Of a stretch of DNA of 64,000 nucleotides, positions 1-64,000 are shown one piece after another. The first letter of the stretch is position 1; every line of letters begins with the position of its first letter. The stretch lies in assembly GCA_965116925.1 (NCBI GenBank), contig OZ220744.1, forward strand, positions 1,600,001 to 1,664,000, in the 5' to 3' direction. The position numbers and the translations under genes are program-made. The DNA comes from Candidatus Poribacteria bacterium. GTDB lineage: Bacteria; Poribacteria; WGA-4E; PCPOR2b. The notes beneath the pieces were generated by a model. The model saw nothing but the letters and a program-made list of their open reading frames with translations. It did no database searches and was not told the origin of the DNA.

Positions 1-3000
1 TAATGAAGGGGATTCAGCGGATCAAGCGGTTAATACATCAACACTACACCGTACAGAGATAGCTGTCAGGTGTATTGTACCAGAGATGCAAGAGGTTGAA
101 TCTGTAAAACTGACCTACCAGCCGGAGGAAGGACGCTATGTTGGATCGGTAGTTACAGGCTACAATGAAGCCCCCGCGTCGAATAATGGTCTTCTGGAAG
201 CGTTGGGTGCACAAAGGGTGGTAGCAATTTATTTGGATGAGATCCAAGTAACCGGCGAGACAGCCGTCCCGGTTAGCGCGCAGGTAGGCACCGTCATCGG
301 CGACACAGGGCGAATCGAATTAGGGTTGACAGACCGTCTCCTGTTATTGGACAATCAAAAATTTTTCAAGGCAGGCAGCACACTGAATGTCCTGTTGCGA
401 GACATAGATTTGAGCCGCAATGAGAATCAGTGGGAAACCGTCAATGTTTTATTGAACGGCGATCGGCTCAAGGACCGGTATCAACTCAGCTTGAAAGAGG
501 CACATGATGTTTCGGGTCAATTCACAGGGACATTTGAGACCCAGTATGCGACAGACGCAAACCGGTCCAACGATGTGCTTGAAGTCACAGGCAATGAGGT
601 TATAACAGTCAGCTATGTTGACGCACTAGCTGGGTCTGGAAACACACAAGTCACGGTCACAGACACAGCGCAGGTCAGGGCTGGAAAAAATGGGGTGCTC
701 GACATCCTCAAAGCGAATTACGTCACCAATTTGGAAAACTTTAACGCAGGCGACAGACTCTACTTTCGTCTCCACGACACAGACATCACTGATGAATTCG
801 TTGAAATCACGCTTGTTGGAGAAACGCTGAAAGATCGAGAAACAGTTCGGTTGTTCCAATCGATGGAGGAAGGGACCCGCATCTACCCTGTCGAAGGAAC
901 TTTCTTCGGTTTAATCCAAACTGCCTACGGTACACAGCGTCAAGAGAACGACGGGATCTTGCAGGTGGGAGGAACAGAGCAGGTACAAGCCATCTATATC
1001 GATGATCTGCAATCAACGGGTGAAACCAACGTGGCATTTCATGATAGTTGTGAGGCGAATGTTGGCATCACCGGGAAGCTCAAAGTCTATAACAAGAACA
1101 ATTTTGATTATGCCTTGGCTCAAAATCTTGAGGCATCAAGTTTCCGAGCCGGTGATACGTTGATTTTGGAAATCCAAGACGCCGATCTGGCTGGCACAGC
1201 TGTAATTGTACAGCTGCTTGAGACCGATTTCACCGAAGTTGCAGTTAGGGATAGTACCAGTGTGACGTTGGCTAAAACAGCAGATAGTGTGGACATTTTT
1301 CGCGGTGAGATTAGAACTATCTACGGTAATAACCCTATTTTAGACGATAATATCTTGCAGGTACAGGGCGAAGGGGTTGTGATATGCACTTATATTGATG
1401 CCCTACAGAACACAGGGGCAACCTTAGTGCCTATTCAAGAGAGGCTTTCTGTCGAAACGGGCGATAAAGGTGAATTGGAAATCTATAGCGCAGACAGTGG
1501 TGTGATTATCAGCGGTTCTGCTGTGGGCACCGGCAGCTTCAACGTGGGTGAAAGGTTGAGAATACGCTTAACAGATAAGGATCTGAATCTATCTCCAACG
1601 GTGTCCGACAGTGCGAAGGTGACAGTTTGGGGCAATGTCGTTGCTGATAATGTTCAGATAACCGTACGTGAGACATCAATCGACAGTACCGTTTTTGAGG
1701 GTAATCTTCTGACCCAAAAAGGAGAATCGTCAATCATTGAGGGCGACACACCAATCGGTACAGATGAAATCCTACAAATCACGGACAAAGAGGTTATCAC
1801 CGCTGTATATATCGACAGAATTACTGCAACCGGCGAAACGGAAGTTCAGACCCAAACCCAAGCTGTTGTGTTGGGCAGCAGTGCGGGCATGCTGCGCATC
1901 GTTGATGCACACATCATCAATTCGTTGTTTAACCCCGACGCGGCAACTCCTATCTTCACGGCAGCACCGAAAGATTTCGCATCAACCCATGAATTAGGTA
2001 GTTTTGACGCCGGTCAGATAATCTACTTCTGGCTGGAAGATCTGCTTCTTAGCACGGTCATTGAAGCCGATGAAGTCAAGATTACGGTTACCGGTGACAA
2101 AACAAAGGATGCGGTTGAAGTTACACTTCGTAAAAAGTTGGGTGCTGAAGGAATTTTTACCGGCTCGGTTCCGACCCGCTATGGCACCGCCCCGGTTGCG
2201 GATGAAACTCTGGACGTACAAGGTGACGAAGAGATACGAGCAACCTATACCCCTAATTTTCTAGGGGTAAACTACCCTGTCGTCGAAGATTTCGCTTACG
2301 CCAACAAGGGGGTTGCTGGGTATCTCGCAATCACTCGGCGCGACGGGACACCGGTTCGGCACTTTAATGTAGGAATTCCCCTCCATTTTCGACTGGAGGA
2401 CGCAGATCTGAATCTCAATTCCTTTGAAGTTGAATCGACAACGCTAAAGGTTGTGACAGAAGCACAGGAAACATCAATTACGCTCTATGAGGAGAACGCC
2501 AATTCCCCCATCTTCCGAGGACAGATTTTTACACAGTATGGGCGAGCAATAATCGACGAATCAGCGTCTGCTTTGGAAATGGGGGATGAATCGCCAATCC
2601 TTAGACTGGTTGGTGGTGATACTGTCAGGGCAACTTATGAAGATAGACTTACGGATACGGGCAAAACCAACGTTGAAATCAGTATAAGCTGTCGCGCAAA
2701 TTTTATTGCTTGGGCACCGCATACAAATCGGCCGGTGTTGATTGATGGCCATGAAGACGGTTGGCCCCTTGAAAAAGTCATCAAAACCTCCCAAGATGAA
2801 GGGCTGCTCTGGTTGCAGTGGGACCGAGATAACCTTTATCTGCTCGCACAGATCTATGATGAAAATGTGGTCGTGCCAGATGTCATCGAATATTACCGCG
2901 ATGCAGATGCGCTGGAACTGCACATAGATCTGCAGCCGGACGCGGTCAAAAAGCCGAACTACTTGCAGATGGAACACGATCCGAACCGGTATGTGATTTG

Positions 3001-3331
3001 GATATGTCCAAAAGGAGGTGGTTTCCACGGAGACCGCCCCTATATCGGGCAGGGAGCACCCGAATTTATCCCGAACTATCAAGCAGCAAATCTCGATGTC
3101 GCAGTGAGGCAGCAGACGAATTATTATATTATAGAGGCGCGCATCCCATTTTTCCCTGTACTTCGCGGATTTCATCCCCTGAAAACCAGACATCATAACC
3201 GCATCGGCTTCAACTTTGTCATCCACCGATCCAACAATCAAGCGATCTACTGGGCAGCGCAGATACCAGAGGCGGGGCCCGTGTTTCCAAGCGATTTGGG
3301 ACTACTAATTTTGGAATCACCGGTGCCTTAA
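1..3331 (+). CDS. Large surface/secreted repeat protein (5'-truncated by window): >=6.5 beta-rich ~115-135 aa repeats plus C-terminal CBM9/DOMON-like sugar-binding domain
   Basis: Frame is open from position 2 to the ATG at 86, so the gene starts upstream. Repeat pattern FxxGxxLxxxLxDxDL...FxGxxxTxYG...LxVxGxE...YxD...TG. C-terminus IDGHEDGWP...LWLQWDRDNLYL...DALELHID...IEARIPF...IGFNF is CBM9-like. Confidence 0.6.
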   Translation, partial: NEGDSADQAVNTSTLHRTEIAVRCIVPEMQEVESVKLTYQPEEGRYVGSVVTGYNEAPASNNGLLEALGAQRVVAIYLDEIQVTGETAVPVSAQVGTVIGDTGRIELGLTDRLLLLDNQKFFKAGSTLNVLLRDIDLSRNENQWETVNVLLNGDRLKDRYQLSLKEAHDVSGQFTGTFETQYATDANRSNDVLEVTGNEVITVSYVDALAGSGNTQVTVTDTAQVRAGKNGVLDILKANYVTNLENFNAGDRLYFRLHDTDITDEFVEITLVGETLKDRETVRLFQSMEEGTRIYPVEGTFFGLIQTAYGTQRQENDGILQVGGTEQVQAIYIDDLQSTGETNVAFHDSCEANVGITGKLKVYNKNNFDYALAQNLEASSFRAGDTLILEIQDADLAGTAVIVQLLETDFTEVAVRDSTSVTLAKTADSVDIFRGEIRTIYGNNPILDDNILQVQGEGVVICTYIDALQNTGATLVPIQERLSVETGDKGELEIYSADSGVIISGSAVGTGSFNVGERLRIRLTDKDLNLSPTVSDSAKVTVWGNVVADNVQITVRETSIDSTVFEGNLLTQKGESSIIEGDTPIGTDEILQITDKEVITAVYIDRITATGETEVQTQTQAVVLGSSAGMLRIVDAHIINSLFNPDAATPIFTAAPKDFASTHELGSFDAGQIIYFWLEDLLLSTVIEADEVKITVTGDKTKDAVEVTLRKKLGAEGIFTGSVPTRYGTAPVADETLDVQGDEEIRATYTPNFLGVNYPVVEDFAYANKGVAGYLAITRRDGTPVRHFNVGIPLHFRLEDADLNLNSFEVESTTLKVVTEAQETSITLYEENANSPIFRGQIFTQYGRAIIDESASALEMGDESPILRLVGGDTVRATYEDRLTDTGKTNVEISISCRANFIAWAPHTNRPVLIDGHEDGWPLEKVIKTSQDEGLLWLQWDRDNLYLLAQIYDENVVVPDVIEYYRDADALELHIDLQPDAVKKPNYLQMEHDPNRYVIWICPKGGGFHGDRPYIGQGAPEFIPNYQAANLDVAVRQQTNYYIIEARIPFFPVLRGFHPLKTRHHNRIGFNFVIHRSNNQAIYWAAQIPEAGPVFPSDLGLLILESPVP

Positions 3332-3587
3332 ATCGCACACTTTAACTTATAATCCCAATCTGCAATCAACAATAAGAATCTCAACGATGAGATGAAGATA
3401 AAATGTAATTGCTTGTAACTGTTTGTAATTCGATTGGCGGGCATGACGAAACGTTTCATGCTGAAATAGGGACAATTTTCCCATTTGCGCGGGAAAAATG
3501 GGAAAATTTGATTTTCGCACGGAAAACGTAACCTTTTTAATCTCACTCATGCTACCTTAACACCTCATCTTTTAACTGCGTAAGTCC

Positions 3588-3736
3588 TAGGGCTATTTAG
3601 TTTTCCGTTTTTTAACCGATTTTGAAACGACCCGAGTCCGTAGGCGGGGCATTCCCGATAAATCGGGATCCAAAGCGACTTGCCCCGCCGTAGCCTTGAT
3701 AGGAACATTGAGTCACGCGAGAATTAAATGACCCTA
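3588..3736. mobile_element. MITE-like element with 12-bp imperfect TIRs, 8-bp target duplication and internal REP-like hairpin
   Basis: TAGGGCTATTTA (3588-3599) / TAAATGACCCTA (3725-3736), flanked by GTAAGTCC at 3580-3587 and 3737-3744; internal GTAGGCGGGGCA...TGCCCCGCC. Confidence 0.55.
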
Positions 3737-3753
3737 GTAAGTCCTATTTTTTA

Positions 3754-3782
3754 TTGACGCTGTTGGTCTGAAGTGATATGAT
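3754..3782 (+). promoter_or_regulatory. Sigma-70-type promoter for mobA-moeA
   Basis: TTGACG-17 bp-TATGAT with extended TG. Confidence 0.5.
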
Positions 3783-3895
3783 GAGATTTCATGCGTGTTG
3801 ACAAGCGCAGGGCTTGGGTCATTGGGGCATTTTATAGCGGGTTGAGGCTGTGCACCTCCGTTTTGCTCAGAACACAGAATATTGGAATCTCATGA

Positions 3896-4540
3896 ATGAT
3901 TATGGAAGCTGCTAACCCCCTAGTTACAGGCGTTATACTTGCCGGTGGACGGAGCCGCCGGATGGGGCAGAACAAGGCGTTGATGCGTTTGAGAGATGAG
4001 CCACTTATCGCACATGTCATCCGCCAAATGGAATCGGTCGCGGATGAGCTCCTACTGATCACAAATGAACGGGATCTATATACAGACCTGAAGCTGCCGA
4101 TGTACGCAGATATAGTACCGGACATGGGGGCATTGGGTGGGCTCCACACAGGGCTGGCTTACGCCGCAAACAGTACCGTGATCTGTGTTGGCTGCGATAT
4201 GCCGCTGTTGCAGCCGAACCTTCTATCTCATCTAGTCACCCTCCTCGGTAATCATGATGCCGTAGTTCCCTGTGTTCAATCGACGGACCGGTTTACCCCC
4301 GTCTTTCAAACCTTGTCGGCTGTTTATTCCAAGCGGTGTTTACCTATTATTGATGAAATGCTGGCAGTCGGCGAACTGCGCGTTCATGCGCTGTACGATC
4401 GCATTGATGCTCGGATTGTCCAACCGCATGAATGGCGGGCGTTTGATCCACGGGGGCTTTCATTTTTTAACATTAATACACCTGAAGACTTTGAAAAGGC
4501 GAATAAATATATGGGAGAAAACCGTCATGTTAACAGTTGA
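3896..4540 (+). CDS. mobA: Molybdenum cofactor guanylyltransferase
   Basis: GVILAGGRSRRMGQNKA, GALGGL, GCDMP, FFNINTPED motifs. Confidence 0.93.
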   Translation: MIMEAANPLVTGVILAGGRSRRMGQNKALMRLRDEPLIAHVIRQMESVADELLLITNERDLYTDLKLPMYADIVPDMGALGGLHTGLAYAANSTVICVGCDMPLLQPNLLSHLVTLLGNHDAVVPCVQSTDRFTPVFQTLSAVYSKRCLPIIDEMLAVGELRVHALYDRIDARIVQPHEWRAFDPRGLSFFNINTPEDFEKANKYMGENRHVNS

Positions 4541-5729
4541 AGAGGCACGTCAGCGGATGTTAGACACTATTACCGTTTTACCTACAGAAGCACGTGGCAT
4601 TTTAGACAGTCTCGGGGCGATCCTCGCTGAAGATGTGTACGCTAGCGAGAACATACCACCGTTTCACAATTCAGCGATGGACGGCTTTGCTGTAGTTGCC
4701 GAGGATGTGTCAAATGCCTCCAAAGCGGATCCGGTTCAGTTGTCGATTGTTGAGACGATTCAGGCGGGATATGCACCCAAAATCCGTGTCCTGCATGGGA
4801 GTGCTGCGCGCATTATGACAGGCGCGATGATGCCCGAAGGTGCGGATGCCGTTGTGATGCAGGAAGTGACAGAATTGGCAGGGGAGCAGGTTGCAATCTT
4901 TGAGGGTGTGGGAAAAGATGAGAACGTCCGGTTCAGGGGCGAGAGTGTGGAACAGGGTGATCTGGTTATGTCAAAAGGGAAGCAGATACGCCCACAGGAA
5001 ATTGCGATGTTTGCCTCGCTAAACCGATCCAAAGTTGAGGTTTACAAACGTCCGAAAGTCGCGGTGGTTTCCACAGGCGATGAGCTTACGCCCCTTGGGG
5101 AGCCGCTTGCGGCGGGCAAGATTCGGGATAGCAACCGCTACGGTATTTGCGCCCAGATCGAAGAGGCTGGCTGCTATCCTATTGACATGGGAATCGCCCG
5201 TGACGATGAAGCAGAGACGGAGCGGAAGTTCCGCGAAGCATTGGACGGGGCGGACGCCCTCATCACCAGCGGTGGGGTCTCTGTCGGAGAATTCGACGTT
5301 GTCAAAGCGGTACTATCTAAACTTGGTGAGATCAATTTCTGGCGCGTAGCGATGAAGCCGGGAAAGCCACAAGCTTACGGCATTGCTGATGGCAAACCGA
5401 TTTTTGGGCTGCCGGGGAATCCGGTTTCTTCGTTGGTTGTGTTTGAGCTCTTTGTCCGCCCTGCCCTCCTCAAAATGGCGGGACATTCGGAGCTGCTCCG
5501 CCCGACCTTCAGCGCGGTTTTGGAAGAAAATGTTTCCAACAGGGATGGACGTGTCAGTTTTATGCGCTCAGTTATCACCTCACGTGACGGGAAGTATTAC
5601 GCAAAGACAACGGGACCACAAGGTTCGGGCATCCTTCATTCACTTGTCCTAGCTAACGGTTTTATCGTTATTCCAGCAGGCGTGACGATAAATGCGGGTG
5701 AAACGGTAGAGGCGCAATTCATGGGGTAA
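4527..5729 (+). CDS. moeA: Molybdopterin molybdotransferase
   Basis: PPFHNSAMDGFA, IMTGA, STGDEL, DSN, TSGGVSVG, KPGKP, GLPGNP. Real start is MLTVEEA at 4527, overlapping the mobA end; the ORF-track extension from 4272 is spurious. Confidence 0.95.
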   Translation: MLTVEEARQRMLDTITVLPTEARGILDSLGAILAEDVYASENIPPFHNSAMDGFAVVAEDVSNASKADPVQLSIVETIQAGYAPKIRVLHGSAARIMTGAMMPEGADAVVMQEVTELAGEQVAIFEGVGKDENVRFRGESVEQGDLVMSKGKQIRPQEIAMFASLNRSKVEVYKRPKVAVVSTGDELTPLGEPLAAGKIRDSNRYGICAQIEEAGCYPIDMGIARDDEAETERKFREALDGADALITSGGVSVGEFDVVKAVLSKLGEINFWRVAMKPGKPQAYGIADGKPIFGLPGNPVSSLVVFELFVRPALLKMAGHSELLRPTFSAVLEENVSNRDGRVSFMRSVITSRDGKYYAKTTGPQGSGILHSLVLANGFIVIPAGVTINAGETVEAQFMG

Positions 5730-5823
5730 GTAGAGAACAACGGTCCTCGTTCTCTGCTGGGATCACAATCTAACAGATCGTGCTACAAAAGGTAAGTAGG
5801 GAACAACGATTGTTGTTCCCTAC
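5730..5823. repeat. Pair of GTAG-initiated REP-like hairpins between convergent genes (possible terminator)
   Basis: GTAGAGAACAACGGTCCTCGTTCTCTGC (5730-5757) and GTAGGGAACAACGATTGTTGTTCCCTAC (5796-5823), both preceded by GGTAA. Confidence 0.6.
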
Positions 5824-5850
5824 CGCGAAATTGCCGCGAATTGGATTGGA

Positions 5851-6996
5851 TTACCCGTCAATACGGTTTGCTTCAATGTAATCCCAATCGTATTCTATAC
5901 CCAGTCCGGGCTTTTGGGAAACGATGACATTGCCTTCGGAGTCGATTGGATCATCAATGGCTTTCAGATACGGCGGTGGCTCTTCATAATCTACACCGGG
6001 GCGTAGGAGTCCGCGCTCGTAATACCGGCAGGTGGCTTCCGGTGCAGCACATGCGAGATGGACATGAGGAGCACCCGTGCCGTGCAGTTCGCACTGTATG
6101 CCGTAAGCCTGACAGAGATTAATCATCTTCCAGCATCCTGTTATCCCACCGTAGAAGATGTCAATACGCATCATGTCGGACGCGCCTTGTAGTATCCACT
6201 CCGCCCGGCTGAACACGCCGCCCGGTACATGCTCCGGTGAGCAGATGGCGATGTCCAACTCGCGGCAGAGTCGCCGGTACGCTTCAACACGGGTTTCGAT
6301 CATAGGGTGTTCTAACCAGTAGTAATTGAGTTTCTCCAACTCACGCCCTACCCAGATTGCTTCATCCAAGGTATAGACACCAAACGGATCCAGCATCAGG
6401 ACCATGTCATCCCCTACCGCCTCGCGCACCGCTCTGCATACCTCGACATCTTCCTTTGGGAAACCCGGCAGTTGAGGTGCAGGCTCTTCGGTATGGGGAT
6501 TCCAGCAGATGTAGGCGTGGACCTTGTACGCTTTGTAGCCTTTCGCCTTACAAGCTCGTGCATGTTCAGCATAAACTTCGGGACCTCCTAGGTTGGGGAA
6601 CGTACTTGCATAGGCTTTGACTTTATCACGCGCTCCACCTAGCAGCTGGTAGACCGGGACACCTGCCTTGTTGCCTAGCAGATCCCACAGCGCGCAATCA
6701 ACCAGTCCCATTTCATGCTCCGAGGGCCTATGACTGAAAGTGGACATCTGGTCCATCCAGTGCCAGATTTGCTCTCGGTGCAACGGATTTTCTCCCAGAA
6801 TGAGTGGTTTGATAACCCCCTCCATCGTGGCTTTGTCGCCCCCAAGCATATGCCCTTCGACACCTTCGTCAGTCGAGATCTTGGTGATTGCGCCTACACT
6901 ATCCACTTCGTCTCCCCAGATACCATACCCCCACTTGGTAGGGTGGCCTCGGGTCGTTGTCCGAAACTGAATGACCTCTATGTCAGTTATTTTCAT
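5851..6996 (-). CDS. Mandelate racemase/muconate lactonizing enzyme (enolase superfamily) protein
   Basis: MKITDIE start, DCALWDL.G...GVPVYQLLGG, YKAYKVH, LMLD, WLEHP, C-terminal KPGLGIE. Confidence 0.88.
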   Translation of the reverse strand: MKITDIEVIQFRTTTRGHPTKWGYGIWGDEVDSVGAITKISTDEGVEGHMLGGDKATMEGVIKPLILGENPLHREQIWHWMDQMSTFSHRPSEHEMGLVDCALWDLLGNKAGVPVYQLLGGARDKVKAYASTFPNLGGPEVYAEHARACKAKGYKAYKVHAYICWNPHTEEPAPQLPGFPKEDVEVCRAVREAVGDDMVLMLDPFGVYTLDEAIWVGRELEKLNYYWLEHPMIETRVEAYRRLCRELDIAICSPEHVPGGVFSRAEWILQGASDMMRIDIFYGGITGCWKMINLCQAYGIQCELHGTGAPHVHLACAAPEATCRYYERGLLRPGVDYEEPPPYLKAIDDPIDSEGNVIVSQKPGLGIEYDWDYIEANRIDG

Positions 6997-7025
6997 GGTT
7001 TTCCTCCTAACAGTAAATTGGTAAT

Positions 7026-7158
7026 TATAGTGGGTTTAGAATTAATGAGACACTCCAAACCGGTGCGGTTACAAACCGCACCTACCGGGCCTGGGGAAAA
7101 TTTGGCAACTGCCCCCACTGGAGACGAAAGTGTCCATTTATTTTTAGAATTCACCATA
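7026..7158. repeat. MITE-like element with ~30-bp imperfect terminal inverted repeats and internal REP hairpin
   Basis: TATAGTGG...GACACT at left and AGTGTCC...TCACCATA at right; internal GGTGCGGTT-ACA-AACCGCACC-TAC (7062-7085). Related ends at 22192-22438. Confidence 0.5.
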
Positions 7159-7298
7159 AATGACCCTAAACAGATAAGATAAAAACGATAGATCGAATAT
7201 AGGTTGTATGATATACTGAATACACTCATTTGTCGACAAGAAACTTATCTCAATAAAACCGATAGGTGTGGAATTGACAGTAGAGAAGGAGCTTGAAA

Positions 7299-8324
7299 AT
7301 GGCAAACACAACCCCGCGCTTTTTGACTGCGGAACTTGGTGTAGAACATCTGTTGCAGCAGATGCCATCCCTGCATTTTACCGGAACATCAAAGGCAGAG
7401 TGGCGGGAATGGCGCAAGGCTTTTCGGCGTAAGTTAGTCAAAGATTTGGGTCCGAAACCGGAAGCTATCCCGTTAGAGGTCGAGGTGTTGGAACGGGTAG
7501 AGATGGATGGATACATACGAGAGAAGATTATTTTTAATCCCGATCCCTTCTCTTCTATTCCCGCTTATGTTCTGAGTCCTGAAGGGGCAGGTCCGGACAG
7601 TCGTTGCCCGGCGGTGCTTTGTGCACACGGGCACGGGATTGGAAAAGATCCGCTCGCCGGCATAGGTGAGGATTACCAGAAACAGTTCGCCGTCGAGTTG
7701 ACACGGCAGGGCTTCGTCACAATTGCACCGGACTGGCGCACCTTCGGTGAGCGTAAAGATCGGGATGAATGGGTTCGCCGCCCCGGCCGTGACGGGTGCA
7801 ATGTTGCCTATATGGCATACGGTTACTTTGGGTATCAACTACTCCAACTCCATATCTGTGACGCCCAACGGTGCTTGGACTACCTACAATCGCGACGCGA
7901 TGTAGATGGGAGCCGGCTTGGTTGTATGGGCTGTTCATTCGGTGGAACGATGACAACCTATGTTTCTGCGTTGGATCAACGGATAAAGGCGGCGGTTATT
8001 GTATGCTATCTCAGCACGCTGACCGATGCACTCAACGATCGGGGCCGTGGAAATACTTGCGGTTCTCAGTTTATGTTTGGGCTGCGTGGCCATGGTGATA
8101 TATCAGATGTAGCGGGATTAATTGCACCGCGTCCCTGCATGGCACAGATAGCATCGGACGATACTTGTTTCATCGCGGCAGACGCCAAAAGTGCGTTTAA
8201 TCACATTGAGCAGATTTATGCTGCAGCCGGTTGTCCAGATAACCTTGAGCTGGACTACTTTGAAGGGGGTCATGAGGTTGATGTTGAGCCGGGGCTAGCA
8301 TTTCTCAAGAAACATTTGATGTAA
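7299..8324 (+). CDS. Alpha/beta hydrolase (dienelactone hydrolase/acetyl esterase-like)
   Basis: PAVLCAHGHG, nucleophile GCSFGG, C-terminal GGHE; RBS AAGGAG before ATG 7299. Confidence 0.85.
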   Translation: MANTTPRFLTAELGVEHLLQQMPSLHFTGTSKAEWREWRKAFRRKLVKDLGPKPEAIPLEVEVLERVEMDGYIREKIIFNPDPFSSIPAYVLSPEGAGPDSRCPAVLCAHGHGIGKDPLAGIGEDYQKQFAVELTRQGFVTIAPDWRTFGERKDRDEWVRRPGRDGCNVAYMAYGYFGYQLLQLHICDAQRCLDYLQSRRDVDGSRLGCMGCSFGGTMTTYVSALDQRIKAAVIVCYLSTLTDALNDRGRGNTCGSQFMFGLRGHGDISDVAGLIAPRPCMAQIASDDTCFIAADAKSAFNHIEQIYAAAGCPDNLELDYFEGGHEVDVEPGLAFLKKHLM

Positions 8325-8412
8325 AACGATGAGACAAATTTTGTTGTTCCGGGAAACAGTTAATAAGAGTCCCTAATTCTATAGCTGATTCATAGCATAA
8401 TTTAACATTCTC

Positions 8413-8512
8413 AGGGCTTACGCAAATTTAGCACACAAGGGATAGATTTTTGATTTTTAACCCCCTAAATCCCCCTTATCAGGGGGACTTATGAACCCGC
8501 TGCGTAAGTCCT
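8413..8512. repeat. 100-bp miniature inverted-repeat element
   Basis: AGGGCTTACGCA (8413-8424) / TGCGTAAGTCCT (8501-8512); internal TCCCCCT-TATC-AGGGGGA hairpin. Same end motif at 3577 and about 15155. Confidence 0.6.
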
Positions 8513-8531
8513 AATTCATTGAAAGGTTATT

Positions 8532-10151
8532 GTGACGAAGCTGCAAATTCGCCCGATGGTGATTATCATTCGGGATGGTTGGGGGTACAACCCGTACCCG
8601 AAATGGAACAGCACCAACGCTATTCATCTTGCAAAAACGCCGGTTGATGATCGGCTCATGCGGGAATATCCGCATGTGTGTATTCATACGTCCGGCGAAA
8701 ATGTCGGATTACCGACAGGCACAATGGGGAATAGTGAGGTAGGGCACCAAAACATCGGTGCCGGTCGGATTGTCGATCAGGAACTTTTACGAATCAGTAA
8801 AATGGTTCAATCGGGTGAGTTCTCAAAAAACCGATCACTGATCGCTGCCATGGATAATGTCAAAGCACGGGGAACCAATCTACATATCATTGGTTTAGCA
8901 AGCGACGCCGGTGTGCACAGCTCATTAGACCACCTGTATGCTCTGCTTGCATTGGCAAAAGAAACAGGCGTCTCGGCTGACCGTGTTCTGGTTCATAACT
9001 TTAGCGACGGGCGCGACTGCCCGCCCATGAGTGGCATCAACTTCTGTAGGCAGATCGAAGCCGAGATGAAGGAGATTGGTGTTGGACAGATCGCTTCAAT
9101 AGTGGGCCGATACTATGCCATGGACCGTGATGATCATTGGGACCGGGTAGAGAAGGCCTACCGGCTGCTGACCGAGGGCGTGGGAAACCGTGTGCCGGCC
9201 GCGGTGGAAGGATACCAGCACTACTATGACTCCCCCACCAAAGGCAATCAAATCGGGGATGAATTCATTGAACCGACAGTTGTTATTGATAACAAGGGAA
9301 ATCCGTTGCCGCGCATCTCTCACGGCGATGCGGTAATCTTCTACAACTTTCGAGGCGATAGACCGCGCGAACTCTGTAACGCTTTCTGCGCCCCAAAGTT
9401 TCCATTTGAAGCAACGGGTAAAGACGGAGTCGTCCGGAAAATGGGTTTTGAACGCAGAGAGCAATTGGAGATTCAGTTCGTCGCAATGAGTGAGTATGAA
9501 CGAGGGCTTCCAGTAGAAGTTGCAATTCCGAAACCACCCAAGATGTGCAATATTCTGGGAGCGTATGCAAGCGAGCTTGGGTTGGCACAATTTCGTTGTG
9601 CCGAAACAGAGAAATTCCCTCATGTCACCTTTTTCTTTAATGACTACCAAGAGGAGCCATTTGATCGGGAGGATCGACAAATAATTCCGTCGCCGCGCGA
9701 TGTATCAACGTATGATCAGAAACCGGAAATGTCGGCACCAGAAGTTACCGAAGAGATGTTACGCCGGATAGCGTCAGGCAGATATGATCTGTTCATCCTG
9801 AACTACGCAAACGGCGACATGGTCGGTCATACAGGGTCGCTGCCCGCTTCGATTAAAGCGGTGGAATCGGTGGACGTATGTGTAGGGAAGGTGGTTGATG
9901 CGGTAATCGCAAAGGGGGGAGCGTTGATCGTGACTGCCGATCACGGCAACTGTGAGCAGATGATTGATCCCGATACCGGCGGCCCACATACCGCGCATAC
10001 AACATACCCCGTCAATCTCATTGTTGTTGATGATCGCTTCAAGGATTGTCAGTTGAGGACAGATGGCAGACTAGCGGATATTGCTCCGACTGCACTAAAA
10101 TTGCTCGGTTTGGATCAGCCCCCTGAAATGACTGGACAATCGCTGATCTGA
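8532..10151 (+). CDS. gpmI: 2,3-bisphosphoglycerate-independent phosphoglycerate mutase
   Basis: DGWG, MGNSEVGH, GRYYAMDRD, NFRGDR, AETEKFPHVTFF, DMVGHTG, TADHGN, HTAHT. Confidence 0.97.
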   Translation: MTKLQIRPMVIIIRDGWGYNPYPKWNSTNAIHLAKTPVDDRLMREYPHVCIHTSGENVGLPTGTMGNSEVGHQNIGAGRIVDQELLRISKMVQSGEFSKNRSLIAAMDNVKARGTNLHIIGLASDAGVHSSLDHLYALLALAKETGVSADRVLVHNFSDGRDCPPMSGINFCRQIEAEMKEIGVGQIASIVGRYYAMDRDDHWDRVEKAYRLLTEGVGNRVPAAVEGYQHYYDSPTKGNQIGDEFIEPTVVIDNKGNPLPRISHGDAVIFYNFRGDRPRELCNAFCAPKFPFEATGKDGVVRKMGFERREQLEIQFVAMSEYERGLPVEVAIPKPPKMCNILGAYASELGLAQFRCAETEKFPHVTFFFNDYQEEPFDREDRQIIPSPRDVSTYDQKPEMSAPEVTEEMLRRIASGRYDLFILNYANGDMVGHTGSLPASIKAVESVDVCVGKVVDAVIAKGGALIVTADHGNCEQMIDPDTGGPHTAHTTYPVNLIVVDDRFKDCQLRTDGRLADIAPTALKLLGLDQPPEMTGQSLI

Positions 10152-10201
10152 AAGTCCAACTTAAGACTCTCCCTCCTCTTTTGCGCTTTAATCTCACGAA
10201 A

Positions 10202-11269
10202 ATGATGCACATTCCACTGATAACCACAACTGGACGGACAAACGATAATCCGGGGGATACCTTCATTGGGGTGGGACTGCAATACCTATTTGAACAAGCA
10301 TTGGGCCCTCAGGTGTGGGTGCTGATTGACCGCTTTAGTTCAAAGGGTTTTCGGGATTATGAGGATGTTGTTCGGAGCGCGCCGTTTCTGGTCTATGGCG
10401 GGATGCCGCAATATAACAATTATGACGATTGGAAGCATTGGTATGACGATGCGATGTGGCGCGATTTTATCATTCGGTGGGGATTGAAGATCTTTACAAT
10501 GGCGGGCGGGGCAGGTTTTTCTCATCCGGCTATCAGCGTTGATGTATATGTCGCACATTGCCTGAAGAGTAAAAAAACAGAGCGGATTATTCGCCAACGG
10601 GTTGAACCAAGCCTCTGCTTCACTGTCCGTGATGCGTATGCACATGCCCTGCTGAATGCGCTCGAAATACCGAATAGCTACCTTCCGTGCGCTGCGGCTT
10701 GGGCAAGTAAAATGTGGAATATTGCGCCGGCGCAGCAGAGACCTTACCTCATTCTTGTTCCACCGTCACCACGCCACACACCGAAGCGGATTGGGCGCAG
10801 ACGCATTCCCCGCCGTAATAGGCTCCAACAATTTGCGGATAGCTGGGAGAGCTTCTACACAATGCTTCAACAGAACGGTTACAATGTTCGGGTGCTTTGC
10901 CATGCTCATAGGGAGTATACTGCTCTACGCAATGCTATTCCGCCCGAAGCACTCTGGTTTCACGGAGACCCTTACACGTTGCTGCGACAATACGCTGCCG
11001 CCCATACAGTTGTCTCTGCGCGACTTCATGGCAGCCTTCCTGCCTATGGTATCCCGGGAACGCGGGTACTAAACCTCTCGGTCGATGTGCGGGGTTCCGC
11101 CGTTGAGGTTTTTCCAAAGATATGCAATCTTCGGATCAGCGATGCAACCCCCGGTGTCCTTCTATCGGCGATAGACCAACTCAAGCCTTCGACGCTGGCA
11201 GATCTCCGGGCTCCCGAGAAGGCATATCGGGAGCTAATTCAATTATCGCTACCCAGCAAGATAAAATAA
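10202..11269 (+). CDS. Polysaccharide pyruvyl transferase family protein
   Basis: NPGD, YGG, FTVRDAY, VVSARLHG motifs; start uncertain (10181-10205). Confidence 0.7.
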   Translation: MMHIPLITTTGRTNDNPGDTFIGVGLQYLFEQALGPQVWVLIDRFSSKGFRDYEDVVRSAPFLVYGGMPQYNNYDDWKHWYDDAMWRDFIIRWGLKIFTMAGGAGFSHPAISVDVYVAHCLKSKKTERIIRQRVEPSLCFTVRDAYAHALLNALEIPNSYLPCAAAWASKMWNIAPAQQRPYLILVPPSPRHTPKRIGRRRIPRRNRLQQFADSWESFYTMLQQNGYNVRVLCHAHREYTALRNAIPPEALWFHGDPYTLLRQYAAAHTVVSARLHGSLPAYGIPGTRVLNLSVDVRGSAVEVFPKICNLRISDATPGVLLSAIDQLKPSTLADLRAPEKAYRELIQLSLPSKIK

Positions 11270-11303
11270 AAAGAGGGACAATTTCTGAACTTGCCCCTCT
11301 TTT
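11269..11303. terminator. Probable bidirectional intrinsic terminator
   Basis: AAAAGAGGGACAA...TTGCCCCTCTTTT inverted repeat between convergent genes. Confidence 0.6.
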
Positions 11304-11345
11304 ACTTACAATTATTTTTTAAGGATACAAGTTGCCTGACGTTTA

Positions 11346-11786
11346 TTATCCTGTCAAGGAAGCATGCCAATCTGTCCAATCCTCAAGGTTATTGAGGTTC
11401 ACAGCATCCAAGATTGAACCGTCATCGGCAACGTTGGCTGCACCTAAAATAGCTCCACGGGTATCGTCATCGTGATTGTAGCCTGTAATGGCTGCATTCA
11501 ACTCATCGACTGCAGCCTGATCTAGACTCCCACCCTTTTTCTCTATAATCCAGCTTTCAAACTCGGTATAGCTTGGACGGTTCTCGCTGATATATGCCAA
11601 TGTTTCTTCCTTATCGAGGCCAAGTCCATCAAGAACCATCTGATCAAAGCCGGCACCACATGCGGGGTAGTCCGAATGCAGTTGACCTACTGCGTCCAAC
11701 GTGACCTTGCTCCAAAATCTTGGTAGATGAAGGACACCAAGGGGACCAGCAACACCTGAACTAATCGTCGGAATAACTCCTGCCAT
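11346..11786 (-). CDS. DUF5069-like conserved protein
   Basis: LGVLHLPRFWSK...GQLHSDY...GFDQMVL pattern; RBS AAGGAG. Confidence 0.65.
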   Translation of the reverse strand: MAGVIPTISSGVAGPLGVLHLPRFWSKVTLDAVGQLHSDYPACGAGFDQMVLDGLGLDKEETLAYISENRPSYTEFESWIIEKKGGSLDQAAVDELNAAITGYNHDDDTRGAILGAANVADDGSILDAVNLNNLEDWTDWHASLTG

Positions 11787-11914
11787 TTTATTTTCTCCTT
11801 GTCGTCTATAGTATTGATGAAACTACAAGTCCAGCCGATCCGGATTTGTAAGGTAGCCTATTATAGCACACCTTCAGAAAACTGCAAAGTATAAAATCAC
11901 GCCTATTTACAGGA

Positions 11915-13846
11915 TCATTGGTTGCTTCCGTAAATTGCATTGGTGTCAATTTTGGCGAGTCCATCGGCGGTGCCGATCCAAGCAGCCCCTACACCTAAAG
12001 CGATGCAACTAACGATAGGCGTACTGAGCCGACTAGACGGAAAATCAATGGGATCTCGCCATCCCTCTGCGGTTTTAATCCACACACCGCCGTTAGTGGC
12101 AATCCACACTGTATCAGGTTTAACGGCGGTTATCGGCCCTTTGGTAGCAGCGACGTAGATACTCTGATAGGGCACTATATCAACAAAACGAAGGACAGCC
12201 TCCACCGTACTGCTCAGATCGACCTGATGGATTTCGCCGTATCCGTTGGCTTTATCCACGCTATAATTCCAAGTAAAGAAGACTTTATCGGCACTGGCAT
12301 CAAAACTTACAATTTCACTACCGGTTTTCAGGTTGAGGTTGTCAAGGGCCCCAAAGCGTTGCCAAATATCCATGCTTCGATTGTAGACTGCTATGCCGTT
12401 TTGAGAAGTCCCAATCCAAATCCTGTCCGGTGTGACGGCTAGTGCAACAACATCATTGGCAGGTAAACCATCTTTTGCTTTGCTATATCTTTTCCACTCT
12501 CCGGTAGATCGAGAATGACGGGCAACTCCGGCAAAGGTGCCAATCCAAACCTCATCCTTGTCAATTTCAATGTCATATATTGTGTTATCCGGCAGCCCAT
12601 TGCGTATATCGAAAATATCGGGAAATGTCGTAGCCTTGTTATAACGAATTACACCGTAATTTAGCGTCCCAATCCACAATTCCTGACTATCAACCGCGAG
12701 TGCTCGCACATCAATCGGAGTTTCTTCGTCAAAAAGGGTATTGATATGATCGGTTATGTCCGTGATTGGCTGCCAGGTTCCTCCGCTGAAGTCAATTTGT
12801 GCTAATCCTTTTGGTGTGCCGATCCAAAGGGTTGTTCCATCAATGGCAACCGCTTGAATTTGGTTGCTCGGTATCCCGTCAGAGACGGTGTAAATTGTCC
12901 ATGCACTTTCGCTTCGCTTTCTTCGCGCTTCATTTTTTAGCTTGAGATTTGAGGTATATGGGCTAACGGAATTATAGTCGGCAGTTGCGTCCGTGTTCTG
13001 TCGCAACTGCGTGTAAGCGTCACCCCGCGCCATATAAGCATTGGCAAGCCATCGGCTTTCCGGATAATTTTGGATAAAACTCGTTAATGTTTCTACCGCC
13101 ATTTCGGAATTTCCTAGCTTCGAGTGTAGCGATCCGATGAGGTATGAAGCGCGTTCTAAGTGTTGGCTGTCCGGGAAATGTGCCACCGATTCTTGGAGGA
13201 CTTTGAGTCCTTCTTGGAGTTCACTTAACTCATCAGCCAACAGAAAGCCAGCGGTATAGGCTGCTTCGTCCGCACCGTAGCGATCGGGATAGATTCGGAA
13301 TAAAAGCAGGTAGGCACTGACCGCTTTACGGTATTCCTCAGCTGCAAGATAGGCATCGCCCGCCGCTTTAAACTTGTCCTCCATACTGTATGCGTTGGGG
13401 TCAATCTTCACCACGTTTCCAAAATATCTCAGTGCTTCATCGTTGTTTCCTTCCGCTTCAAAGAGACGGGCAAGTTGATAATGGGCATCAGTATATTTAG
13501 GATATTCGTCAATCGCCTTCATAAAACTTGTTTTCGCTCTGTCGTACATATCCAACTGCAAGAAGGTCTGACCGTTAAGAAAGTGTTTTTCAGCTGCCTC
13601 GCTGGGGATGGCACGCACATCGTCAAAGGCTGTGATATAGACGATTTCATGGAAGGGAATTGATAGTCGCTGGTCGTAGACTTCAATCTGGATTGATTTT
13701 TCATCACCGCCCAGCCAACGTCCTTTGAGGTGATCTCCATTTTCGAGATAAATTGAGATGTAGTGTTGTCCATAACCGAAGTGTGCACATAAAAGAACCA
13801 GGACAACCCCGATTAGTATGTGCTTGAAGTTAAATGTATGTTTCAT
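11915..13846 (-). CDS. Secreted TPR/BamD-like repeat protein with C-terminal two-component-regulator-type beta-propeller
   Basis: Signal peptide, TPR helices (YPESRWLANAY), then GIPSNQIQA/GLPDNTIYD/GLPANDVVA...WIGT blades. Confidence 0.75.
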   Translation of the reverse strand: MKHTFNFKHILIGVVLVLLCAHFGYGQHYISIYLENGDHLKGRWLGGDEKSIQIEVYDQRLSIPFHEIVYITAFDDVRAIPSEAAEKHFLNGQTFLQLDMYDRAKTSFMKAIDEYPKYTDAHYQLARLFEAEGNNDEALRYFGNVVKIDPNAYSMEDKFKAAGDAYLAAEEYRKAVSAYLLLFRIYPDRYGADEAAYTAGFLLADELSELQEGLKVLQESVAHFPDSQHLERASYLIGSLHSKLGNSEMAVETLTSFIQNYPESRWLANAYMARGDAYTQLRQNTDATADYNSVSPYTSNLKLKNEARRKRSESAWTIYTVSDGIPSNQIQAVAIDGTTLWIGTPKGLAQIDFSGGTWQPITDITDHINTLFDEETPIDVRALAVDSQELWIGTLNYGVIRYNKATTFPDIFDIRNGLPDNTIYDIEIDKDEVWIGTFAGVARHSRSTGEWKRYSKAKDGLPANDVVALAVTPDRIWIGTSQNGIAVYNRSMDIWQRFGALDNLNLKTGSEIVSFDASADKVFFTWNYSVDKANGYGEIHQVDLSSTVEAVLRFVDIVPYQSIYVAATKGPITAVKPDTVWIATNGGVWIKTAEGWRDPIDFPSSRLSTPIVSCIALGVGAAWIGTADGLAKIDTNAIYGSNQ

Positions 13847-14149
13847 GCTTAATTTCCTCGCGGGATTAACGCTATAGTGAATGTACTGCGTTATTTTGTT
13901 TCAGGGTAAATGTGGGATAATACATCTATTGTGACGGGTCTGCTGACAGCAGATCAGCGTATAGTATACAATAGCGATCAACAAGTGTCAAGACACCGAA
14001 GTGTACGACTCAAGCTATGCGTAAATGTTTGGAAGCAAGCGTATAATCTATAGACAGCTGATCAACCCTGCAGCATTAATTTTTTTGACAAGCTAGTAAT
14101 GCTCTGGTAATATCTATTAGAGGTTCTTATAACGTCGCTTTGTTTAATG

Positions 14150-14995
14150 CTAACCTTTAATTCTGTAAAATTGTTTTGCGTTATCGTGAAACAGTTTCTG
14201 TCTGTCCGCATCGGTAGCACTCTGCACTGACCACAACAGGGCTTCCACCCACTGTTGGTATTCAGCGGCTAGGGTGCAGACGGGCCAATCGCTGCCGAAC
14301 ATTAGACGATCATAGCCAAACACCGCTACAAGATGCTCAATGTACGGCTTTAGCTCTGCTTTCGTCCAGTTCTGGCTAGCAGTTGTTACGATACCTGAAA
14401 CCTTGCAATGCACGTTATCAAACGATGCCAGTTCACTTATATGGTCAGCCCACGGTTGAAATTGTTTGCCTTTTATATCGGGTCCCCCGCAATGGTTGAC
14501 CGCATGTTGCACATTCGGCGTAGCTTTTACCAAATCGATAGCCGCAGGAAGCTGCTGTGAATTGGCACAGAGATCAAAGGAGAGATTATATCTTTCAAGC
14601 AGTTGTACCCCTTTGATGAGCTCGGGACTTTGATAAAACTGATTATCAGGACGGTGCCAAGCCATACGACGAATTGCAACCACAAGTTCGTACTCAGTCA
14701 ACTGTTTGAGGATTTCCTCGACACTTGATTCTTCAAGTGGAGCAGCTGCAACGATAGCACCAATCATGCCATCTGTTCGCACAATCTGTGCCAACCACTT
14801 GACCTCGTCGACCACGTGTGTGGGTGCTACATCAGCTTCGACATGAACGGATCGGACAACGTTAATCCCCTCGCAGGCGCGACGATAGTCCTCGATTAGA
14901 TACCGTTTGCCAAGGGCATCAAAGTCGTCCAACCAAGGGTAGCTCAGGTTTGAAGTATCCCAGAGATGCTGATGTGTATCAATGATTTTTAGCAT
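14150..14995 (-). CDS. Amidohydrolase_2 family protein (sugar lactonase-like)
   Basis: IIDTHQHLWD, VNHCG, CKVSG, MFGSDWPV; start reassigned to MLKIID (RBS AAGGTGG). Confidence 0.85.
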   Translation of the reverse strand: MLKIIDTHQHLWDTSNLSYPWLDDFDALGKRYLIEDYRRACEGINVVRSVHVEADVAPTHVVDEVKWLAQIVRTDGMIGAIVAAAPLEESSVEEILKQLTEYELVVAIRRMAWHRPDNQFYQSPELIKGVQLLERYNLSFDLCANSQQLPAAIDLVKATPNVQHAVNHCGGPDIKGKQFQPWADHISELASFDNVHCKVSGIVTTASQNWTKAELKPYIEHLVAVFGYDRLMFGSDWPVCTLAAEYQQWVEALLWSVQSATDADRQKLFHDNAKQFYRIKG

Positions 14996-15121
14996 TTGTG
15001 TCCACCTTTTTTGATTGTTCAGGTACTCTAGCCAAGATTTCTGATACAACGTTTAATCGCAATGTAGCCGATAGTGTGTGCGCGAAGTGTGTGTTTTTAA
15101 CCACATCTCCACATAGATGGT

Positions 15122-15151
15122 GCGGGGAAACCAGATGCCCCGCCTACGGTT
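15122..15151. repeat. 30-bp REP-like repeat, identical copy at 22351-22380
   Basis: GCGGGGAAACCAGATGCCCCGCCTACGGTT in both places; partial reverse-complement copy at 3638-3652. Confidence 0.75.
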
Positions 15152-15204
15152 AGCTGCGTAAGTTCTAAAGTTCTTTTTTCAAATCCGATCTAAGGTTCAG
15201 TATT

Positions 15205-16269
15205 ATGTCCGACTCTCACCTTCCCAATATCCGCAAAATCTTAGTCATCCGCAACGATGGCATTGGTGACCTCCTTAATTCAACACCCGCCATTGCGATG
15301 CTGCGTCAGAACTACGCCGATGCAGAAATCACGGTGCTCGCCCAACCGTTGAATGCGCCGATCTTGGTCGGTAATCCCGACGTGGATCGGGTGCTAATTT
15401 TTGACCGGGCAAACGAACATCGCCGGCTGCGCGATCGATTACGATTTTATCAGCACTTACGACATGAGCGGTATGACATTGCTGTTGCGATGCGGACCGC
15501 TTCGTGGTGCAACTTTGTTGCATTTCTGTCGGGTGCAAGGTATCGGTTGGGACGCCACCAAAAGCGGTTCAAAAGTTTCCTAACACATCCTTGGCGGGGA
15601 CAGTATAGGAAAGGGGAGACCCACGAAATTGATCGGAATTTTGACTTAGTTGGGCTAATTTGTGATGGAAGCGGACATCGACGATTGGTGCTGAATCTAC
15701 TGGATGATGAAATCGCGGAAACACAACGCCTGTTAGCAGATTGGGAAATCGGGCCGAACGATTTCTTAGTTGGCATCCATCCGGGCGGCAGTTCGTTTGA
15801 TAAACGGTGGCCCGAGGAAAATTACGCCCAAGTTGCCGATACACTTGCACATCAATACGGTGCAAAGATTTTGATTCTTAGGGGTCCCGACGAAGCTGAA
15901 TTGGAAAGAAATATCCAGACAGCACTACAATCCAAATCTGTTGCTTACGCCCCGAAATCAATACGCGAGCTTGCTGCGCTTATAAAACGTTGCGATTTCT
16001 TTGTCTGCAACGACTCAGGCCCCATGCACATCGCTGCGGCTTTAGATGTACGAACTGTTGCGATTTTTGGTCCTACCGATCATGTCGCTTGGAAACCGCT
16101 CAGTGAGGAAGCAACGATTGTCAGGCGAGATATGCCGTGTTGGCCCTGCAGTGCCCACAAATGCAAGATTGGCTGGGAGTGTACGAAGAAATTAACGATT
16201 GACACTGTATGGGATCGGGTGGAAGAATGGGCACAGGATAAAGTAGACGCGATAGATCTCAAGCGGTAA
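15205..16269 (+). CDS. Glycosyltransferase family 9 (LPS heptosyltransferase-like)
   Basis: ILVIRNDGIGDL, IHPGG...KRWP, CNDSGPMHIAAA, AIFGPT, CWPC. Confidence 0.9.
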   Translation: MSDSHLPNIRKILVIRNDGIGDLLNSTPAIAMLRQNYADAEITVLAQPLNAPILVGNPDVDRVLIFDRANEHRRLRDRLRFYQHLRHERYDIAVAMRTASWCNFVAFLSGARYRLGRHQKRFKSFLTHPWRGQYRKGETHEIDRNFDLVGLICDGSGHRRLVLNLLDDEIAETQRLLADWEIGPNDFLVGIHPGGSSFDKRWPEENYAQVADTLAHQYGAKILILRGPDEAELERNIQTALQSKSVAYAPKSIRELAALIKRCDFFVCNDSGPMHIAAALDVRTVAIFGPTDHVAWKPLSEEATIVRRDMPCWPCSAHKCKIGWECTKKLTIDTVWDRVEEWAQDKVDAIDLKR

Positions 16270-16329
16270 TTTGACATACTCCACAAACCTATCGGAAGCT
16301 CACCTCAGTTGCTCTATTTACTGTCAGCA

Positions 16330-17103
16330 CTATATGAATAACTCACATATCGAGTCGGCACGTTTCACAACCGTACGGTCATCAATCCTTGTTGCACCTC
16401 GGCGCAGATATCCCTCAATGGATTGCCCTTTAAGGACACGGATTTCCTGCTCATAGGGCGGCTCGATTTTCACAGGTATAATCTGATTGATATTTCTGCA
16501 CGCTTCAGCCACCGTTTTTCGGGTTGCTTCCCGCGCTTTTTGGGGAGATAGGTGCAAAGCGAGTTCTTGTCCAAGTCCCTGCTTCGTTTCTACAGCGTAT
16601 ATGTTGGAAATCAGTTCCTTAGCTTCTGCAACTGCTTTATCATCGCCTGAGATGAATACCGTCGGCACATCAAATTCCCCTGCCATCGCTGCGCGGCAAC
16701 CAAATTCTCCAATCGGCGTCCCGTTAAGTTTGTAGTATTCGACAGACCTTGATGAGTACGTGTGGCTCAACGGTGCGTTGGGGGTTCCTGCCATTGCATG
16801 TTGCCCAACAAAATAAAGCGCGTCATAGGTTTCATCAAGGTAATAAGGTGGACTGATGGGGCCTCTTGCAATCAATTTTGCTTCCGGATGGAATTCCAGC
16901 ACATCAATCCCACCGTTGCCGTGTCCGTCCCAGACAACGATTTCTGCGTGCCGATCAACGTCCAAGATCCCTTCAATAGCGGCATTGACCTCCCATGTAA
17001 GCAGCTTCATCGCAGTTTGTTTCTGGGGTCCCTCTTCGCGGGTTTGATTAAACCGGGAGACCATTGCAGGACCTTCCAGATCGGTGAGAATGTAGATTTT
17101 CAT
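16330..17103 (-). CDS. M55 family D-aminopeptidase (DppA-like)
   Basis: KIYILTDLEG, DGHG, VGQHAMAG, LSHT, GEFG, ISGDD. Confidence 0.88.
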   Translation of the reverse strand: MKIYILTDLEGPAMVSRFNQTREEGPQKQTAMKLLTWEVNAAIEGILDVDRHAEIVVWDGHGNGGIDVLEFHPEAKLIARGPISPPYYLDETYDALYFVGQHAMAGTPNAPLSHTYSSRSVEYYKLNGTPIGEFGCRAAMAGEFDVPTVFISGDDKAVAEAKELISNIYAVETKQGLGQELALHLSPQKAREATRKTVAEACRNINQIIPVKIEPPYEQEIRVLKGQSIEGYLRRGATRIDDRTVVKRADSICELFI

Positions 17104-17115
17104 CAAGCCCTCTTT

Positions 17116-17526
17116 TTACTTCCGCTTGAGATAGGGGAGCAGTAACTCGTGGGCAGTCACGACATTGACTGCAAGGGAATCCAAGGCGAGTAGGAGTTCG
17201 TTGGAATCCATGTTCTCGGTTGCGAGGCTATCCACTAGGACGATGTGGTGGTCATCGGGTTCGCTTGAGTCAATTCCGAAACAGGTTGGTAGGATTTCGG
17301 TATTTTGGTCAAGGATTTTTCCGTAGATTTCTTCCAGCCTCGATGTATCGAGATCGTTGACGCTGCAGAGATCTATCAAGAATTCAATCTGTGCATCGTC
17401 AACCACGGCAAACATGTTGAGTCCGTCTTCATCTTGGATGATAAGAATATCAGCCTCTGTAGAAACGCTATATCCCTGCTCGTCTAGGAATACGGTGATA
17501 TCTACCGGTGTGTTCAATTTTGACAT
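17116..17526 (-). CDS. Small acidic protein, probable CesT/YjfI (DUF2170)-type chaperone fold
   Basis: 136 aa, acidic, alpha/beta pattern with C-terminal amphipathic helix; directly downstream of pspA. Confidence 0.45.
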   Translation of the reverse strand: MSKLNTPVDITVFLDEQGYSVSTEADILIIQDEDGLNMFAVVDDAQIEFLIDLCSVNDLDTSRLEEIYGKILDQNTEILPTCFGIDSSEPDDHHIVLVDSLATENMDSNELLLALDSLAVNVVTAHELLLPYLKRK

Positions 17527-17598
17527 TGTTCTTCTCCTTCACTGCAACATACGAAAGATATTTCAGCCCAAATCTATTGATGTGTCAGACGCCTATTG

Positions 17599-18273
17599 TT
17601 AAGCATTTTTGCTGCCGACTTTGGCTTTCAGGGCTGCCAAATCATCGTCTACATTCCCCGTTTCAAGGGCGGCGAATTCTTCCTCAAGTGGATCGCGGCT
17701 TAATTCTGACATTTCTGACGCAGCATCGGCACGTGCTTCCATATCTCCGACTTTCTCCTCCATACGATCGAAGGTCGCAAAAGCACTATTATCCTTCATA
17801 CCTGCCATTGTTTCATGGATTGCCTTCTGTGCCTTCGCCCGTTTTTGTCGCGCAATCAGCAGGTTTTTCTTGCGGCCTGCTTCATCAATTTTCCGCTCAA
17901 GTGTTCGGAGATTATCCTTGAGCATGGCGACCGCTTGCTTCTGTTTATCCCACTGTTCCTTGTAGCCTGTTGCAATATTTGCATGCTCATTGCGGCGTGT
18001 CAGTGCTTCGCGTGCAAGGTCTTCGTTCTCTCTCTGGAGGGCGATTGTGGCTTTCTGTTCCCAACCGTCCGCTTGCTCCTGCTCGTTTTCGTAGTCCTTT
18101 TGGAGCCGTTTTTCCTGCGCGATAGCGGTGGCAACCTGCTGTTTGACCTTGACTAGTTGTTCTTGCATCTCATTCGTTATCTGATTCAGCATTTTTTCCG
18201 GATCTTCTGCTTGGTCCAGTGCAGCATTCACATTGGATTTGAAGATAGTGGATACACGGTTAAAGAATCCCAT
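17599..18273 (-). CDS. pspA: PspA/IM30 family protein
   Basis: MGFFNRV...KSNVNAALDQAEDPEKML, EDLAREAL, FDRMEEKV, coiled coil. Confidence 0.92.
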   Translation of the reverse strand: MGFFNRVSTIFKSNVNAALDQAEDPEKMLNQITNEMQEQLVKVKQQVATAIAQEKRLQKDYENEQEQADGWEQKATIALQRENEDLAREALTRRNEHANIATGYKEQWDKQKQAVAMLKDNLRTLERKIDEAGRKKNLLIARQKRAKAQKAIHETMAGMKDNSAFATFDRMEEKVGDMEARADAASEMSELSRDPLEEEFAALETGNVDDDLAALKAKVGSKNA

Positions 18274-18342
18274 TTTACGCCTCCTATTTAATCTAGTGAT
18301 AGGTGTTGGTTCAGAAATTTACTCCGATAAAACTAACCTCCA

Positions 18343-18371
18343 ATTATAACCGAAAATTTTCCCATTGCCAA
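18343..18371 (-). promoter_or_regulatory. Sigma-70-type promoter for the pspA operon
   Basis: Minus strand TTGGCA-17 bp-TATAAT. Confidence 0.5.
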
Positions 18372-18427
18372 CCAAAAAGTTAGGAATCCATAGCCTAGCT
18401 TGATAAGTGAGATTTTCCTCTCAGATG

Positions 18428-20383
18428 TCATTCCAGTAAAATCATCTTCCGGGTATCGGTTTCTTTTTGGAATTTTAGGGTGTAGAAATATGTGCCGCTT
18501 GCTGCGCGCTCACCATCAAAATTGCGCCCATTCCAATAAGCGGCGCGATGTTTTTCAGAATAATCTCCAGCAGCGCGTTTTCCAAGTTCAAGGAGGTTAA
18601 TTAAACGTCCATTAGAGTTGTAAATCCGAATGGTTACTTGACCGGAGGATGCCAGCTTAAAGGGTATCCACGTCTCTGGATTGAACGGGTTCGGATAATT
18701 TTGTAAAAGTTTGCCTCGTTTTAGTTTGCCCAAAGTTGTCGGTAGCAGATCGGAGGTTGGCTGAACCGCAACGGGTTGGGGAAACCCTGTACCCCCAAAC
18801 TGATTAAACAATCTATCATAAGCGGCTTGTGCACGAATAACCCCGTAACCGGCGATATTATCGGGCTTGTTCGCTTGCGAAGCTGTGGTGCGAAGTATGT
18901 TGACTATATCCTGTACAGTTGCTAGGGGGAAGGCTTCCATCAGTAGAGCGATGCCGCCGGCAGCAAGCGGTGCCGAAGCGGAGGTGCCGATATAAAAATT
19001 GAAAAACGCTCCATGTGTGGTTGGATCGATGGTGGTGACGCGTTCACCCAGTGCCATCAAATCTGGTTTAATCCGCCCGTCGAAGGTGGGACCTCGTGAG
19101 CTGAAAGGTAACACCTGTCCGTCGCGGTCTACAGCACCAATAGCAAGAACGTCAAATCCATCGGCGGGAGGGGTGATTCGTCCCGGCAGTCCGAACGTAT
19201 CGCTCGGTGGTTGAGCCCCCAGATTTCCCGCAGCGATAACGACAGGGATCCCTTTTTGAACGGCAAGGTTCGCGGCAATCGTAACTTTTGAGGTTTTTCC
19301 ATCTAAGTCTGCGAAACGATACCATTCAAAATAGCCGAGCGAACTGCTTACTACATCTACCCCCATCTCTTCGAGCCATTCAAGTCCTTCAACCCACCAA
19401 TCCTCTTCGATTTGCCGCTCAAACACGATACCACGCCGCGAAACTACCTCTGTTTTTCCAAGGAGGTAGCGGGCACGGGGCGCGATACCGATGAGTTGCC
19501 CCGGTGCATCGCCAGCGAGGATACTCAACACCGCCGAACCGTGGTCATCTTGATCTGGATCATCCTGATCTACCTCATCGGCGGTATTGGCATCGTCATT
19601 GATAAAATCGTATTGGGCGATAATATCCACACGCTCAAGCGCGGTATGTTCCAGATTGAACCCTGTATCGAGTAGTCCGATAACAATGTCCTCACCGAGA
19701 AAGCCTTCTTGGTGTAGGAAGTCCGCCTGAATTTGTGCAATTTGTGTCTTAGCGTTCCCGTAGTCCAAAACCTTGGCAGCGGAAGGGGCACTCGGTGGTA
19801 ACGAACCGCTGATGGGGATCTCAAAAGGCATTGTGTACTGATGAATAGGATCTATCGCGCGGATATAAGGCAGGCGAGCGATTTCACGAATCTCCTGACC
19901 TGTTGCCTCTAGTCCAATGCCGTTTAGCCATCGACTCTTGCTGCGGAGTTTCCCTCCCAATCGAAGCACCGCCTCAATATAGTGGGGTTCGATGGGCAAA
20001 TCTGTAAAATCCGGACGGCTGAGTTGCGCCCGGAGCTCGCGGCGATGCTTCGCTCTATTGGACATCTGGGCTTGATATTGATCTATCGCTCTGCGTTGAT
20101 CGGACGTTGTCGAAAATCCCTTGTCGGCAAAGAGCACCCATACTTTTAGTGTTTCATTAGGGGTATGGAAACGAATAGATGGGGAAATTTTGAGGTTTTG
20201 GTTGGGGGTCGATATTGCTGGAGGGGCTGCTGCGAATGAGATGAATATGATAGTAGTACAAACCAATCGACAAAGCAGGGTTCGCGGTTTAGAGGAGCAT
20301 CCTAATAACGGGTTCCTCTGTCCCAACGGTATCAATTCTTTTATCGAAAGATTTCGGGAACGTGGAGATGCAGTTAGAGTCAT
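18428..20383 (-). CDS. Secreted S8 subtilisin-like peptidase with C-terminal FlgD/T9SS-like module
   Basis: Triad LLDTG, DDHG, GTSASAP; AAGN; C-terminal LLQNYPNPFNPETWIPF...YWNGRN...SGTYFY. Start uncertain. Confidence 0.9.
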   Translation of the reverse strand: MTLTASPRSRNLSIKELIPLGQRNPLLGCSSKPRTLLCRLVCTTIIFISFAAAPPAISTPNQNLKISPSIRFHTPNETLKVWVLFADKGFSTTSDQRRAIDQYQAQMSNRAKHRRELRAQLSRPDFTDLPIEPHYIEAVLRLGGKLRSKSRWLNGIGLEATGQEIREIARLPYIRAIDPIHQYTMPFEIPISGSLPPSAPSAAKVLDYGNAKTQIAQIQADFLHQEGFLGEDIVIGLLDTGFNLEHTALERVDIIAQYDFINDDANTADEVDQDDPDQDDHGSAVLSILAGDAPGQLIGIAPRARYLLGKTEVVSRRGIVFERQIEEDWWVEGLEWLEEMGVDVVSSSLGYFEWYRFADLDGKTSKVTIAANLAVQKGIPVVIAAGNLGAQPPSDTFGLPGRITPPADGFDVLAIGAVDRDGQVLPFSSRGPTFDGRIKPDLMALGERVTTIDPTTHGAFFNFYIGTSASAPLAAGGIALLMEAFPLATVQDIVNILRTTASQANKPDNIAGYGVIRAQAAYDRLFNQFGGTGFPQPVAVQPTSDLLPTTLGKLKRGKLLQNYPNPFNPETWIPFKLASSGQVTIRIYNSNGRLINLLELGKRAAGDYSEKHRAAYWNGRNFDGERAASGTYFYTLKFQKETDTRKMILLE

Positions 20384-20449
20384 AAATTAGATTGTAGCAG
20401 CGTCGTGGCTCACCGTCAAGGGTAGATTTGTTTCTCCATGATTCTCTGA

Positions 20450-20478
20450 TTGACAGGAATAAGTATGTCCTTTATAAT
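20450..20478 (+). promoter_or_regulatory. Consensus sigma-70 promoter
   Basis: TTGACA-17 bp-TATAAT, exact. Confidence 0.7.
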
Positions 20479-20628
20479 GCGAATTAGCAAGCATTTCATT
20501 AATTGACTTTCTTCTTTTCGTCTAGCACAGAAAAGTTAAAAACCGGTATGATAACTTGGGAAAGTTTCAGGCTACTTAGGATTTTACAACCAATGCAGAC
20601 TAATTTTAGATTGATTAAAGAGCTTTTG

Positions 20629-22169
20629 ATGTATAGAAAGGAACACTTTATTTCAATTTTTGTCTTCCCAGTTTTGGTGACCTTACTTTTAGGTGCTTTC
20701 ACGCCGGCTTTTTCTGAGAATGGGGCAGAAACCGATGTAAGTTTCACACTGCAACTGCTCCATGCAGCAGACATGGAAGGGGATATTGAGGCACTTGACA
20801 ACGCCCCACGATTCTCATCGGTACTGAATGCACTTAAAGCCGAATTTGAAAATACTGTTATCATCGGAGCGGGCGATAGCTACATCCCTGGACCGTTTTC
20901 CGCAGCGGGTAATGACCAAAGCCTTCGCGATATCTTAGGGCGTGAAGGATCGGGCCGGGCGGACATTTTGATACTCAATGGAATGGGATTTATGGCGGCA
21001 GCACTCGGCAACCATGAATTTGACACAGGCACTGGTACACTCGCAGGGTTGATTCGGAATGATGGTAGAGGTTACGCCGGTACTGCGTTCCCACTCCTGA
21101 GTGCAAACTTGGATTTTAGTCTTGATAGCAACTTTGCAGATCTCGTTGTCGATGCAGGGCAGGAGGCAAGCACGATTCCAAACAGTATCACTAAGAGTGT
21201 GGTCATCACAACGTCTTCGGACGAAAAGATTGGTGTTGTTGGCATAACTACACCATGGCTCGGCAGTCTATCCAAGTCAGGAGATGTCGGGATTGCCCCT
21301 GAAGATCCAGATGATATTGTGGCATTGGCGGCGATCGTCCAAGAATCTGTTGATGCGTTGACGGCAACCGGGATAGACTCGGTGCGACGGTCGTCATCGA
21401 ATATGATCCATCAGTTAGTAGCTTTATCGGCTTTACAGAAAGCTCTTCTGGCGCGGGTTTCCCTGTTGAAGGTGGGAAGGGTTATATTATCAACGTCCCT
21501 AAATCAAAGGTGGTTAGATTTACCGGCCGTGCGTGGAAAAATAGCTCGACGACAGCTGCAGCTGCGCCTACCCCTACCCAGACACCCAAAGTATGGGCGT
21601 TAGTTCTTCACGCGCAACTTGAAGGGATCGATGGCGTAACGTTGACCGTTCACAACCGGCGCACTGGCGTTTCGGAGATTGTTGATTTGAACGGATCGCA
21701 CGCTGTCTGGGCAGATATGAACCGTCGAACGGTTGCTTCCATCGGCGACACCCTAACGATTGAAGTACGCGATGCAAGTAGCGAACTGATTCGCATTCTG
21801 CATCACGAAATTGATGCAAAAGATATCCGTCGAGCGTTCACGGAACTGATATTGACTATAGAAGACCTTCAGCCGAGACAGACCGCGCTGCTCGCCAATT
21901 ATCCAAATCCGTTCAATCCGGAAACTTGGATACCGTACCAACTAGCAAATGACACAGATGCTAGGATTCGGATATACTCGCAGAAGGGAGAAGTCGTTCG
22001 ATCGCTTGACCTCGGGTTTCAGCGTGCGGGATATTATGTTGGCAAGTCACGCGCTGCTTACTGGGATGGTCGTAACGGTTCTGGTGAGTTGCTGGCTTCA
22101 GGTGTTTACTTTTATCAGCTGATGACTCCTGAATCAACGGCAACCCGAAAGCTGGTTATTGTGAAGTAA
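20629..22169 (+). pseudogene. Secreted 5'-nucleotidase/metallophosphoesterase disrupted by an out-of-frame internal deletion; 3' part is the FlgD-like C-terminal module
   Basis: LQLLHAADME, AGD, LGNHEFD, LSAN, IGVVG motifs end abruptly at ...ATGID (about 21378). The next bases read in another frame LGATVVIEYD...GFPVEGGKGYIIN...ANYPNPFNPETWIPY, homologous to the tail of 43159-44988. Confidence 0.75.
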
Positions 22170-22191
22170 GACGTTGTGACATATTCATAAC

Positions 22192-22438
22192 TATGGCAAA
22201 TTTCAGAATCAATTAGACACTGTGGACGAGCGGGATCAGGAACCCTGTGCACAGAGTTACGGCACACGGAGTGTGCCTACTACCTTTAATGTCTCTTTAT
22301 TTTAGCTCATGTTAAGAATGAGTGCAACAGAAACTAAGTTTTTGGCACGGGCGGGGAAACCAGATGCCCCGCCTACGGTTTCTTCCGATATTTCGCACTT
22401 TCTTTTTAAATGTGCCTTTATTTTTAGGATCTACTACA
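22192..22438. repeat. Composite MITE/REP-like intergenic element
   Basis: Left end ~21/30 identical to the TIR of 7026-7158; contains GGCACAC-GGA-GTGTGCC-TAC hairpin and the 30-bp REP copy. Confidence 0.45.
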
Positions 22439-22466
22439 AATAGCCCTATAGTGGCTGCAAAAAAAC

Positions 22467-22494
22467 TTGACAACAATTAACACAATAATATACT
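22467..22494 (+). promoter_or_regulatory. Sigma-70-type promoter for the TonB-dependent receptor
   Basis: TTGACA-16 bp-TATACT. Confidence 0.45.
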
Positions 22495-22646
22495 ATTTTA
22501 TTGAGGTGAAAAATATCCGATAACATCGGCTGCAATTGACTAAGTATCCAATTTCAACCGATCGGATCCCTCAATCGTTTTGTCGCCATGTCAATTCTTA
22601 TGTATCTAATTCAAATTAACAACCTAATTAAGGAGTCTAACTAGCT

Positions 22647-25244
22647 ATGTTTCAAACAGGGAAAATAGCACTAATTTTGTTTAGTGTTATTGCATCACTT
22701 TTTGTCCTGTCTATCGCTGCGGCGCAGGAATCAACTGAAGCTGAGATGTCAGATGATGCTGAGATGTCAGATGATATGGAATCTGATACGGCAGCTGAAG
22801 AAGATGTTGTTGAGCTTGAAGAACAGGTAGTGATCGGTTCAAGAGCGCGCCCTCGTTCTGTTATTGATTCAGCGGTGCCTATTGACACCATTCGCGGTGA
22901 TGATCTCGCCAAGCAAGGTGTTACGGATTTACAAGATATGTTTAGAAATTTGGTGCCTTCTTTCAATGTTAACACCCAACCAATTAGCGACGCGGGAACG
23001 GTTGTTCGACCTGCGAATTTGCGAGGATTGGCACCCGACCACACATTGGTGCTAGTCAACGGTAAACGGCGTCATCGTGCGTCGGTGATTCACTGGTTAG
23101 GTAATGGATTGGCTGATGGTGCCCAGGGCCCTGACCTGTCTGCCATCCCGGCGATCGCGTTAAGGCAGGTAGAGGTGCTCCGGGACGGAGCTTCCGCCCA
23201 ATACGGTTCCGATGCCATCGCAGGGGTGATGAACTTCCAACTCAAGGATAGCCATGAGGGGGGGGCGATTGAATTCAAGCCCGGTATTTATCAGTATGGG
23301 GATGGTCGCCAATACGCGGTCGCCGGTAATATCGGTTTGGGTAGTGAGGAAACGTGGACCAACCTGAGCTTAGAATATGGCGGTGCTGATCCCACCATCC
23401 GCTCGGTCCAACGCGATGATGCCAAAGCGTTAGAGGGAGCAGGCAACATCAGTGTGAGAAACCCTGCACAAATTTGGGGACAACCCATTGTAGAAGGCGA
23501 TCTAAAATTCTTCGCCAACTATGGAAGCGTTCTGACGGATAACATCGACTTCTATGGGCACGCCAACTATGCTAGAAAGCGGGTTGAAGGTGGTTTCTAT
23601 TTCCGAAATCCCAACACCCGTAGCGGTGTGTTTAGCACTGACGGGGGTGATACTTTGCTAGTTGGAGATTTGTCAGGCGGTGAATACCCCAATATCCCCA
23701 TTACCGACCATAAGCCTGATGCCGCAGAGTTAGCAAAGGTGTTCGCAGATCCCAATCTGTTCACCTTCCAAGAGATGTTCCCGGGCGGATTCACGCCGAG
23801 ATTTGGGGCAAATACAGTGGATAGTTCTGTTCTTGTTGGAGTTAAAGGCTCCGCTTTGGAATCTCTGCTTCCTTCAGGATTGGGTTGGGATCTGAGTGGC
23901 TATTTTGGACGACACCATGCCGATTTCTTTATCTTCAACACCGTCAATGCCTCTCTGGGTCCCGATACACCTACCGATTTCGATCCGGGCGACTACATCC
24001 AGACCGATTACAACCTTAACTTTGATGTGACGCACCAACTCAATGAGATGCTGTTCTTCGCGTCAGGTTTGGAATATCGGAACGAGGGTTTTGAGGTGAT
24101 AGAGGGACAAAGAGAATCCTATCAGATTGGTCCTTTGGCAGGGCAAGGCTTCAGTGCCGCTTCTAACGGGTTTTCAGGGTTCAGCCAAGTCGCTGCAGGC
24201 GAATGGGATCGCGCTAATGTTGCGGCCTATTTGGAAAGTGAAATCAACCCTCTCAAACACTGGCTGGTCGCTCTTGCCGGGCGCTTTGAAGATTTTGAGG
24301 ATTTTGGACAGACCTTCAACTACAAGGTCGCCACCAATATTGGCGTTACAGACTTTCTTGAGGACGCCAATCTGATAGGCAATGATGCGATGATCCTGAA
24401 ATTCCGTGGCAGTTATAGCACAGGATTCAGGGCACCGACCCCAGGGCAACAAAACACCTTCAATGTTACGACCGAGTTCAATTTTGAAAAGAATGATTTG
24501 GTCAATAACGGAACGATTCCTTCAACCAACCGAGCCGCTGCGTTGGTGGGCGGTAGGGCACTTGAGCCCGAAACCTCCACAAACTTCACCAGTGGTTTTA
24601 CCTTTGAGGTAAGGGATATAAACCTCACGGTAGACCTGTTTGATATTCGGATGCAGGACCGGCTAGCTCTGTCCCAAGACTTCGCACTGAGCGAAGAACA
24701 GAAGGAAGAGTTGCTTAAGGCTGGTGTGACTAGCGCGGCAAACCTACAGGAATTCCGATTCTTTACCAATGACTTTGATACAACAACCCAAGGTATTGAT
24801 ATTGTTCTGACCGTACCAGTACCGAATGGTGATGTTACCGCTATCTATAACCGCACGGATACGACCGTTACCGACTTCAACCCGGAAACGCTCGACGACC
24901 TGCGGATTAAAGAGTTGGAAGAGAACCTACCGAAACAACGTGCAAGTCTCACAGTAACCCAATCCATAACGAGCCAATGGAGCGTTCTGGGTCGGGGTAG
25001 CTATTTCGGCGACTGGTACGATTCTGAGGATGATGAGACTTACACCGGCAAGGTACTTTTTGACTTGGAATCGAGTTACATGGCGGCTTCCGGCATAATC
25101 ATCACGTTGGGTGTCCAGAACCTTCTCAACACCTATCCCGACGAAAATCCGAAGTCGGGTAATATTGGCAACCAATACGGTCAATTTAGCCCATTCGGCT
25201 TTAATGGGGCGTACTGGTATGCTAAGTTTGGTTACACTTTCTAA
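22647..25244 (+). CDS. TonB-dependent outer-membrane receptor
   Basis: Signal peptide, EEQVVIGSR TonB box, plug LRGL.PDHTLVLVNGKR / VEVLRDGASAQYGSDAIAGV, STGFRAP, C-terminal YTF. Confidence 0.93.
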   Translation: MFQTGKIALILFSVIASLFVLSIAAAQESTEAEMSDDAEMSDDMESDTAAEEDVVELEEQVVIGSRARPRSVIDSAVPIDTIRGDDLAKQGVTDLQDMFRNLVPSFNVNTQPISDAGTVVRPANLRGLAPDHTLVLVNGKRRHRASVIHWLGNGLADGAQGPDLSAIPAIALRQVEVLRDGASAQYGSDAIAGVMNFQLKDSHEGGAIEFKPGIYQYGDGRQYAVAGNIGLGSEETWTNLSLEYGGADPTIRSVQRDDAKALEGAGNISVRNPAQIWGQPIVEGDLKFFANYGSVLTDNIDFYGHANYARKRVEGGFYFRNPNTRSGVFSTDGGDTLLVGDLSGGEYPNIPITDHKPDAAELAKVFADPNLFTFQEMFPGGFTPRFGANTVDSSVLVGVKGSALESLLPSGLGWDLSGYFGRHHADFFIFNTVNASLGPDTPTDFDPGDYIQTDYNLNFDVTHQLNEMLFFASGLEYRNEGFEVIEGQRESYQIGPLAGQGFSAASNGFSGFSQVAAGEWDRANVAAYLESEINPLKHWLVALAGRFEDFEDFGQTFNYKVATNIGVTDFLEDANLIGNDAMILKFRGSYSTGFRAPTPGQQNTFNVTTEFNFEKNDLVNNGTIPSTNRAAALVGGRALEPETSTNFTSGFTFEVRDINLTVDLFDIRMQDRLALSQDFALSEEQKEELLKAGVTSAANLQEFRFFTNDFDTTTQGIDIVLTVPVPNGDVTAIYNRTDTTVTDFNPETLDDLRIKELEENLPKQRASLTVTQSITSQWSVLGRGSYFGDWYDSEDDETYTGKVLFDLESSYMAASGIIITLGVQNLLNTYPDENPKSGNIGNQYGQFSPFGFNGAYWYAKFGYTF

Positions 25245-25328
25245 ATGGGTGAAACGTAAGAATAATGCGTAATACGTAAGATTTTTTATGTATTACGTAT
25301 TATACTTCATTTGAATCAATGAACCAAT

Positions 25329-25393
25329 AAAGTGAAACTCAACACTAATAACCAGTGGATCGGTTGAATTAGGTGTTGGGTTTCACTTTTTTT
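25329..25393 (+). terminator. Long hairpin followed by T-tract downstream of the TonB receptor
   Basis: AAAGTGAAACTCAACAC / GTGTTGGGTTTCACTTT(TTTT). Confidence 0.5.
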
Positions 25394-25525
25394 ATTTATG
25401 CCTAACGCAAGTTGTTACTTATGAGGAACATGACAAACCGGATGGACGCTAAAGGGCTGGCTTTGTTTTAGCGTTCAATCCAACTCCGTTCCAAGCATCT
25501 GCGACCTACCACCGAACAAGGCTAT

Positions 25526-25541
25526 TGGCATCAATCTTGCA
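25526..25541 (+). promoter_or_regulatory. Sigma-54 (-24/-12) promoter upstream of the globin kinase operon
   Basis: TGGCAT-CAATC-TTGCA (GG-N10-GC). Confidence 0.7.
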
Positions 25542-25700
25542 TTCGGATTGATGACCCAAATTATATTGTTGACTTACGTAAAAACTGGGTGCAATGATTG
25601 GATAAATGTGCTAAACTCTTAGGCGCAGATTTCCGAATACTCAATCTAATCTCAACCCGAGGATTGATAACTGAATCTCGCTTAAGGGGACTCATGATAA

Positions 25701-26933
25701 ATGCCAACCGAAAAGAACAAGATTGAAGCTGAAGTCAATCGCCACGATGATTTACAAACCCGTCTATCGTTCCTGAAGTTTAATCAGCAGGATGAAGAAC
25801 ATCTCAAAGCACTCGCAGAGGTTTTCGCTCCCCACATTCCCAATATTGTACACAGTTTCTATCAACACCTACAAGGATTTGAAGAAACCGCTTCGCTGCT
25901 GACTGACGAACTGATTACGAAGCGGTTATTAGATGTACAACAACGCTATCTTGAGAGATTGACAGAAGGAAATTATGACCAACAGTATGCGGCAGAACGT
26001 TCGCAAATTGGGCATACCCACAATCGCGTTGGACTGGAACCGAGATGGTATATTGGGACATACAATTTGTATATCCATCTCTTAGTTCCGTTGATATGTG
26101 AGGCGTACCGCGATGAACCAGAGCGTAGCCAGAATGCCATCCTCGCTCTGACGAAGGTGCTCATGTTGGATATGCAACTGGCAATCGAAGCATATATTGA
26201 GCGGCAACAGTTAGAAGCACAGATTATTCAATCCGAGAGATTCGCTGCAATTGGGCAACTGGCAGCCCGGGTCGCTCATGAACTTCGCAACCCGCTATCC
26301 TCGGTAGAATTGAATTTAGATTTGCTTGCCGATGAAGTCGCCGATGGTCCAGAGATGGATGTCGCGGAGGCGAACGACCTGCTTAAATCTATTCACAATG
26401 AAGTTGAACGGTTGGCTAACATTGTTTCAGAATATCTGGTGTTTGCAAGATTGCCTCGTTTTGAATTTGAGCACGAATCTCTCAATACTGTCGTACAGGC
26501 ATTTTGCGACTTTATCGAACCACAGTTACAGCAAGCCCAAATCACGTTTTCGATAGAACTCGCTGAGAACTTGCCTTTCACCTTATTGGATGCCGAACAG
26601 ATCCAATGTGTTTTGCATAACCTGTTCAAAAACGCCATCGAAGCCATGCCTTCAGGTGGCGAATTTTCGATCCAAACTAGTGTTAGATCTTCTCGGATTG
26701 TGCTGCGAATTTCCGACACAGGCGTGGGCATCCCGCTACCAGATCAGAAACGGATCTTTGATCCCTTTTTCACTACCAAGAAAGGGGGAACCGGTTTAGG
26801 CCTTTCGCTTGCTGGGGAAATCATCAAACATCATCAGGGGACAATTCTTTGTAGGAGTGTTGTTGATCAAGGTACAGAGTTTATCATTACGTTTCCAATA
26901 CGGGACGAGGAATTGAACGAAAGTGGAACATAG
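25701..26933 (+). CDS. Globin-coupled (protoglobin/HemAT-type) sensor histidine kinase
   Basis: N-terminal sensor globin (SFYQHL, IGHTHNRVGLEPRWYIGTY), H-box AHELRNPL, NLFKNAIEA, DTGVGI, FDPFFTTK, GTGLGL; no TM segment. Confidence 0.9.
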   Translation: MPTEKNKIEAEVNRHDDLQTRLSFLKFNQQDEEHLKALAEVFAPHIPNIVHSFYQHLQGFEETASLLTDELITKRLLDVQQRYLERLTEGNYDQQYAAERSQIGHTHNRVGLEPRWYIGTYNLYIHLLVPLICEAYRDEPERSQNAILALTKVLMLDMQLAIEAYIERQQLEAQIIQSERFAAIGQLAARVAHELRNPLSSVELNLDLLADEVADGPEMDVAEANDLLKSIHNEVERLANIVSEYLVFARLPRFEFEHESLNTVVQAFCDFIEPQLQQAQITFSIELAENLPFTLLDAEQIQCVLHNLFKNAIEAMPSGGEFSIQTSVRSSRIVLRISDTGVGIPLPDQKRIFDPFFTTKKGGTGLGLSLAGEIIKHHQGTILCRSVVDQGTEFIITFPIRDEELNESGT

Positions 26934-26988
26934 AACAAGCCGCTACCTAAATCACCAAAACACATCACACACTGGAGGGGCGATAATC

Positions 26989-28353
26989 ATGAATTCAGAT
27001 AAATTAGTTCTCGTGGTCGATGATGATGCGCCTATTCGAGATTCCCTTGAAAGGATCCTAAAGCGTGGCGGATACACTATCCAAACTGCCGCGGATGGCG
27101 AATCCGCTTTAGAATTGATTCGTCGGTACCCGGTCAATCTGATTCTCGCCGATTTGAGAATGCCCAACATGGACGGATTACAGTTGCTCAAAGCTGCCAA
27201 ATTACTTTCCCCCGAAATCGAGGTCATTCTGATGACAGCCTATGGTGAAGTGGATACAGCTGTTGAAGCGATGCGAGCCGGTGCGTTTCACTTTATTCAA
27301 AAACCGTTGAAGCGTTCTGAAATTTTGCTCACCATCGCCCGTGCTCTTGAAAAACAGATGTTGGCTATAGAAGTCCAATCCCTACGGAAACAGATAGACG
27401 CCGAATATTCTTTGGAGAACATCATCGGAAAAAGTCCCGCTATGCGTCAATTGATTACAAAGGTGCAACAGGTTGCATCAAGCACTGCTAGCGTCCTAAT
27501 CACCGGTGAAAGTGGGACAGGCAAAGAAGTTTTTGCTAACGCAATCCATGCTTTAAGCCCAAGAATAGATAAACCGATGATTAAAGTGAATTGCGGCGCG
27601 TTCCCCGATACCCTGTTGGAATCCGAGCTTTTTGGATACGAAAGAGGGGCATTCACAGACGCTAAAGTAAGCAAGCCTGGACGTTTTGAACTCGCGGATG
27701 GAGGAACACTCTTTTTAGATGAAATTGGCGAAATGCCTAAGCCACTACAAGTGAAGTTGTTACGGGTTCTGCAAGATGGCAAATTTGAGCGACTCGGTGG
27801 GACCAAATCCCTCAGTGTGGATGTGCGCTTAATCGCGGCTACAAACAAGGATTTGGCGGCGGAAATCGAGGCAGGTAATTTTCGGGATGACCTGTTCTAT
27901 CGGCTCAATGTGATTACCCTCGAACTCCCACCACTACGCTCTCGCAGGGAGGATATTCCACTGCTTGTAGACTGTTTCGTAAAAAAATATAGTGAAAAAA
28001 CAGAGAAACCGATCCGAGGTATTTCTCGTCAAGCGTTGGAGGCACTTGACGACTATCATTGGCCGGGCAATATTCGCGAGCTGGAAAACGCAATTGAACA
28101 AGCAGTGGTGTTAACACAATCTAATGACATCGAACAGATAGATCTTCCGGTATCAATTCACAAGGGGGATAAGGCCCCGGCTTATTCTGAGGATCTGAAG
28201 TCGATTGTTGTGCCTTTAGGAACACCTATGGAAGATATTGAACGAAAAGTGATAGCCGAGGTGCTTTCGATGACTTCTGGCGACAAGGAATTGGCAGCGA
28301 AGTTGCTCCAGATTTCGTCACGCACTATCTACCGAAAACTGGAAAAGAATTAG
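26989..28353 (+). CDS. NtrC-family sigma-54-dependent response regulator (REC-AAA+-HTH)
   Basis: VVDDD, DLRMP, GESGTGKE, ESELFG, GAFTDA, LFLDEIGE, FRDDLFYRLNV, WPGNIREL, Fis-type HTH; start at MNSDK (RBS GGAGG). Confidence 0.95.
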   Translation: MNSDKLVLVVDDDAPIRDSLERILKRGGYTIQTAADGESALELIRRYPVNLILADLRMPNMDGLQLLKAAKLLSPEIEVILMTAYGEVDTAVEAMRAGAFHFIQKPLKRSEILLTIARALEKQMLAIEVQSLRKQIDAEYSLENIIGKSPAMRQLITKVQQVASSTASVLITGESGTGKEVFANAIHALSPRIDKPMIKVNCGAFPDTLLESELFGYERGAFTDAKVSKPGRFELADGGTLFLDEIGEMPKPLQVKLLRVLQDGKFERLGGTKSLSVDVRLIAATNKDLAAEIEAGNFRDDLFYRLNVITLELPPLRSRREDIPLLVDCFVKKYSEKTEKPIRGISRQALEALDDYHWPGNIRELENAIEQAVVLTQSNDIEQIDLPVSIHKGDKAPAYSEDLKSIVVPLGTPMEDIERKVIAEVLSMTSGDKELAAKLLQISSRTIYRKLEKN

Positions 28354-28397
28354 AGATGTTAATATAATAAAGATAATCCTACGACGGAGGAAACACG

Positions 28398-29159
28398 ATG
28401 ATCCAAAACATTCTCGTCGCGATCGGCGACACACCACATGAACAGAACGCCTTTGAATATGCTGGGCATTTAGCTGCGCTGCTAGACGCTCACCTTTCGT
28501 GCGTCTACTTTGCTGATGAAAGACATCGCGGTCAGGAAGACATTGCCGCTAGAGTTTTCGACAATACGGAATCAGTACTTGCTGAATTCGAGTTTTTATC
28601 CGCTCACGTTGATACTATCACTGGGAACCCTGTAAGAAACCTCTGTGAAAAAGCGCATACTGCCGATCTCGTCGTGGTCGGTATCCCTGAGTCAATCAAA
28701 ATGAAGGGATTACGGTTGATTCACGACAACATCGACGATATTCTGTCCCGCATAACGAAACCGACGATTGTTGTCCATGAGCAATGCACAGTTCTACAAA
28801 AAATTCTGACTGTCCATCACGGCGATGCAGCATCCGACCATGTTCTTGAATTGACAGCGGAGCTGGCAAAGCGAGCCGAGGCGAGCTTGTTCGGTTTATC
28901 ACTGGCAGATACGCAAGTGGGAGCAGCTGAGATCTCTGGACGGATGCGTGAATATCTTCGGTACTACCAAGTGGAAACAGAGTTCAGAGCGCAGTTGGGT
29001 TTTACTGTAACCAACATTCTGAATACAGCAACAGAAGAGGACTGTGATTTAATCGCGCTGAGTGCGAATCATCATGGGCGGTTGTATGAGCTGATTTTTC
29101 AGGACACGACGGAGATGGTTGTAAAACTCGCAGATCGAGCGGTGCTTGTCACCCGGTAG
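28398..29159 (+). CDS. Tandem-domain universal stress protein
   Basis: MIQNILVA, ADLVVVG, KILT, CDLIAL...VLV USP patterns. Confidence 0.8.
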   Translation: MIQNILVAIGDTPHEQNAFEYAGHLAALLDAHLSCVYFADERHRGQEDIAARVFDNTESVLAEFEFLSAHVDTITGNPVRNLCEKAHTADLVVVGIPESIKMKGLRLIHDNIDDILSRITKPTIVVHEQCTVLQKILTVHHGDAASDHVLELTAELAKRAEASLFGLSLADTQVGAAEISGRMREYLRYYQVETEFRAQLGFTVTNILNTATEEDCDLIALSANHHGRLYELIFQDTTEMVVKLADRAVLVTR

Positions 29160-29223
29160 TGCACCGACATAAAAAACTTGTGTCGGTTGGGAGTGCTTCC
29201 GCGGTTGGTTCGGAGTTAAGATA

Positions 29224-29892
29224 ATGTTGGAAGTTGAAGCAAAATTTCAGGTAACATCGCCACAGATATTTGATCAGATTCGATCGCAGAAGCGAGTGGC
29301 AGATTATACACTTTCGGATTGGACGAACAGTTCACAACTAGATACCTATCTTGACACAACGACCGGATTGTTCTTACGGACTGGTGCTTCCTTGCGGCTC
29401 AGGAAGAAGTTTCTCACAACCGGAGCTATCAAGGCGGGAACACAGCTCGTTACATTTAAAACCCAAGCCAAAGGGGTTTATACTCGTACGGAGCTGGAAA
29501 TGCCGATTACGAACCAACAGGTGCAAGCACTATTAAATGGAAATTTTGAGAGGGTTCATGTGGAGGCCGTGGAAGCGACTGTGCATCATCTAAAGGGAGA
29601 AAAGGTATTCCCTGTCCTGCATGTCGAAAACAGCCGTGAAACATGGCTCTTAAATGCGGATCCGGGTTGTATCGAAGTGTGTTTTGATGCAGTGCGGTAT
29701 GCGGATATGGATAGAACACAGTCTGTTCAGGAGTATGGCGTTGAGTTAGAACTCAAAGCCGGTGAACCTGTGTTCCTACAACAGATTGCTGACACATTAT
29801 CTCAACAGTATGATCTAATTCCGACCTTTCAATCGAAATATGAGCGCGGCGTAGCACTCTTGAATCTGTTCGCTGTCAACAGGGAGAGTTAA
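29224..29892 (+). CDS. CYTH domain protein
   Basis: EVEAKF, DTYLDT, LRLR, RTELE, VELELK, SKYERG. Confidence 0.88.
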   Translation: MLEVEAKFQVTSPQIFDQIRSQKRVADYTLSDWTNSSQLDTYLDTTTGLFLRTGASLRLRKKFLTTGAIKAGTQLVTFKTQAKGVYTRTELEMPITNQQVQALLNGNFERVHVEAVEATVHHLKGEKVFPVLHVENSRETWLLNADPGCIEVCFDAVRYADMDRTQSVQEYGVELELKAGEPVFLQQIADTLSQQYDLIPTFQSKYERGVALLNLFAVNRES

Positions 29893-29913
29893 AAAAAGGA
29901 GGTTACCAACGTT

Positions 29914-30096
29914 ATGACCAACGTAAAGAAAATCAAAGGTATTGCGCCGGAGAAAAATCTTGATCCGCTATTCGATACATGCGGGCGGCAAAGTATCAGG
30001 CGTTTTTGCAGCAATGGATTGCGCTTGAGGAGGCAGATTTCAAGGGTCAATTCCTTAAAATCGTTACAGATGAAAACCAATAGTGCCATTTCATAA
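29914..30096 (+). pseudogene. Short ORF, possible 5' remnant of a CHAD-type partner of the CYTH gene
   Basis: Strong RBS AAGGAGG before ATG; only 60 aa; follows CYTH. The CHAD identity is a guess from context and the N-terminal pattern. Confidence 0.25.
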
Positions 30097-30142
30097 CTGT
30101 TGATAATGTGAAGCTGAAACGTGCAGACAACTGGTTAAATTG

Positions 30143-31549
30143 ATGCCGATAGCGAAACAAGCAGAATTTCAAGTTGGCTATGTTTGGATGGCTTTGGCGA
30201 TTGCCATCTTTGGTGGATTCGCGCTAGCTGGTCATCTCGCCTTCGTCATGGGCTTTGATCGACCGTTGGGCGATGGTTTTGCAAGCCTTATTCAGATTCA
30301 CGGACATCTACAATTGGTCGGTTGGGCGGGGTTATTTATTATCGGTATCAGTCTTCACTTCATTCCACGTCTATCAAGCGTTCCCATTTCACACCCCCAA
30401 TGGATTCCCCGTCTGCTTTGGCTCATCGGAATCGGTTTGCTACTACGATTTATTTCACACTCGATTCTACCCTACCTTGATAACGGCTTCCTTTTTATCT
30501 TCTTAAGTTGGATAACCGCCGCCTCCGGATTGCTTGAATGGTATGGGGTGCTGATCTACTTGGCACTGTTAGTAGGTACAACCTTCGGTATGTCTAAGAC
30601 GGATCGAAGACCGCCCTTGATGGCTGTCCGCCCATACTTTGGGATGATGATGGTGGGTTTTCTGCTCTACGCCACAATTCATGCCGTATTGCTGTTACTG
30701 ATGGCGTGGCGAGGGAACATTGTCGTGGGTCAAGCGTGGAATGAGATTTCGATTCACATCTTCATTGGTCTGGTGCTGTTGCCCGTTGCATTCGGGTTTT
30801 CAATTCGGATGCTTCCGCTTTATCTTCGGCTTCCAGTCGCAGATTGGCACGTTCGGCGTGTGGCATACGTTTATCTCATTGGATTTCTGTGCCAGATCAG
30901 GGAAATCCTTCCGATAGATTTCCTTAGCCATATAGAGGAGTACATCTCCAGCGTGGGAAGGTTGGTGAAAGCCAGCATCATCTTATACGTCGTCTGGAAA
31001 CTGGATGTTCTGACGCGCAGACAAGAGCCGCCGATTGCCCATCGCGATTTGCAGCCATCGCCGGATCGCCGAGCGACACGTGGGACTAGCCCGGACCACG
31101 GAGCGTATGGTCGGTTCGAGTGGCACATCTACGCTGCATACGGTTGGCTTGTATTCGGCGCACTTGCTGAGATGCTCATTGGCGGTTTTGGGATTTTTCG
31201 GCTCCCGCTTGCGATTAGTAGCGATGTAATTCGACACATCTATCTGCTCGGATTCATTACCAATCTTATCATGGGTATGGCGGTTCGGATGGTTCCCGGC
31301 TTTCTGAGAAAACGGCGCATTGCAAGCACAAGGTTGATTGATGGAACATTCTGGTTAACCAACGTCGCCGTTGTTGGAAGGGTAGTGCCCTTACTTCTAT
31401 CGTTGGTGCTATTCGATGTGCCTGAATCCATTGACATAATCGCTCAAGCCGCGTTTGGACTGTCAGGAATTTTAGGGCTACTGGCAACAATCTGCCTTGC
31501 TATCAACCTGTGGAAAACAGCGCGTGGTATGCCTACACAACCTGTGTAG
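30143..31549 (+). CDS. NnrS-like multi-pass membrane protein
   Basis: ~12 TM segments; IHGHLQLVGW...HFIPR and RHIYLLGF...GMAVRMVP motifs. Confidence 0.65.
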   Translation: MPIAKQAEFQVGYVWMALAIAIFGGFALAGHLAFVMGFDRPLGDGFASLIQIHGHLQLVGWAGLFIIGISLHFIPRLSSVPISHPQWIPRLLWLIGIGLLLRFISHSILPYLDNGFLFIFLSWITAASGLLEWYGVLIYLALLVGTTFGMSKTDRRPPLMAVRPYFGMMMVGFLLYATIHAVLLLLMAWRGNIVVGQAWNEISIHIFIGLVLLPVAFGFSIRMLPLYLRLPVADWHVRRVAYVYLIGFLCQIREILPIDFLSHIEEYISSVGRLVKASIILYVVWKLDVLTRRQEPPIAHRDLQPSPDRRATRGTSPDHGAYGRFEWHIYAAYGWLVFGALAEMLIGGFGIFRLPLAISSDVIRHIYLLGFITNLIMGMAVRMVPGFLRKRRIASTRLIDGTFWLTNVAVVGRVVPLLLSLVLFDVPESIDIIAQAAFGLSGILGLLATICLAINLWKTARGMPTQPV

Positions 31550-31621
31550 AAAGCACTTGTTGCTTCAACAGGCTTTCAGGTGGAGTGTGGAATGAGTAGG
31601 CGAACACCCCAGTTCCTTTGC

Positions 31622-32074
31622 CTATTTACGTGGTAAATGAATCGAACCGTGTCGTCGTGTTGACCATTCTTGGGCAACAATACGGAAAATATCGGACTCC
31701 GTAATGACACCAACAAGATTCACTCCCACGGGATCAACGACGGGTAGACCGCTGATCTTGTTTTCCAGCATTTTTTGCGCCGCTTCGCCGATTGTCGCAT
31801 CCTCAGCAACCGTTACTGGATCGGGTGTCATCACTTCCCCCACCGTCATCTGTTCCAGCTTTTGGGAGAGTGTCTGTTCCGTATTGCTGAATAAATCAAA
31901 CACTCGATATAAATCGCTCAAGGTCACGATGCCAACGAGTCGATCCGAAGCAACAACTGGCAGTCGCCGAATCTGATCGACAAGCATCAATTGATATGCC
32001 TCGACAATCTCCGTTTCTGGTTCGGCAATGCTTAACTCCTGCGCCATCCAATCCCTCACCAATGTGTGAATCAT
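31622..32074 (-). CDS. CBS-domain pair protein
   Basis: VRDWM, IRRLPVV...LVGIVTLSD, VGEVMT, ISGLPVV...GVITESD. Confidence 0.92.
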   Translation of the reverse strand: MIHTLVRDWMAQELSIAEPETEIVEAYQLMLVDQIRRLPVVASDRLVGIVTLSDLYRVFDLFSNTEQTLSQKLEQMTVGEVMTPDPVTVAEDATIGEAAQKMLENKISGLPVVDPVGVNLVGVITESDIFRIVAQEWSTRRHGSIHLPRK

Positions 32075-32147
32075 TTTGAGGCTCCTTTCTCACTTTTACT
32101 TTCGCGTTGAGTCGGTTGAGGTTCCCGACCTTGCTGAACAACAATTG

Positions 32148-32163
32148 TGCAAAAGCAGTGCCA
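32148..32163 (-). promoter_or_regulatory. Sigma-54 promoter for the CBS gene
   Basis: Minus strand TGGCAC-TGCTT-TTGCA. Confidence 0.78.
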
Positions 32164-32347
32164 GTTAAGAATGGGGATTACTGAACTTGTATGAGCTGCT
32201 CAATTTTCCCATCATTATAACCAGAATATAGCTAAAATGCACGTTAAATTTTTGGTGTTAGTAGCAGATAGCATCAGATGTAGATTTGAAAGGAGATAGC
32301 CTATATCTGCCTCTCCTCTCAATTATTTTACGTTGCACGTTCCAAAC

Positions 32348-32511
32348 TGACAAAATGTCGGGTGCCTTCCCGAAAAAATTGTGATTTTTGCCAGAATGTC
32401 AAACGAAAGTTGGATAGATTTTGGGTTTTTCGACAAAATGTCAATTTTGGTGGTTTTATTCCTAATTTTTCCTAGTAGATCAAGCGTCAAGTGCAAGCGT
32501 GTAAAATGTCA
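32348..32511. promoter_or_regulatory. Phased palindromic operator/enhancer boxes TGACA-N3-TGTCA
   Basis: TGACAAAATGTCG (32348), TGCCAGAATGTCA (32389), CGACAAAATGTCA (32431), half-site GTGTAAAATGTCA (32499). Confidence 0.65.
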
Positions 32512-32578
32512 TGTAAAACCTTACTGTTATTAGCTTCATCATCATCTTCCCTCCCGCAATTTTATCCGTTCGCTATTA

Positions 32579-32594
32579 TGGCACACCGATTGCA
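32579..32594 (+). promoter_or_regulatory. Sigma-54 promoter for the nos operon
   Basis: TGGCAC-ACCGA-TTGCA, 100 bp upstream of the nosZ ATG. Confidence 0.82.
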
Positions 32595-32694
32595 TATTTC
32601 AAGCCGAACCACAGGGCTTCATCATGACAAAGGTCCGGAGCGCAGCTAGAAACGTGCAAGGACATATAACTCTTCACAAAGGAGAAAAATCACC

Positions 32695-34689
32695 ATGCAA
32701 CACACGATTCGGCGACACTCGCTTTCAATGCTAGGACTTGCAATCTTCGGAGTTATTCTATACTTGGGCAGCCACCAGTCTCTACATGCACAACTCCCCG
32801 CTGATGCGATGCGTATTGTACAGGAACGCAGTTTAACCCCTGATGATATCAAGGCTGCCTTGGCGACCTATACCCCCACCGGCAGACATGATGAATATGT
32901 GATGTTCTCTTCCGGAGGGCACAGTGGTCAGGTCATCGCTGTCGGCCTGCCATCAATGCGTATCCTAAAGGTTATTGCGGTCTTTACGCCCGACCCGTGG
33001 CAAGGTTACGGTTATGGAGTGAAGGATGCACCGTTGGACGCCTCAAGCGAAGGGGTGACCGTTGAGGGACAACCCCTCACTTGGGCAGATACGCACCATC
33101 CTGCATTAAGTGAAACTGCAGGGGACTACGATGGCGAGTATCTGTTTATCAACGATAAAGCCAACGGTCGGATTGCCGTTATTGATTTGAGAGATTTTGA
33201 GACTAAACAGATTGTCAAGAACCCAATCTTCCTCAACGATCACGGCGCGACGATGGTGACTCCAGACACGGAGTATGTGGTGGAAGGTTCACAGTACGCC
33301 ATGCCGTTAGGTAATGAATATGCTCCTATTGCCGATTATAAAGAAAAGTATCGAGGGTTGATAACCTTCTGGAAGTTTGACCGTAGCAAAGGTCGCATTG
33401 TCAAAGATCAGTCGTTTGGAGTAGAACTTCCACCTTACTGGCAGGACCTCGCAGATGCTGGTAAGGTAGCGAGTGATGGCTGGGTGTTTTGTGGTTCATT
33501 TAATTCTGAACTAGCAACCGGCGGCATCGAAAGTGGAAATCCTCCCTTTGAGGCAGGCACGGCTGAACGGGATATGGATTATCTGCATCTTATCAACTGG
33601 CGTAAAGCCGAGGCAGCCTTTAAGGCTGGTAAGGTTGAGAAAATTAAGGGTTTCCCGGTGATTACAATTGAGACTGCGGTGGCGGAAGGTATCCTTTATC
33701 TGACGCCTGAACCCAAAAGTCCGCACGGTGTCGATGTTAGTCCTGGTGGAAAATACATTATTGTTTCAGGCAAACTGGATCCGCATGTCACAGTGTATCA
33801 CATTGACAAGATTAAGAAGGCCATCACCGACAAAGACTATGAAGGTGTAGATGAGTACGGTGTGCCAATCCTACGGTTTGACGCGGTCAAGGAAGCACAG
33901 ATAGAGGTTGGATTGGGACCGCTTCACACTCAATTCGACAATAAAGGATATGCCTATACCAGTCTGTTTCTTGATAGTGCGGTTGCACGGTGGACATTGG
34001 GACCGGATGCGAAATATAAAGCACCAGAGCGTTCATGGCGACTTATCCAGCAGCTACCCGTCCATTACAACATAGGCCATCTAGTGACTGCGGAGGGCGA
34101 TACAGTTGAACCGGATGGGAAGTATCTTGTCGCTCTGAACAAATGGGCGGTAGACCGCTTCCTGAATGTGGGACCATTACTTCCACAGAATCTGCAACTG
34201 GTTGACATAGCCCCAGAAGCCGATGGAATGGGATTGCTCTATGACATGCCGCTCGGTATCGGTGAACCGCACTATGCACAGATTATTAAAGCGGATAAAC
34301 TGAAGGCATGGGAGGTGTATCCTGAAGTTGGCTGGGATACCATTAAACAAGAGAAACATCCGAAAGCAGCACTCAAAGGTTCAATTAATCGGAATGGTGA
34401 CACCGTGGAAGTCTTCATGACCGCTATTCGGAGTCACTACGAACCTGAGATTGTAGAGGTCAACAAGGGTGATCGCGTGATACTAAATCTGACCAATCTT
34501 GAACGCACTTACGATGCGACGCACGGTTTCGCCCTGCCCGGTTATAATATCACCTCAAGCATTGAGGCTGGCGAAACGGTCACGCTCGATTTTGTTGCAG
34601 ATAAGGAAGGGGTCTATTCCTTCTACTGCACCGAGTTCTGTTCAGCACTTCATCTGGAGATGGCAGGATATTTCCTTGTCAAGCCGTGA
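32695..34689 (+). CDS. nosZ: Sec-dependent (clade II) nitrous-oxide reductase
   Basis: SSGGHSGQ...PSMR, CuZ ligands DTHH, NDH, SPHG, GPLH, IGH, EPH; CuA HGF...YCTEFCSALHLEM; Sec-type signal; no C-terminal CxxCH. Confidence 0.97.
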   Translation: MQHTIRRHSLSMLGLAIFGVILYLGSHQSLHAQLPADAMRIVQERSLTPDDIKAALATYTPTGRHDEYVMFSSGGHSGQVIAVGLPSMRILKVIAVFTPDPWQGYGYGVKDAPLDASSEGVTVEGQPLTWADTHHPALSETAGDYDGEYLFINDKANGRIAVIDLRDFETKQIVKNPIFLNDHGATMVTPDTEYVVEGSQYAMPLGNEYAPIADYKEKYRGLITFWKFDRSKGRIVKDQSFGVELPPYWQDLADAGKVASDGWVFCGSFNSELATGGIESGNPPFEAGTAERDMDYLHLINWRKAEAAFKAGKVEKIKGFPVITIETAVAEGILYLTPEPKSPHGVDVSPGGKYIIVSGKLDPHVTVYHIDKIKKAITDKDYEGVDEYGVPILRFDAVKEAQIEVGLGPLHTQFDNKGYAYTSLFLDSAVARWTLGPDAKYKAPERSWRLIQQLPVHYNIGHLVTAEGDTVEPDGKYLVALNKWAVDRFLNVGPLLPQNLQLVDIAPEADGMGLLYDMPLGIGEPHYAQIIKADKLKAWEVYPEVGWDTIKQEKHPKAALKGSINRNGDTVEVFMTAIRSHYEPEIVEVNKGDRVILNLTNLERTYDATHGFALPGYNITSSIEAGETVTLDFVADKEGVYSFYCTEFCSALHLEMAGYFLVKP

Positions 34690-37600
34690 ATGAATCAATG
34701 AACCAATTCTTAAAATTTAAACGCACCCGGCGCGAGTGGCTGGTAAGTGCGCTACTAATTGTTGCTAGTATCCTCCTGCTCGTTTCGTTGCTGTTTCCCT
34801 ACTGGCGGGTAGACCTTGAAGCGGGAATTTATCCGAAAGGATTAGCACTCGAACTTCGTCCCTACCGTCTTGATGGAGATATCAAGGAAATCGATGAACT
34901 GAACCACTACATCGGTATGCGAGAGTTGGAGTCGGCGGGGAAACTGGAGCGCACAATTGCTGTTCCGGCGATCATCATTGCGGGGTTATGCCTGCTGCTT
35001 GCGGCGTTTATTCCCCGCAAATGGTCAATATGGCTGACACTTCCCGGCTTAGTGTTTCCGGTTATTTTTCTAGGTGAGTTGTTCTGGTGGTTGGCGGATA
35101 GCGGACTCAATCTTGATCCAAAGGCACCGCTCAACCAATCAATTAAACCGTTTATCCCACCCATCTTCGGGGAAGGACGGATCGCGCAGTTCAACGCACA
35201 CGCCTTTTTCCAGGTTGGATTCTACCTTGCGCTGCTTGCGGCGGTGCTATCAAGGACAGCATTCTATCTGAAGAGGCCGGGATGGTTGGTCAAAGGGTTG
35301 ATGATTGACGCCTCGGTGTTGTTACTTATTTCACTGTTTTTCCCTTACTGGCGGGTAGATTTTGAGGTGCGAAAATTTCCGAAAGGTGCTATACTTCAAA
35401 TTCGGCCAGACCGTATCGAAGGAAACATCCGAGAAGTGAACAAACTGAACCGCGATATCGGAATGCGGAACATCGAATCGGCAGGTCAATTTGAACGGAA
35501 GATCGCCATTCCGTCTATTTTAATTATGGCATTGGGTTTGTTGGGTTCTGTCTTTGTACCGCGAAAATGGTCATCTTGGCTTGCGACCCCCGCCTTAATC
35601 TTTCCAATCATCTTTGTCGGTGCACTTTTTTGGTGGCTGCGGGATAGCGGTCTCAATCTCGATCCCGAAGTCGCACTCTACCCGGACATCGAACCCTTTA
35701 TCCCTCCTGTTGTTGGCACAGAAACAGTCAAATCGGTCACCACGATCTCGACATTTCAACTTGGGTTTTATCTTACCATTTTGACCGCTTTGCTGTCTAT
35801 CTGTGCACTTATGCTCAAAAGATACCGAGCTTTTCACCCTAAACAAACGGTGATGGGAGTTGTGCTGCTCATATCTTTATTCTCAGCTGCATCAACTTTG
35901 AACGCTGCAACGTTGACCGTTGATGAAAATTCCAGTATTGGCGATACGGTAAAACGTGCCACTCAGGGCGATACAATTGTGGTGCAAGGTGGAGTTCATC
36001 ATGAGCGGTTCATCGTAGATAAATCCGTAACCCTCCGCGGTGAAAATGGAGCAATTATTGACGGAGGTGCGGTTGGTAGTGTCATCACAATCCGTGCGCC
36101 GGCGGTGGTTGTCCGTGGATTCACAATTCGCAACACCGGTGACCGGCTTTCTGAAGGCGATGCCGGTATCATGATCAAAAAGGCAAGAGGAGCAATCATT
36201 GAGGAGAACCGATTTGAAGACGCTCTATTCGGAGTTCAAGTGCGGAATGCACCGGACAGCATTGTCCGAAACAACATCTTCCACGGCAAGGACCTCGATG
36301 TTGGGCGCCGGGGAGATTTGATTCGCGTCTGGTATAGTAGCGGTGCGGTGGTTGAAGATAACCGTGTTTTTGATGGTCGGGATGTTGTCATCTGGTATTC
36401 AAAAAATATCACGGTGCGTAGGAATGAGGTACGCAACGGGCGTTATGGGATTCACTTCATGTATTGCGACGATGCAACGATTGAAGATAATCGCCTGATT
36501 GGTAACTCGGTCGGGGTTTATTTGATGTATAGCTACCGTCTGCGGCTTCAGAAAAATTGGGTGATAGCTAACCGCGGTGCTAGCGGTTACGGGATTGGTC
36601 AGAAAGATATGTATGACGGGCTTATCGCGGACAATTTCGTTGCTGATAATCGGGCGGGAATGTTCATGGATAACTCAACGAACACTTTTCGCAATAACCT
36701 AATCGCTTTTAATGATTTTGGAATGCTTGCACTCCCCTCCGCCCGGAAGAACACCTTTGCTAAGAATAGCTTTGTTGACAATGGCGAACAGGTGGCTATT
36801 GAGGGGCAGGGGCGGCTTGGCACTAACCAATGGGCAGGTAATTACTGGAGTGATTACAGCGGTTATGATGCAGATGGGGATGGCATCGGGGATATGCCGT
36901 ATCAGTCAGTACATCTGTTTGAGAAGCTAACCGAGCAGCATCGCGCGTTACGGATTTTCACCTATAGTCCATCGGTGCAGGCACTCGATTTTGCCTCCCG
37001 ACTCTTTCCTGTTTTTACGCCCCAACCTAAGCTGGTGGATGACACCCCGCGTATGCGTCCTGTGATGCCCGATCTCAAAGCACCGAAAGGAGTGCTTTCA
37101 TCAGCATGGTTGTTGGGTGCTTCGATGTTATTCCTGTCCGCTCTGTCTATTTCTGGACACTTAAAAAAATGGTTAAATCCTATTGCGTCTCGCATTCCAT
37201 CCTTTACTTCTAACTTATCAGATAGGACAAAAGACTCAACATACGAGATGCAACATAAATCATCGGAGACGCAAGCAGTCCCTATCATATCCGTCGATAA
37301 TCTGATCAAACGTTTCGGTAAAACAACCGCAGTGGAACGGTTAAGTTTCGATATATCATCCGGAGAGACGGTAGCGTTATGGGGACCGAACGGTGCAGGT
37401 AAAACAACTGCGCTGCGCTGCTTACTGGGGGTATTGCCTTTTGATGGAACGATAACAGTCGGAGGCAATTCGTCGCGCAGCGAAAGTAAAATGGTTCGCC
37501 AGCAGATTGGTTACGTTCCACAGGAGGTTCGGCTCCACAGTGACTTGACGGTGAAAGAAACAATATCGTTTTACGCCCGCTTGCGACGTGTCTCTGAAGA

Positions 37601-38153
37601 TCGCTGGACAACCCTGATGGCTGAGTGGGATTTAACCGAGATTGCGGACAAACGGGTTGGAGATCTGTCGGGCGGCATGAGGCAGCGATTGGCGCTGGCA
37701 ATTGCCCTGCTGTCAGACCCGCCGATCCTGTTGTTGGACGAACCGACGAGTAATCTGGATGTCCATACCCGTCATGAGTTCTGGATGGCACTTGAAGATC
37801 TCAAGAAAGCCGGCAAGACTTTAATCTTCTGTACCCATAGGCTCGATGAAATTTTCAGACTGGCAGACCGTGTTATTGTGATAGATAGGGGAAAGAAGAT
37901 TGCTGAAGGTCCTCCAACACACCTTAATGGCCATCTATCAAGAGATGTGGTGTTGCACCTGTCGATCCCTGAATCGTTCCATGAAACAGCAGCAGACCTA
38001 CTTGAGGGACAAGGTTTCCCCACTAAATGTAACGGCGTGAAGATCTCAGTACAAGCACCGTATGATAGGAAAGCTGAACCGTTTCAAGTATTAGCGGAAT
38101 CTGCTATCCCGATCGACGATTTTGAATTAGCCGATAATCAAGATGAGGAATAA
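34686..38153 (+). CDS. nosD: Fusion protein NosB-NosB'-NosD-TM-NosF
   Basis: Two NosB-like membrane units (PYWRVD...PKG, LNHYIGM/LNRDIGM, LDP...PFIPP); NosD beta-helix (RYGIHFMY, GVYLMYS, GNYWSDY.GYD.DGDGIGD.PY); hydrophobic helix; ABC ATPase (GPNGAGKTT, LSGGM, LLLDEP). Start at 34686 (GTG) or 34698. Confidence 0.88.
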   Translation: MNESMNQFLKFKRTRREWLVSALLIVASILLLVSLLFPYWRVDLEAGIYPKGLALELRPYRLDGDIKEIDELNHYIGMRELESAGKLERTIAVPAIIIAGLCLLLAAFIPRKWSIWLTLPGLVFPVIFLGELFWWLADSGLNLDPKAPLNQSIKPFIPPIFGEGRIAQFNAHAFFQVGFYLALLAAVLSRTAFYLKRPGWLVKGLMIDASVLLLISLFFPYWRVDFEVRKFPKGAILQIRPDRIEGNIREVNKLNRDIGMRNIESAGQFERKIAIPSILIMALGLLGSVFVPRKWSSWLATPALIFPIIFVGALFWWLRDSGLNLDPEVALYPDIEPFIPPVVGTETVKSVTTISTFQLGFYLTILTALLSICALMLKRYRAFHPKQTVMGVVLLISLFSAASTLNAATLTVDENSSIGDTVKRATQGDTIVVQGGVHHERFIVDKSVTLRGENGAIIDGGAVGSVITIRAPAVVVRGFTIRNTGDRLSEGDAGIMIKKARGAIIEENRFEDALFGVQVRNAPDSIVRNNIFHGKDLDVGRRGDLIRVWYSSGAVVEDNRVFDGRDVVIWYSKNITVRRNEVRNGRYGIHFMYCDDATIEDNRLIGNSVGVYLMYSYRLRLQKNWVIANRGASGYGIGQKDMYDGLIADNFVADNRAGMFMDNSTNTFRNNLIAFNDFGMLALPSARKNTFAKNSFVDNGEQVAIEGQGRLGTNQWAGNYWSDYSGYDADGDGIGDMPYQSVHLFEKLTEQHRALRIFTYSPSVQALDFASRLFPVFTPQPKLVDDTPRMRPVMPDLKAPKGVLSSAWLLGASMLFLSALSISGHLKKWLNPIASRIPSFTSNLSDRTKDSTYEMQHKSSETQAVPIISVDNLIKRFGKTTAVERLSFDISSGETVALWGPNGAGKTTALRCLLGVLPFDGTITVGGNSSRSESKMVRQQIGYVPQEVRLHSDLTVKETISFYARLRRVSEDRWTTLMAEWDLTEIADKRVGDLSGGMRQRLALAIALLSDPPILLLDEPTSNLDVHTRHEFWMALEDLKKAGKTLIFCTHRLDEIFRLADRVIVIDRGKKIAEGPPTHLNGHLSRDVVLHLSIPESFHETAADLLEGQGFPTKCNGVKISVQAPYDRKAEPFQVLAESAIPIDDFELADNQDEE

Positions 38154-38156
38154 ACC

Positions 38157-38993
38157 ATGATTGCTGCAGCTTCTAACATTTCTGTTGTGATGGGTAAAGA
38201 GATACAAGACTCTCGCCGCAACCGATGGTTTCTGCTGTTCACGGTTGTTTTTACTGGATTGGCACTCGGTTTAAGTACACTCGGATTTTCGGGGCTCGGC
38301 ACCTTCGGCGTAGCCGGCTTTGGACGCACGGTTGCTAGTCTCATTAATCTTGTTGTACTGATTGCGCCCCTGATGGGTTTACTGCTCGGCGCTATCAGCA
38401 TATCCGGTGAGCGGGAACGAGGCAGTCTACTTCCGATTCTAGCGCAGCCTGTGACGCCAACAGAAGTGTTGCTCGGAAAGTTTTTCGGAACAGCGGCAGC
38501 ACTCGCTGCAGCGATCCTTTTCGGGTTCGGACTAAGCGGATTTGTGATTGCGTGGCGAGGTGGTTTCGCCCAACTGGACAATTATTTGATGCTGGTCGGG
38601 TTGACTTTGCTGCTCGGTCTTGTTCATCTTAGTATTGGCTTCTGTCTATCTGTCCTCACATCAAAAAGCGCGACAACATTGAGTCTTGCCCTCATCCTCT
38701 GGCTGTCAATTGTGTTTCTCAGCGATCTCGGTCTCATTGGGACAGCAATTGTGCTCAGACTATCACCGGAGGTATTGCTTGCAGCAGTGCTGTTGAACCC
38801 AGCGCAGGTTTTCAAATTGGCGGCAATTCAGATGATACAGGGGAATTTAGAGTTACTCGGCACCGCGGGACGTTATGCTGCGGATGTGTTAGGCGTTTTC
38901 TTACTGCCGGTACTGATGGCATTACTCGTTTTCTGGGTGTTTATCCCACTCGGAATCGCTATTTACATCTTTCCACGAAGGAGTGCACAATGA
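38157..38993 (+). CDS. nosY: ABC transporter permease NosY
   Basis: KEIQDSRRNRW, ISGERERGSL..ILAQPV...LLGKF, LLNP; nos context. Confidence 0.9.
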   Translation: MIAAASNISVVMGKEIQDSRRNRWFLLFTVVFTGLALGLSTLGFSGLGTFGVAGFGRTVASLINLVVLIAPLMGLLLGAISISGERERGSLLPILAQPVTPTEVLLGKFFGTAAALAAAILFGFGLSGFVIAWRGGFAQLDNYLMLVGLTLLLGLVHLSIGFCLSVLTSKSATTLSLALILWLSIVFLSDLGLIGTAIVLRLSPEVLLAAVLLNPAQVFKLAAIQMIQGNLELLGTAGRYAADVLGVFLLPVLMALLVFWVFIPLGIAIYIFPRRSAQ

Positions 38994-39463
38994 AACCAAC
39001 GAAAATGGAAGGAAGGGAAATACTCATTTCAGGTTTCACATATCTTGTGTTTGTCATCGGACTAATCATGACCGGCTGTGGGACGCAAGATAACGGCCCC
39101 CCTCGCATCCGATACGGTGAAGAAACTTGCGATCGATGCCGCATGATTATCAGCGAAAAACGGTTCGCTGCCGCATATCGGACCGAATCCGGTGCACTGC
39201 GAAAGTTCGATGATTTGGGTTGTGCAGTACTCCATCCAAGAGAACAAGAGGAAACGATAGCGCAATTTTGGGGGTATGATTACGAAGAGACCGATTGGTT
39301 GGAGGTAAGACAAGCATTCTTGGTACATAGTTCGGAGCTCTTGACTCCGATGGGATATGGAATTGCTGTTCTTCCAACAGCGGAAAAAGCTACGGCATTA
39401 GCAGAAAAGGTAGGTGGTCGAATCGTGCAATTTGACCAACTTTATCCAATTTTACAACCATAA
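38990..39463 (+). CDS. nosL: Copper chaperone lipoprotein NosL
   Basis: Lipobox MTGC, CDRCRMIISE, FDDLGC, TPMGYG. Confidence 0.9.
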   Translation: MKPTKMEGREILISGFTYLVFVIGLIMTGCGTQDNGPPRIRYGEETCDRCRMIISEKRFAAAYRTESGALRKFDDLGCAVLHPREQEETIAQFWGYDYEETDWLEVRQAFLVHSSELLTPMGYGIAVLPTAEKATALAEKVGGRIVQFDQLYPILQP

Positions 39464-39481
39464 ATGAAAGGAGAATAAACG

Positions 39482-40255
39482 ATGTTACTCAAGCGAATCT
39501 TATACATCGGACTGGTATTAATTTCGGTTCTATTCACTGTAACTCTCGTCCAGTTGGGTTGGACGACCGAAGAGAAAAAAGTTGACCCTTCTATATCTCA
39601 AACTGAAGCGACACCTGATACCGCTACCATCATTGGCACGGTGAAATTTGAAGGGGAGGCCCCTTTTCGGCGTGCAATTAATTTCGGTGCCAATTTGGAT
39701 TGTAAACATCTACACGATGGCAAAGTCCATTACGAGGATGTCGTCATCAATCAGAATGATACCCTCAAGGATACGCTTGTTTATGTCAGAGGAAAACCGA
39801 AGGGAGACCATAAGCCATCGACAAAACCTATTGTGGTCGATCAGGTAGGTTGTATCTTTATTCCACACGTTGCAGCGGTGATGGTGGGTCAGCCGATGGA
39901 ATTTCTTAATAGCGATCCGGCACTTCACAATATTCGAACTGAATCGAAAAAACAGCGACCATTTAATATCTCCCAGCCGAATAAAGGCATGAAATACACG
40001 CACCAATTTGAGGCAGCTGAAATAGGGATTCCGCTCCGGTGCGATGTTCATCACTGGATGGTCGCTTACGCGCATGTCTTGTCGCATCCGTTCTATGCCG
40101 TTACTGGCGAGAAAGGCACTTTTAAGATTCAGGGCCTTGCGCCGCGTACTTACAACATTGAGGCGTGGCACAGTAAGTTAGGAGCACAGAAACAGAAGAT
40201 TACGTTGGCAGCGGGGGAAACTAAGACGGTGGATTTTGTATTTACTAGCGAGTGA
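39482..40255 (+). CDS. Exported cupredoxin-like protein with carboxypeptidase-regulatory-like domain
   Basis: N-terminal signal/anchor, DQVGCIFIPH, NSDPALHN, CDVHHWM (His...Cys-x2-His-x2-Met), GTFKIQGL...Y.IEAWH. Confidence 0.7.
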   Translation: MLLKRILYIGLVLISVLFTVTLVQLGWTTEEKKVDPSISQTEATPDTATIIGTVKFEGEAPFRRAINFGANLDCKHLHDGKVHYEDVVINQNDTLKDTLVYVRGKPKGDHKPSTKPIVVDQVGCIFIPHVAAVMVGQPMEFLNSDPALHNIRTESKKQRPFNISQPNKGMKYTHQFEAAEIGIPLRCDVHHWMVAYAHVLSHPFYAVTGEKGTFKIQGLAPRTYNIEAWHSKLGAQKQKITLAAGETKTVDFVFTSE

Positions 40256-40381
40256 CAGGAAACAGAAAACGAGAAGACGGGAAAGCGGGAGAACGAGAAG
40301 ATTTTTACCGCAGAGGTAGGGAGGCCACAGAGGAAGAAAAGAGAGTGAGCAGAGAAACCCCAAAGGCTCATGTTAAGATTT

Positions 40382-40472
40382 AGTGCAAAGAAACCGAGTT
40401 TGACCCCCTGACAAGGGGGCAGCGAAGGGGAGCTTCGCAGGGGGGTTAAAAAAACTCGGTTTCTGTTGTACT
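40382..40472. repeat. Inverted-repeat element between convergent genes
   Basis: AGTGCAAAGAAACCGAGTTT / AAACTCGGTTTCTGTTGTACT enclosing CCCCCT..AGGGGG hairpins; related end at 22321. Confidence 0.55.
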
Positions 40473-40481
40473 TTACATTGG

Positions 40482-42938
40482 TTACATCCCGAACCAATAC
40501 CGGCATTTAATGAGGAAGATATTCGACCCGTCATCGGTGAAACTCGATCTCAAACGATGAAACGGGCGAAAGTCGAGATCTGCTTCTTCTACACGATCTA
40601 GTTCAACCTCTCGTGATTGAGACCAAACCAGAAACAGGGTACTTCCGGGTCGAAATTCCCAGCGAAGCACGGTGTTGCCCCGTAGAGATCGTCGATGGAA
40701 GTCGCGGTTTTCGTTTAGTGGATACGGTTTGAACTGATACGACTTCGGTTCGACTAACTCCTTGAAACTTGTATAGTCTCCGATGGTGATGAAGGGTTGC
40801 ACGTAGAACTGAAGGCTCAACGTCGGGGTGAAGCTGATACTTGCACGGGTGGTGAAATCAAGTGTGCGATTTGCCAACTCTCCGTAGACGTAGTGTTTTT
40901 GAGTTTGCCCATTGATCTGCTCCTCAACCATTTCTACCCACTGTGCATCCCTCACTTGGTAGGAATAACTTGGTCCAATACTCACATCAATGTTAGAGGT
41001 GGGGCGAATACGCAGGGAAAGGTCTACATCGTAGTCATACGAACGCCTATCGTCGTTCCAAGCGAAAACGGGATTTAACTCCAATCGAACCATTTTGCGA
41101 CTGTCGGTAGCGAGCCATGTATAAATCCACCAACCTGCGGGATTCTTGATCAGCGTTCCACCGCGCCTAACATCGTGATCGCTAAACGTCTCTAGGTTGC
41201 GTCCTATCCAGAGGTCATAGTCCCAATAGTTCTTGAAGCGTCCACCTGTCCATATCTCGACGTAACCGCTGATATGGGTCCTGTCATAATTCCACGTCTG
41301 CCAACCGTAGAGTCCCAGAATAGCGCGTCGGAAAATGCTGAACGGCTTCTCCTTCCGCACCGTGAGGTCGTAGTTCCATTCAATCTTGTCAGAACGACGA
41401 AGATAACCAAGATCATTTATCTCCAGATCCGGGGAGAGCATTTTAACATTGGTTTCCCCTCTCAACCACCCACCGTGTTTGTCTATTTCAAGGTGTGCGA
41501 GGTAGCCCGACTTACGCGCCTCCTGTTCTCCTGCTTGACTTGCTGCCAACGTGCCGGTCAGCTGAAACCGCTCTTTGGCGAATTTTACATCCCAATCAAC
41601 TCCGCCAACATAGGCGGAGTTGGAATCCTGTCGATTCACAGCGGTCATTATCACCCCAACGACCGAATTCCCTTTCAGCACGTCCTGATTGATTCGACCC
41701 ACAAAGTAGTTGGTTAACGGTTCCACGAGGAACTCTCGTTCTATCTTGTCCCCATTGACCTTTTCTTCAATCTGCGCGTATTCTGGCGAAGTAACCGCCT
41801 CCATAATACCAAAGTGGGTGTTGCCTTGGGTTTTCCCGACAATTTTGGTGGCACCGAGAATTGTAGTTGATTCCGGACGACTCAGTTCGGTGGCACCGTT
41901 GGGAAGTTCAAAGTGTCCCGGTCGCCGCCCGATTCGTCGTGAATAAAGGAAGCTATAGTCCAAGTTTTCAAAGATCCGTGCCCCTTTCACAAAAAAGGGA
42001 CGACGTTCATTAAAATACTCCTCATAAGCCGAGAGATTTAAGGTCGCAGGGTCCGCCTCCACCTGTCCAAAGTCGGGATTAATCGTGGCATCCAGTGAAA
42101 TTCCGGAGCTAATTCCATATTGAACATCGGTTCCCACATTGCCCCATAACTCGGTCTCATCATTGAGGCGTGTGCGCCCCATGACGTAAGGTACTAGCTC
42201 CAGATGACGGGACGGGTGGATATCCTTAATACCAGTAAGATCGCCGAACCGAGACGCCCAGCCGGGTTCATCGCGCTTGACGAAACGCCAGTGGTCCTGT
42301 TCTTTTTTGCGACTGATGTATCGTTCGACCTGTAGTCCCCAGGTGTATTCATTTTTTGGGGAGAAGCGCAATATATGAAACGGGATTTTATATTCTGCTA
42401 TCCAGCCATTTTCGTGGATTTGGGTTTTTACCTCCCACACACCGTCCCATGTGCTGTCCCACCAACCGGTTTCAGGTGCAATACCGTCGGTCACGGAGCC
42501 AGAGGGATAGGCAGTAAACCAGAAAGCACTCTGTCGGTTGTAGTGCGGGTCAAGGCTAACGGTGACTTTATCCGATTCAACATAATTGTCCCGTCTGACC
42601 AATCGGGAGACAATTTTATTGGGATCATCATCGTAGCACATAATCGCAAAATAGACCGCTTCGTCATCGTAGGCAATTTGGAACGTGGTGCGTTCCGTCG
42701 CCGGTTTTCCTTCATCCGGGTCGCGCTGGCGAAAACCTTCGTGGAGAGGTGCGGTTTTCCAAATCTTGTCGTCCAAAATGCCATCCAACTGCGGTGGTAC
42801 ACCGTTGATTCGGATAGCGGTAGCGGTTCTATGATGTGGGTCTGCCTCATCTGCAGCCTGTCCGTCGCCTGGGGATTGAACCGCTAAAAAGATAGTAAGA
42901 AACGCCCAGACGACCCAATAGTTGAAAACAAATTTCAC
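40482..42938 (-). CDS. CBM9-like plus DUF5916 outer-membrane beta-barrel-type protein
   Basis: LDGILDD..W, GWIAEYKIPF..LRF, TINPDFGQVEADP..LNLS..E.YF.ERRPFF, YSRRIG, LRWEFRPGS.LFLVW. Confidence 0.8.
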   Translation of the reverse strand: MKFVFNYWVVWAFLTIFLAVQSPGDGQAADEADPHHRTATAIRINGVPPQLDGILDDKIWKTAPLHEGFRQRDPDEGKPATERTTFQIAYDDEAVYFAIMCYDDDPNKIVSRLVRRDNYVESDKVTVSLDPHYNRQSAFWFTAYPSGSVTDGIAPETGWWDSTWDGVWEVKTQIHENGWIAEYKIPFHILRFSPKNEYTWGLQVERYISRKKEQDHWRFVKRDEPGWASRFGDLTGIKDIHPSRHLELVPYVMGRTRLNDETELWGNVGTDVQYGISSGISLDATINPDFGQVEADPATLNLSAYEEYFNERRPFFVKGARIFENLDYSFLYSRRIGRRPGHFELPNGATELSRPESTTILGATKIVGKTQGNTHFGIMEAVTSPEYAQIEEKVNGDKIEREFLVEPLTNYFVGRINQDVLKGNSVVGVIMTAVNRQDSNSAYVGGVDWDVKFAKERFQLTGTLAASQAGEQEARKSGYLAHLEIDKHGGWLRGETNVKMLSPDLEINDLGYLRRSDKIEWNYDLTVRKEKPFSIFRRAILGLYGWQTWNYDRTHISGYVEIWTGGRFKNYWDYDLWIGRNLETFSDHDVRRGGTLIKNPAGWWIYTWLATDSRKMVRLELNPVFAWNDDRRSYDYDVDLSLRIRPTSNIDVSIGPSYSYQVRDAQWVEMVEEQINGQTQKHYVYGELANRTLDFTTRASISFTPTLSLQFYVQPFITIGDYTSFKELVEPKSYQFKPYPLNENRDFHRRSLRGNTVLRWEFRPGSTLFLVWSQSREVELDRVEEADLDFRPFHRLRSSFTDDGSNIFLIKCRYWFGM

Positions 42939-43158
42939 AGTTGTTTTTTCTCCTTTACGTAGTTGTTTGCCTATTGAACCCCGTTTGTGGGATAGACTTC
43001 AGATTTTTCTCAATGCAGGCTACTGACAAAATGCTTGAAACAATTTGCAGAGGTATATACAATAGATGTGTGATTCAGATTGGCAAGGAATTAAACTGCA
43101 TTTTTAGCACATTCAATACACATCAGATTAGACCAAACAATCAAGGAGACTCAAACTG

Positions 43159-44988
43159 ATGAGAACAGTCGTTTTTCGTTTTACCCTTTTCATGGTTATT
43201 TGCTTTATCCTTGTATTAATAGATGGAAACACGCTGCTGTGGGCACTTCCTGAGTCGTTTGTACCTACTGCGAAGTATCTTTTTGAGACGATTGAGGTGC
43301 CCGGCGTCCATTTTCTGGAGTTGACTTCAAGCAATGACCTTGGGGATTATGCGGGCAACACTCGTAGCCCCGATGGCGAGAATATGATTGGCTTCACACT
43401 GATTGACGGGGTACTTTCTACCTACGGTGTCCCCGATTCCCTCACCTTTGGTTTCTACGGACTCAACAATGCAGGGCAGACTGTGGGTTTCTATCAGGAT
43501 GCGAACGAGGTTTCTCACGGTGTGATTGTGCAGGACGGTGAATTGACAAAATACGATTTTCCGGGGGCAGCCGAAACGGAGATCTTTGGTGTTAGTGAAT
43601 CAGGGCTACTTATTGGTGATATTTTTGATGCTGCTGGGGCCATTCACGGCTTTGTGGGCGATGAACAGTTTGATGTGCCTGGGGCGGTGACAACCTATGC
43701 CGATGATATGAACGCTGCGGGCAGCCTCGTTGGAAGCTACGTAGATGCCGATGGTGTATATCACGGGTATATACGTCACGCCGACGGTAGTTTTACCACT
43801 TTTGACTATCCGGGTGTGTTGTCAAACCTAGAATACCTTTTCGTGAACGCTATCAGCGATGCCGGCGTCATCGTGTTCAGAGCCAAAGCGTTTGACGATT
43901 TGGAACGGACTTATATCCGTCTCCCGAATGATACGGTGAAGGAGCTGAAATTCCCGGGTAGCGCGACGACGGTGGCGCGAGATATTACTGGGGACGGGCA
44001 GATTGTCGGTTACTACGACACGCTAGATGGACGCAGACACGGATTTATTGCCAAACCCTTTGCTAGTGAAACTGTGGAAGATTTTAGCAACGTTTACTCA
44101 GTTGCTTTCTCCAGAGGCTTGAACATGCTCTCGATTCCCCTAAAGCCAAAGACACCGCTGACCGCCCGTTCCTTAGCAGAGATGATTGGGGCAACAATAG
44201 TGATTACTCTAGATGAGATGAATCAGAAATTTGTGGGTTGGACGCCGGACACGCCAGACGATGGATTTCCGATTGAAGGCGGGAAGGGGTACATCGTCAA
44301 TCTCTTGCGGCACCGAGAGGTTACCTTCGTTGGCGCAGCGTGGGGAAACCAATTGCAAGCTGCAGCGGCACCGAGCGTAACATCGAACGAAGGAACTTGG
44401 GCGTTTGTCCTTAGTGGACACTTGGAGAGTGAGCGGAACCTCAATGGCTATCTGGTCACGGCGCGAAACCTACGCACCAATGCTATCATGACAGGTAATG
44501 TACGAGATGGGTACTTCGCCGTGGCGACCGCCGATCTCTCACGCCGGAGTATCGTGCAGGTTGGCGATTCCTTAGAAGTCGCTGTCACCGATACAACCGG
44601 GGAGATTGCTTCGGAAAAATTCAATTTCATAGTAACGCCCGACACGCTTGCAAATGCGGTTTTGCCAGTAACGCTTGATGGCGTTGGTGCGCCGAAGCAG
44701 ACGCTTCTACTACAGAACTATCCGAACCCGTTCAACCCTGAAACGTGGATACCGTATTACCTTTCGGACGCTGCGTCTGTGACGATATCAATCTATGATG
44801 CGACCGGACAACGAATTCGGAGACTTGCGCTAGGAGTCCAAGCGGCAGGTTTCTATCAAAGTCGGTCCCATGCCGCCTATTGGGACGGGCGGAATGATTT
44901 GGGCGAGCGGGTTTCCAGTGGGGTCTATTTCTACCAATTGTCCACCCCATCGGAGCACCAGATGAAGCGGATGGTTATTGTAAAATAG
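43159..44988 (+). CDS. Secreted protein with HAF-like beta repeats and long C-terminal FlgD/T9SS-like module
   Basis: Repeats GLNNAGQTVG.Y...HG, DMNAAGSLVG.Y...HG, DITGDGQIVG.Y...HG; tail GLNMLSIPL...GFPIEGGKGY...LLQNYPNPFNPETWIPY. Confidence 0.75.
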   Translation: MRTVVFRFTLFMVICFILVLIDGNTLLWALPESFVPTAKYLFETIEVPGVHFLELTSSNDLGDYAGNTRSPDGENMIGFTLIDGVLSTYGVPDSLTFGFYGLNNAGQTVGFYQDANEVSHGVIVQDGELTKYDFPGAAETEIFGVSESGLLIGDIFDAAGAIHGFVGDEQFDVPGAVTTYADDMNAAGSLVGSYVDADGVYHGYIRHADGSFTTFDYPGVLSNLEYLFVNAISDAGVIVFRAKAFDDLERTYIRLPNDTVKELKFPGSATTVARDITGDGQIVGYYDTLDGRRHGFIAKPFASETVEDFSNVYSVAFSRGLNMLSIPLKPKTPLTARSLAEMIGATIVITLDEMNQKFVGWTPDTPDDGFPIEGGKGYIVNLLRHREVTFVGAAWGNQLQAAAAPSVTSNEGTWAFVLSGHLESERNLNGYLVTARNLRTNAIMTGNVRDGYFAVATADLSRRSIVQVGDSLEVAVTDTTGEIASEKFNFIVTPDTLANAVLPVTLDGVGAPKQTLLLQNYPNPFNPETWIPYYLSDAASVTISIYDATGQRIRRLALGVQAAGFYQSRSHAAYWDGRNDLGERVSSGVYFYQLSTPSEHQMKRMVIVK

Positions 44989-45107
44989 TATCAAATGAAG
45001 TTCATATCCCCTGCCTAAAGAAACACCGAATCTACCCCCAAAGCCTAGTGGAGCAATAGGAGGCAACTTATGTTGCCACCAAAGGATTAGCTTCTAATTA
45101 AAGATTA

Positions 45108-46238
45108 ATGGAGTCTTCCTTGTCCAAACACAGCCAATGGTCAGCAACAGATCGAAAATTTATGAAACACGCCTTGACGTTAGCATCGAAGGCGCGTGGC
45201 CGCACCAATCCGAATCCGATGGTCGGTGCGGTGATTGTCAGGGAGGGTGAAGTTGTCGGCGAAGGGTATCACCAAAGAGCCGGGGATGCCCACGCAGAGA
45301 TTCATGCGCTGAATCAAGCGGGAGGACTTGCGGAGGGTGCGACAATGTACGTCACGCTAGAACCGTGTTGTCATTGGGGACGGACGCCGCCCTGCACCGA
45401 GGCCGTCATTCGTGCGAAGCTAGCGGACGTTTTTGTTGCGATGAAAGATCCAAACCCACGGGTTGCTGGCAACGGTATACGTCAACTTGAAGAAGCTGGA
45501 ATACCCGTTCAGGTAGGGATCTGTGAGGAGGAAGCAAAGCAGCTTAACGAAGTATTCATCAAATACATCACTACCCAGTGTCCCTTTGTCCTCCTTAAAT
45601 CCGCAATCAGTCTAGATGGAAAGATCGCTACCGCTTCAGGCGAATCCCAGTGGATTACCTCAGAAGCATCGCGGTTAAAGGGGCATCAGGTCCGTGCTCA
45701 GGTGGACGCGATTCTCGTCGGCGTTGGGACCGTGCTGCAAGACAACCCAGCGTTGACTGCGCGTCTCCCAGAGAGGCGAAACGAAGATCCAATTCGCGTG
45801 GTCGTTGATTCGCGTGGTCGCACGCCGCTCGGAGCAAAAGTTTTTAATCCGGACAGCAATGCGGGCACACTAATCGCCGTCACAGAAAATGCACCCCTAG
45901 AACAAATCGAAGCCTTGAAATCCGCCGGTGCCGATCTGCTCATCATTGAAGAGAAAGAAGGACGGGTCTGTTTAAGCGCGTTAATGCGAGAACTTGGACG
46001 AAGAGAAATCACTAGTGTGCTGATCGAAGGTGGTGGAGAAATCAATGCCGCTGCCCTACAAGCGGGAATCGTCGATAAGTTAATGTTCTTTATTGCGCCA
46101 AAACTTATAGGTGGTGAAGATGCCCCCGGTCCCATTGGCGGCGCGGGGATTGCTCGTTTGGCTGAGGCTTTTGAACTCCACGACGCGAAAATCTCCCAAA
46201 TCGGGGCAGATTTTCTGATTGAAGGACATTTGTCGTAG
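45108..46238 (+). CDS. ribD: Bifunctional riboflavin deaminase/reductase
   Basis: PNPMVGAV, HAE, TLEPCCHWGRTPPC, SLDGKIA, IEGG. Confidence 0.97.
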   Translation: MESSLSKHSQWSATDRKFMKHALTLASKARGRTNPNPMVGAVIVREGEVVGEGYHQRAGDAHAEIHALNQAGGLAEGATMYVTLEPCCHWGRTPPCTEAVIRAKLADVFVAMKDPNPRVAGNGIRQLEEAGIPVQVGICEEEAKQLNEVFIKYITTQCPFVLLKSAISLDGKIATASGESQWITSEASRLKGHQVRAQVDAILVGVGTVLQDNPALTARLPERRNEDPIRVVVDSRGRTPLGAKVFNPDSNAGTLIAVTENAPLEQIEALKSAGADLLIIEEKEGRVCLSALMRELGRREITSVLIEGGGEINAAALQAGIVDKLMFFIAPKLIGGEDAPGPIGGAGIARLAEAFELHDAKISQIGADFLIEGHLS

Positions 46239-46262
46239 TGTTTTCCGCAGGGAAATAAGGTG

Positions 46263-46688
46263 ATGAAAAGATACGAATATCTAGAGCATACCGGCGATAT
46301 CGGGATCCGCGCGTATGGGAGCACGCTGGAGGAACTATTCATTAACGCAGCGCAAGGACTACTTGCAGCTACCGCAGATCTCAGCACGGTTGGCACAACG
46401 ACACAAACTGAAATCGAGGTGTCGGCGGAATCCCTTGAAGAACTGATGGTAGCGTGGCTAGATGAGTTAAATTTTCGGCATGAGGTGGAAGAAATTTTCT
46501 TTGGAGGGGTTGAGATTCGAGAGATTGCCACAGCTCCGTACTGGCTGACAGCGGTTGCCTATGGCGATCCGGTGGATTTTACGAAACACGTTGTCTACAC
46601 AGAGATTAAAAGCATTACCTATCATCAATTAATCGTTGAGCAAACCCCGGATGCCCGGTGGATGGCACAGGTAATTTTCGACCTGTAG
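46263..46688 (+). CDS. Archease
   Basis: YEYLEHTGD, EIKSITYH, C-terminal IFDL. Confidence 0.92.
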   Translation: MKRYEYLEHTGDIGIRAYGSTLEELFINAAQGLLAATADLSTVGTTTQTEIEVSAESLEELMVAWLDELNFRHEVEEIFFGGVEIREIATAPYWLTAVAYGDPVDFTKHVVYTEIKSITYHQLIVEQTPDARWMAQVIFDL

Positions 46689-46695
46689 CGGTTTA

Positions 46696-48366
46696 TTAAA
46701 CCCGCATAACCACAGGAAGTACCATCGGGCGCCGATCTGTTTTCTTCTTGAAAAATCGTCGTAGAACAATCCGAATCTCTTCCTGTACTGTTTCGGTTTC
46801 GCTCTTACTCCCCGGACTCAGATGGTTGATTGCATGGATAACAATCTCTTTGGCTTCGTTCATCAAATCCTCCGATTCATCCATGTGGACAAACCCTCTC
46901 GAAACCATATCTGGCCCCGCGGTCACTTCACCGCTGTTGCTGTTGAGGACGACAATCGGAATGACCATACCATCTTGAGCAAGTTGCTGACGATCATGCA
47001 CCACGATGTTCTCAACGCCCATATCAATCTTTCCATCCACTAGAACCTGCCCCGCCGGCACCTTGCCCTGGACACCACAGAAATCAGGGGTCAAGGTGAT
47101 TAAATCGCCATCTTCAGCGACGGTAATATTTTCTGAAGAAATTCCAACTCCCTCTGCAAGTTCCGCGTGTTGCACAAGATTGCTGTATTCACCGTGCGCC
47201 GGAATAAAGAATTTAGGACGAACAAGGTTCATCATCAACTTAAGGTCTTCCTGCGCGCCATGCCCCGAAACGTGGATGTTGGCGTTTCTTTCGTGTAGGA
47301 CATGTGCACCACGCCGCAGCAGGTGGTTAATCATGTGCCGGACAGATAGCTCGTTGCCCGGGATGATTCTCGCAGAAATCACAACAGTATCCCCCGGCTC
47401 AATATGCAGAAACGCATGGTCATCCTTTGCAATGAGTGCCATTGCGGATCTCGGCTCACCCTGACTGCCGGTACTGAGCACCACGACCTCATGGGGCGCG
47501 AACCGATCCGCTTCACGCGCATCGATCAGGAGGTTGTGCGGGACATCTAAATATCCCAACTCCGAGGCCGTCCGGATGTTATTAATCATTGAACGTCCAG
47601 AGACCGCTATCAAACGGTGGTGTTCAACGGCAAGATCTATAAACTGCTGGACGCGATGCAGGCTCGACGAAAAGGTGGCAAGGAAAAGCCCACCCGTTGT
47701 TCGTTGAAATACTCCATTCAAGTCGGCATAGATTGATCTTTCGGACGGAGTGAAGCCGGGGCGGTCGGCGTTGGTGCTGTCAGAGATGAGCAGTAGCACC
47801 CCCTTCTCGCCGAGCGCAGCGAGTTTGTGAATCTCAGTCAGGCGATTGTCAACGGGAGTTTGATCGAACTTGAAATCACTGGCGTGGACGATGATTCCGA
47901 CGGGAGTATGAATGGCGACCGCAACAGTGTCAGGAATACTGTGTGCGACATGAATAAACTCTAGGTTGAAACAGCCGAGTTGCAGCGTGTCATCAGGATG
48001 AATGACGTTTAACTGCGCCATCTCCAAGACACCATATTCACGTAGTCTCCCTTTAGCGAAAGCAAGCGTTAATTCAGTGCCATAGATAGGCACGTTAATC
48101 TGCCGGAGAAAGAATGCAAGCCCACCGACATGGTCCTCATGTGCATGAGTAATGATGATACCCTTAATTTTATCTCGGTTCTCGCGCAGATATGTGATGT
48201 CTGGAAAAACCAGATCTACGCCGGGCATATCGGCTTCCGGGAACATTAGCCCGGCATCCACGACGATGATGTCGTCGCCATATTGGTACACCATCATGTT
48301 TAGACCGAACTCCCCTAATCCACCGATAGGAACAATCGACACACCTGCGTCTCGGTTTTCAGACAT
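46696..48366 (-). CDS. rnj: Ribonuclease J
   Basis: GGLGEFGLNM, THAHEDHVG, HSIPD, DSTN, GSQGEP, HVSGH, HGE. Confidence 0.96.
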   Translation of the reverse strand: MSENRDAGVSIVPIGGLGEFGLNMMVYQYGDDIIVVDAGLMFPEADMPGVDLVFPDITYLRENRDKIKGIIITHAHEDHVGGLAFFLRQINVPIYGTELTLAFAKGRLREYGVLEMAQLNVIHPDDTLQLGCFNLEFIHVAHSIPDTVAVAIHTPVGIIVHASDFKFDQTPVDNRLTEIHKLAALGEKGVLLLISDSTNADRPGFTPSERSIYADLNGVFQRTTGGLFLATFSSSLHRVQQFIDLAVEHHRLIAVSGRSMINNIRTASELGYLDVPHNLLIDAREADRFAPHEVVVLSTGSQGEPRSAMALIAKDDHAFLHIEPGDTVVISARIIPGNELSVRHMINHLLRRGAHVLHERNANIHVSGHGAQEDLKLMMNLVRPKFFIPAHGEYSNLVQHAELAEGVGISSENITVAEDGDLITLTPDFCGVQGKVPAGQVLVDGKIDMGVENIVVHDRQQLAQDGMVIPIVVLNSNSGEVTAGPDMVSRGFVHMDESEDLMNEAKEIVIHAINHLSPGSKSETETVQEEIRIVLRRFFKKKTDRRPMVLPVVMRV

Positions 48367-48489
48367 TATATATATAAATCCTCCAGATCGGTTCTTGAGT
48401 AATTCTGTTTGATAATAGCATATTAACCACGTTCATTATGGATAACTCTGATAATCTCGATAATGTTTACCTTTAGTCAAAAATTGGTA

Positions 48490-49530
48490 TTAGAAAGAGA
48501 CTCTCGTGAATTTTTGTTCTCCTTGGCCAGTAGAGTTGAAGACAAACATCATAGATTCAACGTGCCTTTGTACATCATTTATAACTTCAACGATTTCTTC
48601 ATAACTCTTGAGAGTTACTAATTGTTCTCTATATACCTTGACGTTTGGGATGCCCTTTAGATAGTTCTTATAGTGCCGTCTCATCTCTAAAACACCATGT
48701 CGCGTTCCCTTCCATTTAATGGAGAGTTCTAAATGCTTTTTTAAGATACCCAATCGCTCTTTGATGGAAGGAGGGGCAAGCAGCTGTCCGGTCGAAAAAT
48801 AGTGTTTAATCTCTCTAAAGATCCACGGGTAACCGATAGCGGCTCTTCCAACCATTATCCCATCAACACCATATTCTTGACGCATCTTGCGTGCCTTTTG
48901 TGGAGAATCCACATCCCCATTCCCAAAAACGGGGATTCTCATACGCGGATTGTCTTTAATTTCTCCAATGAGCGTCCAATCAGCACTCCCTTTATACATC
49001 TGTACACGGGTTCGTCCATGAATCGTAATCGCTTGGATGCCGACATCTTGTAATCTTTCTGCAACCTCAACGATGTATTGCGTCTTTTCATCCCAACCAA
49101 GTCGGGTTTTGACGGTAACGGGCAGCGTCGTCGATTTGACTATTTCGCGGGTCATCCTAACCATCTTCGGAACATCGCGCAAGATCCCTGCTCCCGCCCC
49201 TTTGCAAGTAATCTTCTTGACAGGGCAGCCGTAATTGATGTCAATTAAATCTGGATTCACCCGTTCTGCAATCCCCACCGCTGCTTTCATTGACTCAACA
49301 TCGCCTCCAAAAATCTGAATGCCTACCGGTCGTTCAGATTCAAAGATATCCAGTTTCATGACACTTTGCCGAGCGTTTCGGATCAGCCCTTCAGAAGATA
49401 TAAATTCCGTGTACATCAAGTCCACTCCACCCACCTTGCACACTGCACGAAAAGGGGGATCACTCACATCTTCCATTGGGGCTAATAACAGTGGAAAATC
49501 TCCTAACGCTATATCGCCAATTTTCAGCAT
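48490..49530 (-). CDS. dusB: tRNA-dihydrouridine synthase B
   Basis: LAPMEDV, DINYGCP, GAG, VKTRLGW, HGRT, GNGD, MVGR; start reassigned to MLKIG. Confidence 0.92.
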   Translation of the reverse strand: MLKIGDIALGDFPLLLAPMEDVSDPPFRAVCKVGGVDLMYTEFISSEGLIRNARQSVMKLDIFESERPVGIQIFGGDVESMKAAVGIAERVNPDLIDINYGCPVKKITCKGAGAGILRDVPKMVRMTREIVKSTTLPVTVKTRLGWDEKTQYIVEVAERLQDVGIQAITIHGRTRVQMYKGSADWTLIGEIKDNPRMRIPVFGNGDVDSPQKARKMRQEYGVDGIMVGRAAIGYPWIFREIKHYFSTGQLLAPPSIKERLGILKKHLELSIKWKGTRHGVLEMRRHYKNYLKGIPNVKVYREQLVTLKSYEEIVEVINDVQRHVESMMFVFNSTGQGEQKFTRVSF

Positions 49531-49770
49531 AACCTGAATCATCTCCAATTCATATTGTCCCTGCATGGCGGCATCATGCGGAACTTCAATTTGGTCGCAA
49601 ACGGCTATGAAATTATAAGGACTTATTAGCGGTTTGTCAAATCGGAAATGAAACACACGAAAATTTATGGGCAAAGCGAACGATATGGATGTTAAACTAT
49701 AGTAGATTTAAGATGATAAACTTGAGGTGGCTGCGCGGGGCATTCAGTCGCTCAAGAAAGGAAGTATAGA

Positions 49771-51897
49771 TTGGAAAATAGATCTGCATATTTCATATTC
49801 TGTTTATTCGGTATCGTATCTGTCTTTTTTTTCAGCCATCCTTGTGAAGCCGCACCACCGAACCCCTATCTTTTCTACAACTATAATCCTGCTACTAACG
49901 ATTGGACACCGAAGGCACCCGCAAGCGAGACTCAATTCCGCCACGCGTTAGACGGTTGTTGTTTTGTTCGTGAGGAGAGCGTTTTACAAGCAGATGGTAT
50001 CGAGTATGTTCTAGCGATAAAGATTGACTTTTCAGATCAACCCGGTCAGCGACCGGGGGCGGCATTTGATCAGTACCTCTTCGCAGACGAAGGTATTTCG
50101 CTGAAAACCTACTACAGGGAAGTTTCTTACGGACAGATGGACATACAGCCCGGACCGATGGGGGGAGCCCTTCCGAAAGGCAACCGGTGGATTCGTGCAC
50201 AAAATCCGATGAGTTATTATGGTGAGGGACAGATTAACGTCAGGCGTTCCCAAGAACTTGTCCGTGAAGCGTGTGTAGCGGTAGATGATATGGTTGATTT
50301 TTCGGCTTATGACCGTGACAAAGACGGTGTGGTTGACCACGTTTTTATTATCCATTCAGGAGATGATCAAGCCTCGACTGTAGAAATGAACGATATCTGG
50401 TCAATCTTGACCCCGGATATCAATAGAACCTTTGATGGTGTATGGGTAAGCACGGCGGTTCTAGTTGGCGAGGAACCCAGTTTCGATACGCCACACCTTG
50501 GCATCTACTTTCACGAATTCTTCCACGATTTCGGTGCCCCCGACGTATATGGTGGAAATTTTTTAGGTCCTCGCGATCATAAATGGGGACTGATGGGACA
50601 GCTGGGGCCCTATCAAGGCGAAATCGTTGATGGGATTGGGAATGGATTACAACCAAGTCATATCAGTGGTTATCTAAAATGGGACTTTGATGCACGGCCC
50701 GAAAACGGACGTCTCGGTTGGATTCAACCCGTTGAGATTCGGGAGAATGTTGCCAACCTGCCGATACCGAGTTTCGAGTTGCCACCGCAGGACAATAAGC
50801 TCTTCAAAATTGACATTCCCGGAAAAATTAACAAATTTGGAGATAGCACAGAATTTTTCCTGATTGAAAACCGCTATCGAGAGTCGGGAGCACTGTTTGA
50901 TACCCGTCTGCCCGAGTCCGGAATTCTCATCTGGCATATTGATGAAACAGATGTACGGCCTCCCGGAGCGATCGATGCTGCAAGTCAAATTTGGCTTGAG
51001 GATCCGAATGACCCCAAGCATTTTGGTATCCCTCCTGATAATCCGAATAACATAGATATCCGCACTATTACGGATGGTGCTGCATATTCCGCTGATGACA
51101 ATGAAACATCTTTTACCGCTTCGACCCTTCCTAACAGCAGTGCAAATGATGGGACAATCTCGAAAATTTCTATCACAAATATCGGTTTTGAGGGACAGGA
51201 GATGACAATCTCCGTTGCGTTTGGAGATACCTATGAGCCGAATAATGATTTGACCGAGGCTTTTCCCATTGAATTTGACCAAACCTATGAATCCTTTATC
51301 GCCGATGAAAAAGATGAGCGAGATCTCTATCAATTCAATGCGATACCGGGAGAAGCAATCGTAGCTACCTTAACCAGCAACTCGGATACGGTTGACTATC
51401 GATTGTCTATACTTGATAGAAGCGGTCAGTCTATTGCTGCTGCAGAGTGGGTTGAAGTCACAGAACTACAGGTTGTCTTTCAGCCAGAGAGCGCGGATAC
51501 ATATTTTGTTTCAGTCAGATCCCTATCTGGATTCAGCGAAGTGGATTCATACCGTTTGACTGTCAATGCGGTTGAAACGCGATCTGGGCAGCTGAAATTG
51601 ACAAAAGTCCGTGCCTTTCCGAATCCGATGCGTGTGGGGCACCGTGAAATAATCTTCTCCTACACAATCTCTGGCTTCCAACTAGCTGAAGAAGTGGAAA
51701 TAAAAATCTACAATATCGCTGGCGATCTGGTCCACGCGGAGGCCCGCCAGAATGTCATCGGATCTGGTCAATTCCGTTGGAATGGTAGGAATGCGGGTAA
51801 TGAGACACTCGCTACCGGGATTTATATTTTTGCAATCTCCGCGACTCAAGGCGGAAAGATGATTCAGGAAATTGGAAAAATTGGTTTGGTCAGGTAA
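49771..51897 (+). CDS. M6-family (immune inhibitor A-like) metalloprotease with PPC and FlgD-like C-terminal domains
   Basis: DFSAYDRDKDG.VD, HEFFHDFG.PD, EFFLIENR, GILIWHID, DTYEPNN, FPNP...WNGRN...GIY. Confidence 0.85.
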   Translation: MENRSAYFIFCLFGIVSVFFFSHPCEAAPPNPYLFYNYNPATNDWTPKAPASETQFRHALDGCCFVREESVLQADGIEYVLAIKIDFSDQPGQRPGAAFDQYLFADEGISLKTYYREVSYGQMDIQPGPMGGALPKGNRWIRAQNPMSYYGEGQINVRRSQELVREACVAVDDMVDFSAYDRDKDGVVDHVFIIHSGDDQASTVEMNDIWSILTPDINRTFDGVWVSTAVLVGEEPSFDTPHLGIYFHEFFHDFGAPDVYGGNFLGPRDHKWGLMGQLGPYQGEIVDGIGNGLQPSHISGYLKWDFDARPENGRLGWIQPVEIRENVANLPIPSFELPPQDNKLFKIDIPGKINKFGDSTEFFLIENRYRESGALFDTRLPESGILIWHIDETDVRPPGAIDAASQIWLEDPNDPKHFGIPPDNPNNIDIRTITDGAAYSADDNETSFTASTLPNSSANDGTISKISITNIGFEGQEMTISVAFGDTYEPNNDLTEAFPIEFDQTYESFIADEKDERDLYQFNAIPGEAIVATLTSNSDTVDYRLSILDRSGQSIAAAEWVEVTELQVVFQPESADTYFVSVRSLSGFSEVDSYRLTVNAVETRSGQLKLTKVRAFPNPMRVGHREIIFSYTISGFQLAEEVEIKIYNIAGDLVHAEARQNVIGSGQFRWNGRNAGNETLATGIYIFAISATQGGKMIQEIGKIGLVR

Positions 51898-52038
51898 AAA
51901 GTCCCTCCTAGCGCAATTCGAGTTGAAAGTGGTGTGTAAGGACTGATTTCGCTTGGAAAACTTGGTGATTGTGTGATAATCTTGAACAAGCTCCGTAAGC
52001 GCATCCAATAGATATTTAGGAAACCACAAGGAATTCAG

Positions 52039-53043
52039 ATGAACATTCTTGGAATTGAAACTTCGTGTGATGAAACCGCGGCGGCGGTCGTTACTGACGG
52101 CAGAAAAATCCGATCTAATATTGTTGCCTCACAGATAAAACTCCACGCAAAGTATGGCGGGATTGTGCCTGAACTCGCCTCTCGGAAACATGTCGAAACG
52201 ATTAACTATATTGTCGATCAATCAATGGTTGAAGCCGATCTACGGTTCGATGACCTTGAGGCAATCGCTGTGACAAACCGCCCCGGCTTGATTGGTGCCC
52301 TTCTCGTTGGGGTTGCCGCTGCAAAGTCGCTGGCATATTGCCATAATCTACCACTTCTGGGGATCAACCACATTGAGGGGCATATCTACGCAAACTTCAT
52401 GGAACATGAAACCTTACCTTTCCCGCATGTCTGTCTCACTGTTTCGGGGGGACACACCCTTTTGGTGGAAGTTCAAGAGGGTTGGAAATATGAGATTCTC
52501 GGCACAACCCAAGATGATGCCGCCGGTGAAGCGTACGATAAGGTCGCCCAATATCTCGGACTTGGCTTCCCCGGCGGTAAAATAATTGATGATCTGGCGA
52601 AAGAGGGCGACAGTAACGCAATCCAATTTCCGCGTCCGATGCTTGATCGTGACAACTACCAATTTAGTTTCAGTGGAATTAAAACCGCTGTCCGTTTCTT
52701 TGTAGAAAAAGCGAATACGGTGGGAACTTTGCCACCGATTGTGGACATCGCAGCAAGCTTTCAGGCAGCGGTTGTGGATGTACTTGTCGGGAAAACCATC
52801 CGAGCGGCGAAAGCGAAGAACTTTAAGGCAATTACTTTGACGGGAGGTGTCGCAGCGAACCGCCAGCTGCGCGAATCAATGCGTGAGGCGGGCGCAGAAA
52901 TTGGTGCGGAAGTTTACTATCCGCCGATTCAACTTTGCACCGACAACGGTGCGATGATTGCCGGAGTTGCTTACCATAAGTATCAAGAGGGGTTAAGAGA
53001 CGCCCTTGACCTGAATGCCTCTGCTTCTGGATCTATTGTGTGA
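52039..53043 (+). CDS. tsaD: tRNA N6-adenosine threonylcarbamoyltransferase
   Basis: GIETSCDET, VPELASRKH, NHIEGH, VSGGHT, DDAAGEAYDK, SFSG.KT, TDNGAMI. Confidence 0.97.
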   Translation: MNILGIETSCDETAAAVVTDGRKIRSNIVASQIKLHAKYGGIVPELASRKHVETINYIVDQSMVEADLRFDDLEAIAVTNRPGLIGALLVGVAAAKSLAYCHNLPLLGINHIEGHIYANFMEHETLPFPHVCLTVSGGHTLLVEVQEGWKYEILGTTQDDAAGEAYDKVAQYLGLGFPGGKIIDDLAKEGDSNAIQFPRPMLDRDNYQFSFSGIKTAVRFFVEKANTVGTLPPIVDIAASFQAAVVDVLVGKTIRAAKAKNFKAITLTGGVAANRQLRESMREAGAEIGAEVYYPPIQLCTDNGAMIAGVAYHKYQEGLRDALDLNASASGSIV

Positions 53044-53099
53044 AATGCAAGACCTAATGTCCAAAATCTTAAAACTGAATACTTGAACCTCTGAATATT

Positions 53100-53705
53100 A
53101 TGAACCAATTCGATGATTTATATATCAATCAAGCTATTACAATTTTGAAAGGTGGCGGTGTCGTAGCCTTCCCAACCGACACGGTGTACGGTGTCGGCGT
53201 AGATCCCTTTCAACCTAGCGCAGTGCAAAAGCTATATCAAATTAAAGGTAGGCCTATCGACAAACCAATTCCAATCTTGGTGGGATCCGTTGCCGACGTT
53301 GAACGCGTCGCTCAAAATCTGCCACCAACCTTTTCCCAACTTGCCGACCAGTTCTGGCCCGGAGAACTCACACTGATTGTCGAAGCAAAATCGCTACCGC
53401 CCGAAATTACGGCGGGTGGGGATACAGTTGGTGTCCGTATGCCAGACCATCCATTAGCACTCGCGCTTCTTCAGCGTTTTGGTGGTGCGATTGCGACAAC
53501 TAGCGCAAACAAATCTGACGAGCCACCAGCCACCTCTGCAGCGGAAGTCCGATCTGTGCTTGGTGAACTTATCGGTATTATTCTTGATGGTGGTCATACA
53601 ACAACCAGAATAGCCTCAACCGTTTTAGACCTTGCCGTGTCGCCTCCGCAAATTAGACGACAAGGAGGTATCTCAATGAATCAGCTTGCTCCTTTTATAT
53701 ACTGA
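53100..53705 (+). CDS. tsaC: L-threonylcarbamoyladenylate synthase (YrdC/Sua5 family)
   Basis: AFPTDTVYG, KGRP, FWPG.LT, VRMP, TSAN, STV. Confidence 0.93.
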   Translation: MNQFDDLYINQAITILKGGGVVAFPTDTVYGVGVDPFQPSAVQKLYQIKGRPIDKPIPILVGSVADVERVAQNLPPTFSQLADQFWPGELTLIVEAKSLPPEITAGGDTVGVRMPDHPLALALLQRFGGAIATTSANKSDEPPATSAAEVRSVLGELIGIILDGGHTTTRIASTVLDLAVSPPQIRRQGGISMNQLAPFIY

Positions 53706-53932
53706 CGCAAGTTGCTAGTTGAAAAACACCGTTAAAAAATCCTCAGAATTTTCATAGTTTTCATAGTTTTTGAAAAAATGTCCTAAAGATAAATAAAATG
53801 GAGAATCCGTGCTATGACTGGGTTCTGAGCATTTTGTACAAGAAGATGCTCAGACATTACTATGAAATTTTGGTGATTCTCTTAACACAAATTGCACATA
53901 CATATCGAAAATATCTGATTAGGAGTTTAACT

Positions 53933-54754
53933 ATGGAAATTTCCCTTGCCGGTTGGAGTATCAACCGCCGTTTCAGAAATCAGGACGCCCCGCTGTCTCT
54001 ACTCGATTATCCGCAACTTTCACGCGATGAATTCGACATCAATGCAGTGGAATTAAACAGTCCTTTCTTTACCTACCAGGACCCGGACAATCCCGCACAA
54101 AGTGGAATTTCCGATGCGTATGTCGACGAGTTACGCCGCCGAGCCGATAGTGCTAGCGTGAGGTTGCTCAGTATCGCCGTTGATGGTCACGGTAACCTAT
54201 CCGCCCTCGACGAGACTGAGCGAAGGCAAGCGGTACAGAATCACAAGAAATGGTTTGGTATTTGCCAGAAACTGGGTTGCAATGCTTTTCGAGCGAATAG
54301 CGGGGGCAGCCATGGTGCTGATGCAACAGAGGCGGAGATTGAGCAGTGCATCAAGAGTTTTCAGGAACTCGCGACTATTGGGGAAGATACAGGTATTCGT
54401 GTGATGATGGAAAATCATGGCGGTGTTTCAGTTTCACCGGATAACATTGTGCAGGTTATAGAAGCGGTGGACAGCGCATATTGCCGTGTACTTGCGGACT
54501 TCCTCAATTGGAGACCGGAGGACGATAAGGTAGAGAACTTGCAAGCGGTCGCGCCTTATACTTGGGCAACCCATGCGAAATTCCTCAGTTTTGATGAAAA
54601 TGGCGAGTCGAACGAAATTGACTGCAAGCGTGTCATGGAAATCTTTAAGGCGGCAGGATATACCAATCCGTTTGGCATTGAGTACGAAGGTCAAACAGAC
54701 GATCACGCGGGGGTGATTAAGAGCAAGGTACTCATCGAGCGATATGCGTATTAA
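53933..54754 (+). CDS. Sugar phosphate isomerase/epimerase (xylose isomerase-like TIM barrel)
   Basis: MENHGG, DFLNW, THAK, IEYEG; start at MEISL (RBS AGGAG). Confidence 0.85.
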   Translation: MEISLAGWSINRRFRNQDAPLSLLDYPQLSRDEFDINAVELNSPFFTYQDPDNPAQSGISDAYVDELRRRADSASVRLLSIAVDGHGNLSALDETERRQAVQNHKKWFGICQKLGCNAFRANSGGSHGADATEAEIEQCIKSFQELATIGEDTGIRVMMENHGGVSVSPDNIVQVIEAVDSAYCRVLADFLNWRPEDDKVENLQAVAPYTWATHAKFLSFDENGESNEIDCKRVMEIFKAAGYTNPFGIEYEGQTDDHAGVIKSKVLIERYAY

Positions 54755-54812
54755 CCTCAAAAGGTAGACACTATTATGAACCACTCTCCGCAGCGGGTAG
54801 AGAAATAAAAAA

Positions 54813-55220
54813 ATGACCGATTTTAGTACAAAATGCTTGCCGGACACCTCTGATGCTATCGCCCCGGACGGCTCGGAGGTGCGTGTTTTACTGGAACTCG
54901 CAGGGGGTGGAATGGCTCACTTTGAGCTCGCACCGGGAGAAACGTCAACTGCGGTCGCCCACCGGACCGTTGAAGAAATCTGGTTTTTCTTAGGCGGTCG
55001 TGGCGAAATGTGGCGGAAGCAAGATCAGAACGAAGAGGTGGTCCCGGTGCATTCCGGCATCTGTATTACAATCCCCCTTGGAACTCACTTCCAATTCAGA
55101 GCCTTTGGTCATGAGCCTTTGGCAGCGGTTGGAGTGACCATGCCCCCTTGGCCCGGTGAGTACGAAGCTTATGTCGTCGAGGGAAAATGGGAGGCAACCG
55201 TCCCGCGAAAATCCAGATAA
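54813..55220 (+). CDS. Cupin domain protein
   Basis: APDGSEVR, HRTVEEIW, IPLGTHFQFR, TMPPWP. Confidence 0.85.
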   Translation: MTDFSTKCLPDTSDAIAPDGSEVRVLLELAGGGMAHFELAPGETSTAVAHRTVEEIWFFLGGRGEMWRKQDQNEEVVPVHSGICITIPLGTHFQFRAFGHEPLAAVGVTMPPWPGEYEAYVVEGKWEATVPRKSR

Positions 55221-55327
55221 TTCGACACGGTTGAGGTTTACGGCACCACTGCTTAATCTCATGTTCGACCATCAATAGATATAAACATACTAAACAGTCT
55301 CAAGGAAAGGAAACCATCGGATAAACT

Positions 55328-56440
55328 ATGTCAACAATCCATACTAAGCTCAAGATCGGTGCTGCCTCAGATGTTGCAATGTCACAGGATGCACTTTTGC
55401 AGGCGGAAGCCATCCTCCAATCTGAAATTACGAATCGGCGAATCACCGCAGCAGCATTAACTGTGGCACGCAATCAGACGATTGTCCACTCAAAAGGCTA
55501 TGGGCATCTGGCACCTGAAGCGGATTCAGATCCAGTCAAACCAGATTCCGTTTTCCTGCTAGCATCAATTACCAAGCCGGTTACAGCTTGTGCCTTGATG
55601 TTGCTGGTCGATCAAGGGCAAGTCTCCCTCGACGATCCGGTGTCCCTTTATTTGCCAGAGTTTCAAGGTGGGGAACGCTATAAGGTGCGCGTCCGCTATC
55701 TGCTATCACACATTTCGGGTATGCCGGACATGCTGCCTGAAAATATAGAGTTACGGCGTACTCACGCGCCATTAAGTGAGTTCGTCCGCCGTGCGACTCA
55801 AACACCACTACTCTACTCACCCAATACAGATTTTAGTTACCAGAGTAAAGGTATTCTGTTAGCATCGGAGATTGTAGAACGGATTACAGGGAAGCGTCTG
55901 CGAGATTTTGAAGAAGCAGAGATCTTCCAACCACTTGGAATGACGAATACCGCATTGGGGCTTGGGCGGTTTAAGATTCCCGAAACAGTCTGGTGTGGAA
56001 CATCTATGGAGGAAACCGAAGACCAGCAGCGTTTCGGGCCAAATAGTCCTTATTGGCGCGATTTAGGCAATCCGTGGGGCGGGATACACAGCACCGGACC
56101 AGATCTCGCTATCCTACTACAGGCGATGCTCAATGGCGGTGGATATGCAGGAAGGCGTGTCTTTAGCCAGGCTGCGGCCAAAGCAATGACAACGGATCAG
56201 AACGGAACGCTGAATGCACCGTGGGGATTGGGTTGGGGATTGGCAGGCTCAAAGGCGTGGAACTACTTTGGTGAACTCGTCTCCCCGACAACCTTTGGTC
56301 ACACCGGCGCAACTGGCACAGTGGCATGGGCAGATCCCGAACAACAACTGCTATGTGTGATTTTGACAAATCAGATGGTGGATAACGGGAGTCTACTCCG
56401 GCGGGTTTCCAACGTGGTTGCATCCGCTGTTGTTCGTTAA
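55328..56440 (+). CDS. Serine hydrolase, beta-lactamase/AmpC-like family
   Basis: FLLASITK (SxxK), LLSHISG, YQS, FGHTG. Confidence 0.9.
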   Translation: MSTIHTKLKIGAASDVAMSQDALLQAEAILQSEITNRRITAAALTVARNQTIVHSKGYGHLAPEADSDPVKPDSVFLLASITKPVTACALMLLVDQGQVSLDDPVSLYLPEFQGGERYKVRVRYLLSHISGMPDMLPENIELRRTHAPLSEFVRRATQTPLLYSPNTDFSYQSKGILLASEIVERITGKRLRDFEEAEIFQPLGMTNTALGLGRFKIPETVWCGTSMEETEDQQRFGPNSPYWRDLGNPWGGIHSTGPDLAILLQAMLNGGGYAGRRVFSQAAAKAMTTDQNGTLNAPWGLGWGLAGSKAWNYFGELVSPTTFGHTGATGTVAWADPEQQLLCVILTNQMVDNGSLLRRVSNVVASAVVR

Positions 56441-56463
56441 TATCAAGGGACGGAGAAACCTTT

Positions 56464-58170
56464 ATGACTTTAATCGACTGGCTGCTCGTCTTAGCGATCA
56501 ATGGTGGCATTGTCCTGTATGGGGTCATTGTCTTCAGAGGACAGCGCGAGAGTTTTGACTGGTATCTAGCAGCCAAATCTATGCCGTGGTGGATTGTCGG
56601 GCTATCTGCTTTCTCGACGGCGGTAGATAGCGGTGATTACGTGGCGATTGTGGGTGGCTCCTACACGCTCGGACTATCTCAGCTGTCCCAATGGTGGCTG
56701 GGGATTGCCGTGGGCTGGTTCGTCCTGAGTTTCTTCGCCATTGTGCCGATGTATCGCTCTGGCGTATTCACCAATGCGGAGTGGCTTGAATTCCGTTTCG
56801 GTCCCGCAGCCCGATTTCTTTCCGTCCTGATCAACATTCAATCCCGGACCAATGTATTAGGCAACATCTTCTTTTCCACCTTTCTGGTCCTTAATATCGT
56901 GGCAGATATCGAGAAGGTCTGGAGTTGGCTGATTGTGGTCGCCGTTGCGTTTACCGCAATTCTGTATATCGTCCGGGGCGGCTTGAAGGCGGGAGTTGTT
57001 ACCGACGCGCTGCAGAGTGTCAGCATGATTGTTGCAGCTTTTGTTCTCTGGGGTGTGGTGTGGGTGAATGCCGGCGGCTGGAAGGGACTAAATCAAAAAC
57101 TTGCTAAGATAGATGCGGACTTGCCTGAAACCCTACTACATGTCGGCGGATATTCGCCGCCTGGGGTGCCTCCCCTTCTGGTCGTCTTTGGGCTTATCGT
57201 AGTATTAACGATGTATGTGTTGATTAATCAATACGAAACCATCCGATTTTTGGGGGCGCGTTCCGAATGGGATTTTAAGATGGCAGCTCTAGTTGCCAGC
57301 GTCGCAACGGCGGTCTGTCTATGGTTTAACGTGAGTTTAGGTCCTCTAGCGCGCGCAGATTTCCCCGCATTAGAGATGAGCGATCAAGCCTATCCCCTGA
57401 TGCTCAAAAGTTATCTTCCTACGGGCTTAATCGGCTTGGTGCTTGCCGGGTTGGTAGCTGGAGGATACTCAACCTTTGATTCCATCGGCATCGGTATCTC
57501 AAGCCTTTTTGTCCGGGACATCTATGCCCGCTTCATTGTGAAAAATGGTTCCGATGCTCACTATACGCGAGTCGGCAGAATAGCCGTTCCTTTTATCATT
57601 CTACTTGGGTTTCTGTATGTACCGTTTCTTAAAGGTGGAATGGTACTGTTCTATCTGCGTCTGGCTGGAGCGATCCAAGTGCCACTCATGACGGTTATAC
57701 TGATGGGTGTTTTTACACGGGTTCATCGTGGGACCGGCATCATCGGTCTTGCAATAGGGCTGATTTACGGTATCTCGGCGATTATAGCGGACGCGAAGGG
57801 TTGGGCACTACCTGTTTGGTATACCAACACGTGGTGGGCTTATTTGTGGAATCTGATACTGCCGGCGGGGAGTATGCTGATTGCTTCAAAGGTGATGAAT
57901 CTGTTGCGTGGTCCTATCAAGGAAGAAGAAATAAAAGGTTTGGTCTATGCCCACGACGAGGCAACGGCGGATCTCCGAGAATTGATGGCGAGTCGTTTGA
58001 AAGTGCTGGAAGGTACATGGTTGCAAAAAACATTACGAGAAGCACCAATTCGACCAAAATATCCTTTTGAAGTACCGGATACGGGTCTACGTTGGTTCCA
58101 ACGTCCGGGGGTGTGGGCAATTATCTACCTCGCTATCGCTTGTTATCTGCTCTTTATCCTACTCTGGTGA
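56464..58170 (+). CDS. Sodium:solute symporter family transporter
   Basis: MPWWIVGLS, EWLEFRFG, GGLKA.V.TD.LQ, PTGLIGL, RDIY; ~14 TM segments. Confidence 0.9.
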   Translation: MTLIDWLLVLAINGGIVLYGVIVFRGQRESFDWYLAAKSMPWWIVGLSAFSTAVDSGDYVAIVGGSYTLGLSQLSQWWLGIAVGWFVLSFFAIVPMYRSGVFTNAEWLEFRFGPAARFLSVLINIQSRTNVLGNIFFSTFLVLNIVADIEKVWSWLIVVAVAFTAILYIVRGGLKAGVVTDALQSVSMIVAAFVLWGVVWVNAGGWKGLNQKLAKIDADLPETLLHVGGYSPPGVPPLLVVFGLIVVLTMYVLINQYETIRFLGARSEWDFKMAALVASVATAVCLWFNVSLGPLARADFPALEMSDQAYPLMLKSYLPTGLIGLVLAGLVAGGYSTFDSIGIGISSLFVRDIYARFIVKNGSDAHYTRVGRIAVPFIILLGFLYVPFLKGGMVLFYLRLAGAIQVPLMTVILMGVFTRVHRGTGIIGLAIGLIYGISAIIADAKGWALPVWYTNTWWAYLWNLILPAGSMLIASKVMNLLRGPIKEEEIKGLVYAHDEATADLRELMASRLKVLEGTWLQKTLREAPIRPKYPFEVPDTGLRWFQRPGVWAIIYLAIACYLLFILLW

Positions 58171-58181
58171 AAGGAGCCGCA

Positions 58182-58379
58182 ATGGAAAATTCAGAAGACA
58201 CTAAGAAAGCCAAGCAATTTGAGCGGTTGTACACAGCCATCCTTGTGCTGCTCGTGGCGATTTTGCTGTTGATCTCTATCTTTTATACACCGCGTCTATG
58301 GCTCGTAAAAGTTGGTATTGCCGTGATACTTATCGGTGTCGGTGCGTTCTTTGGTCACAGATACCTACGCGAGCGGTGA
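58182..58379 (+). CDS. Small two-TM membrane protein
   Basis: RBS AAGGAG then MENSED..., two hydrophobic helices; follows the symporter. Confidence 0.6.
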   Translation: MENSEDTKKAKQFERLYTAILVLLVAILLLISIFYTPRLWLVKVGIAVILIGVGAFFGHRYLRER

Positions 58380-58432
58380 CCTGTTGACTCAACCGCAAAA
58401 ACCATCTGAATTAGACCCTCCTTGCTTTGGGG

Positions 58433-59560
58433 CTACCGGAACCAGTCATAATTGAGCCCCAAAGATCTATCTGCTAACGGTAGATCTACCCGCACACCTC
58501 CCTGTGCAGAGGACTGCTTTAGCGCGATTTCGACCTCAATTGCTACGGCAACCCTCCTGCCCGAGTTTTTAGGCTCATCTAGCCTACCTTCTATGCAATC
58601 TATGACATCCGCCAATCCGTAGATTGATCCGTAGGGACCAACAAACTGCGGATCGGGCCACGGTGTTTCCACCCTGTTGATGCCGGAAACTGTTTCGATA
58701 TCTTGCCATAGCTTAAATCCGGTCGCCATTGTGGGAATAACTATCTCGCCGCTCGTGCCAGTTAAGCGCAAATGTGGTGCACCCGGTCGAAAATAAACCA
58801 CCAAGTCACTTTTCGTAACCATCATCCCTTGACCGGCGAATTCATCGCTGCCGCCGGGGCCGCTGAATTCATCAGTGCCAGTACCACGGCGCTCCTGATC
58901 ACCGATACCAATAACCCACGCAGGATCGCTATCTAAAAAGTAAGACCAGCTCTGGTGTTGTGCGCCAGGCCGCGGTGCTTCGATGGAAATCAGATTACCA
59001 ATTGCGCCATTGGTAGCCAATTCCTTTGCTTTCGCAAATGATGGATGAGTCGTCGAAATGGAACCACAGTTAAGTGGCACACCGGCATCGGCACATACGT
59101 TGACCATCCGGTCAGCCTCCTCAAGGGTGTGTGCCATTGGTTTGGCTGTTACAATCCCCTTTGCGCCGTTCTCAACCGCCAAACAGGTCAAATCAGCGCG
59201 TCCCTTGACGTTCGTGGCTACAGCGACGATATCAAGCTTTTCAGTACGCAGCATTTCAACCGCATCGGTATAGAGCGCGCTGATATCGTAGCGTTCCTTA
59301 AATGCCTTTAACCGTTTCTGGTCGCGATCCGCCGCGGCGACCAAGTCTACCTCCGGACGATTCCAAAACGCCTCCGCATAACTGGTGGGTAGACCTTCTT
59401 TCCCGGGGTGAGCATGATGATAGATTTTGCGATGAATCTCCAAGTCGGGCGTAGGGCGATCAACGTCATCAATGTTGAAAAAGTCACCAATCCGATCCGC
59501 CATATCGTAGAGCATTCCCATCCAACCTAGACCAATCACTCCTGCACGATATTTTGCCAT
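58433..59560 (-). CDS. Gfo/Idh/MocA family oxidoreductase
   Basis: GVIGLGWMG, LDIVAVAT, AKPMA (EKP variant). Confidence 0.85.
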   Translation of the reverse strand: MAKYRAGVIGLGWMGMLYDMADRIGDFFNIDDVDRPTPDLEIHRKIYHHAHPGKEGLPTSYAEAFWNRPEVDLVAAADRDQKRLKAFKERYDISALYTDAVEMLRTEKLDIVAVATNVKGRADLTCLAVENGAKGIVTAKPMAHTLEEADRMVNVCADAGVPLNCGSISTTHPSFAKAKELATNGAIGNLISIEAPRPGAQHQSWSYFLDSDPAWVIGIGDQERRGTGTDEFSGPGGSDEFAGQGMMVTKSDLVVYFRPGAPHLRLTGTSGEIVIPTMATGFKLWQDIETVSGINRVETPWPDPQFVGPYGSIYGLADVIDCIEGRLDEPKNSGRRVAVAIEVEIALKQSSAQGGVRVDLPLADRSLGLNYDWFR

Positions 59561-59602
59561 GTTTAGTTCTCCTTGTAGTATGCACCACTGATTATTGATG
59601 CT

Positions 59603-59989
59603 TTACGATTCACCTTCTGTTTCTAGCATCATCGCAGCAAACGTCATAACATCTTCTTGGAAAGCCTCCGTAAAATCCTCCGCTCGTTTTTTTTCTGCAA
59701 ACCGGTTGAATACCGTTTCTAATGCTTGGAGGAATTCCTCTGACAATCCTTCATCTTCCGCCTGCTGCTTCATCTGTTGAAGGATTGTCATCTTAGCTGC
59801 TTCTTCTCGTTCTGCTTGCACTTCCTGTATTGATTTGTCAAACGTAACCCGAAGTGTTTCAACGATATGATATGCCATGGAACGGTTATACTTCTGAGAG
59901 TCCCGTTTTGCACCATCATAAATATCAAGAGGTAGCAATAGGCTTATCTGCTTTTTTAGAGAATCTTTAGGTTGGCGATATTCTTTCAT
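59603..59989 (-). CDS. Hypothetical protein, possible N-terminal ribbon-helix-helix (Arc-like) DNA-binding domain
   Basis: KQISLLLPLDIYD...NRSMAYHIV..L pattern followed by acidic helical tail. Confidence 0.4.
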   Translation of the reverse strand: MKEYRQPKDSLKKQISLLLPLDIYDGAKRDSQKYNRSMAYHIVETLRVTFDKSIQEVQAEREEAAKMTILQQMKQQAEDEGLSEEFLQALETVFNRFAEKKRAEDFTEAFQEDVMTFAAMMLETEGES

Positions 59990-60128
59990 TGGAACCCTCG
60001 AAACTATTGGGGTTGAAAGTACGCATTATAAATAATATGTGAGTTGCTGTGAATAGTATATCATTAATACGTGCAGGTGTCCAGTAAAATTATTTTCAGA
60101 GAAATAGCATGTCCTATATTCGGACATA

Positions 60129-61037
60129 CTACTCCCATGAAATACTCTCCATAGTAATATGTAAATCTCGTTCTGTAGGAATAGTATAAACAGAAGTTGT
60201 ATTGATGTTAGAATGCCCTAATATTTTTGCAACCCTATCAATGGATTGCCCGGCATCAATAAGATTCTTTGCACAGGTATGCCTAAATACATGTGGAGAC
60301 AAGTTGTCTATTTTTGCGTTATAGGCATATTTCTGTATGATGTAGCGAACACCACGATCCGTCAGGGGCATCCGTTTCTGTCCGTAAAACAGAAAACGGT
60401 CTCGTTCAGGATTTGAACCAGCTACCGACATCATCTCTCCGTTGCTATTAAGTGACTTCAGATAATCCCTCAGAACACCTATGGCAGTTGAGTTTAATGG
60501 GATATTGCGCCGTTTTGTTCCCTTGCCCTCGCGAACTGTAACCATATTACTATTTGTTGATATTCTAATATCAGAAACTCTTAAATTACAAAGTTCGCTA
60601 ACACGCATGCCGGTATGCAGCAGCATTGTAATAATTGCTAAATCTCTCATATTTCCCGATCTACGTACTGCTCTTAGTAATCCCAGTTGCTCTTTGCGTT
60701 CGAGTGCCCGTGGTGCAAGCGGTTCTTCGGCAACACTCCGTATACCTTCGGCGGGGTTACTCGGAATAAGGTCGTGTTGTTGTGCCCACTGGCAGAAGCT
60801 TGATATACTAATCAAACTACGATTAATCGTTGATGGCTTCTTACCCCGGTCCAGCAGTGCATTCCGATAGTCAATTATCTCCATCGGAGTGACGTTTTCA
60901 AGATTCAGCGGTTCCCCGGTGATCTGTTGGAACCACCGTGAAAATGAGTTGAGATCTGCCATGTACGCCTTGATAGTTTGTTCGGACTTATCCTGATCAT
61001 AAAGATAATCGCGATAATCCTGTAATAAATCGTCCAA
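60129..61037 (-). CDS. Tyrosine recombinase (XerC/D-like)
   Basis: SAM-like N-domain (SEQTIKAY, PSTINR), TGMRVSEL, GKG.KRR, PHVFRHT, LGH, TSVY. AAGGAGG favours a TTG start at 61037; the ORF-track ATG is at 61061. Confidence 0.93.
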   Translation of the reverse strand: MDDLLQDYRDYLYDQDKSEQTIKAYMADLNSFSRWFQQITGEPLNLENVTPMEIIDYRNALLDRGKKPSTINRSLISISSFCQWAQQHDLIPSNPAEGIRSVAEEPLAPRALERKEQLGLLRAVRRSGNMRDLAIITMLLHTGMRVSELCNLRVSDIRISTNSNMVTVREGKGTKRRNIPLNSTAIGVLRDYLKSLNSNGEMMSVAGSNPERDRFLFYGQKRMPLTDRGVRYIIQKYAYNAKIDNLSPHVFRHTCAKNLIDAGQSIDRVAKILGHSNINTTSVYTIPTERDLHITMESISWE

Positions 61038-61050
61038 TTTTCGTACCTCC

Positions 61051-61176
61051 TTATCGGACATTTTTTTTGAGAATTCAGTGTTTATGGGGGTTAGAACGCC
61101 GTAATGTTGGGATTCGTTTCACTTATCGGATATTTTTCGGGGAAATAATGTCCGATAAGATTAGTTATCGGACATT
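61051..61176. other. Putative recombination site: dif-like 12-6-12 core plus direct-repeat arms
   Basis: AATGTCCGATAA-GATTAG-TTATCGGACATT (61147-61176); extra arms TTATCGGATATT (61123-61134) and TTATCGGACATT (61051-61062). Confidence 0.75.
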
Positions 61177-61301
61177 TTACGGAAGAAGGGGTAGTAGTTA
61201 GTATTAAAATGGCTGATTTTATGATTTTACCGTAAATTCGATTCCACATCAATACTTTTCTCGTCACTCATTCGCAGGTTTGTTCGTTTATGTGTTTGGA
61301 C

Positions 61302-61330
61302 TTGACATCAAATTCGATGAATGCTATCAT
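61302..61330 (+). promoter_or_regulatory. Sigma-70-type promoter for ruvX-mltG
   Basis: TTGACA-17 bp-TATCAT with extended TG. Confidence 0.6.
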
Positions 61331-61444
61331 CCAAATATCAAGTACTTTGATGAACAGATAGAACCATTACTGCTCCCGCAAGCGAACGCGAGTGATGATG
61401 GTGGTTATATTAACTCTCAAAATTGTGAATCATGTTTCACCATT

Positions 61445-61903
61445 ATGTCAATCATTCTTGGGTTAGATATTGGCGATGTACGAACTGGTGTCGCCATCAG
61501 TGATGAATTAGGTATTGCTGCCCATCCACTCTGCACAATTCAACGGAAAAGTAGAAACGCCGTGCTAGCAGAGTTACGGGAATTGGTTACTGCCCACAAA
61601 GTCGAGCAGATTGTCGTAGGATTGCCACTTCAACTCGATGGTGAAACAGGGAGGCAAGCGAAAAAGGTAAAACGGTTTGCAGAAAAATTAAAGCAGCAAG
61701 TCAATCTGCCAATTATTTTCTGGGACGAAAGTTTTACCACCGTTGAAGCTGCACAGATCTTGCGGGGGACCAAAAAACGGCGGAAGAAACGGAAGCAGGT
61801 TATAGATCAGGTTGCCGCTGTACTGATTCTTGACGGATATTTGGAGGAACTACGCAATTCACGCGGGAAAGGTCAAGTCAACGAGTATGAATCATGCCAT
61901 TAA
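61445..61903 (+). CDS. ruvX: Holliday junction resolvase-like / pre-16S rRNA nuclease YqgF
   Basis: LGLDIG..RTGVAISD, IVVGLP, WDE.FTT, IDQVAAVLIL; start reassigned to MSIIL. Confidence 0.92.
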   Translation: MSIILGLDIGDVRTGVAISDELGIAAHPLCTIQRKSRNAVLAELRELVTAHKVEQIVVGLPLQLDGETGRQAKKVKRFAEKLKQQVNLPIIFWDESFTTVEAAQILRGTKKRRKKRKQVIDQVAAVLILDGYLEELRNSRGKGQVNEYESCH

Positions 61904-61974
61904 CGGATTATTACACATACGTTCTAATCCATACACCGATTTTAAATTACTTGACTTTTTTGGAATAGACCTCA

Positions 61975-63021
61975 ATGAAATCACCAAATCTCCGCAAAAA
62001 CGTGCCGTGGTATATTTCGATCATTCTCTTTAGCATATCAATCCTCAGTAGTTTCGCAATTTTAATCACGATATTCTATATGGTGCGCTATTTAGCCCCT
62101 GTCGATGCAAATGCCAAACCTGTGGAGTTAAAAATTGTTCGTGGCATGAGTTCACAGGCAATAGCGGATCAGCTTGCCCATAATAAGTTAATTCACAATC
62201 CATGGGCTTTCCTGTTTGTTTCTCATTTCAGTGATGCAAATCACCGATTACAGGTAGGAACTTATCGTCTCAGCGGAGCAATGAGTATACCACAGATTAT
62301 TGACCACCTCAAAACTGGGAAAGTGGTCATGCAACAATTTGTGGTGCCTGAGGGTTTAACGGTTGTGCAAATTGGGAAACTTTGGCAAAAAGCTGGATTT
62401 GGAACAGCGGCAGCGTTCAACCAAGCCGCGAGCGACCCAAAGTGGCTGCACAAATATAGAATCGAAGGGAACACACTAGAGGGCTACCTATTTCCAAATA
62501 CATACCAATTTCCTGATGGTGCAACACCGCAGGCGATCATCCAGATAATGCTGGCGGAATTTGACCGACGATGGACGGTTGAGTTCACTGAGGAAGCCAA
62601 GGCACTCGGATTCTCCAAACATCAGATTATTACACTAGCTTCTATTATTGAGGCAGAGGCACGAGTCTCAGATGAACGTCCTTTAGTTTCTGCTGTTTTT
62701 CACAATCGCCTGCGTCGCGGTTGGAAACTTCAAGCGGATCCAACTGCGCTCTACGGTTTGGGAAATCCGGATCGACCGCCCAGAGCAGCAGATCTTAGAG
62801 TTGATTCACCTTATAACACCTATATTCATAAGGGGTTACCACCGGGACCTATCTGCAATCCGGGTATGGCTTCAATTTTAGCAGCACTCCGTCCTACTTC
62901 AGTTGATTACATGTACTTCGTTGCTATAGGTGATGGCAGGCATCATTTTTCTAAGACATTAAGGGAACATCAAAACATGATCAACAAAATAAGGCGGAAT
63001 CGCAGGTCGATTGCCGATTGA
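61975..63021 (+). CDS. mltG: Endolytic transglycosylase
   Basis: N-terminal TM, VPEG, LEGYLFP.TY, LASIIE.E, NRL, LQADPT, SPYNTY, GLPPGPI.NPG. Confidence 0.96.
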   Translation: MKSPNLRKNVPWYISIILFSISILSSFAILITIFYMVRYLAPVDANAKPVELKIVRGMSSQAIADQLAHNKLIHNPWAFLFVSHFSDANHRLQVGTYRLSGAMSIPQIIDHLKTGKVVMQQFVVPEGLTVVQIGKLWQKAGFGTAAAFNQAASDPKWLHKYRIEGNTLEGYLFPNTYQFPDGATPQAIIQIMLAEFDRRWTVEFTEEAKALGFSKHQIITLASIIEAEARVSDERPLVSAVFHNRLRRGWKLQADPTALYGLGNPDRPPRAADLRVDSPYNTYIHKGLPPGPICNPGMASILAALRPTSVDYMYFVAIGDGRHHFSKTLREHQNMINKIRRNRRSIAD

Positions 63022-63140
63022 AAAGAATCTGAATATGGAGACCACACGCCTACAACTCCAGATTAGATGTCGCCCAAGTGTACATGAACGCTTCAACTGA
63101 CAATTATTAATCTCCAACCACACGAAAGGGCATACACCTT

Positions 63141-64000
63141 TTGGCTTCACAACAGACTATTCAAAATGAGGTAACTATCTCAGGAACCGGTTTGATGCTT
63201 GGCGAGCCAGTCAACCTCACATTCAAGCCGGCACCAGCAGATCACGGTATTGTGTTTCATCGGATAGATCTGCCCGAAGAACCGACAGTCCAAGTCTGCC
63301 CCGATAACTACGAGGCAATCATTCCCCGCTGTACAAGCCTCCGCGCCGGGGATGCGGCGGTCAACAGCGTTGAACATCTGTTGTCCGCATTAGCTGGCAT
63401 GGGCATCGATAACCTGCAAGTCGATATCGATGCGCCAGAGTGCCCAGCGTTAGACGGCAGTGCATTACCGTATGTCCAGATCCTGCAGCGGGCAGAGATA
63501 ATCCAACAAGATGCCCCACGCGCCCCCATTGAGTTGACAGACCCGTTCGCCGCTTATGACGAGGACAAACAGCTCATCCTACTCCCCGCGGATTCTTTTC
63601 AAATATCCTTTGTGTACGATCATCCGAAACTTCCTGCTCAAGTTGCGAACCTCACGATAGATCCAGAAACCTACATGACTGAAATTGCGCCTGCACGCAG
63701 TTTTTGCTTTGCTGACGAAATCGAATTGCTTAGAGACCAAGGGATCGGCAAGGGAGCAAGTTATGATAATGTCCTTGTTATTGAAGATGATGGACGCACC
63801 AGTAGCGAATTGAGGTTTGCAAATGAGTTTGTCCGGCATAAAATGCTAGACTTGATTGGTGATCTTTACTTAGTCGGAAAACTACCCCAAGCCCAAGTCG
63901 TTGCGCTAAAGTCGGGGCATACGCTTCACGCACAACTTATCCTATCAATGGTGGAGAAAGGACTGATACAACAGCAAGAGCCTATTGAAATTATGGATAT
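63141..64000 (+). CDS. lpxC: UDP-3-O-acyl-GlcNAc deacetylase, probably LpxC/FabZ bifunctional (3'-truncated; absent from ORF track)
   Basis: Translated by hand from TTG 63141: QQTIQ...SGTGL, PAP..GIVF.R.DL, SVEHLLSAL...IDN, LDGSA, EIAPARSF, RHKMLDLIGDL, SGH. The frame stays open past the LpxC domain. Confidence 0.93.
   Translation, partial: MASQQTIQNEVTISGTGLMLGEPVNLTFKPAPADHGIVFHRIDLPEEPTVQVCPDNYEAIIPRCTSLRAGDAAVNSVEHLLSALAGMGIDNLQVDIDAPECPALDGSALPYVQILQRAEIIQQDAPRAPIELTDPFAAYDEDKQLILLPADSFQISFVYDHPKLPAQVANLTIDPETYMTEIAPARSFCFADEIELLRDQGIGKGASYDNVLVIEDDGRTSSELRFANEFVRHKMLDLIGDLYLVGKLPQAQVVALKSGHTLHAQLILSMVEKGLIQQQEPIEIMD

Follow-up and report, generated by a model that had tools for sequence, protein, structure and literature searches.

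A candidate globin kinase and sigma-54 activator circuit for low-oxygen control of a clade II nitrous oxide reductase operon in Poribacteria

A 64,000-nucleotide stretch of a Candidatus Poribacteria genome (the window) was found to carry an island in which genes for a globin-coupled histidine kinase and a sigma-54 activator lie beside a clade II nos operon (Table 1), and the arrangement is read here as a predicted low-oxygen switch. The globin kinase would likely bind heme and, upon a fall in oxygen, would likely phosphorylate the adjacent activator directly; the phosphorylated activator would bind a triple TGACA-N3-TGTCA array and would activate two divergent sigma-54 promoters, that of the nos operon and that of the CBS gene, so that a non-denitrifier could breathe N2O made by others. 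A probability of roughly 0.58 is assigned to this reading as a whole, which was drawn from sequence analysis.

Table 1. Features of the island, in window coordinates
Feature	Position	Strand	Remarks
Sigma-54 -24/-12 box, kinase operon	25526..25541	+	consensus match; no upstream array in this genome
Block resembling sigma-70 promoter	25589..25617	+	GTGCAA-17-TAAACT with TG; conserved
Globin-coupled histidine kinase, 410 aa	25701..26933	+	Protoglobin+HisKA+HATPase_c
Sigma-54 enhancer-binding response regulator	26989..28353 (alternative start 26923)	+	REC+Sigma54_activat+HTH_8
Tandem universal stress protein (Usp)	28398..29159	+	domain search
CYTH-domain protein	29224..29892	+	domain search
Deletion remnant of CHAD gene pair	29914..30081	+	pair intact in congeners
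Multi-pass membrane protein	30140..31549	+	weak COX1 match
CBS-pair protein	31622..32074	-	domain search
Sigma-54 box, CBS gene	32148..32163	-	consensus match
Enhancer palindrome 1	32347..32361	.	TGACA-N3-TGTCG
Enhancer palindrome 2	32388..32402	.	TGCCA-N3-TGTCA; 41 bp after site 1
Enhancer palindrome 3	32430..32444	.	CGACA-N3-TGTCA; 149 bp before nosZ -24 box
Sigma-54 box, nos operon	32579..32594	+	consensus match, conserved in congeners
NosZ, clade II (Sec-dependent)	32695..34689	+	TIGR04246, CuZ His motifs, CuA motif
Single-ORF fusion: duplicated membrane domain + NosD + NosF ATPase	34686..38153	+	
NosY-type ABC-2 permease	38157..38993	+	
NosL	38990..39463	+	
Secreted protein, type-1 copper-like motif + carboxypeptidase-regulatory-like tail	39482..40255	+	

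The original prediction of a soluble globin-HisKA-HATPase kinase followed by a REC-AAA+-HTH activator within 7 kb of nosZ was confirmed in its domains and its distance, the kinase and nosZ starts being 7.0 kb apart. The activator has the REC Asp/Lys residues, Walker A (GESGTGKE) and Walker B motifs, the HTH helix ISSRTIYR and a GAFTDA loop, a variant expected to remain active according to PMC4641369. Its start is probably the ATG at 26989, because the equivalent Met is where most orthologues, of ∼454 aa, begin. An rpoN gene, proposed as a check, was detected in the genome above cut-off, and together with it the activator shows the features of a receiver-type sigma-54 enhancer-binding protein. 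As had been claimed, no match to the FNR/DNR/NnrR/NosR family was found among the island proteins scanned; the genome encodes two cNMP-domain proteins, of which the CRP-like one has a single Cys and therefore no FNR cluster motif.

NosZ scored 839.7 bits against the Sec-dependent clade II model TIGR04246 (cut-off 625), and the cluster has a clade II composition, with a Sec-dependent NosZ carrying CuA and CuZ ligands, nosD, nosF, nosY and nosL, and no nosR. No C-terminal cytochrome c domain was found in NosZ. The membrane domain of the fusion protein is duplicated (55% internal repeat, no Pfam match) and is a candidate NosB; the fusion of membrane domain, NosD and NosF is also present in congeners and in another Poribacteria family (f2). 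The secreted cupredoxin-like protein (H149, C-x2-H-x2-M at 187) closes all four family f2 nos operons as well and is a possible electron donor to NosZ. The membrane protein at 30140..31549 may be NnrS-like; its homologues lie downstream of arrays in the relatives G025 and G020, in G020 after a ScdA/hemerythrin gene. A search of the genome yielded no nirS, no nirK above cut-off and no NarG-like protein, and one full-length heme-copper oxidase subunit I. Among RNA contigs from four runs of two studies, some match the kinase, Usp/CYTH, CBS or stretches of nosZ, and one spans the upstream TonB gene and the kinase; they are silent on level, strand and regulation and were given no weight here.

The consensus -24/-12 promoters described before the kinase operon, the CBS gene and nosZ were borne out. 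The strict pattern TGGCAY-N5-TTGCW occurs exactly three times in the window (0.11 expected; none of 100 shuffles reached three), each time in intergenic DNA 89-175 bp upstream of one of these genes, and since there are 44 such boxes genome-wide, three within 7 kb represent a cluster. The triple array, absent from the original prediction and the strongest evidence for it, has a spacing of 41-42 bp and lies between the divergent CBS and nosZ promoters. With a matrix built from other genera only, it was the top triple in 6.47 Mb, its weakest site scoring 16.1 bits, against 4.6 bits for the next-best triple in the genome and at most 7.3 bits in 10 shuffles; the array is unique in the genome. The three palindromes and the box have been kept while the rest of the CBS-nosZ spacer diverged (63% mean identity). 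Binding of the activator to the array can be predicted with good confidence. An FNR box and an NmpR box were sought without success: no FNR box (≤1 mismatch) was found between CBS and nosZ, and no GCGCA-N5-TGCGC (≤2 mismatches) in 32075-32694 or 25245-25700, its window-wide count being 25 against 27.6 expected.

Upstream of nosZ, box (18-20 bits) and triple array were present in all eight congener regions examined and in none of four from family f2; the four f2 genomes contain no protoglobin, and their best activator matches are paralogues (47-48% identity). The congener islands are not independent, because one inherited island is common to them. The claimed control of nosZ by the activator is supported by the array, by conserved linkage and by the f2 nos operons as a negative control. 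The synteny proposed as a check is conserved, with exceptions: in G018 kinase and activator occur without nos, nosZ is missing from G020, and in G012 nosZ is broken and no kinase was found. Nor does the island look like a switch for nos alone, since nos appears to be one target of a wider lineage regulon. In G007, G009, G018, G012 and G020 the palindrome precedes the operon of the activator itself, and in five globin-containing genomes of a distant family (f8), whose activators keep the recognition helix ISSRT(I/V)(Y/H)R, it precedes the kinase-activator operon. It also precedes low-oxygen genes in a sister genus. Array-linked genes of G020 encode a group 3b hydrogenase, a 2-oxoacid:ferredoxin oxidoreductase with HdrA, a type II DMSO-reductase-family Mo enzyme, an AhbD-like radical SAM protein, ferrochelatase and CcmE; those of congeners encode Usp, Hsp20 and CBS proteins. 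Genes that are not anaerobic in character also lie behind some G020 arrays (glgC-like; a run of genes toward a cytochrome oxidase subunit II), and at 3 of 11 arrays the patterns used matched no sigma-54 box.

In the kinase, the proximal His107 and distal Tyr54 align with His99 and Tyr45 of AfGcHK, and Leu76 with Leu68; the phospho-accepting His193 lies in HELRNPL. The distal Tyr/Leu pocket is as in O2-binding sensor globins, among which Gln80 is common, and a heme-gas input is very probable. Directly behind the phospho-His, the sequence is nearly the same as in a G020 kinase co-transcribed with a 73% identical activator and differs from the other nine kinases of the genome with a readable H-box; the kinase tree joins the two with support 99/98. 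Direct phosphotransfer from kinase to activator is accordingly a strong prediction. A genome-collection scan with the kinase gave seven full-length orthologues, all from Poribacteria, and one partial, the other 72 being kinase-core matches. The metagenome scan with the kinase alignment gave at least 80 loci with generic kinase patterns, none above 42% identity among the matches listed, and a fold search returned only kinase cores. The linker from Tyr165 to His193 measures 28 residues, compared with 26 in AfGcHK, and forms one helix in a structure model; linker changes of such kind can invert kinases (PMC11164954).

An architecture of globin kinase to sigma-54 activator is already known from NmpRSTU of Myxococcus xanthus, a hypoxia circuit with an NtrC-type regulator and CBS and Usp targets (PMC11841059, PMC6211767). 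The likeness, drawn from architecture and described features, comprises a soluble protoglobin kinase on top, an NtrC-like sigma-54 output, multiple palindromic enhancers, a hypoxia regulon that includes CBS, Usp and O2-independent heme synthesis genes and, in relatives, putative autoregulation. The predicted circuit differs in that no inverter was found, in its binding site (TGACA-N3-TGTCA at 41 bp, whereas the NmpR site is GCGCA-N5-TGCGC with 14-15 bp gaps) and in its clade II nos output. NmpU is modelled as on in oxygen, for which reason an inverting hybrid kinase is needed (PMC11841059, PMC6211767); it does not phosphorylate NmpR, whereas the island kinase has an activator-cognate core. An NmpS-type REC-HisKA-CA inverter was sought with the G020 hybrid, which found only the core of the globin kinase in this genome (G000) and seven congeners; no REC-kinase or HDLK-kinase orthologue was found in this genome, nor any REC above 34% identity over full length, and the island has no dual-REC phospho-sink of the NmpT type. 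As no inverter was found and the core is of the activator-cognate type, the kinase is predicted, as the likely case, to be on in the deoxy state; otherwise nos would be expressed in oxygen.

AfGcHK from Anaeromyxobacter sp. Fw109-5 (PDB 5OHE) has the same globin-HisKA-HATPase order and heme-pocket equivalents, with Met72 where the island kinase has Gln, and the putative partner of the island kinase is the transcription activator itself. Binding of O2 (Fe(II)-O2) renders AfGcHK active, whereas its deoxy form is inactive (PMC8697598). A direct circuit of the AfGcHK kind would therefore turn nosZ on in air, a polarity problem that the original prediction does not raise, with nos made ahead for anoxia or used for aerobic N2O reduction. 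Some clade II organisms do reduce N2O with O2 present (10.1101/2022.10.27.514152), and G020 combines a globin kinase (globin 71% identical, linker of 42 residues in the same heptad register) with a REC-kinase, a combination also present in Nmp, whose hybrid acts as inverter. O2-on polarity is nevertheless judged unlikely, since the directly wired G076 has an array site and box upstream of hoxE, the island targets Usp, Hsp20 and CBS correspond to hypoxia-induced Nmp targets, and phosphorylation can activate REC-kinases (LvrB), so that the G020 relay need not invert. The commoner globin-kinase linkers, those of the f8 kinases (72) included, fall in another register than the 28-residue linker (10 of 19 short linkers have lengths of 2 mod 7), and the polarity of G076 therefore does not necessarily apply to the island kinase. 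A recent chimera that bypasses an ancestral relay was rejected as an explanation, direct wiring being present in family f8 and in the tree outgroups; with the root of the kinase tree provisional, the relay of G020 is more likely a derived state. A kinase net active in the deoxy state, opposite to AfGcHK, is regarded as likely. The heme kinases of DosS/DosT-DosR are on without O2 and drive a hypoxia regulon. Like these and FixLJ, the island would have a deoxy-on heme kinase and a hypoxia regulon that takes in Usp, Hsp20 and CBS genes; it differs in using a globin sensor and a sigma-54 enhancer protein where they have a PAS or GAF sensor and a LuxR-type regulator. FixL is a heme kinase on without O2 (PMC8697598). 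FnrP and ANR/DNR, CRP/FNR regulators of clade I organisms, control nosZ (10.1101/2022.10.27.514152), and the island would likewise tie nos transcription to oxygen, without an FNR box at nosZ.

The ligand might instead be NO (or the signal the heme redox state), with the ligand-bound kinase on in nitrosative, low-oxygen episodes when N2O is around. A G020 array before an iron-centre-repair gene (ScdA/hemerythrin) and a homologue of the 30140 membrane protein is consistent with this, as is the activity of AfGcHK with CO and as Fe(III) (PMC8697598). The distal pocket, being of the O2-binding sensor type with its common Gln80, and the array-linked hydrogenases, HdrA and heme synthesis genes speak against NO, which appears a doubtful candidate. 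Such genes are targets of anoxia rather than of NO.

The nosZ promoter could also be sigma-54 dependent but respond to a different enhancer-binding protein, with the globin pair as no more than a co-inherited neighbour. The genome encodes ∼25 sigma-54 activators, and some of them (40-47% identity) have a recognition helix like that of the island activator. Related pairs with two mismatches were detected in 8 of 112 family f2 genomes and a weak palindrome pair upstream of groEL in this genome, so that another activator may read similar sites. The array is kept in G015, where the activator is absent, and arrays are present in the fragmented assemblies of G024 and G025, where no activator orthologue was found. 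Yet the palindrome tracks the activator's own operon across two families and the sister genus, and congener G001, without the activator, has no palindrome pair at ≤3 mismatches; a foreign reader is considered improbable.

The autoregulation originally claimed probably does not hold for this genome. The kinase promoter has retained its sigma-54 box and has no enhancer site of ≥6 bits, whereas in G007, G009, G012 and G018 a triple array precedes the kinase-operon box; the kinase operon has probably lost its positive feedback here. The sigma-70-like block occurs in the array-less G000, G005, G008 and G013 and not in G006, G007, G009 or G018, and may possibly be a replacement promoter; it was uncalled in the consensus sigma-70 scan, which performed at chance level. 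That the island is decaying and no longer a working switch in this strain, as the lost array, the missing cytidylate-kinase-like gene, the CHAD remnant and the loss or breakage of nos in G012, G015, G016 and G018 might suggest, is very unlikely, since every ORF from the kinase through the cupredoxin is intact and 76-98% identical to congeners, with ligands, nosZ array and boxes kept.

No biological N2O sink other than NosZ is known (PMC11148229), and with the predicted circuit, sensor, activator, enhancer and promoter are all defined for one clade II operon of an uncultured lineage. In the literature searched, with most subscription journals outside the search, no report was found linking a globin-coupled histidine kinase to nosZ, nosZ to RpoN with an enhancer-binding protein, or protoglobin, histidine kinase, nitrous oxide reductase and NtrC together. 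If the deoxy-on reading is true, this globin kinase would be opposite to AfGcHK, and its oxygen logic opposite to that of the globin kinases studied so far; were it O2-on, nos would be built in air. The odds are about even that an inverted, deoxy-on globin kinase with a sigma-54 activator serves as the FNR-equivalent low-O2 regulator of much of Poribacteria, clade II nos having been captured in one genus. The enhancer palindrome would allow the low-oxygen regulon to be read from Poribacteria genomes, and the lineage, in which these parts occur with linkers of 72, 58 and 28 residues and also as a split relay, may offer a series for studying what fixes the sign of a globin sensor and by what means clade II N2O sinks detect oxygen.

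Domain searches bore out the gene identities originally predicted for the island, and the genome (G000, 6.47 Mb, a single contig rated 99% complete, with the window at C1:1600001-1664000) was confirmed to contain an rpoN that passes the cut-off. Full-length kinase orthologues were found in Candidatus Poribacteria records. The strict −24/−12 pattern, for which 0.11 occurrences would be expected in the window, was found three times, at the places predicted, ahead of the kinase, CBS and nosZ genes. G000 encodes about 25 full-length enhancer-binding proteins, so these boxes by themselves leave the acting activator unassigned. The 1155 aa ORF adjoining nosZ fuses a duplicated membrane domain, the periplasmic NosD and the cytoplasmic NosF ATPase; the fusion also occurs in congeners and in another Poribacteria family, f2, and is therefore no assembly error. 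Elsewhere in the window several genes share a FlgD-Ig/secretion-tail-like C-terminal domain, and a short intergenic stretch matched many unrelated contigs in RNA runs, which suggests a genome-wide repeat.

Locations of the features discussed (window positions unless prefixed; C1, contig of G000; L, loci of other genomes)
Feature	Location
Globin kinase	25701..26933
Sigma-54 activator	26989..28353
Multi-pass membrane protein	30140..31549
CBS gene (−)	31622..32074
Palindromes	32347, 32388, 32430
nosZ	32695..34689
NosD/NosF fusion ORF	34686-38153
FlgD-Ig-like genes	18428-22169; 43159-44988
Intergenic repeat	40360-40401
groEL box and palindrome pair	C1:2148656-2148807; L120:6244-6351
Lost or broken nos/regulator, congeners	L114 (G012); L116 (G015); L117 (G016); L110 (G018)
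Alternative sigma-70 gene, family f8	L267:5275-6369; L268:2555-3757; L269:114-1295
Alternative sigma-70 gene, G024	L226:983-2293
Cytidylate-kinase-like gene	L102:4555-5226; L115:17304-18053; L226:2568-3185
Activator orthologue beside PAS kinases (G067, G021)	L279:5306-8351; L132:8415-11619

Three palindromes (consensus TGACA-N3-TGTCA, spacing 41–42 bp) separate the divergently oriented boxes of CBS and nosZ and lie 149–232 bp from the nosZ box and 198–281 bp from the CBS box. Scored with a matrix trained on 18 sites exclusively from other genera, this array was the top triple in G000, its weakest site reaching 16.1 bits against 4.6 for the runner-up and at most 7.3 in 10 block shuffles. Two or more upstream sites of at least 7 bits were found at 3 of 76 sigma-54-like sites, namely nosZ, CBS and, weakly, groEL, whose box is preceded by a weaker, similar palindrome pair. 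Palindromes and box were conserved against a diverged spacer in an alignment of eight genomes.

The palindrome was also present upstream of the activator's own operon in four congeners (G007, G009, G018 and G012) and in the sister genus (G020). Protoglobin was detected in 5/8 genomes of the distant family f8; all five carry a globin kinase immediately followed by a 52–54% identical activator with conserved recognition helix and a palindrome upstream, and a sigma-54 box was seen at two of these loci. Counting against a clean assignment of array to activator, G015 retains the array with the activator absent, the fragmented assemblies G024 and G025 have arrays with no activator orthologue found, and looser palindrome pairs occur in 8/112 f2 genomes. 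The activator orthologue (62–64%) of G067 and G021 adjoins PAS kinases, with no protoglobin match at either locus, and the G067 locus adjoins aldehyde:ferredoxin oxidoreductase. The activator has changed sensor input several times. One 305-aa database protein (P0030) joins a globin start to the activator AAA+ domain, probably through deletion or misassembly.

Linkage of kinase and nosZ is incomplete. Among 19 congeners seven had the kinase, seven nosZ and six both, with starts 4.8–17.8 kb apart, although, sharing a single island, they are no independent cases; kinase and activator occur without nos in G018, and in G012 nosZ is truncated and no kinase was found. G015 and G016 retain remnants, nos being gone; loss or breakage of the operon and regulator recurs among the congeners. 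Across 176 phylum genomes, clade II nosZ was confined to this genus and 4/112 f2 genomes, which carry the same operon (NosZ 83–85% identical). These four, the best control, yielded no protoglobin, no activator match above 48% identity and, upstream of nosZ, no array and no box above 8.5 bits, whereas box and array were present in 8/8 nosZ upstream regions of this genus. The promoter elements track the regulator rather than the nos operon.

G020, which lacks nosZ, gave 17 palindrome-pair matches at 11 loci, all of which were inspected. Array and box preceded a 2-oxoacid:ferredoxin oxidoreductase gene with an HdrA-like gene behind it; a gene for a membrane protein, upstream of an operon for a Mo enzyme of the type II DMSO-reductase family; a group 3b hydrogenase, the other side of whose array faces pyruvate:ferredoxin oxidoreductase and gave no box match; the kinase, activator and AhbD-like radical SAM gene of G020 itself; ferrochelatase together with multiheme cytochromes; ccmE; and cupredoxin-like and glgC-like genes. 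Arrays with no matched box preceded a gene run that opens with a corrinoid protein and leads to a cytochrome oxidase subunit II, a gene for an EB_dh protein that binds heme, and ScdA/hemerythrin with a homologue of the multi-pass membrane protein. A directly wired f8 genome (G076) has a second site-plus-box ahead of hoxE, and in congeners the set further includes Hsp20, MgtC/DUF4010, Lon-like and CHAD genes. The predicted regulon reads as low-oxygen rather than strictly anaerobic. In f8 the globin kinase operon contains or adjoins an alternative sigma-70 gene, and in G024 such a gene lies downstream of a site-plus-box promoter; a sigma-54 to sigma-70 cascade is possible. A cytidylate-kinase-like gene accompanies the globin kinase or enhancer in several genera.

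The globin domain is 71–75% identical to G020-type globin kinases, but the catalytic cores merely 23–27%; the core is instead 70% identical to G020 REC-kinases and groups with them (support 99/98). One such REC-kinase is co-transcribed with a 73% identical activator, and its residues past the phospho-His match those of the G000 kinase. Because of this match, and since searches of G000 turned up neither a REC-kinase nor an HDLK-type orthologue, phosphotransfer is likely to run straight from kinase to neighbouring activator. The G020 relay is probably derived, as direct wiring occurs in f8 as well; the globin tree was unrooted and poorly resolved. Autoregulation, as originally proposed, is unlikely in G000: its kinase promoter, like those of G005 and G008, has a box without any site of at least 6 bits, that of G013 has neither, and that of G006 has a single 7-bit site and no strict box. 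A sigma-70-promoter-like block is present in G000, G005, G008 and G013, and together these data suggest that positive feedback on the kinase operon was ancestral and has probably been lost in G000.

The closest known system, which works like this locus, is NmpRSTU of Myxococcus. There (PMC11841059, PMC6211767), the model has NmpU switched on in oxygen, phosphorylating the NmpS receiver and so shutting NmpS; NmpR is phosphorylated by NmpS, not NmpU; and CBS, Usp, HemN, hemerythrin and cbb3 oxidase are among the targets. However, no counterpart of the inverter NmpS was found in G000, nor the Nmp binding site at the locus. Phosphorylation can also activate a REC-kinase (LvrB). AfGcHK, whose His99, Tyr45 and Leu68 align with His107, Tyr54 and Leu76, is described as inactive in the deoxy state and active in the Fe(III) form or with O2 or CO bound to Fe(II) (PMC8697598); with no inverter kinase, low-oxygen output requires the opposite polarity. 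Engineered kinases can be inverted by linker changes (PMC11164954). By sequence alignment and literature the Tyr-to-His linker is 28 residues here and 26 in AfGcHK, whereas two close homologues have 58, the f8 kinases 72 and the G020 sensor 42; of the 19 representative globin kinases whose linkers are shorter than 100 residues, 10 are 2 mod 7 (globin was present in 51/146 new representatives). In a monomer model (mean pLDDT 70, below 50 at 170–193) residues 140 to 214 form a single helix. The sign of the response is beyond what sequence can settle; judged from the nature of the targets, the kinase would be deoxy-on, with a probability of roughly 0.7.

The locus is a real and well-supported regulatory unit, which may include a globin kinase of inverted sign. 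Profile searches of G000 gave no nirS, no nirK over cut-off, no NarG-like match and a single full-length subunit I of a heme-copper oxidase, so the organism is likely a non-denitrifying N2O reducer. Sponges are the main habitat of the lineage. Sponge tissue is described as going hypoxic once pumping stops, which would suit a low-oxygen switch, if the organism is sponge-dwelling.

Follow-up and report, generated by a model that had tools for sequence, protein, structure and literature searches.

A NosB-NosB'-NosD-NosF gene fusion in a clade II nos cluster from a Poribacteria-like bacterium associated with sponges

Within the stretch of 64,000 nucleotides analysed here (the window), a single reading frame joins NosB, a degenerate second copy (NosB'), a signal-peptide-like helix, NosD, one membrane helix, a linker and NosF, in that order, and we conclude that the parts have truly been fused, and kept so by selection, among the clade II nos genes of a Poribacteria-like bacterium associated with sponges. 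The frame lies between nosZ upstream and nosY-nosL downstream (Table 1); NosZ breaks down N2O, a greenhouse gas, and NosD and NosF are parts of its copper-loading machine. We consider it probable that the product of this genuine fusion is a precursor cut after Ala407, which would leave a covalent (NosD-TM-NosF)2 machine together with NosY.

The ORF reading of the window confirmed that the frame of 1,155 residues proposed in the initial annotation contains no stop. Its GTG overlaps the TGA stop of nosZ (34687-34689), and the first in-frame ATG is residue 5 of the frame, so that the protein probably has 1,151 residues. Within its own genome (6.47 Mb, complete), the fused gene is the sole NosD above the TIGR04247 cut-off.

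Table 1. Features of the nos cluster in the window and of the fused frame (aa, residues of the frame)
Feature	Coordinates	Strand	Basis and remarks
nosZ, clade II (Sec-type) nitrous-oxide reductase, 664 aa	32695..34689	+	TIGR04246, 839.7 bits (cut-off 625); nos_propeller and cupredoxin domains
Fused nosB-nosB'-nosD-nosF frame	34686..38153	+	1,155 codons from GTG 34686; probable start ATG 34698
NosB unit 1, aa 15-195	34728..35270	+	Four predicted TM helices and periplasmic sheet; LNHYIGM at aa 72-78
NosB' unit 2, aa 197-377	35274..35816	+	Tandem duplicate; motif degenerated to LNRDIGM (His and Tyr lost)
Predicted internal signal peptide of NosD, aa 378-407	35817..35906	+	n-region KRYRAFHPKQT, h-region VMGVVLLISLF, c-region SAASTLNA
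NosD periplasmic beta-helix, aa 408-791	35907..37058	+	TIGR04247; aligns to solved NosD 7o0y_A residues 49-421
Predicted stop-transfer membrane helix after NosD, aa 802-820, then HLKKW	37089..37145	+	Hydropathy
Variable cytoplasmic linker (predicted), aa 821-866	37146..37283	+	Poorly conserved, length varies; 32% mean identity including the TM helix
NosF ABC ATPase, aa 867-1155, and stop codon	37284..38153	+	Pfam ABC_tran, aa 884-1022, 117.7 bits; solved NosF 7o0y_B
nosY, ABC-2 type permease, 278 aa	38157..38993	+	ABC2_membrane_2, 97.5 bits
nosL, copper chaperone lipoprotein, 157 aa	38990..39463	+	Pfam NosL, 43.7 bits; LIMTGC lipobox-like site

Domains of the fused protein

The NosD domain is complete. 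It matches TIGR04247 with 413.8 bits (cut-off 300) over model positions 3-377 of 377 (aa 420-791), and its surroundings are those required of a NosD, with nosZ upstream and nosY and nosL downstream. The motifs GIHFMY and VYLMYS, recognised at the outset as IHFMY and YLMY, are present, and the columns of H590/M592 and M614 are invariant in 20 relatives. For the C-terminal domain, none of the 25 NCBIfam families listed is a NosF-specific model, and the assignment to NosF is made because of the gene context. The earlier call of an intact ABC ATPase from ~37248 agrees with the ABC_tran match and with the catalytic motifs, all of which are invariant in the alignment of relatives: Walker A (G900-T908), Q946, LSGGM (994-998), LLLDEP with Walker B (1015-1020) and the H-loop histidine H1051.

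Between the two domains, the hydrophobic helix initially placed at ~37100-37160 was recovered. Its counterpart reaches at least 1.7 in a 17-residue Kyte-Doolittle window in 17 of the 18 frames that fuse NosD and NosF (the exception, L004, has 1.68) and also in 35 of the 58 stand-alone NosD frames among the relatives fetched; by this measure, many stand-alone NosD proteins already seem to carry a C-terminal membrane anchor. The short loops predicted to be cytoplasmic contain 5/2/2/2/4 K+R and 0 D+E, apart from two in the first. The predicted outside/inside topology is thus coherent and fits the positive-inside rule, as the initial annotation had anticipated.

The two NosB-like units, which had been proposed at aa ~15-375, are 55% identical to each other over 181 residues without a gap (E 7e-74). 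Hydropathy gives four hydrophobic helices per unit, as does the structure model for unit 1 (pLDDT 87.4, pTM 0.83), so that NosB models as a four-helix membrane protein bearing a periplasmic sheet. NosB has been described as a polytopic membrane protein with four (or six) TM helices (PMC11388526), and LNHYIGM and YGHN as its signature stretches (PMC9697520). LNHYIGM is present in 115 of 120 relatives among the matches listed, and H74 and M78 of unit 1 are invariant in 20 fused relatives. At the position aligned with YGHN, both units read SGLN and the His is not kept in the lineage of the window, while the stand-alone relatives P0146-P0148 read GHS there. Stand-alone NosB relatives (~220 aa) are 38-53% identical. 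In position the units also agree with NosB, beginning at the nosZ stop and preceding NosD in the same frame. Mean identity among the fused orthologues is 73% for unit 1 and 65% for unit 2, and by this conservation unit 2 is under purifying selection despite its degenerate motif.

NosB is reported to be essential for clade II N2O respiration, its role being given as unknown (PMC9697520). The initial annotation had presumed it to be an electron-transfer scaffold, a role that found no support: Pfam and NCBIfam searches of aa 1-400 matched no family, and the conserved residues map to periplasmic loops. No cofactor motif was seen in NosB. A protein atlas search with aa 1-200 gave no lead, returning unnamed clusters and one "Cytochrome C family protein" cluster without a common Pfam family (scores 0.92-0.93). 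A complex prediction for NosD (aa 408-800) with NosB unit 1 scored 0.00 against a mark of 0.32 and, run without controls, says nothing either way on binding.

Fold searches with the 406-residue tandem model gave matches to single units and no fold for the pair. For the single-unit model, Foldseek found TARP gamma-5 (E 5.5e-4, TMq 0.57) and claudin-19 (E 5.8e-4), and VIA-align found TARP gamma-7 (Z 10.6, rmsd 3.4, 148 residues aligned) and claudin-4 (Z 10.4, 157 aligned). The tetraspan matches have Z 10.0-10.6 over 135-157 residues and unrelated four-helix bundles Z ~10 over 94-101 residues, and for helical proteins a Z under ~13 may reflect only a common arrangement. The claudin/TARP/MP20 fold likewise has four helices and an extracellular sheet formed from loops 1 and 3, a resemblance for which, with 11-16% sequence identity, we claim no homology.

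The internal signal helix and the fate of the precursor

We propose that the frame is translated into one precursor of ~128 kDa that would pass the membrane ten times, the eight helices of NosB-NosB' being followed by the Sec signal peptide of NosD, the exported beta-helix, the stop-transfer helix and cytoplasmic NosF. Signal peptidase I would most likely cut after Ala407 (35906|35907, TLNA|A). Because a signal peptidase I site is kept before NosD, NosB-NosB' (~45 kDa, with the signal helix left at its C-terminus) is probably released from NosD-TM-NosF (~83 kDa), the host signal peptidase thus probably yielding two proteins. NosD-TM-NosF would stay covalent, two copies dimerising via NosF and pairing with the NosY of the next gene, and the resulting ABC machine with two tethered NosD would carry Cu(I) from the lipoprotein NosL to apo-NosZ. 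The main effect of the fusion would be equimolar, co-located synthesis.

The stretch MLKRYRAF does start at 35811, as first annotated, and the signal-like helix, aa 378-407, has the n-h-c build and the -1/-3 pattern of a Sec signal peptide. Across 102 distinct contexts, residue -1 is A, S or G in 100 (A88/S6/G6) and residue -3 is small or aliphatic in all 102 (L33/A32/S13/V11/G7/T3/I3), while 20 different residues occur at -2 and positions -4 to -6 are rich in P/S/G/T. Leu at -3, the residue found in the window, is allowed, if not best, for signal peptidase I. The charge-to-cut distance was dropped as a measure of h-region length, being confounded by R/K/E/D inside the c-region. A cut after Ala407 would give the mature N-terminus ATLTVDEN and the semi-tryptic N-terminal peptide ATLTVDENSSIGDTVK. 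The initial annotation had read TLNA|A as releasing NosB-B' from a self-processing polyprotein; the site is backed by the -1/-3 pattern, but the processing would be the work of host signal peptidase I. To our knowledge, an internal signal peptide cut behind eight membrane helices has rarely been documented in bacteria, and the conserved internal site would make this a rare bacterial membrane polyprotein.

The strongest competitor, which we regard as unlikely but well worth weighing, is an uncut precursor in which helix 9 is a signal-anchor and one 128-kDa chain tethers NosB-NosB' to the N-terminus and NosF to the C-terminus of NosD. Such a chain would fit the persistence of B-D-F fusions over 42-98% identity and across several phyla, and the NosB-NosL fusion reported from Bacteroidota fits a physical partnership with copper-handling proteins (PMC9697520). 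It fits less well with the signal helix itself, in which the -1/-3 pattern is kept while the other residues drift (27% conserved outside -1/-3), the hydrophobic core of 11 residues is short for a stable membrane span, and confidence in the tandem model is low (10-residue pLDDT blocks of 56, 58 and 36). The first NosD strand, moreover, lies within a few residues of the helix. A right-handed beta-helix has its N- and C-termini at opposite ends. Anchoring at both ends would ill suit a NosD that "protrudes into the periplasm" (PMC13685413). With an uncut precursor, NosB would form an integral part of the machine that inserts copper. Contrary to the earlier suggestion that the fusion may tether NosB to the Cu/S maturation machine, there is no tether to NosD if the cut happens. 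Were B-D fusions neutral through cutting, their long persistence in whole lineages would not be required; a selected tether could be at work.

Far less probable is that the parts are made separately by internal initiation (e.g. at Met376 or Met390), the long frame being a by-product of lost stops. In its favour, in-frame Met codons are found within the signal helix and directly ahead of it, one decayed relative has NosD-F as an open frame by itself, the gene caller began the product of a close relative, P0026, at MGVVLL, and in other lineages six B-D and three D-F junctions are one in-frame stop away from fusion. Against this, the Met positions are not conserved in the fused orthologues (L or Y in P0010, P0013, P0017 and others), ribosomes starting at 34698 would read through and make the long product anyway, and 11 of the 12 genomes with NosD in the phylum have no stop between the parts.

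Authenticity and distribution of the fusion

The junctions at ~35800 and ~37200 were checked against contigs from two studies (runs X1 and X2). Records 3 and 7 of X1 span 35636-36367 and 36944-37865, and records 17 and 18 of X2 span 35660-36367 and 36923-37304; both junctions are bridged in both studies with 0 differences to the window, and hence with no stop or indel. In a contig of a related strain (X3), 361 nt (35935-36297) are left out and 5 nt are missing at 37408. The metatranscriptome X10 yielded four short contigs of a related strain only and, as such libraries can hold DNA, does not demonstrate transcription.

In the phylum of the window, NosD occurs in 12 of 176 species genomes, 11 of which have the same open frame with 1,150-1,213 codons. 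The exception, the same-genus genome G042 (790-codon frame), was rejected as a natural split form because the locus is decayed, with nosZ lost and the NosB region frameshifted and recombined. P0026 (768 aa) and P0122 (203 aa) also looked like natural split forms. A survey of domain architecture among the relatives listed (n = 120, 42-98% identity) found NosD and ABC_tran in one protein in every case; an architecture shared by over 100 database proteins cannot be called rare. Broken alleles in related strains (X3, G042) might suggest an error of assembly or sequencing, or a pseudogene in decay. Either is very improbable given the identical junction sequence in two studies, the intact and invariant catalytic motifs, the same frame in 11 of 12 genomes and the purifying selection on unit 2 and every other domain, whose identity among divergent orthologues is 65-73%.

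Fusions are found well beyond this lineage. Among 79 loci from many phyla, B-D are fused in seven and D-F in 18, and fusions of the types B-D, D-F, B-D-F and B-D-F-Y turn up repeatedly in many different phyla. The single-stop junctions use TGA, TAG and TAA, stops of all three kinds, and recoding or readthrough was therefore rejected as a general explanation. Doubled NosB was seen only in the lineage of the window (25 of the 120 relatives listed, the 11 phylum genomes and the Candidatus Poribacteria record L004). A search of the freely readable literature for a described B-D-F or D-F fusion found only the NosB-NosL fusion.

Comparison with known systems

The closest solved system is the clade I NosDFY(-NosL) of Pseudomonas stutzeri (PDB 7O0Y). 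Its NosD chain aligns with aa 435-791 (E 4.9e-34) and its NosF chain with aa 868-1082 (E 2.1e-36, ABCA transporters scoring higher), and NosY and NosL adjoin the frame here. ATP-driven hand-over of Cu(I) from NosL via NosD to NosZ, as described for P. stutzeri (PMC13685413), is presumably shared. Whereas in P. stutzeri three separate genes give NosD1F2Y2, in the window NosD is covalently joined to NosF and NosB-NosB' is translated in the same chain. The P. stutzeri NosD (436 aa) ends just past the aligned core without a membrane helix, in contrast to the C-terminal helix predicted here.

Among NosB proteins, the NosB-L of Dyadobacter fermentans and flavobacteria is reported as an LNHYIGM NosB fused C-terminally to the next exported copper-handling protein of a clade II nos cluster (PMC9697520), as here; in the window, however, the partner is NosD-NosF instead of NosL, NosB is doubled, and the second motif, YGHN, reads SGLN. 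The NosB of Wolinella succinogenes is described as a stand-alone protein of a clade II nos cluster (Hein et al, 2017, as cited in PMC9697520 and PMC11388526). With stand-alone clade II NosB, as these sources present it, the window shares four TM helices and the position directly after nosZ and before nosD (PMC9697520, PMC11388526), but here NosB is in tandem, its second copy lacks the motif His and Tyr, and it is translated with NosD-NosF; the likeness to the Wolinella protein is one of description. The single-NosB B-D-F, D-F, B-D and B-D-F-Y fusions of other phyla have the same module order, internal signal peptide and post-NosD helix. A precedent for the proposed cut is the cytochrome b-c1 precursor FbcH of Bradyrhizobium, in which a membrane protein is joined to an exported protein that retains its own signal peptide, and signal peptidase separates the two. 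The proteins are unrelated, and cleavage here is only inferred.

A covalent D-F fusion implies two NosD per NosF dimer, as the initial annotation had noted, and together with NosY a 2:2:2 stoichiometry would follow. This conflicts with the sole solved stoichiometry, NosDF2Y2, which has one NosD per F2Y2 and so leaves the second tethered NosD without a known docking place (PMC13685413); it is a testable prediction on clade II enzyme maturation. That NosB is repeatedly translated in the same chain as other Nos proteins, NosD-NosF in this case and NosL in others, points to a part in assembling the copper centre and not in electron transfer. Tentatively, and with more doubt than confidence, these strands may be joined into a symmetric (NosD-TM-NosF)2-NosY2 machine with both NosD arms working, one per CuZ site of the NosZ homodimer, and a claudin-like tetraspan NosB acting as auxiliary dimer (here an active/inactive pseudo-dimer) whose periplasmic H74/M78 face would hand copper or apo-enzyme to NosD or NosL, all made as a polyprotein split by signal peptidase I. 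If true, this would overturn the 1:2:2 model as a general one and give NosB a role in maturation, not in electron transfer.

Natural single-chain forms, with fewer genes and fixed ratios, would be handy for cryo-EM and for moving N2O reduction to other hosts. Where an organism label is given, the best-covering public runs are labelled sponge metagenomes, and the gene may therefore matter for N2O turnover in sponges.

Layout of the fused frame

The frame joining NosB, NosB', NosD, a membrane helix and NosF starts with a GTG that overlaps the TGA stop of the upstream nosZ gene; its first in-frame ATG is at 34698, so that the product is probably 1151 aa long. Its domains are intact, and the solved P. 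stutzeri NosD (7o0y_A) and NosF (7o0y_B) align at aa 435-791 and 868-1082, respectively, an order that agrees with the domain calls. Hydropathy reveals ten hydrophobic helices, four at aa 19-195, four at aa 201-377 and one each at aa 389-407 and 802-820, and the two N-terminal units are 55% identical over 181 gap-free residues (E 7e-74). The coordinates and named features of the frame in the initial annotation were all reproduced by these frame, domain, hydropathy and unit comparisons.

Features of the fused frame and adjoining nos genes (window positions, or aa of the fused product)
Feature	Position	Strand or place	Details
Fused frame	34686-38153	+	1155 codons, stop-free
NosZ, clade II, Sec-type	32695-34689	upstream of fused frame	TIGR04246, 839.7 bits (cut-off 625)
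NosY-type ABC-2 permease	38157-38993	directly after fused frame	domain search
NosL	38990-39463	second gene after fused frame	domain search; lipobox-like LIMTGC
NosD domain	aa 420-791	fused frame	413.8 bits (cut-off 300)
ABC ATPase domain	aa 884-1022	fused frame	domain search

Other genes lie near the cluster. About 1.1 kb upstream of nosZ, a 469-aa ORF (30140-31549, +) shows just a weak COX1 match (heme-copper oxidase subunit I; 36.1 bits) and could be a divergent NO-reductase-like oxidase. Also upstream (25701-28353, +), Usp and CYTH proteins follow a histidine kinase with a protoglobin domain and a sigma-54 response regulator, a kinase-regulator pair that is a candidate for gas-sensing control of nos expression, and at 18428-22169, on either strand, a subtilase and a small protein each carry a C-terminal type IX secretion sorting domain (Por_Secre_tail). 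Immediately 3' of nosL, on the same strand, a 257-aa ORF (39482-40255, +) contains a carboxypeptidase-regulatory-like (CarboxypepD_reg) domain.

The two junctions and the predicted topology

By its sequence, the junction between NosB' and NosD is a retained signal peptide of Sec-type n-h-c build (KRYRAFHPKQT, VMGVVLLISLF and SAASTLNA, then A). Of 121 fused proteins, 108 could be anchored and 106 aligned at the site, yielding 102 distinct contexts in which the signal-peptidase pattern is conserved: position -1 is Ala in 88, Ser in 6 and Gly in 6 (100/102), and position -3 is Leu (33), Ala (32), Ser (13), Val (11), Gly (7), Thr (3) or Ile (3) in all 102. Position -2 takes 20 different kinds of residue, and Pro, Ser, Gly and Thr are frequent at positions -4 to -6. 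Taken whole, the signal segment is less conserved (27%) than any other part of the protein, and the tandem model predicts it with low confidence. Because selection falls on exactly -1 and -3, the positions that signal peptidase I reads, we infer that this enzyme cuts the precursor after Ala407, which backs the cut between TLNA and A suggested initially; the calculated products would be 45.5 and 83.0 kDa. Internal translation initiation might also yield separate products, but Met376 and Met390 are not conserved among the fused relatives, which argues against it.

The junction between NosD and NosF is a true covalent link, in which the NosD core is followed by the membrane helix (aa 802-820), a positively charged stretch, a linker variable in length and sequence, and NosF. 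Whereas the solved P. stutzeri NosD has no C-terminal helix, such a helix already ends 35 of the 58 NosD-alone frames in 79 related loci from species genomes, so that membrane-anchored NosD is widespread among the relatives fetched. Anchored frames occur in Chloroflexota, Phycisphaerae, Acidimicrobiia and further groups; in the same 79 loci, Gemmatimonadota, most Bacteroidota and Alphaproteobacteria have NosD frames that lack the helix. With NosD anchored and ending in a short cytoplasmic tail, loss of a stop codon alone would suffice to join NosF.

The topology fits the positive-inside rule: in the short loops with a predicted cytoplasmic location, K+R number 5/2/2/2/4 and D+E 2/0/0/0/0, and HLKKW directly follows helix 10. 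These charges place both ends of NosB inside, NosD outside and NosF inside, in line with the outside/inside arrangement proposed initially. ABC ATPases work as dimers. The precursor would be inserted co-translationally, signal peptidase I would then free NosB-B', and NosD-TM-NosF would dimerise via NosF and pair with NosY. Such a machine would hold two NosD, whereas the published stoichiometry (PMC13685413) is NosDF2Y2 with a single NosD. The additional NosD might find a docking place, stay idle or attend to the second CuZ site of the NosZ dimer, and NosB-B' may or may not remain associated.

The tandem NosB units

According to PMC9697520 and PMC11388526, NosB is a polytopic membrane protein of four or six helices whose gene adjoins clade II nosZ and precedes nosD, with the conserved stretches LNHYIGM and YGHN. 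By these features the N-terminal units are NosB: unit 1 agrees in topology, gene position and LNHYIGM (aa 72-78), and YGHN reads SGLN. Stand-alone homologues (~220 aa, 38-53% identity, unnamed in the sources) have GHS or GLN there, so the His of YGHN is not universal. Unit 2 retains most family-invariant residues, but its motif is LNRDIGM, and other double-unit proteins read in the alignment have R, S or Q at the His position, never His. Divergent orthologues share a mean identity of 65% in unit 2, 73% in unit 1 and 69% in NosD; conserved yet altered in its motif, unit 2 is a maintained but site-degenerate copy.

AlphaFold models unit 1 (pLDDT 87.4, pTM 0.83) as four membrane helices joined by loops, of which 1 and 3 form a periplasmic sheet and a short helix carries H74 and M78; conservation in NosB alignments is concentrated in the periplasmic parts. 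Claudin/TARP/MP20-type tetraspans rank first in fold searches (Foldseek E 5.5e-4; VIA-align Z 10.0-10.6 over 135-157 residues), but plain four-helix bundles reach equal Z over shorter stretches, so that the modelled likeness counts as resemblance rather than membership. The tandem model (pLDDT 75.7, pTM 0.76) suggests that the two units pack against each other in a defined way. No Pfam or NCBIfam model matches aa 1-400, hence no cofactor-binding domain was found, leaving the earlier idea of an electron-transfer scaffold unsupported.

Conservation and spread of the fusion

Contigs from sequencing runs of two different studies span both junctions without difference from the window (NosB'/NosD: X1, 35636-36367, and X2, 35660-36367; NosD/TM/NosF: X1, 36944-37865, and X2, 36923-37304). 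The single frame is conserved: among 176 species genomes of the phylum, 12 contain NosD and 11 of these have an open frame of 1150-1213 codons, and all 120 relatives listed from a large protein collection (42-98% identity, 768-1281 aa) combine NosD and ABC_tran in one protein, 115 with LNHYIGM. Two of the checks proposed in the initial annotation, on the junctions and on split genes in relatives, bear out a real fusion, and the contigs, phylum genomes and fused relatives exclude an assembly artefact or pseudogene for the window. The organism's own genome (a single 6.47-Mb contig, 99% complete) yielded no second NosD over the family cut-off.

The twelfth genome, of the same genus (G042), has a decayed locus with a frame of 790 codons, no nosZ and no alignment upstream of window position 35723. 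At this locus (L083, G042:C57:2500-8500), NosB units 1 and 2 are merged into one by recombination and frameshifted, NosD-TM-NosF is still open (784 aa), and a beta-propeller-like 315-aa ORF takes the upstream place of nosZ.

Across the 79 loci, NosD-NosF is fused in 18, NosB-NosD in seven and all three in four, one of the latter being an Armatimonadota record of 1277 codons with NosY added (L042, 2079-5909). NosY is likewise appended C-terminally in two database proteins of ~1280 aa (P0081, P0092). Nine split junctions are one in-frame stop (TGA, TAG or TAA) short of fusion; at L007, L009, L010, L023, L024, L028 and L074, which belong to several other lineages, nosB, nosD and/or nosF share a frame with exactly one stop between them, which on sequence puts these loci one mutation from the fused forms. 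Three Gemmatimonadaceae loci (L057, L066, L069) have NosB-NosD fusions of 618-669 codons, a separate NosF, and NosD without the C-terminal membrane helix.

NCBI and JGI label such fused proteins just NosD, and a full-text search of openly readable papers returned no NosB-NosD-NosF or NosD-NosF fusion, only a NosB-NosL one. The best named relative among those listed is a Candidatus Poribacteria record (62% identity), and the best-covering runs with an organism label are labelled sponge metagenomes. In run X3, also labelled a sponge metagenome, a contig of 15 kb from a closely related strain skips 361 nt within NosD (window 35935-36297) and lacks 5 nt at 37408, just past the NosF Walker A, a loss shared by an RNA-library contig (X10); the X3 losses would shift most of NosD out of frame, so that this sister population carries a broken allele.

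Follow-up and report, generated by a model that had tools for sequence, protein, structure and literature searches.

A TnpI-type recombinase with its own site opposite the replication origin of Poribacteria: a candidate system for chromosome dimer resolution and gene-module shuffling

Introduction

How chromosome dimers are handled in bacteria without XerC/D and FtsK has been posed as an open question (PMC3025954). Simple recombinases may replace Xer in some taxa, the passages to this effect naming no TnpI case (PMC8138268). Here we ask what a tyrosine recombinase that lies beside a symmetric, dif-like site does in Candidatus Poribacteria, the name that its close homologues bear in the databases. 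The locus lies in a 64-kb window (the whole stretch of DNA analysed) of a genome, G000, that consists of one contig of 6,471,377 bp and is 99% complete. An initial annotation of the window had offered two readings, a single-Xer/dif module or a TnpI-like resolution site, and had proposed that this may be the chromosome dimer resolution locus of the lineage.

Results

A conserved site upstream of the recombinase gene

The recombinase gene is directly preceded by a 126-bp site consisting of an inverted core and two direct copies of its arm, DR1 and DR2 (Table 1); we refer to this as the home site. The initial annotation had described a perfect inverted repeat with a 6-bp spacer about 110 bp upstream of the gene, with two direct arm copies at 42 and 114 bp, the last over the AAGGAGG ribosome-binding site (RBS), and all of these elements were recovered. 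The core lies 110 bp upstream of a TTG at 61037, the likely start codon since most close homologues are 302 aa long and several orthologues carry stops in the eight upstream codons. The 6.47-Mb genome contains 285 perfect inverted repeats of the 11-6-11 form, and the home core alone among them is accompanied within 150 bp by two more direct copies of its arm; the array is not due to chance. A degenerate ATGTCC..TTCGGACAT just after the stop codon (60109-60127, a span of 19 bp) had also been listed; a matching pair occurs in none of 28 relatives, the contig of a close strain (X1) has four substitutions within it, and it was rejected as a site.

Table 1. Features of the recombinase locus, in window positions
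Feature	Position	Strand	Remarks
Core IR1-IR2, predicted strand-exchange site	61147..61176		Perfect inverted arms, 6-bp spacer
Core arms, 12 bp	61147-61158 / 61165-61176		Spacer GATTAG, 61159-61164
DR1, accessory arm	61123..61133	-	1 mismatch; 42 bp start-to-start from core right arm (IR1)
DR2, arm over RBS	61051..61061	-	Exact copy; 114 bp start-to-start from core right arm
RBS AAGGAGG of recombinase gene	61046..61052	-	Sequence
Tyrosine recombinase, predicted TnpI type	60129..61037	-	PF00589 + PF02899; 302 aa from TTG
Catalytic residues of recombinase	R145 K172 H249 R252 H275 Y284	-	Intact in 27/27 orthologues
Sigma-70-like promoter match, predicted	60055..60083	-	Consensus scan; ahead of 128-aa gene
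128-aa gene, constant recombinase partner	59603..59989	-	3′ of recombinase in 28/28 orthologous loci

Core and DR1 are kept in 27 of 28 orthologous loci, at an offset of exactly 42 bp in all 27, and DR2 lies 22-28 bp 5′ of the start codon in every one of the 28. The spacing between DR1 and DR2 is 72-73, 159-160 or 184-185 bp according to lineage. DR1 thus keeps its place relative to the core, and DR2 relative to the gene. This pattern suggests that DR1 functions in recombination and DR2 as an operator, which by its placement is likely to be autoregulatory. Of 58 genomes, 37 have a core with DR1, each at a single locus, and the reversed control has none. Moreover, among 106 sites compared a DR1 at +42 occurred once, at a home site. 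Three genomes have a variant locus: in G003 a 114-bp deletion has removed core and DR1, leaving DR2 and an intact gene under selection; in G013 the home core is doubled around a 945-bp one-gene insert, the two cores differing in spacer; and G020 has kept the site and lost the recombinase gene.

A sponge-metagenome contig (X1) covers the entire window. The module is neighboured by ruvX, mltG, lpxC and an oxidoreductase gene. In line with the statement that no transposase or tRNA is nearby, the 64-kb window contains no tRNA, and no Tn3 transposase (PF01526) was found across the 99% complete genome. In a general look at the window sequence, the module was not seen to be flanked by long inverted repeats of the kind expected at the ends of a Tn3-family transposon. 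The recombinase had also been called lone, which has to be corrected, as a conserved 128-aa gene accompanies it (Table 1). Across the 28 orthologous loci the flanking genes change from genus to genus with this downstream gene excepted, and among near-complete genomes there are four gene neighbourhoods around the module.

The 128-aa gene was found in 29 of 121 phylum genomes, confined to the families here labelled f1, f3 and f4. It shows a dN/dS of 0.04-0.18 within the genus, and a TATACT/TATAAT-like box occupies the same promoter place in most relatives. The protein is predicted, from weak hits, to have a ribbon-helix-helix (RHH)-like N-terminus and a helical C-terminus. Its Atlas feature score to an Arc cluster is 0.87, RHH_5 gives a weak match in 3 of 24 members (best 3e-5), and the top Foldseek row is Arc repressor at a weak E of 3.1. 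No Foldseek match reached E <= 0.001, the best VIA hit (Z 7.2) fell on generic helices, no PDB sequence matched and the monomer model contains no strand. The RHH-like protein may be a DNA-binding regulator or an architectural partner.

Relationship of the recombinase to TnpI and Xer proteins

The recombinase has the layout of a simple tyrosine recombinase, with core-binding and catalytic domains, and is single-copy in G000. Its dN/dS is 0.06-0.11 against the window gene in 13 genus pairs, and the gene is under purifying selection. It scores under the cut-off of every NCBIfam Xer and integron model: 176.5 bits against 220 for XerA, 104.6 against 267 for XerS and 86.9 against 265 for the integron integrase model TIGR02249, with a weak match to XerH. 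This places it outside the single-Xer families (judged on XerA, XerS and XerH) and outside the integron integrases (IntI), and a single-Xer (XerS-like) ancestry, one of the readings in the initial annotation, is not supported.

Phylogenies were built with IQ-TREE (LG+G4, 31 rows out of 93 assembled) and FastTree (69 rows), both on sets that do not contain the TnpI of Tn4430. In the IQ-TREE phylogeny seven module proteins cluster (support 96/90) and form a clade with four Tn3-linked or Tn5401-like TnpIs (99/96), separate from eight Poribacteria XerC/D-like and two E. coli rows (99/98). An approximately unbiased (AU) test did not reject a clade of module proteins plus XerC/D (p = 0.053). BLAST gave 172-183 bits to five plasmid relatives compared with 85-133 to 12 XerC/D-like rows from the phylum, the best plasmid relatives sharing 34-39% identity. 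Of six plasmid relatives inspected, two lie directly 5′ of an annotated Tn3 transposase (B. thuringiensis and L. fallonii), one precedes a DUF4158 gene and three precede neither. The B. thuringiensis plasmid element is ordered toxin-antitoxin, site, tnpI, Tn3 tnpA, the order given for Tn5401 and TnBth4 in passages of PMC7157771. Its Tn5401-type site has an 11-6-11 core and two direct repeats (DR1 at +52, DR2 at +87), and the arms of the Poribacteria site are 1-2 mismatches from its arms. The P. larvae site resembles that of B. thuringiensis; the site of the Legionella relative has different arms, with repeats at +41 and +87. Among broader relatives, 30 of 59 loci were examined, all in named genomes, and none had a Tn3 tnpA, the array or the partner gene; the wider recombinase clade is thus not purely transposon-borne. 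A related recombinase in G148 (42%), which has neither site nor partner, was not counted as an orthologue.

Judged from these comparisons, the recombinase sits in a wide clade of mobile-element recombinases that includes TnpI, its site links it to the Tn5401 type, and we assign it as a TnpI-type resolvase rather than XerC, XerD, XerA or XerS. The TnpI-like alternative in the initial annotation thus named the right family, on the tree, the BLAST scores and the near-identical Tn5401-type arms and layout. We consider it very probable that the locus is a TnpI-type module with a cognate four-arm site. A diverged chromosomal Xer of the XerA or XerS kind with its own dif, its likeness to TnpI being convergent, would agree with the AU result, with the recombinase being the best match to the XerC/XerD models in each carrier genome, and with a gene-site adjacency resembling that of XerS/difSL (passages of PMC5357621). 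However, a score under all Xer cut-offs, the 99/96 support for grouping with TnpIs, and arms near-identical to a Tn5401-type site with two accessory repeats make this very improbable.

Distribution of the module, XerC/D, dif and FtsK

Orthologues of the recombinase were found in 29 of 41 genomes, including all 19 other genomes of the genus, and the module is not patchy in its occurrence there. Among 151 phylum genomes the module gene is restricted to families f1, f3 and f4, and XerC/D-like pairs to families f5-f9 (11/11); in f2, a family of the same order, one of 100 genomes has an Xer-like match. None of the 41 genomes has a protein over the XerD cut-off. G000 holds three PF00589 genes, two of them distant from the recombinase, with no XerC/D pair among them. 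Nor was an E. coli-type dif recovered in G000, where the best matches have five mismatches in 22 arm bases and a dif pattern search returned 15 matches compared with 13 in the control. A dif-like motif in the f2 genome G051 was dismissed as a single dif because it belongs to a repeat family of ~220 bp.

RecA and FtsZ are present. FtsK gave no match in G000. Seven of the 41 genomes have a match, two of these strong and both in long multi-domain frames, and a canonical FtsK was found in none of the 41. Of five XerC/D-bearing genomes, one has a canonical FtsK, the one outside the class, and it was not found in the other four. Since f2 is nearly without Xer and FtsK was not found in these four XerC/D-bearing relatives, dimer resolution may matter little in the class.

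The distribution also bears on the idea of a selfish element, or a recent mobile relic, that plays no part in the host. Relatives on plasmids and transposons, and losses in G020 and G003, are what such an element would leave. However, the module is single-copy in 19/19 genomes of the genus and spans three families, the recombinase tree (69-row FastTree) broadly tracks taxonomy, dN/dS is about 0.09 and there is no transposase. This reading is largely refuted by the distribution, and we regard it as extremely unlikely.

Chromosomal position of the home site

The origin was placed at the densest DnaA-box cluster of the genome (12 in 500 bp), which lies between dnaA and dnaN in a dnaA-dnaN-recF-gyrB block named from translated starts. 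The home site is 81.8 kb from the antipode of oriC, at 175 degrees. In 20 of 23 near-complete genomes, kin among them not being independent and the partial contigs G017 and G126 omitted, the distance between site and dnaA amounts to 0.40 of the contig or more, with medians of 0.487, 0.438, 0.437 and 0.291 in the four genera. Six GTPase genes that served as controls, matched on frame length and hit span, are at >=0.40 in 0, 1, 1, 4 and 14 of 23 and in 11 of 22 genomes, and shift widely across genera (der from 0.03 to 0.46). Part of this constancy within the genus is plain synteny: hflX, in most cases 70-95 kb from the site, is likewise antipodal in 11 of 13. The locus is at 0.14 from dnaA in G003 and at 0.29 in G022, where the full site is present; no core was found in a 20-kb stretch of G003 opposite dnaA.

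Neither GC skew nor strand-corrected third-position skew flips at the site, and G000 shows no clean replichores. Gene-strand bias likewise does not flip, the leading-strand gene fraction being 0.503, and 8-mer (KOPS-like) polarity at the site has a z of 7.7 compared with 7.8-9.2 for random splits. A matS-like motif search within 400 kb of the site gave nothing above two control regions. With no skew flip or 8-mer polarity, the terminus is inferred solely from distance to oriC. Of the proposal that this is the dimer resolution locus, the absence of an XerC/D pair and of dif, the even distribution and the position opposite oriC stand in its favour, and the expected flip in GC skew or KOPS-like polarity did not appear.

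Dispersed cores and the boundaries of gene blocks

With a site matrix built from the G000 sites themselves, we identified 13 strong sites with a 6-bp spacer in this genome, the home site included, and one with a 7-bp spacer, that is 13 cores besides the home one (12 and one, respectively). No strong sites were found at other spacings in G000, or in the reversed genome. Between 1 and 21 such sites occur in 19 of 22 genomes and none in controls; several genomes have just 1-3 strong sites, yet carry a full home array. Three grades of site can be told apart: the home site, which has DRs at +42 and +114; anchor sites, in which a single DR lies at +105 to +111 (19 of 106); and bare cores. The arrays lie far from the recombinase gene. 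Neighbouring dispersed cores mostly differ in spacer and the genes at sites are mostly co-oriented (90/105), as in an array of co-oriented small genes in G014 with seven sites in 6 kb. Cargo near cores includes toxin-antitoxin, nuclease, TIR-TPR, ParA/ParB-like and FG-GAP genes, along with many genes that have no Pfam match.

Alignment breakpoints were examined over 56 site-centred loci with 106 sites and 361 alignment ends, against 500 intergenic shuffles. Alignments end at a site on either sequence in 56 of 361 cases, where the shuffles gave a mean of 25 and a maximum of 48, and on both sequences in 32 of 361, where they gave a mean of 0.65 and a maximum of 4. Bare cores mark the breakpoints of accessory-gene blocks. 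In strain contig X1 the match to the G000 array stops exactly at an arm of a core (joint L053:6591), and contig joints near sites are seen in strains, though such joints do not show the exchange itself. Two loose ends at 61051 and 61176 (X15) were rejected as recombination joints, being the paralogous site at genome position 302 kb aligning in short pieces. In three genomes inverted core pairs with matching spacers, of two different spacer sequences, enclose FG-GAP genes; all were in one orientation in these genomes and the flipped state was not seen. We consider it quite likely that the dispersed cores are recombined by the recombinase.

Were the protein chiefly a transcription factor, the dispersed palindromes would be the operators of its regulon and the home array pure autoregulation. 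This would fit the overlap of DR2 with the RBS in all loci, the free variation of spacers, and the 39 of 90 co-oriented sites for which the next start is no more than 80 bp away. It is nevertheless very unlikely, given that the six catalytic residues are intact in 27/27 orthologues, that alignments break at sites on both partners, that the core is duplicated around an insert in G013, and that matched inverted spacers co-vary.

A rather unlikely but weightier alternative is that the enzyme is mainly a shuffler or invertase of gene modules, its home array being an autoregulatory operator and a capture platform comparable to integron attI, with the terminus position inherited or tolerated. Several observations speak for it: G003 keeps a selected gene with DR2 alone and a matched inverted pair elsewhere; capture has occurred at the home core in G013; breakpoints cluster at sites; the cargo contains toxin-antitoxin, nuclease, TIR-TPR and FG-GAP genes; f2 does without an Xer-like gene (1 match in 100 genomes); and no skew flip occurs at the site. 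It leaves unexplained, however, why DR1 is fixed at +42 and at the home site only, why the site keeps close to the antipode in three genera out of four when the control genes shift, and why several genomes with 1-3 strong sites still have the full home array.

Discussion

Proposed role of the module

A TnpI-type enzyme and its site lie opposite oriC in genomes where XerC/XerD and FtsK were not found, and a takeover of chromosome-dimer separation is therefore likely. On balance we favour a resolvase that has been domesticated, serving both to resolve chromosome dimers independently of FtsK and to shuffle gene modules; taken by itself, dimer resolution at the home site seems to us somewhat probable. 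In Tn4430, according to PMC2847244, strand exchange by TnpI takes place at IR1-IR2 with a 6-bp stagger; selectivity for resolution is imposed by DR1-DR2, and recombination between bare cores is relaxed. By analogy, two cores would be bound by four copies of the single Poribacteria enzyme, with strand exchange across the 6-bp spacer. An additional copy, seated on DR1 at its fixed offset of +42 (four helical turns), may bias the home site towards resolution without a translocase, and enzyme bound at DR2 over the RBS would repress its own gene. Cores without direct repeats would show the relaxed activity of TnpI (deletion, inversion and fusion), which fits the insertion, loss and inversion of modules. 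The repeats would then make the home site, opposite the origin, selective for resolution, with the bare cores serving as relaxed sites for shuffling.

This proposal has its weak points in the varying distance of DR2, the megabase scale, the exceptional genomes G003, G022 and G020, and family f2. The DR1-DR2 spacing (72, 160 or 185 bp) is not conserved, unlike a fixed Tn4430-type synapse, and a topological filter would have to discriminate over megabases, by means that are hard to picture. Architectural proteins are known from cer, where ArgR and PepA act. More tentatively, and with no great likelihood, the module may be a three-part, FtsK-independent resolution machine made of resolvase, site and an RHH protein in the architectural role of DR2, the enzyme later becoming a chromosome-wide capture and inversion system with one home site at the terminus, anchors at array ends and bare sites between cargo.

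To our knowledge, the known substitutes for XerC/D are Xer-family enzymes, mostly run by FtsK. Among the papers listed in a search of open-access main texts there was no description of this module or of a chromosomal TnpI. If the proposal is true, dimers are dealt with here in another way, by a transposon resolvase that has become fixed opposite the origin and whose site itself provides the directionality. It would also be a clear example of a mobile-element enzyme taking a housekeeping job. The proposal can be put to a direct test in E. coli with a single 302-aa protein and a site of 126 bp. Provided that the dispersed cores are active, shuffling like that of dif modules, which has been described as unique to Acinetobacter (PMC13141974), would operate in a common sponge symbiont as well, on defence and FG-GAP repeat genes.

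Comparison with known systems

The site lies opposite the origin as in XerC/XerD-dif, but no Xer pair, asymmetric E. coli-type dif, FtsK or KOPS or GC-skew shift was found. In plan it resembles XerS/difSL, XerH/difH and archaeal XerA/dif, with one enzyme, an adjoining site, a place at the terminus and no XerC/D; of these, XerA works without FtsK, and XerS and XerH require it (passages of PMC5357621). A single recombinase and terminus placement are shared with XerL/dif of the Legionellales as well (passages of PMC9765430). Unlike XerS, XerH and XerA, however, the recombinase appears to be of other ancestry and its core is perfectly symmetric with accessory repeats. XerS and XerH are also longer, at 354-362 aa compared with 302 aa, and the FtsK that they need was not found in module genomes.

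Like the dif (pdif) modules of Acinetobacter, the dispersed cores are 11-6-11 sites whose spacers vary and which enclose accessory genes, toxin-antitoxin pairs among them; in Acinetobacter, rearrangements are tied to matching spacers (PMC13141974). They differ in being chromosomal, whereas those of Acinetobacter lie on Rep_3/OrfX plasmids, and in having symmetric arms for one enzyme, so that C and D modules do not alternate; furthermore, the genes are mostly co-oriented and end sites carry one DR at +105 to +111. Integrons place a recombinase, IntI, beside a core-plus-direct-repeat site, attI, at which genes are captured. The gene captured at the recombinase-adjacent site in G013 and the co-oriented small-gene arrays of G014 are reminiscent of this, but the junctions are double-stranded dif-like cores rather than attC hairpins, and the arrays are remote from the enzyme gene.

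The closest likeness is to TnpI and the internal site (IRS) of Tn5401, TnBth4 and Tn4430, where a single tyrosine recombinase has its site directly 5′ of its gene and the site consists of an inverted core with a 6-bp central region and two direct repeats (passages of PMC7157771 and PMC2847244); the module protein, moreover, falls into the same clade as Tn5401-type TnpIs. Unlike a Tn3-family transposon, the module has no colinear Tn3 transposase, its downstream gene being the 128-aa gene in 28/28 loci, and neither a Tn3 transposase nor a toxin-antitoxin pair adjoins it. Its DR1 lies at +42 and not at the +52 of the Tn5401 type, its DR2 spacing is variable, and it is joined by a linked RHH-like gene and many bare chromosomal cores. 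Finally, in contrast to TnpI/IRS, the module is chromosomal, single-copy, vertically inherited and situated opposite oriC.

Core arrays and inverted core pairs

Inverted pairs of cores (the predicted 11-6-11 inverted-repeat sites of the TnpI-type recombinase) were found in three relatives of the source genome, G000, and each pair, with its matching spacers, encloses between one and four FG-GAP/FlgD-Ig genes. We regard the enclosed segments in G003, G013 and G011 as candidate phase-variable segments. The G000 counterparts of these FG-GAP-bracketing sites, near 3.82 Mb, are decayed.

Coordinates of inverted core pairs and of a protein encoded in the window
Feature	Position	Strand	Genome	Remarks
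Inverted core pair	L056:6333-10826		G003	spacers match
Inverted core pair	L057:6561-10692		G013	spacers match
Inverted core pair	L058:6768-14780		G011	spacers match
708-aa protein	window 49771-51897	+		HEFFH metalloprotease-like motif; Ig-like part at C-terminus

A seven-core array in the relative G014 (L059:3328-9600) carries small co-oriented genes between its cores, some of which resemble, at their starts, genes of the G000 arrays L053 and L054. We also observed what we term anchor sites, for example at L046:6229-6347 and L053:12051-12168, with 17 further cases in the fetched loci. Such a site consists of a core, with a spacer of 6 or 7 bp, and a single arm at +105 to +111; the sequence between the two is conserved, and the usual place is the end of an array.

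Variation at the home locus

At the home locus of G020 the recombinase gene is deleted; the core and the direct arm copy DR1 are retained, and of the 128-aa gene that comes next just the 3′ tail is left (L248:6462-6620). A gene of ~381 aa is inserted between core and ruvX in G007 (L117) and G015 (L120), and one of similar size follows the 128-aa gene in G011 (L138) and G017 (L121).

Replication genes and other recombinases

The strand skew of G000 is mosaic, shifting abruptly at ~2.7-2.9 Mb. Its single contig, C1, holds a second dnaA paralogue (6,053,740-6,054,810) and a second cluster of DnaA-box matches (n = 7; 3,504,340), and recA is present twice (1,731,333 and 2,746,254). Two mutually similar tyrosine recombinases of G000 (L002:1153-2067 and L003:1159-2067) form a long branch in the tree, far from Xer and TnpI sequences alike, and genes resembling them vary in copy number among relatives. 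FtsK was not found in G045, G046, G070 and G112 (completeness 89-95%), all of which carry XerC/D-like pairs. Lastly, G051, from family f2, which is without Xer-like genes, contains an AT-rich repeat family (L254-L261) whose ~220-bp unit carries a dif-like ATAA-N6-TTAT motif, with 15 exact matches to the pattern.
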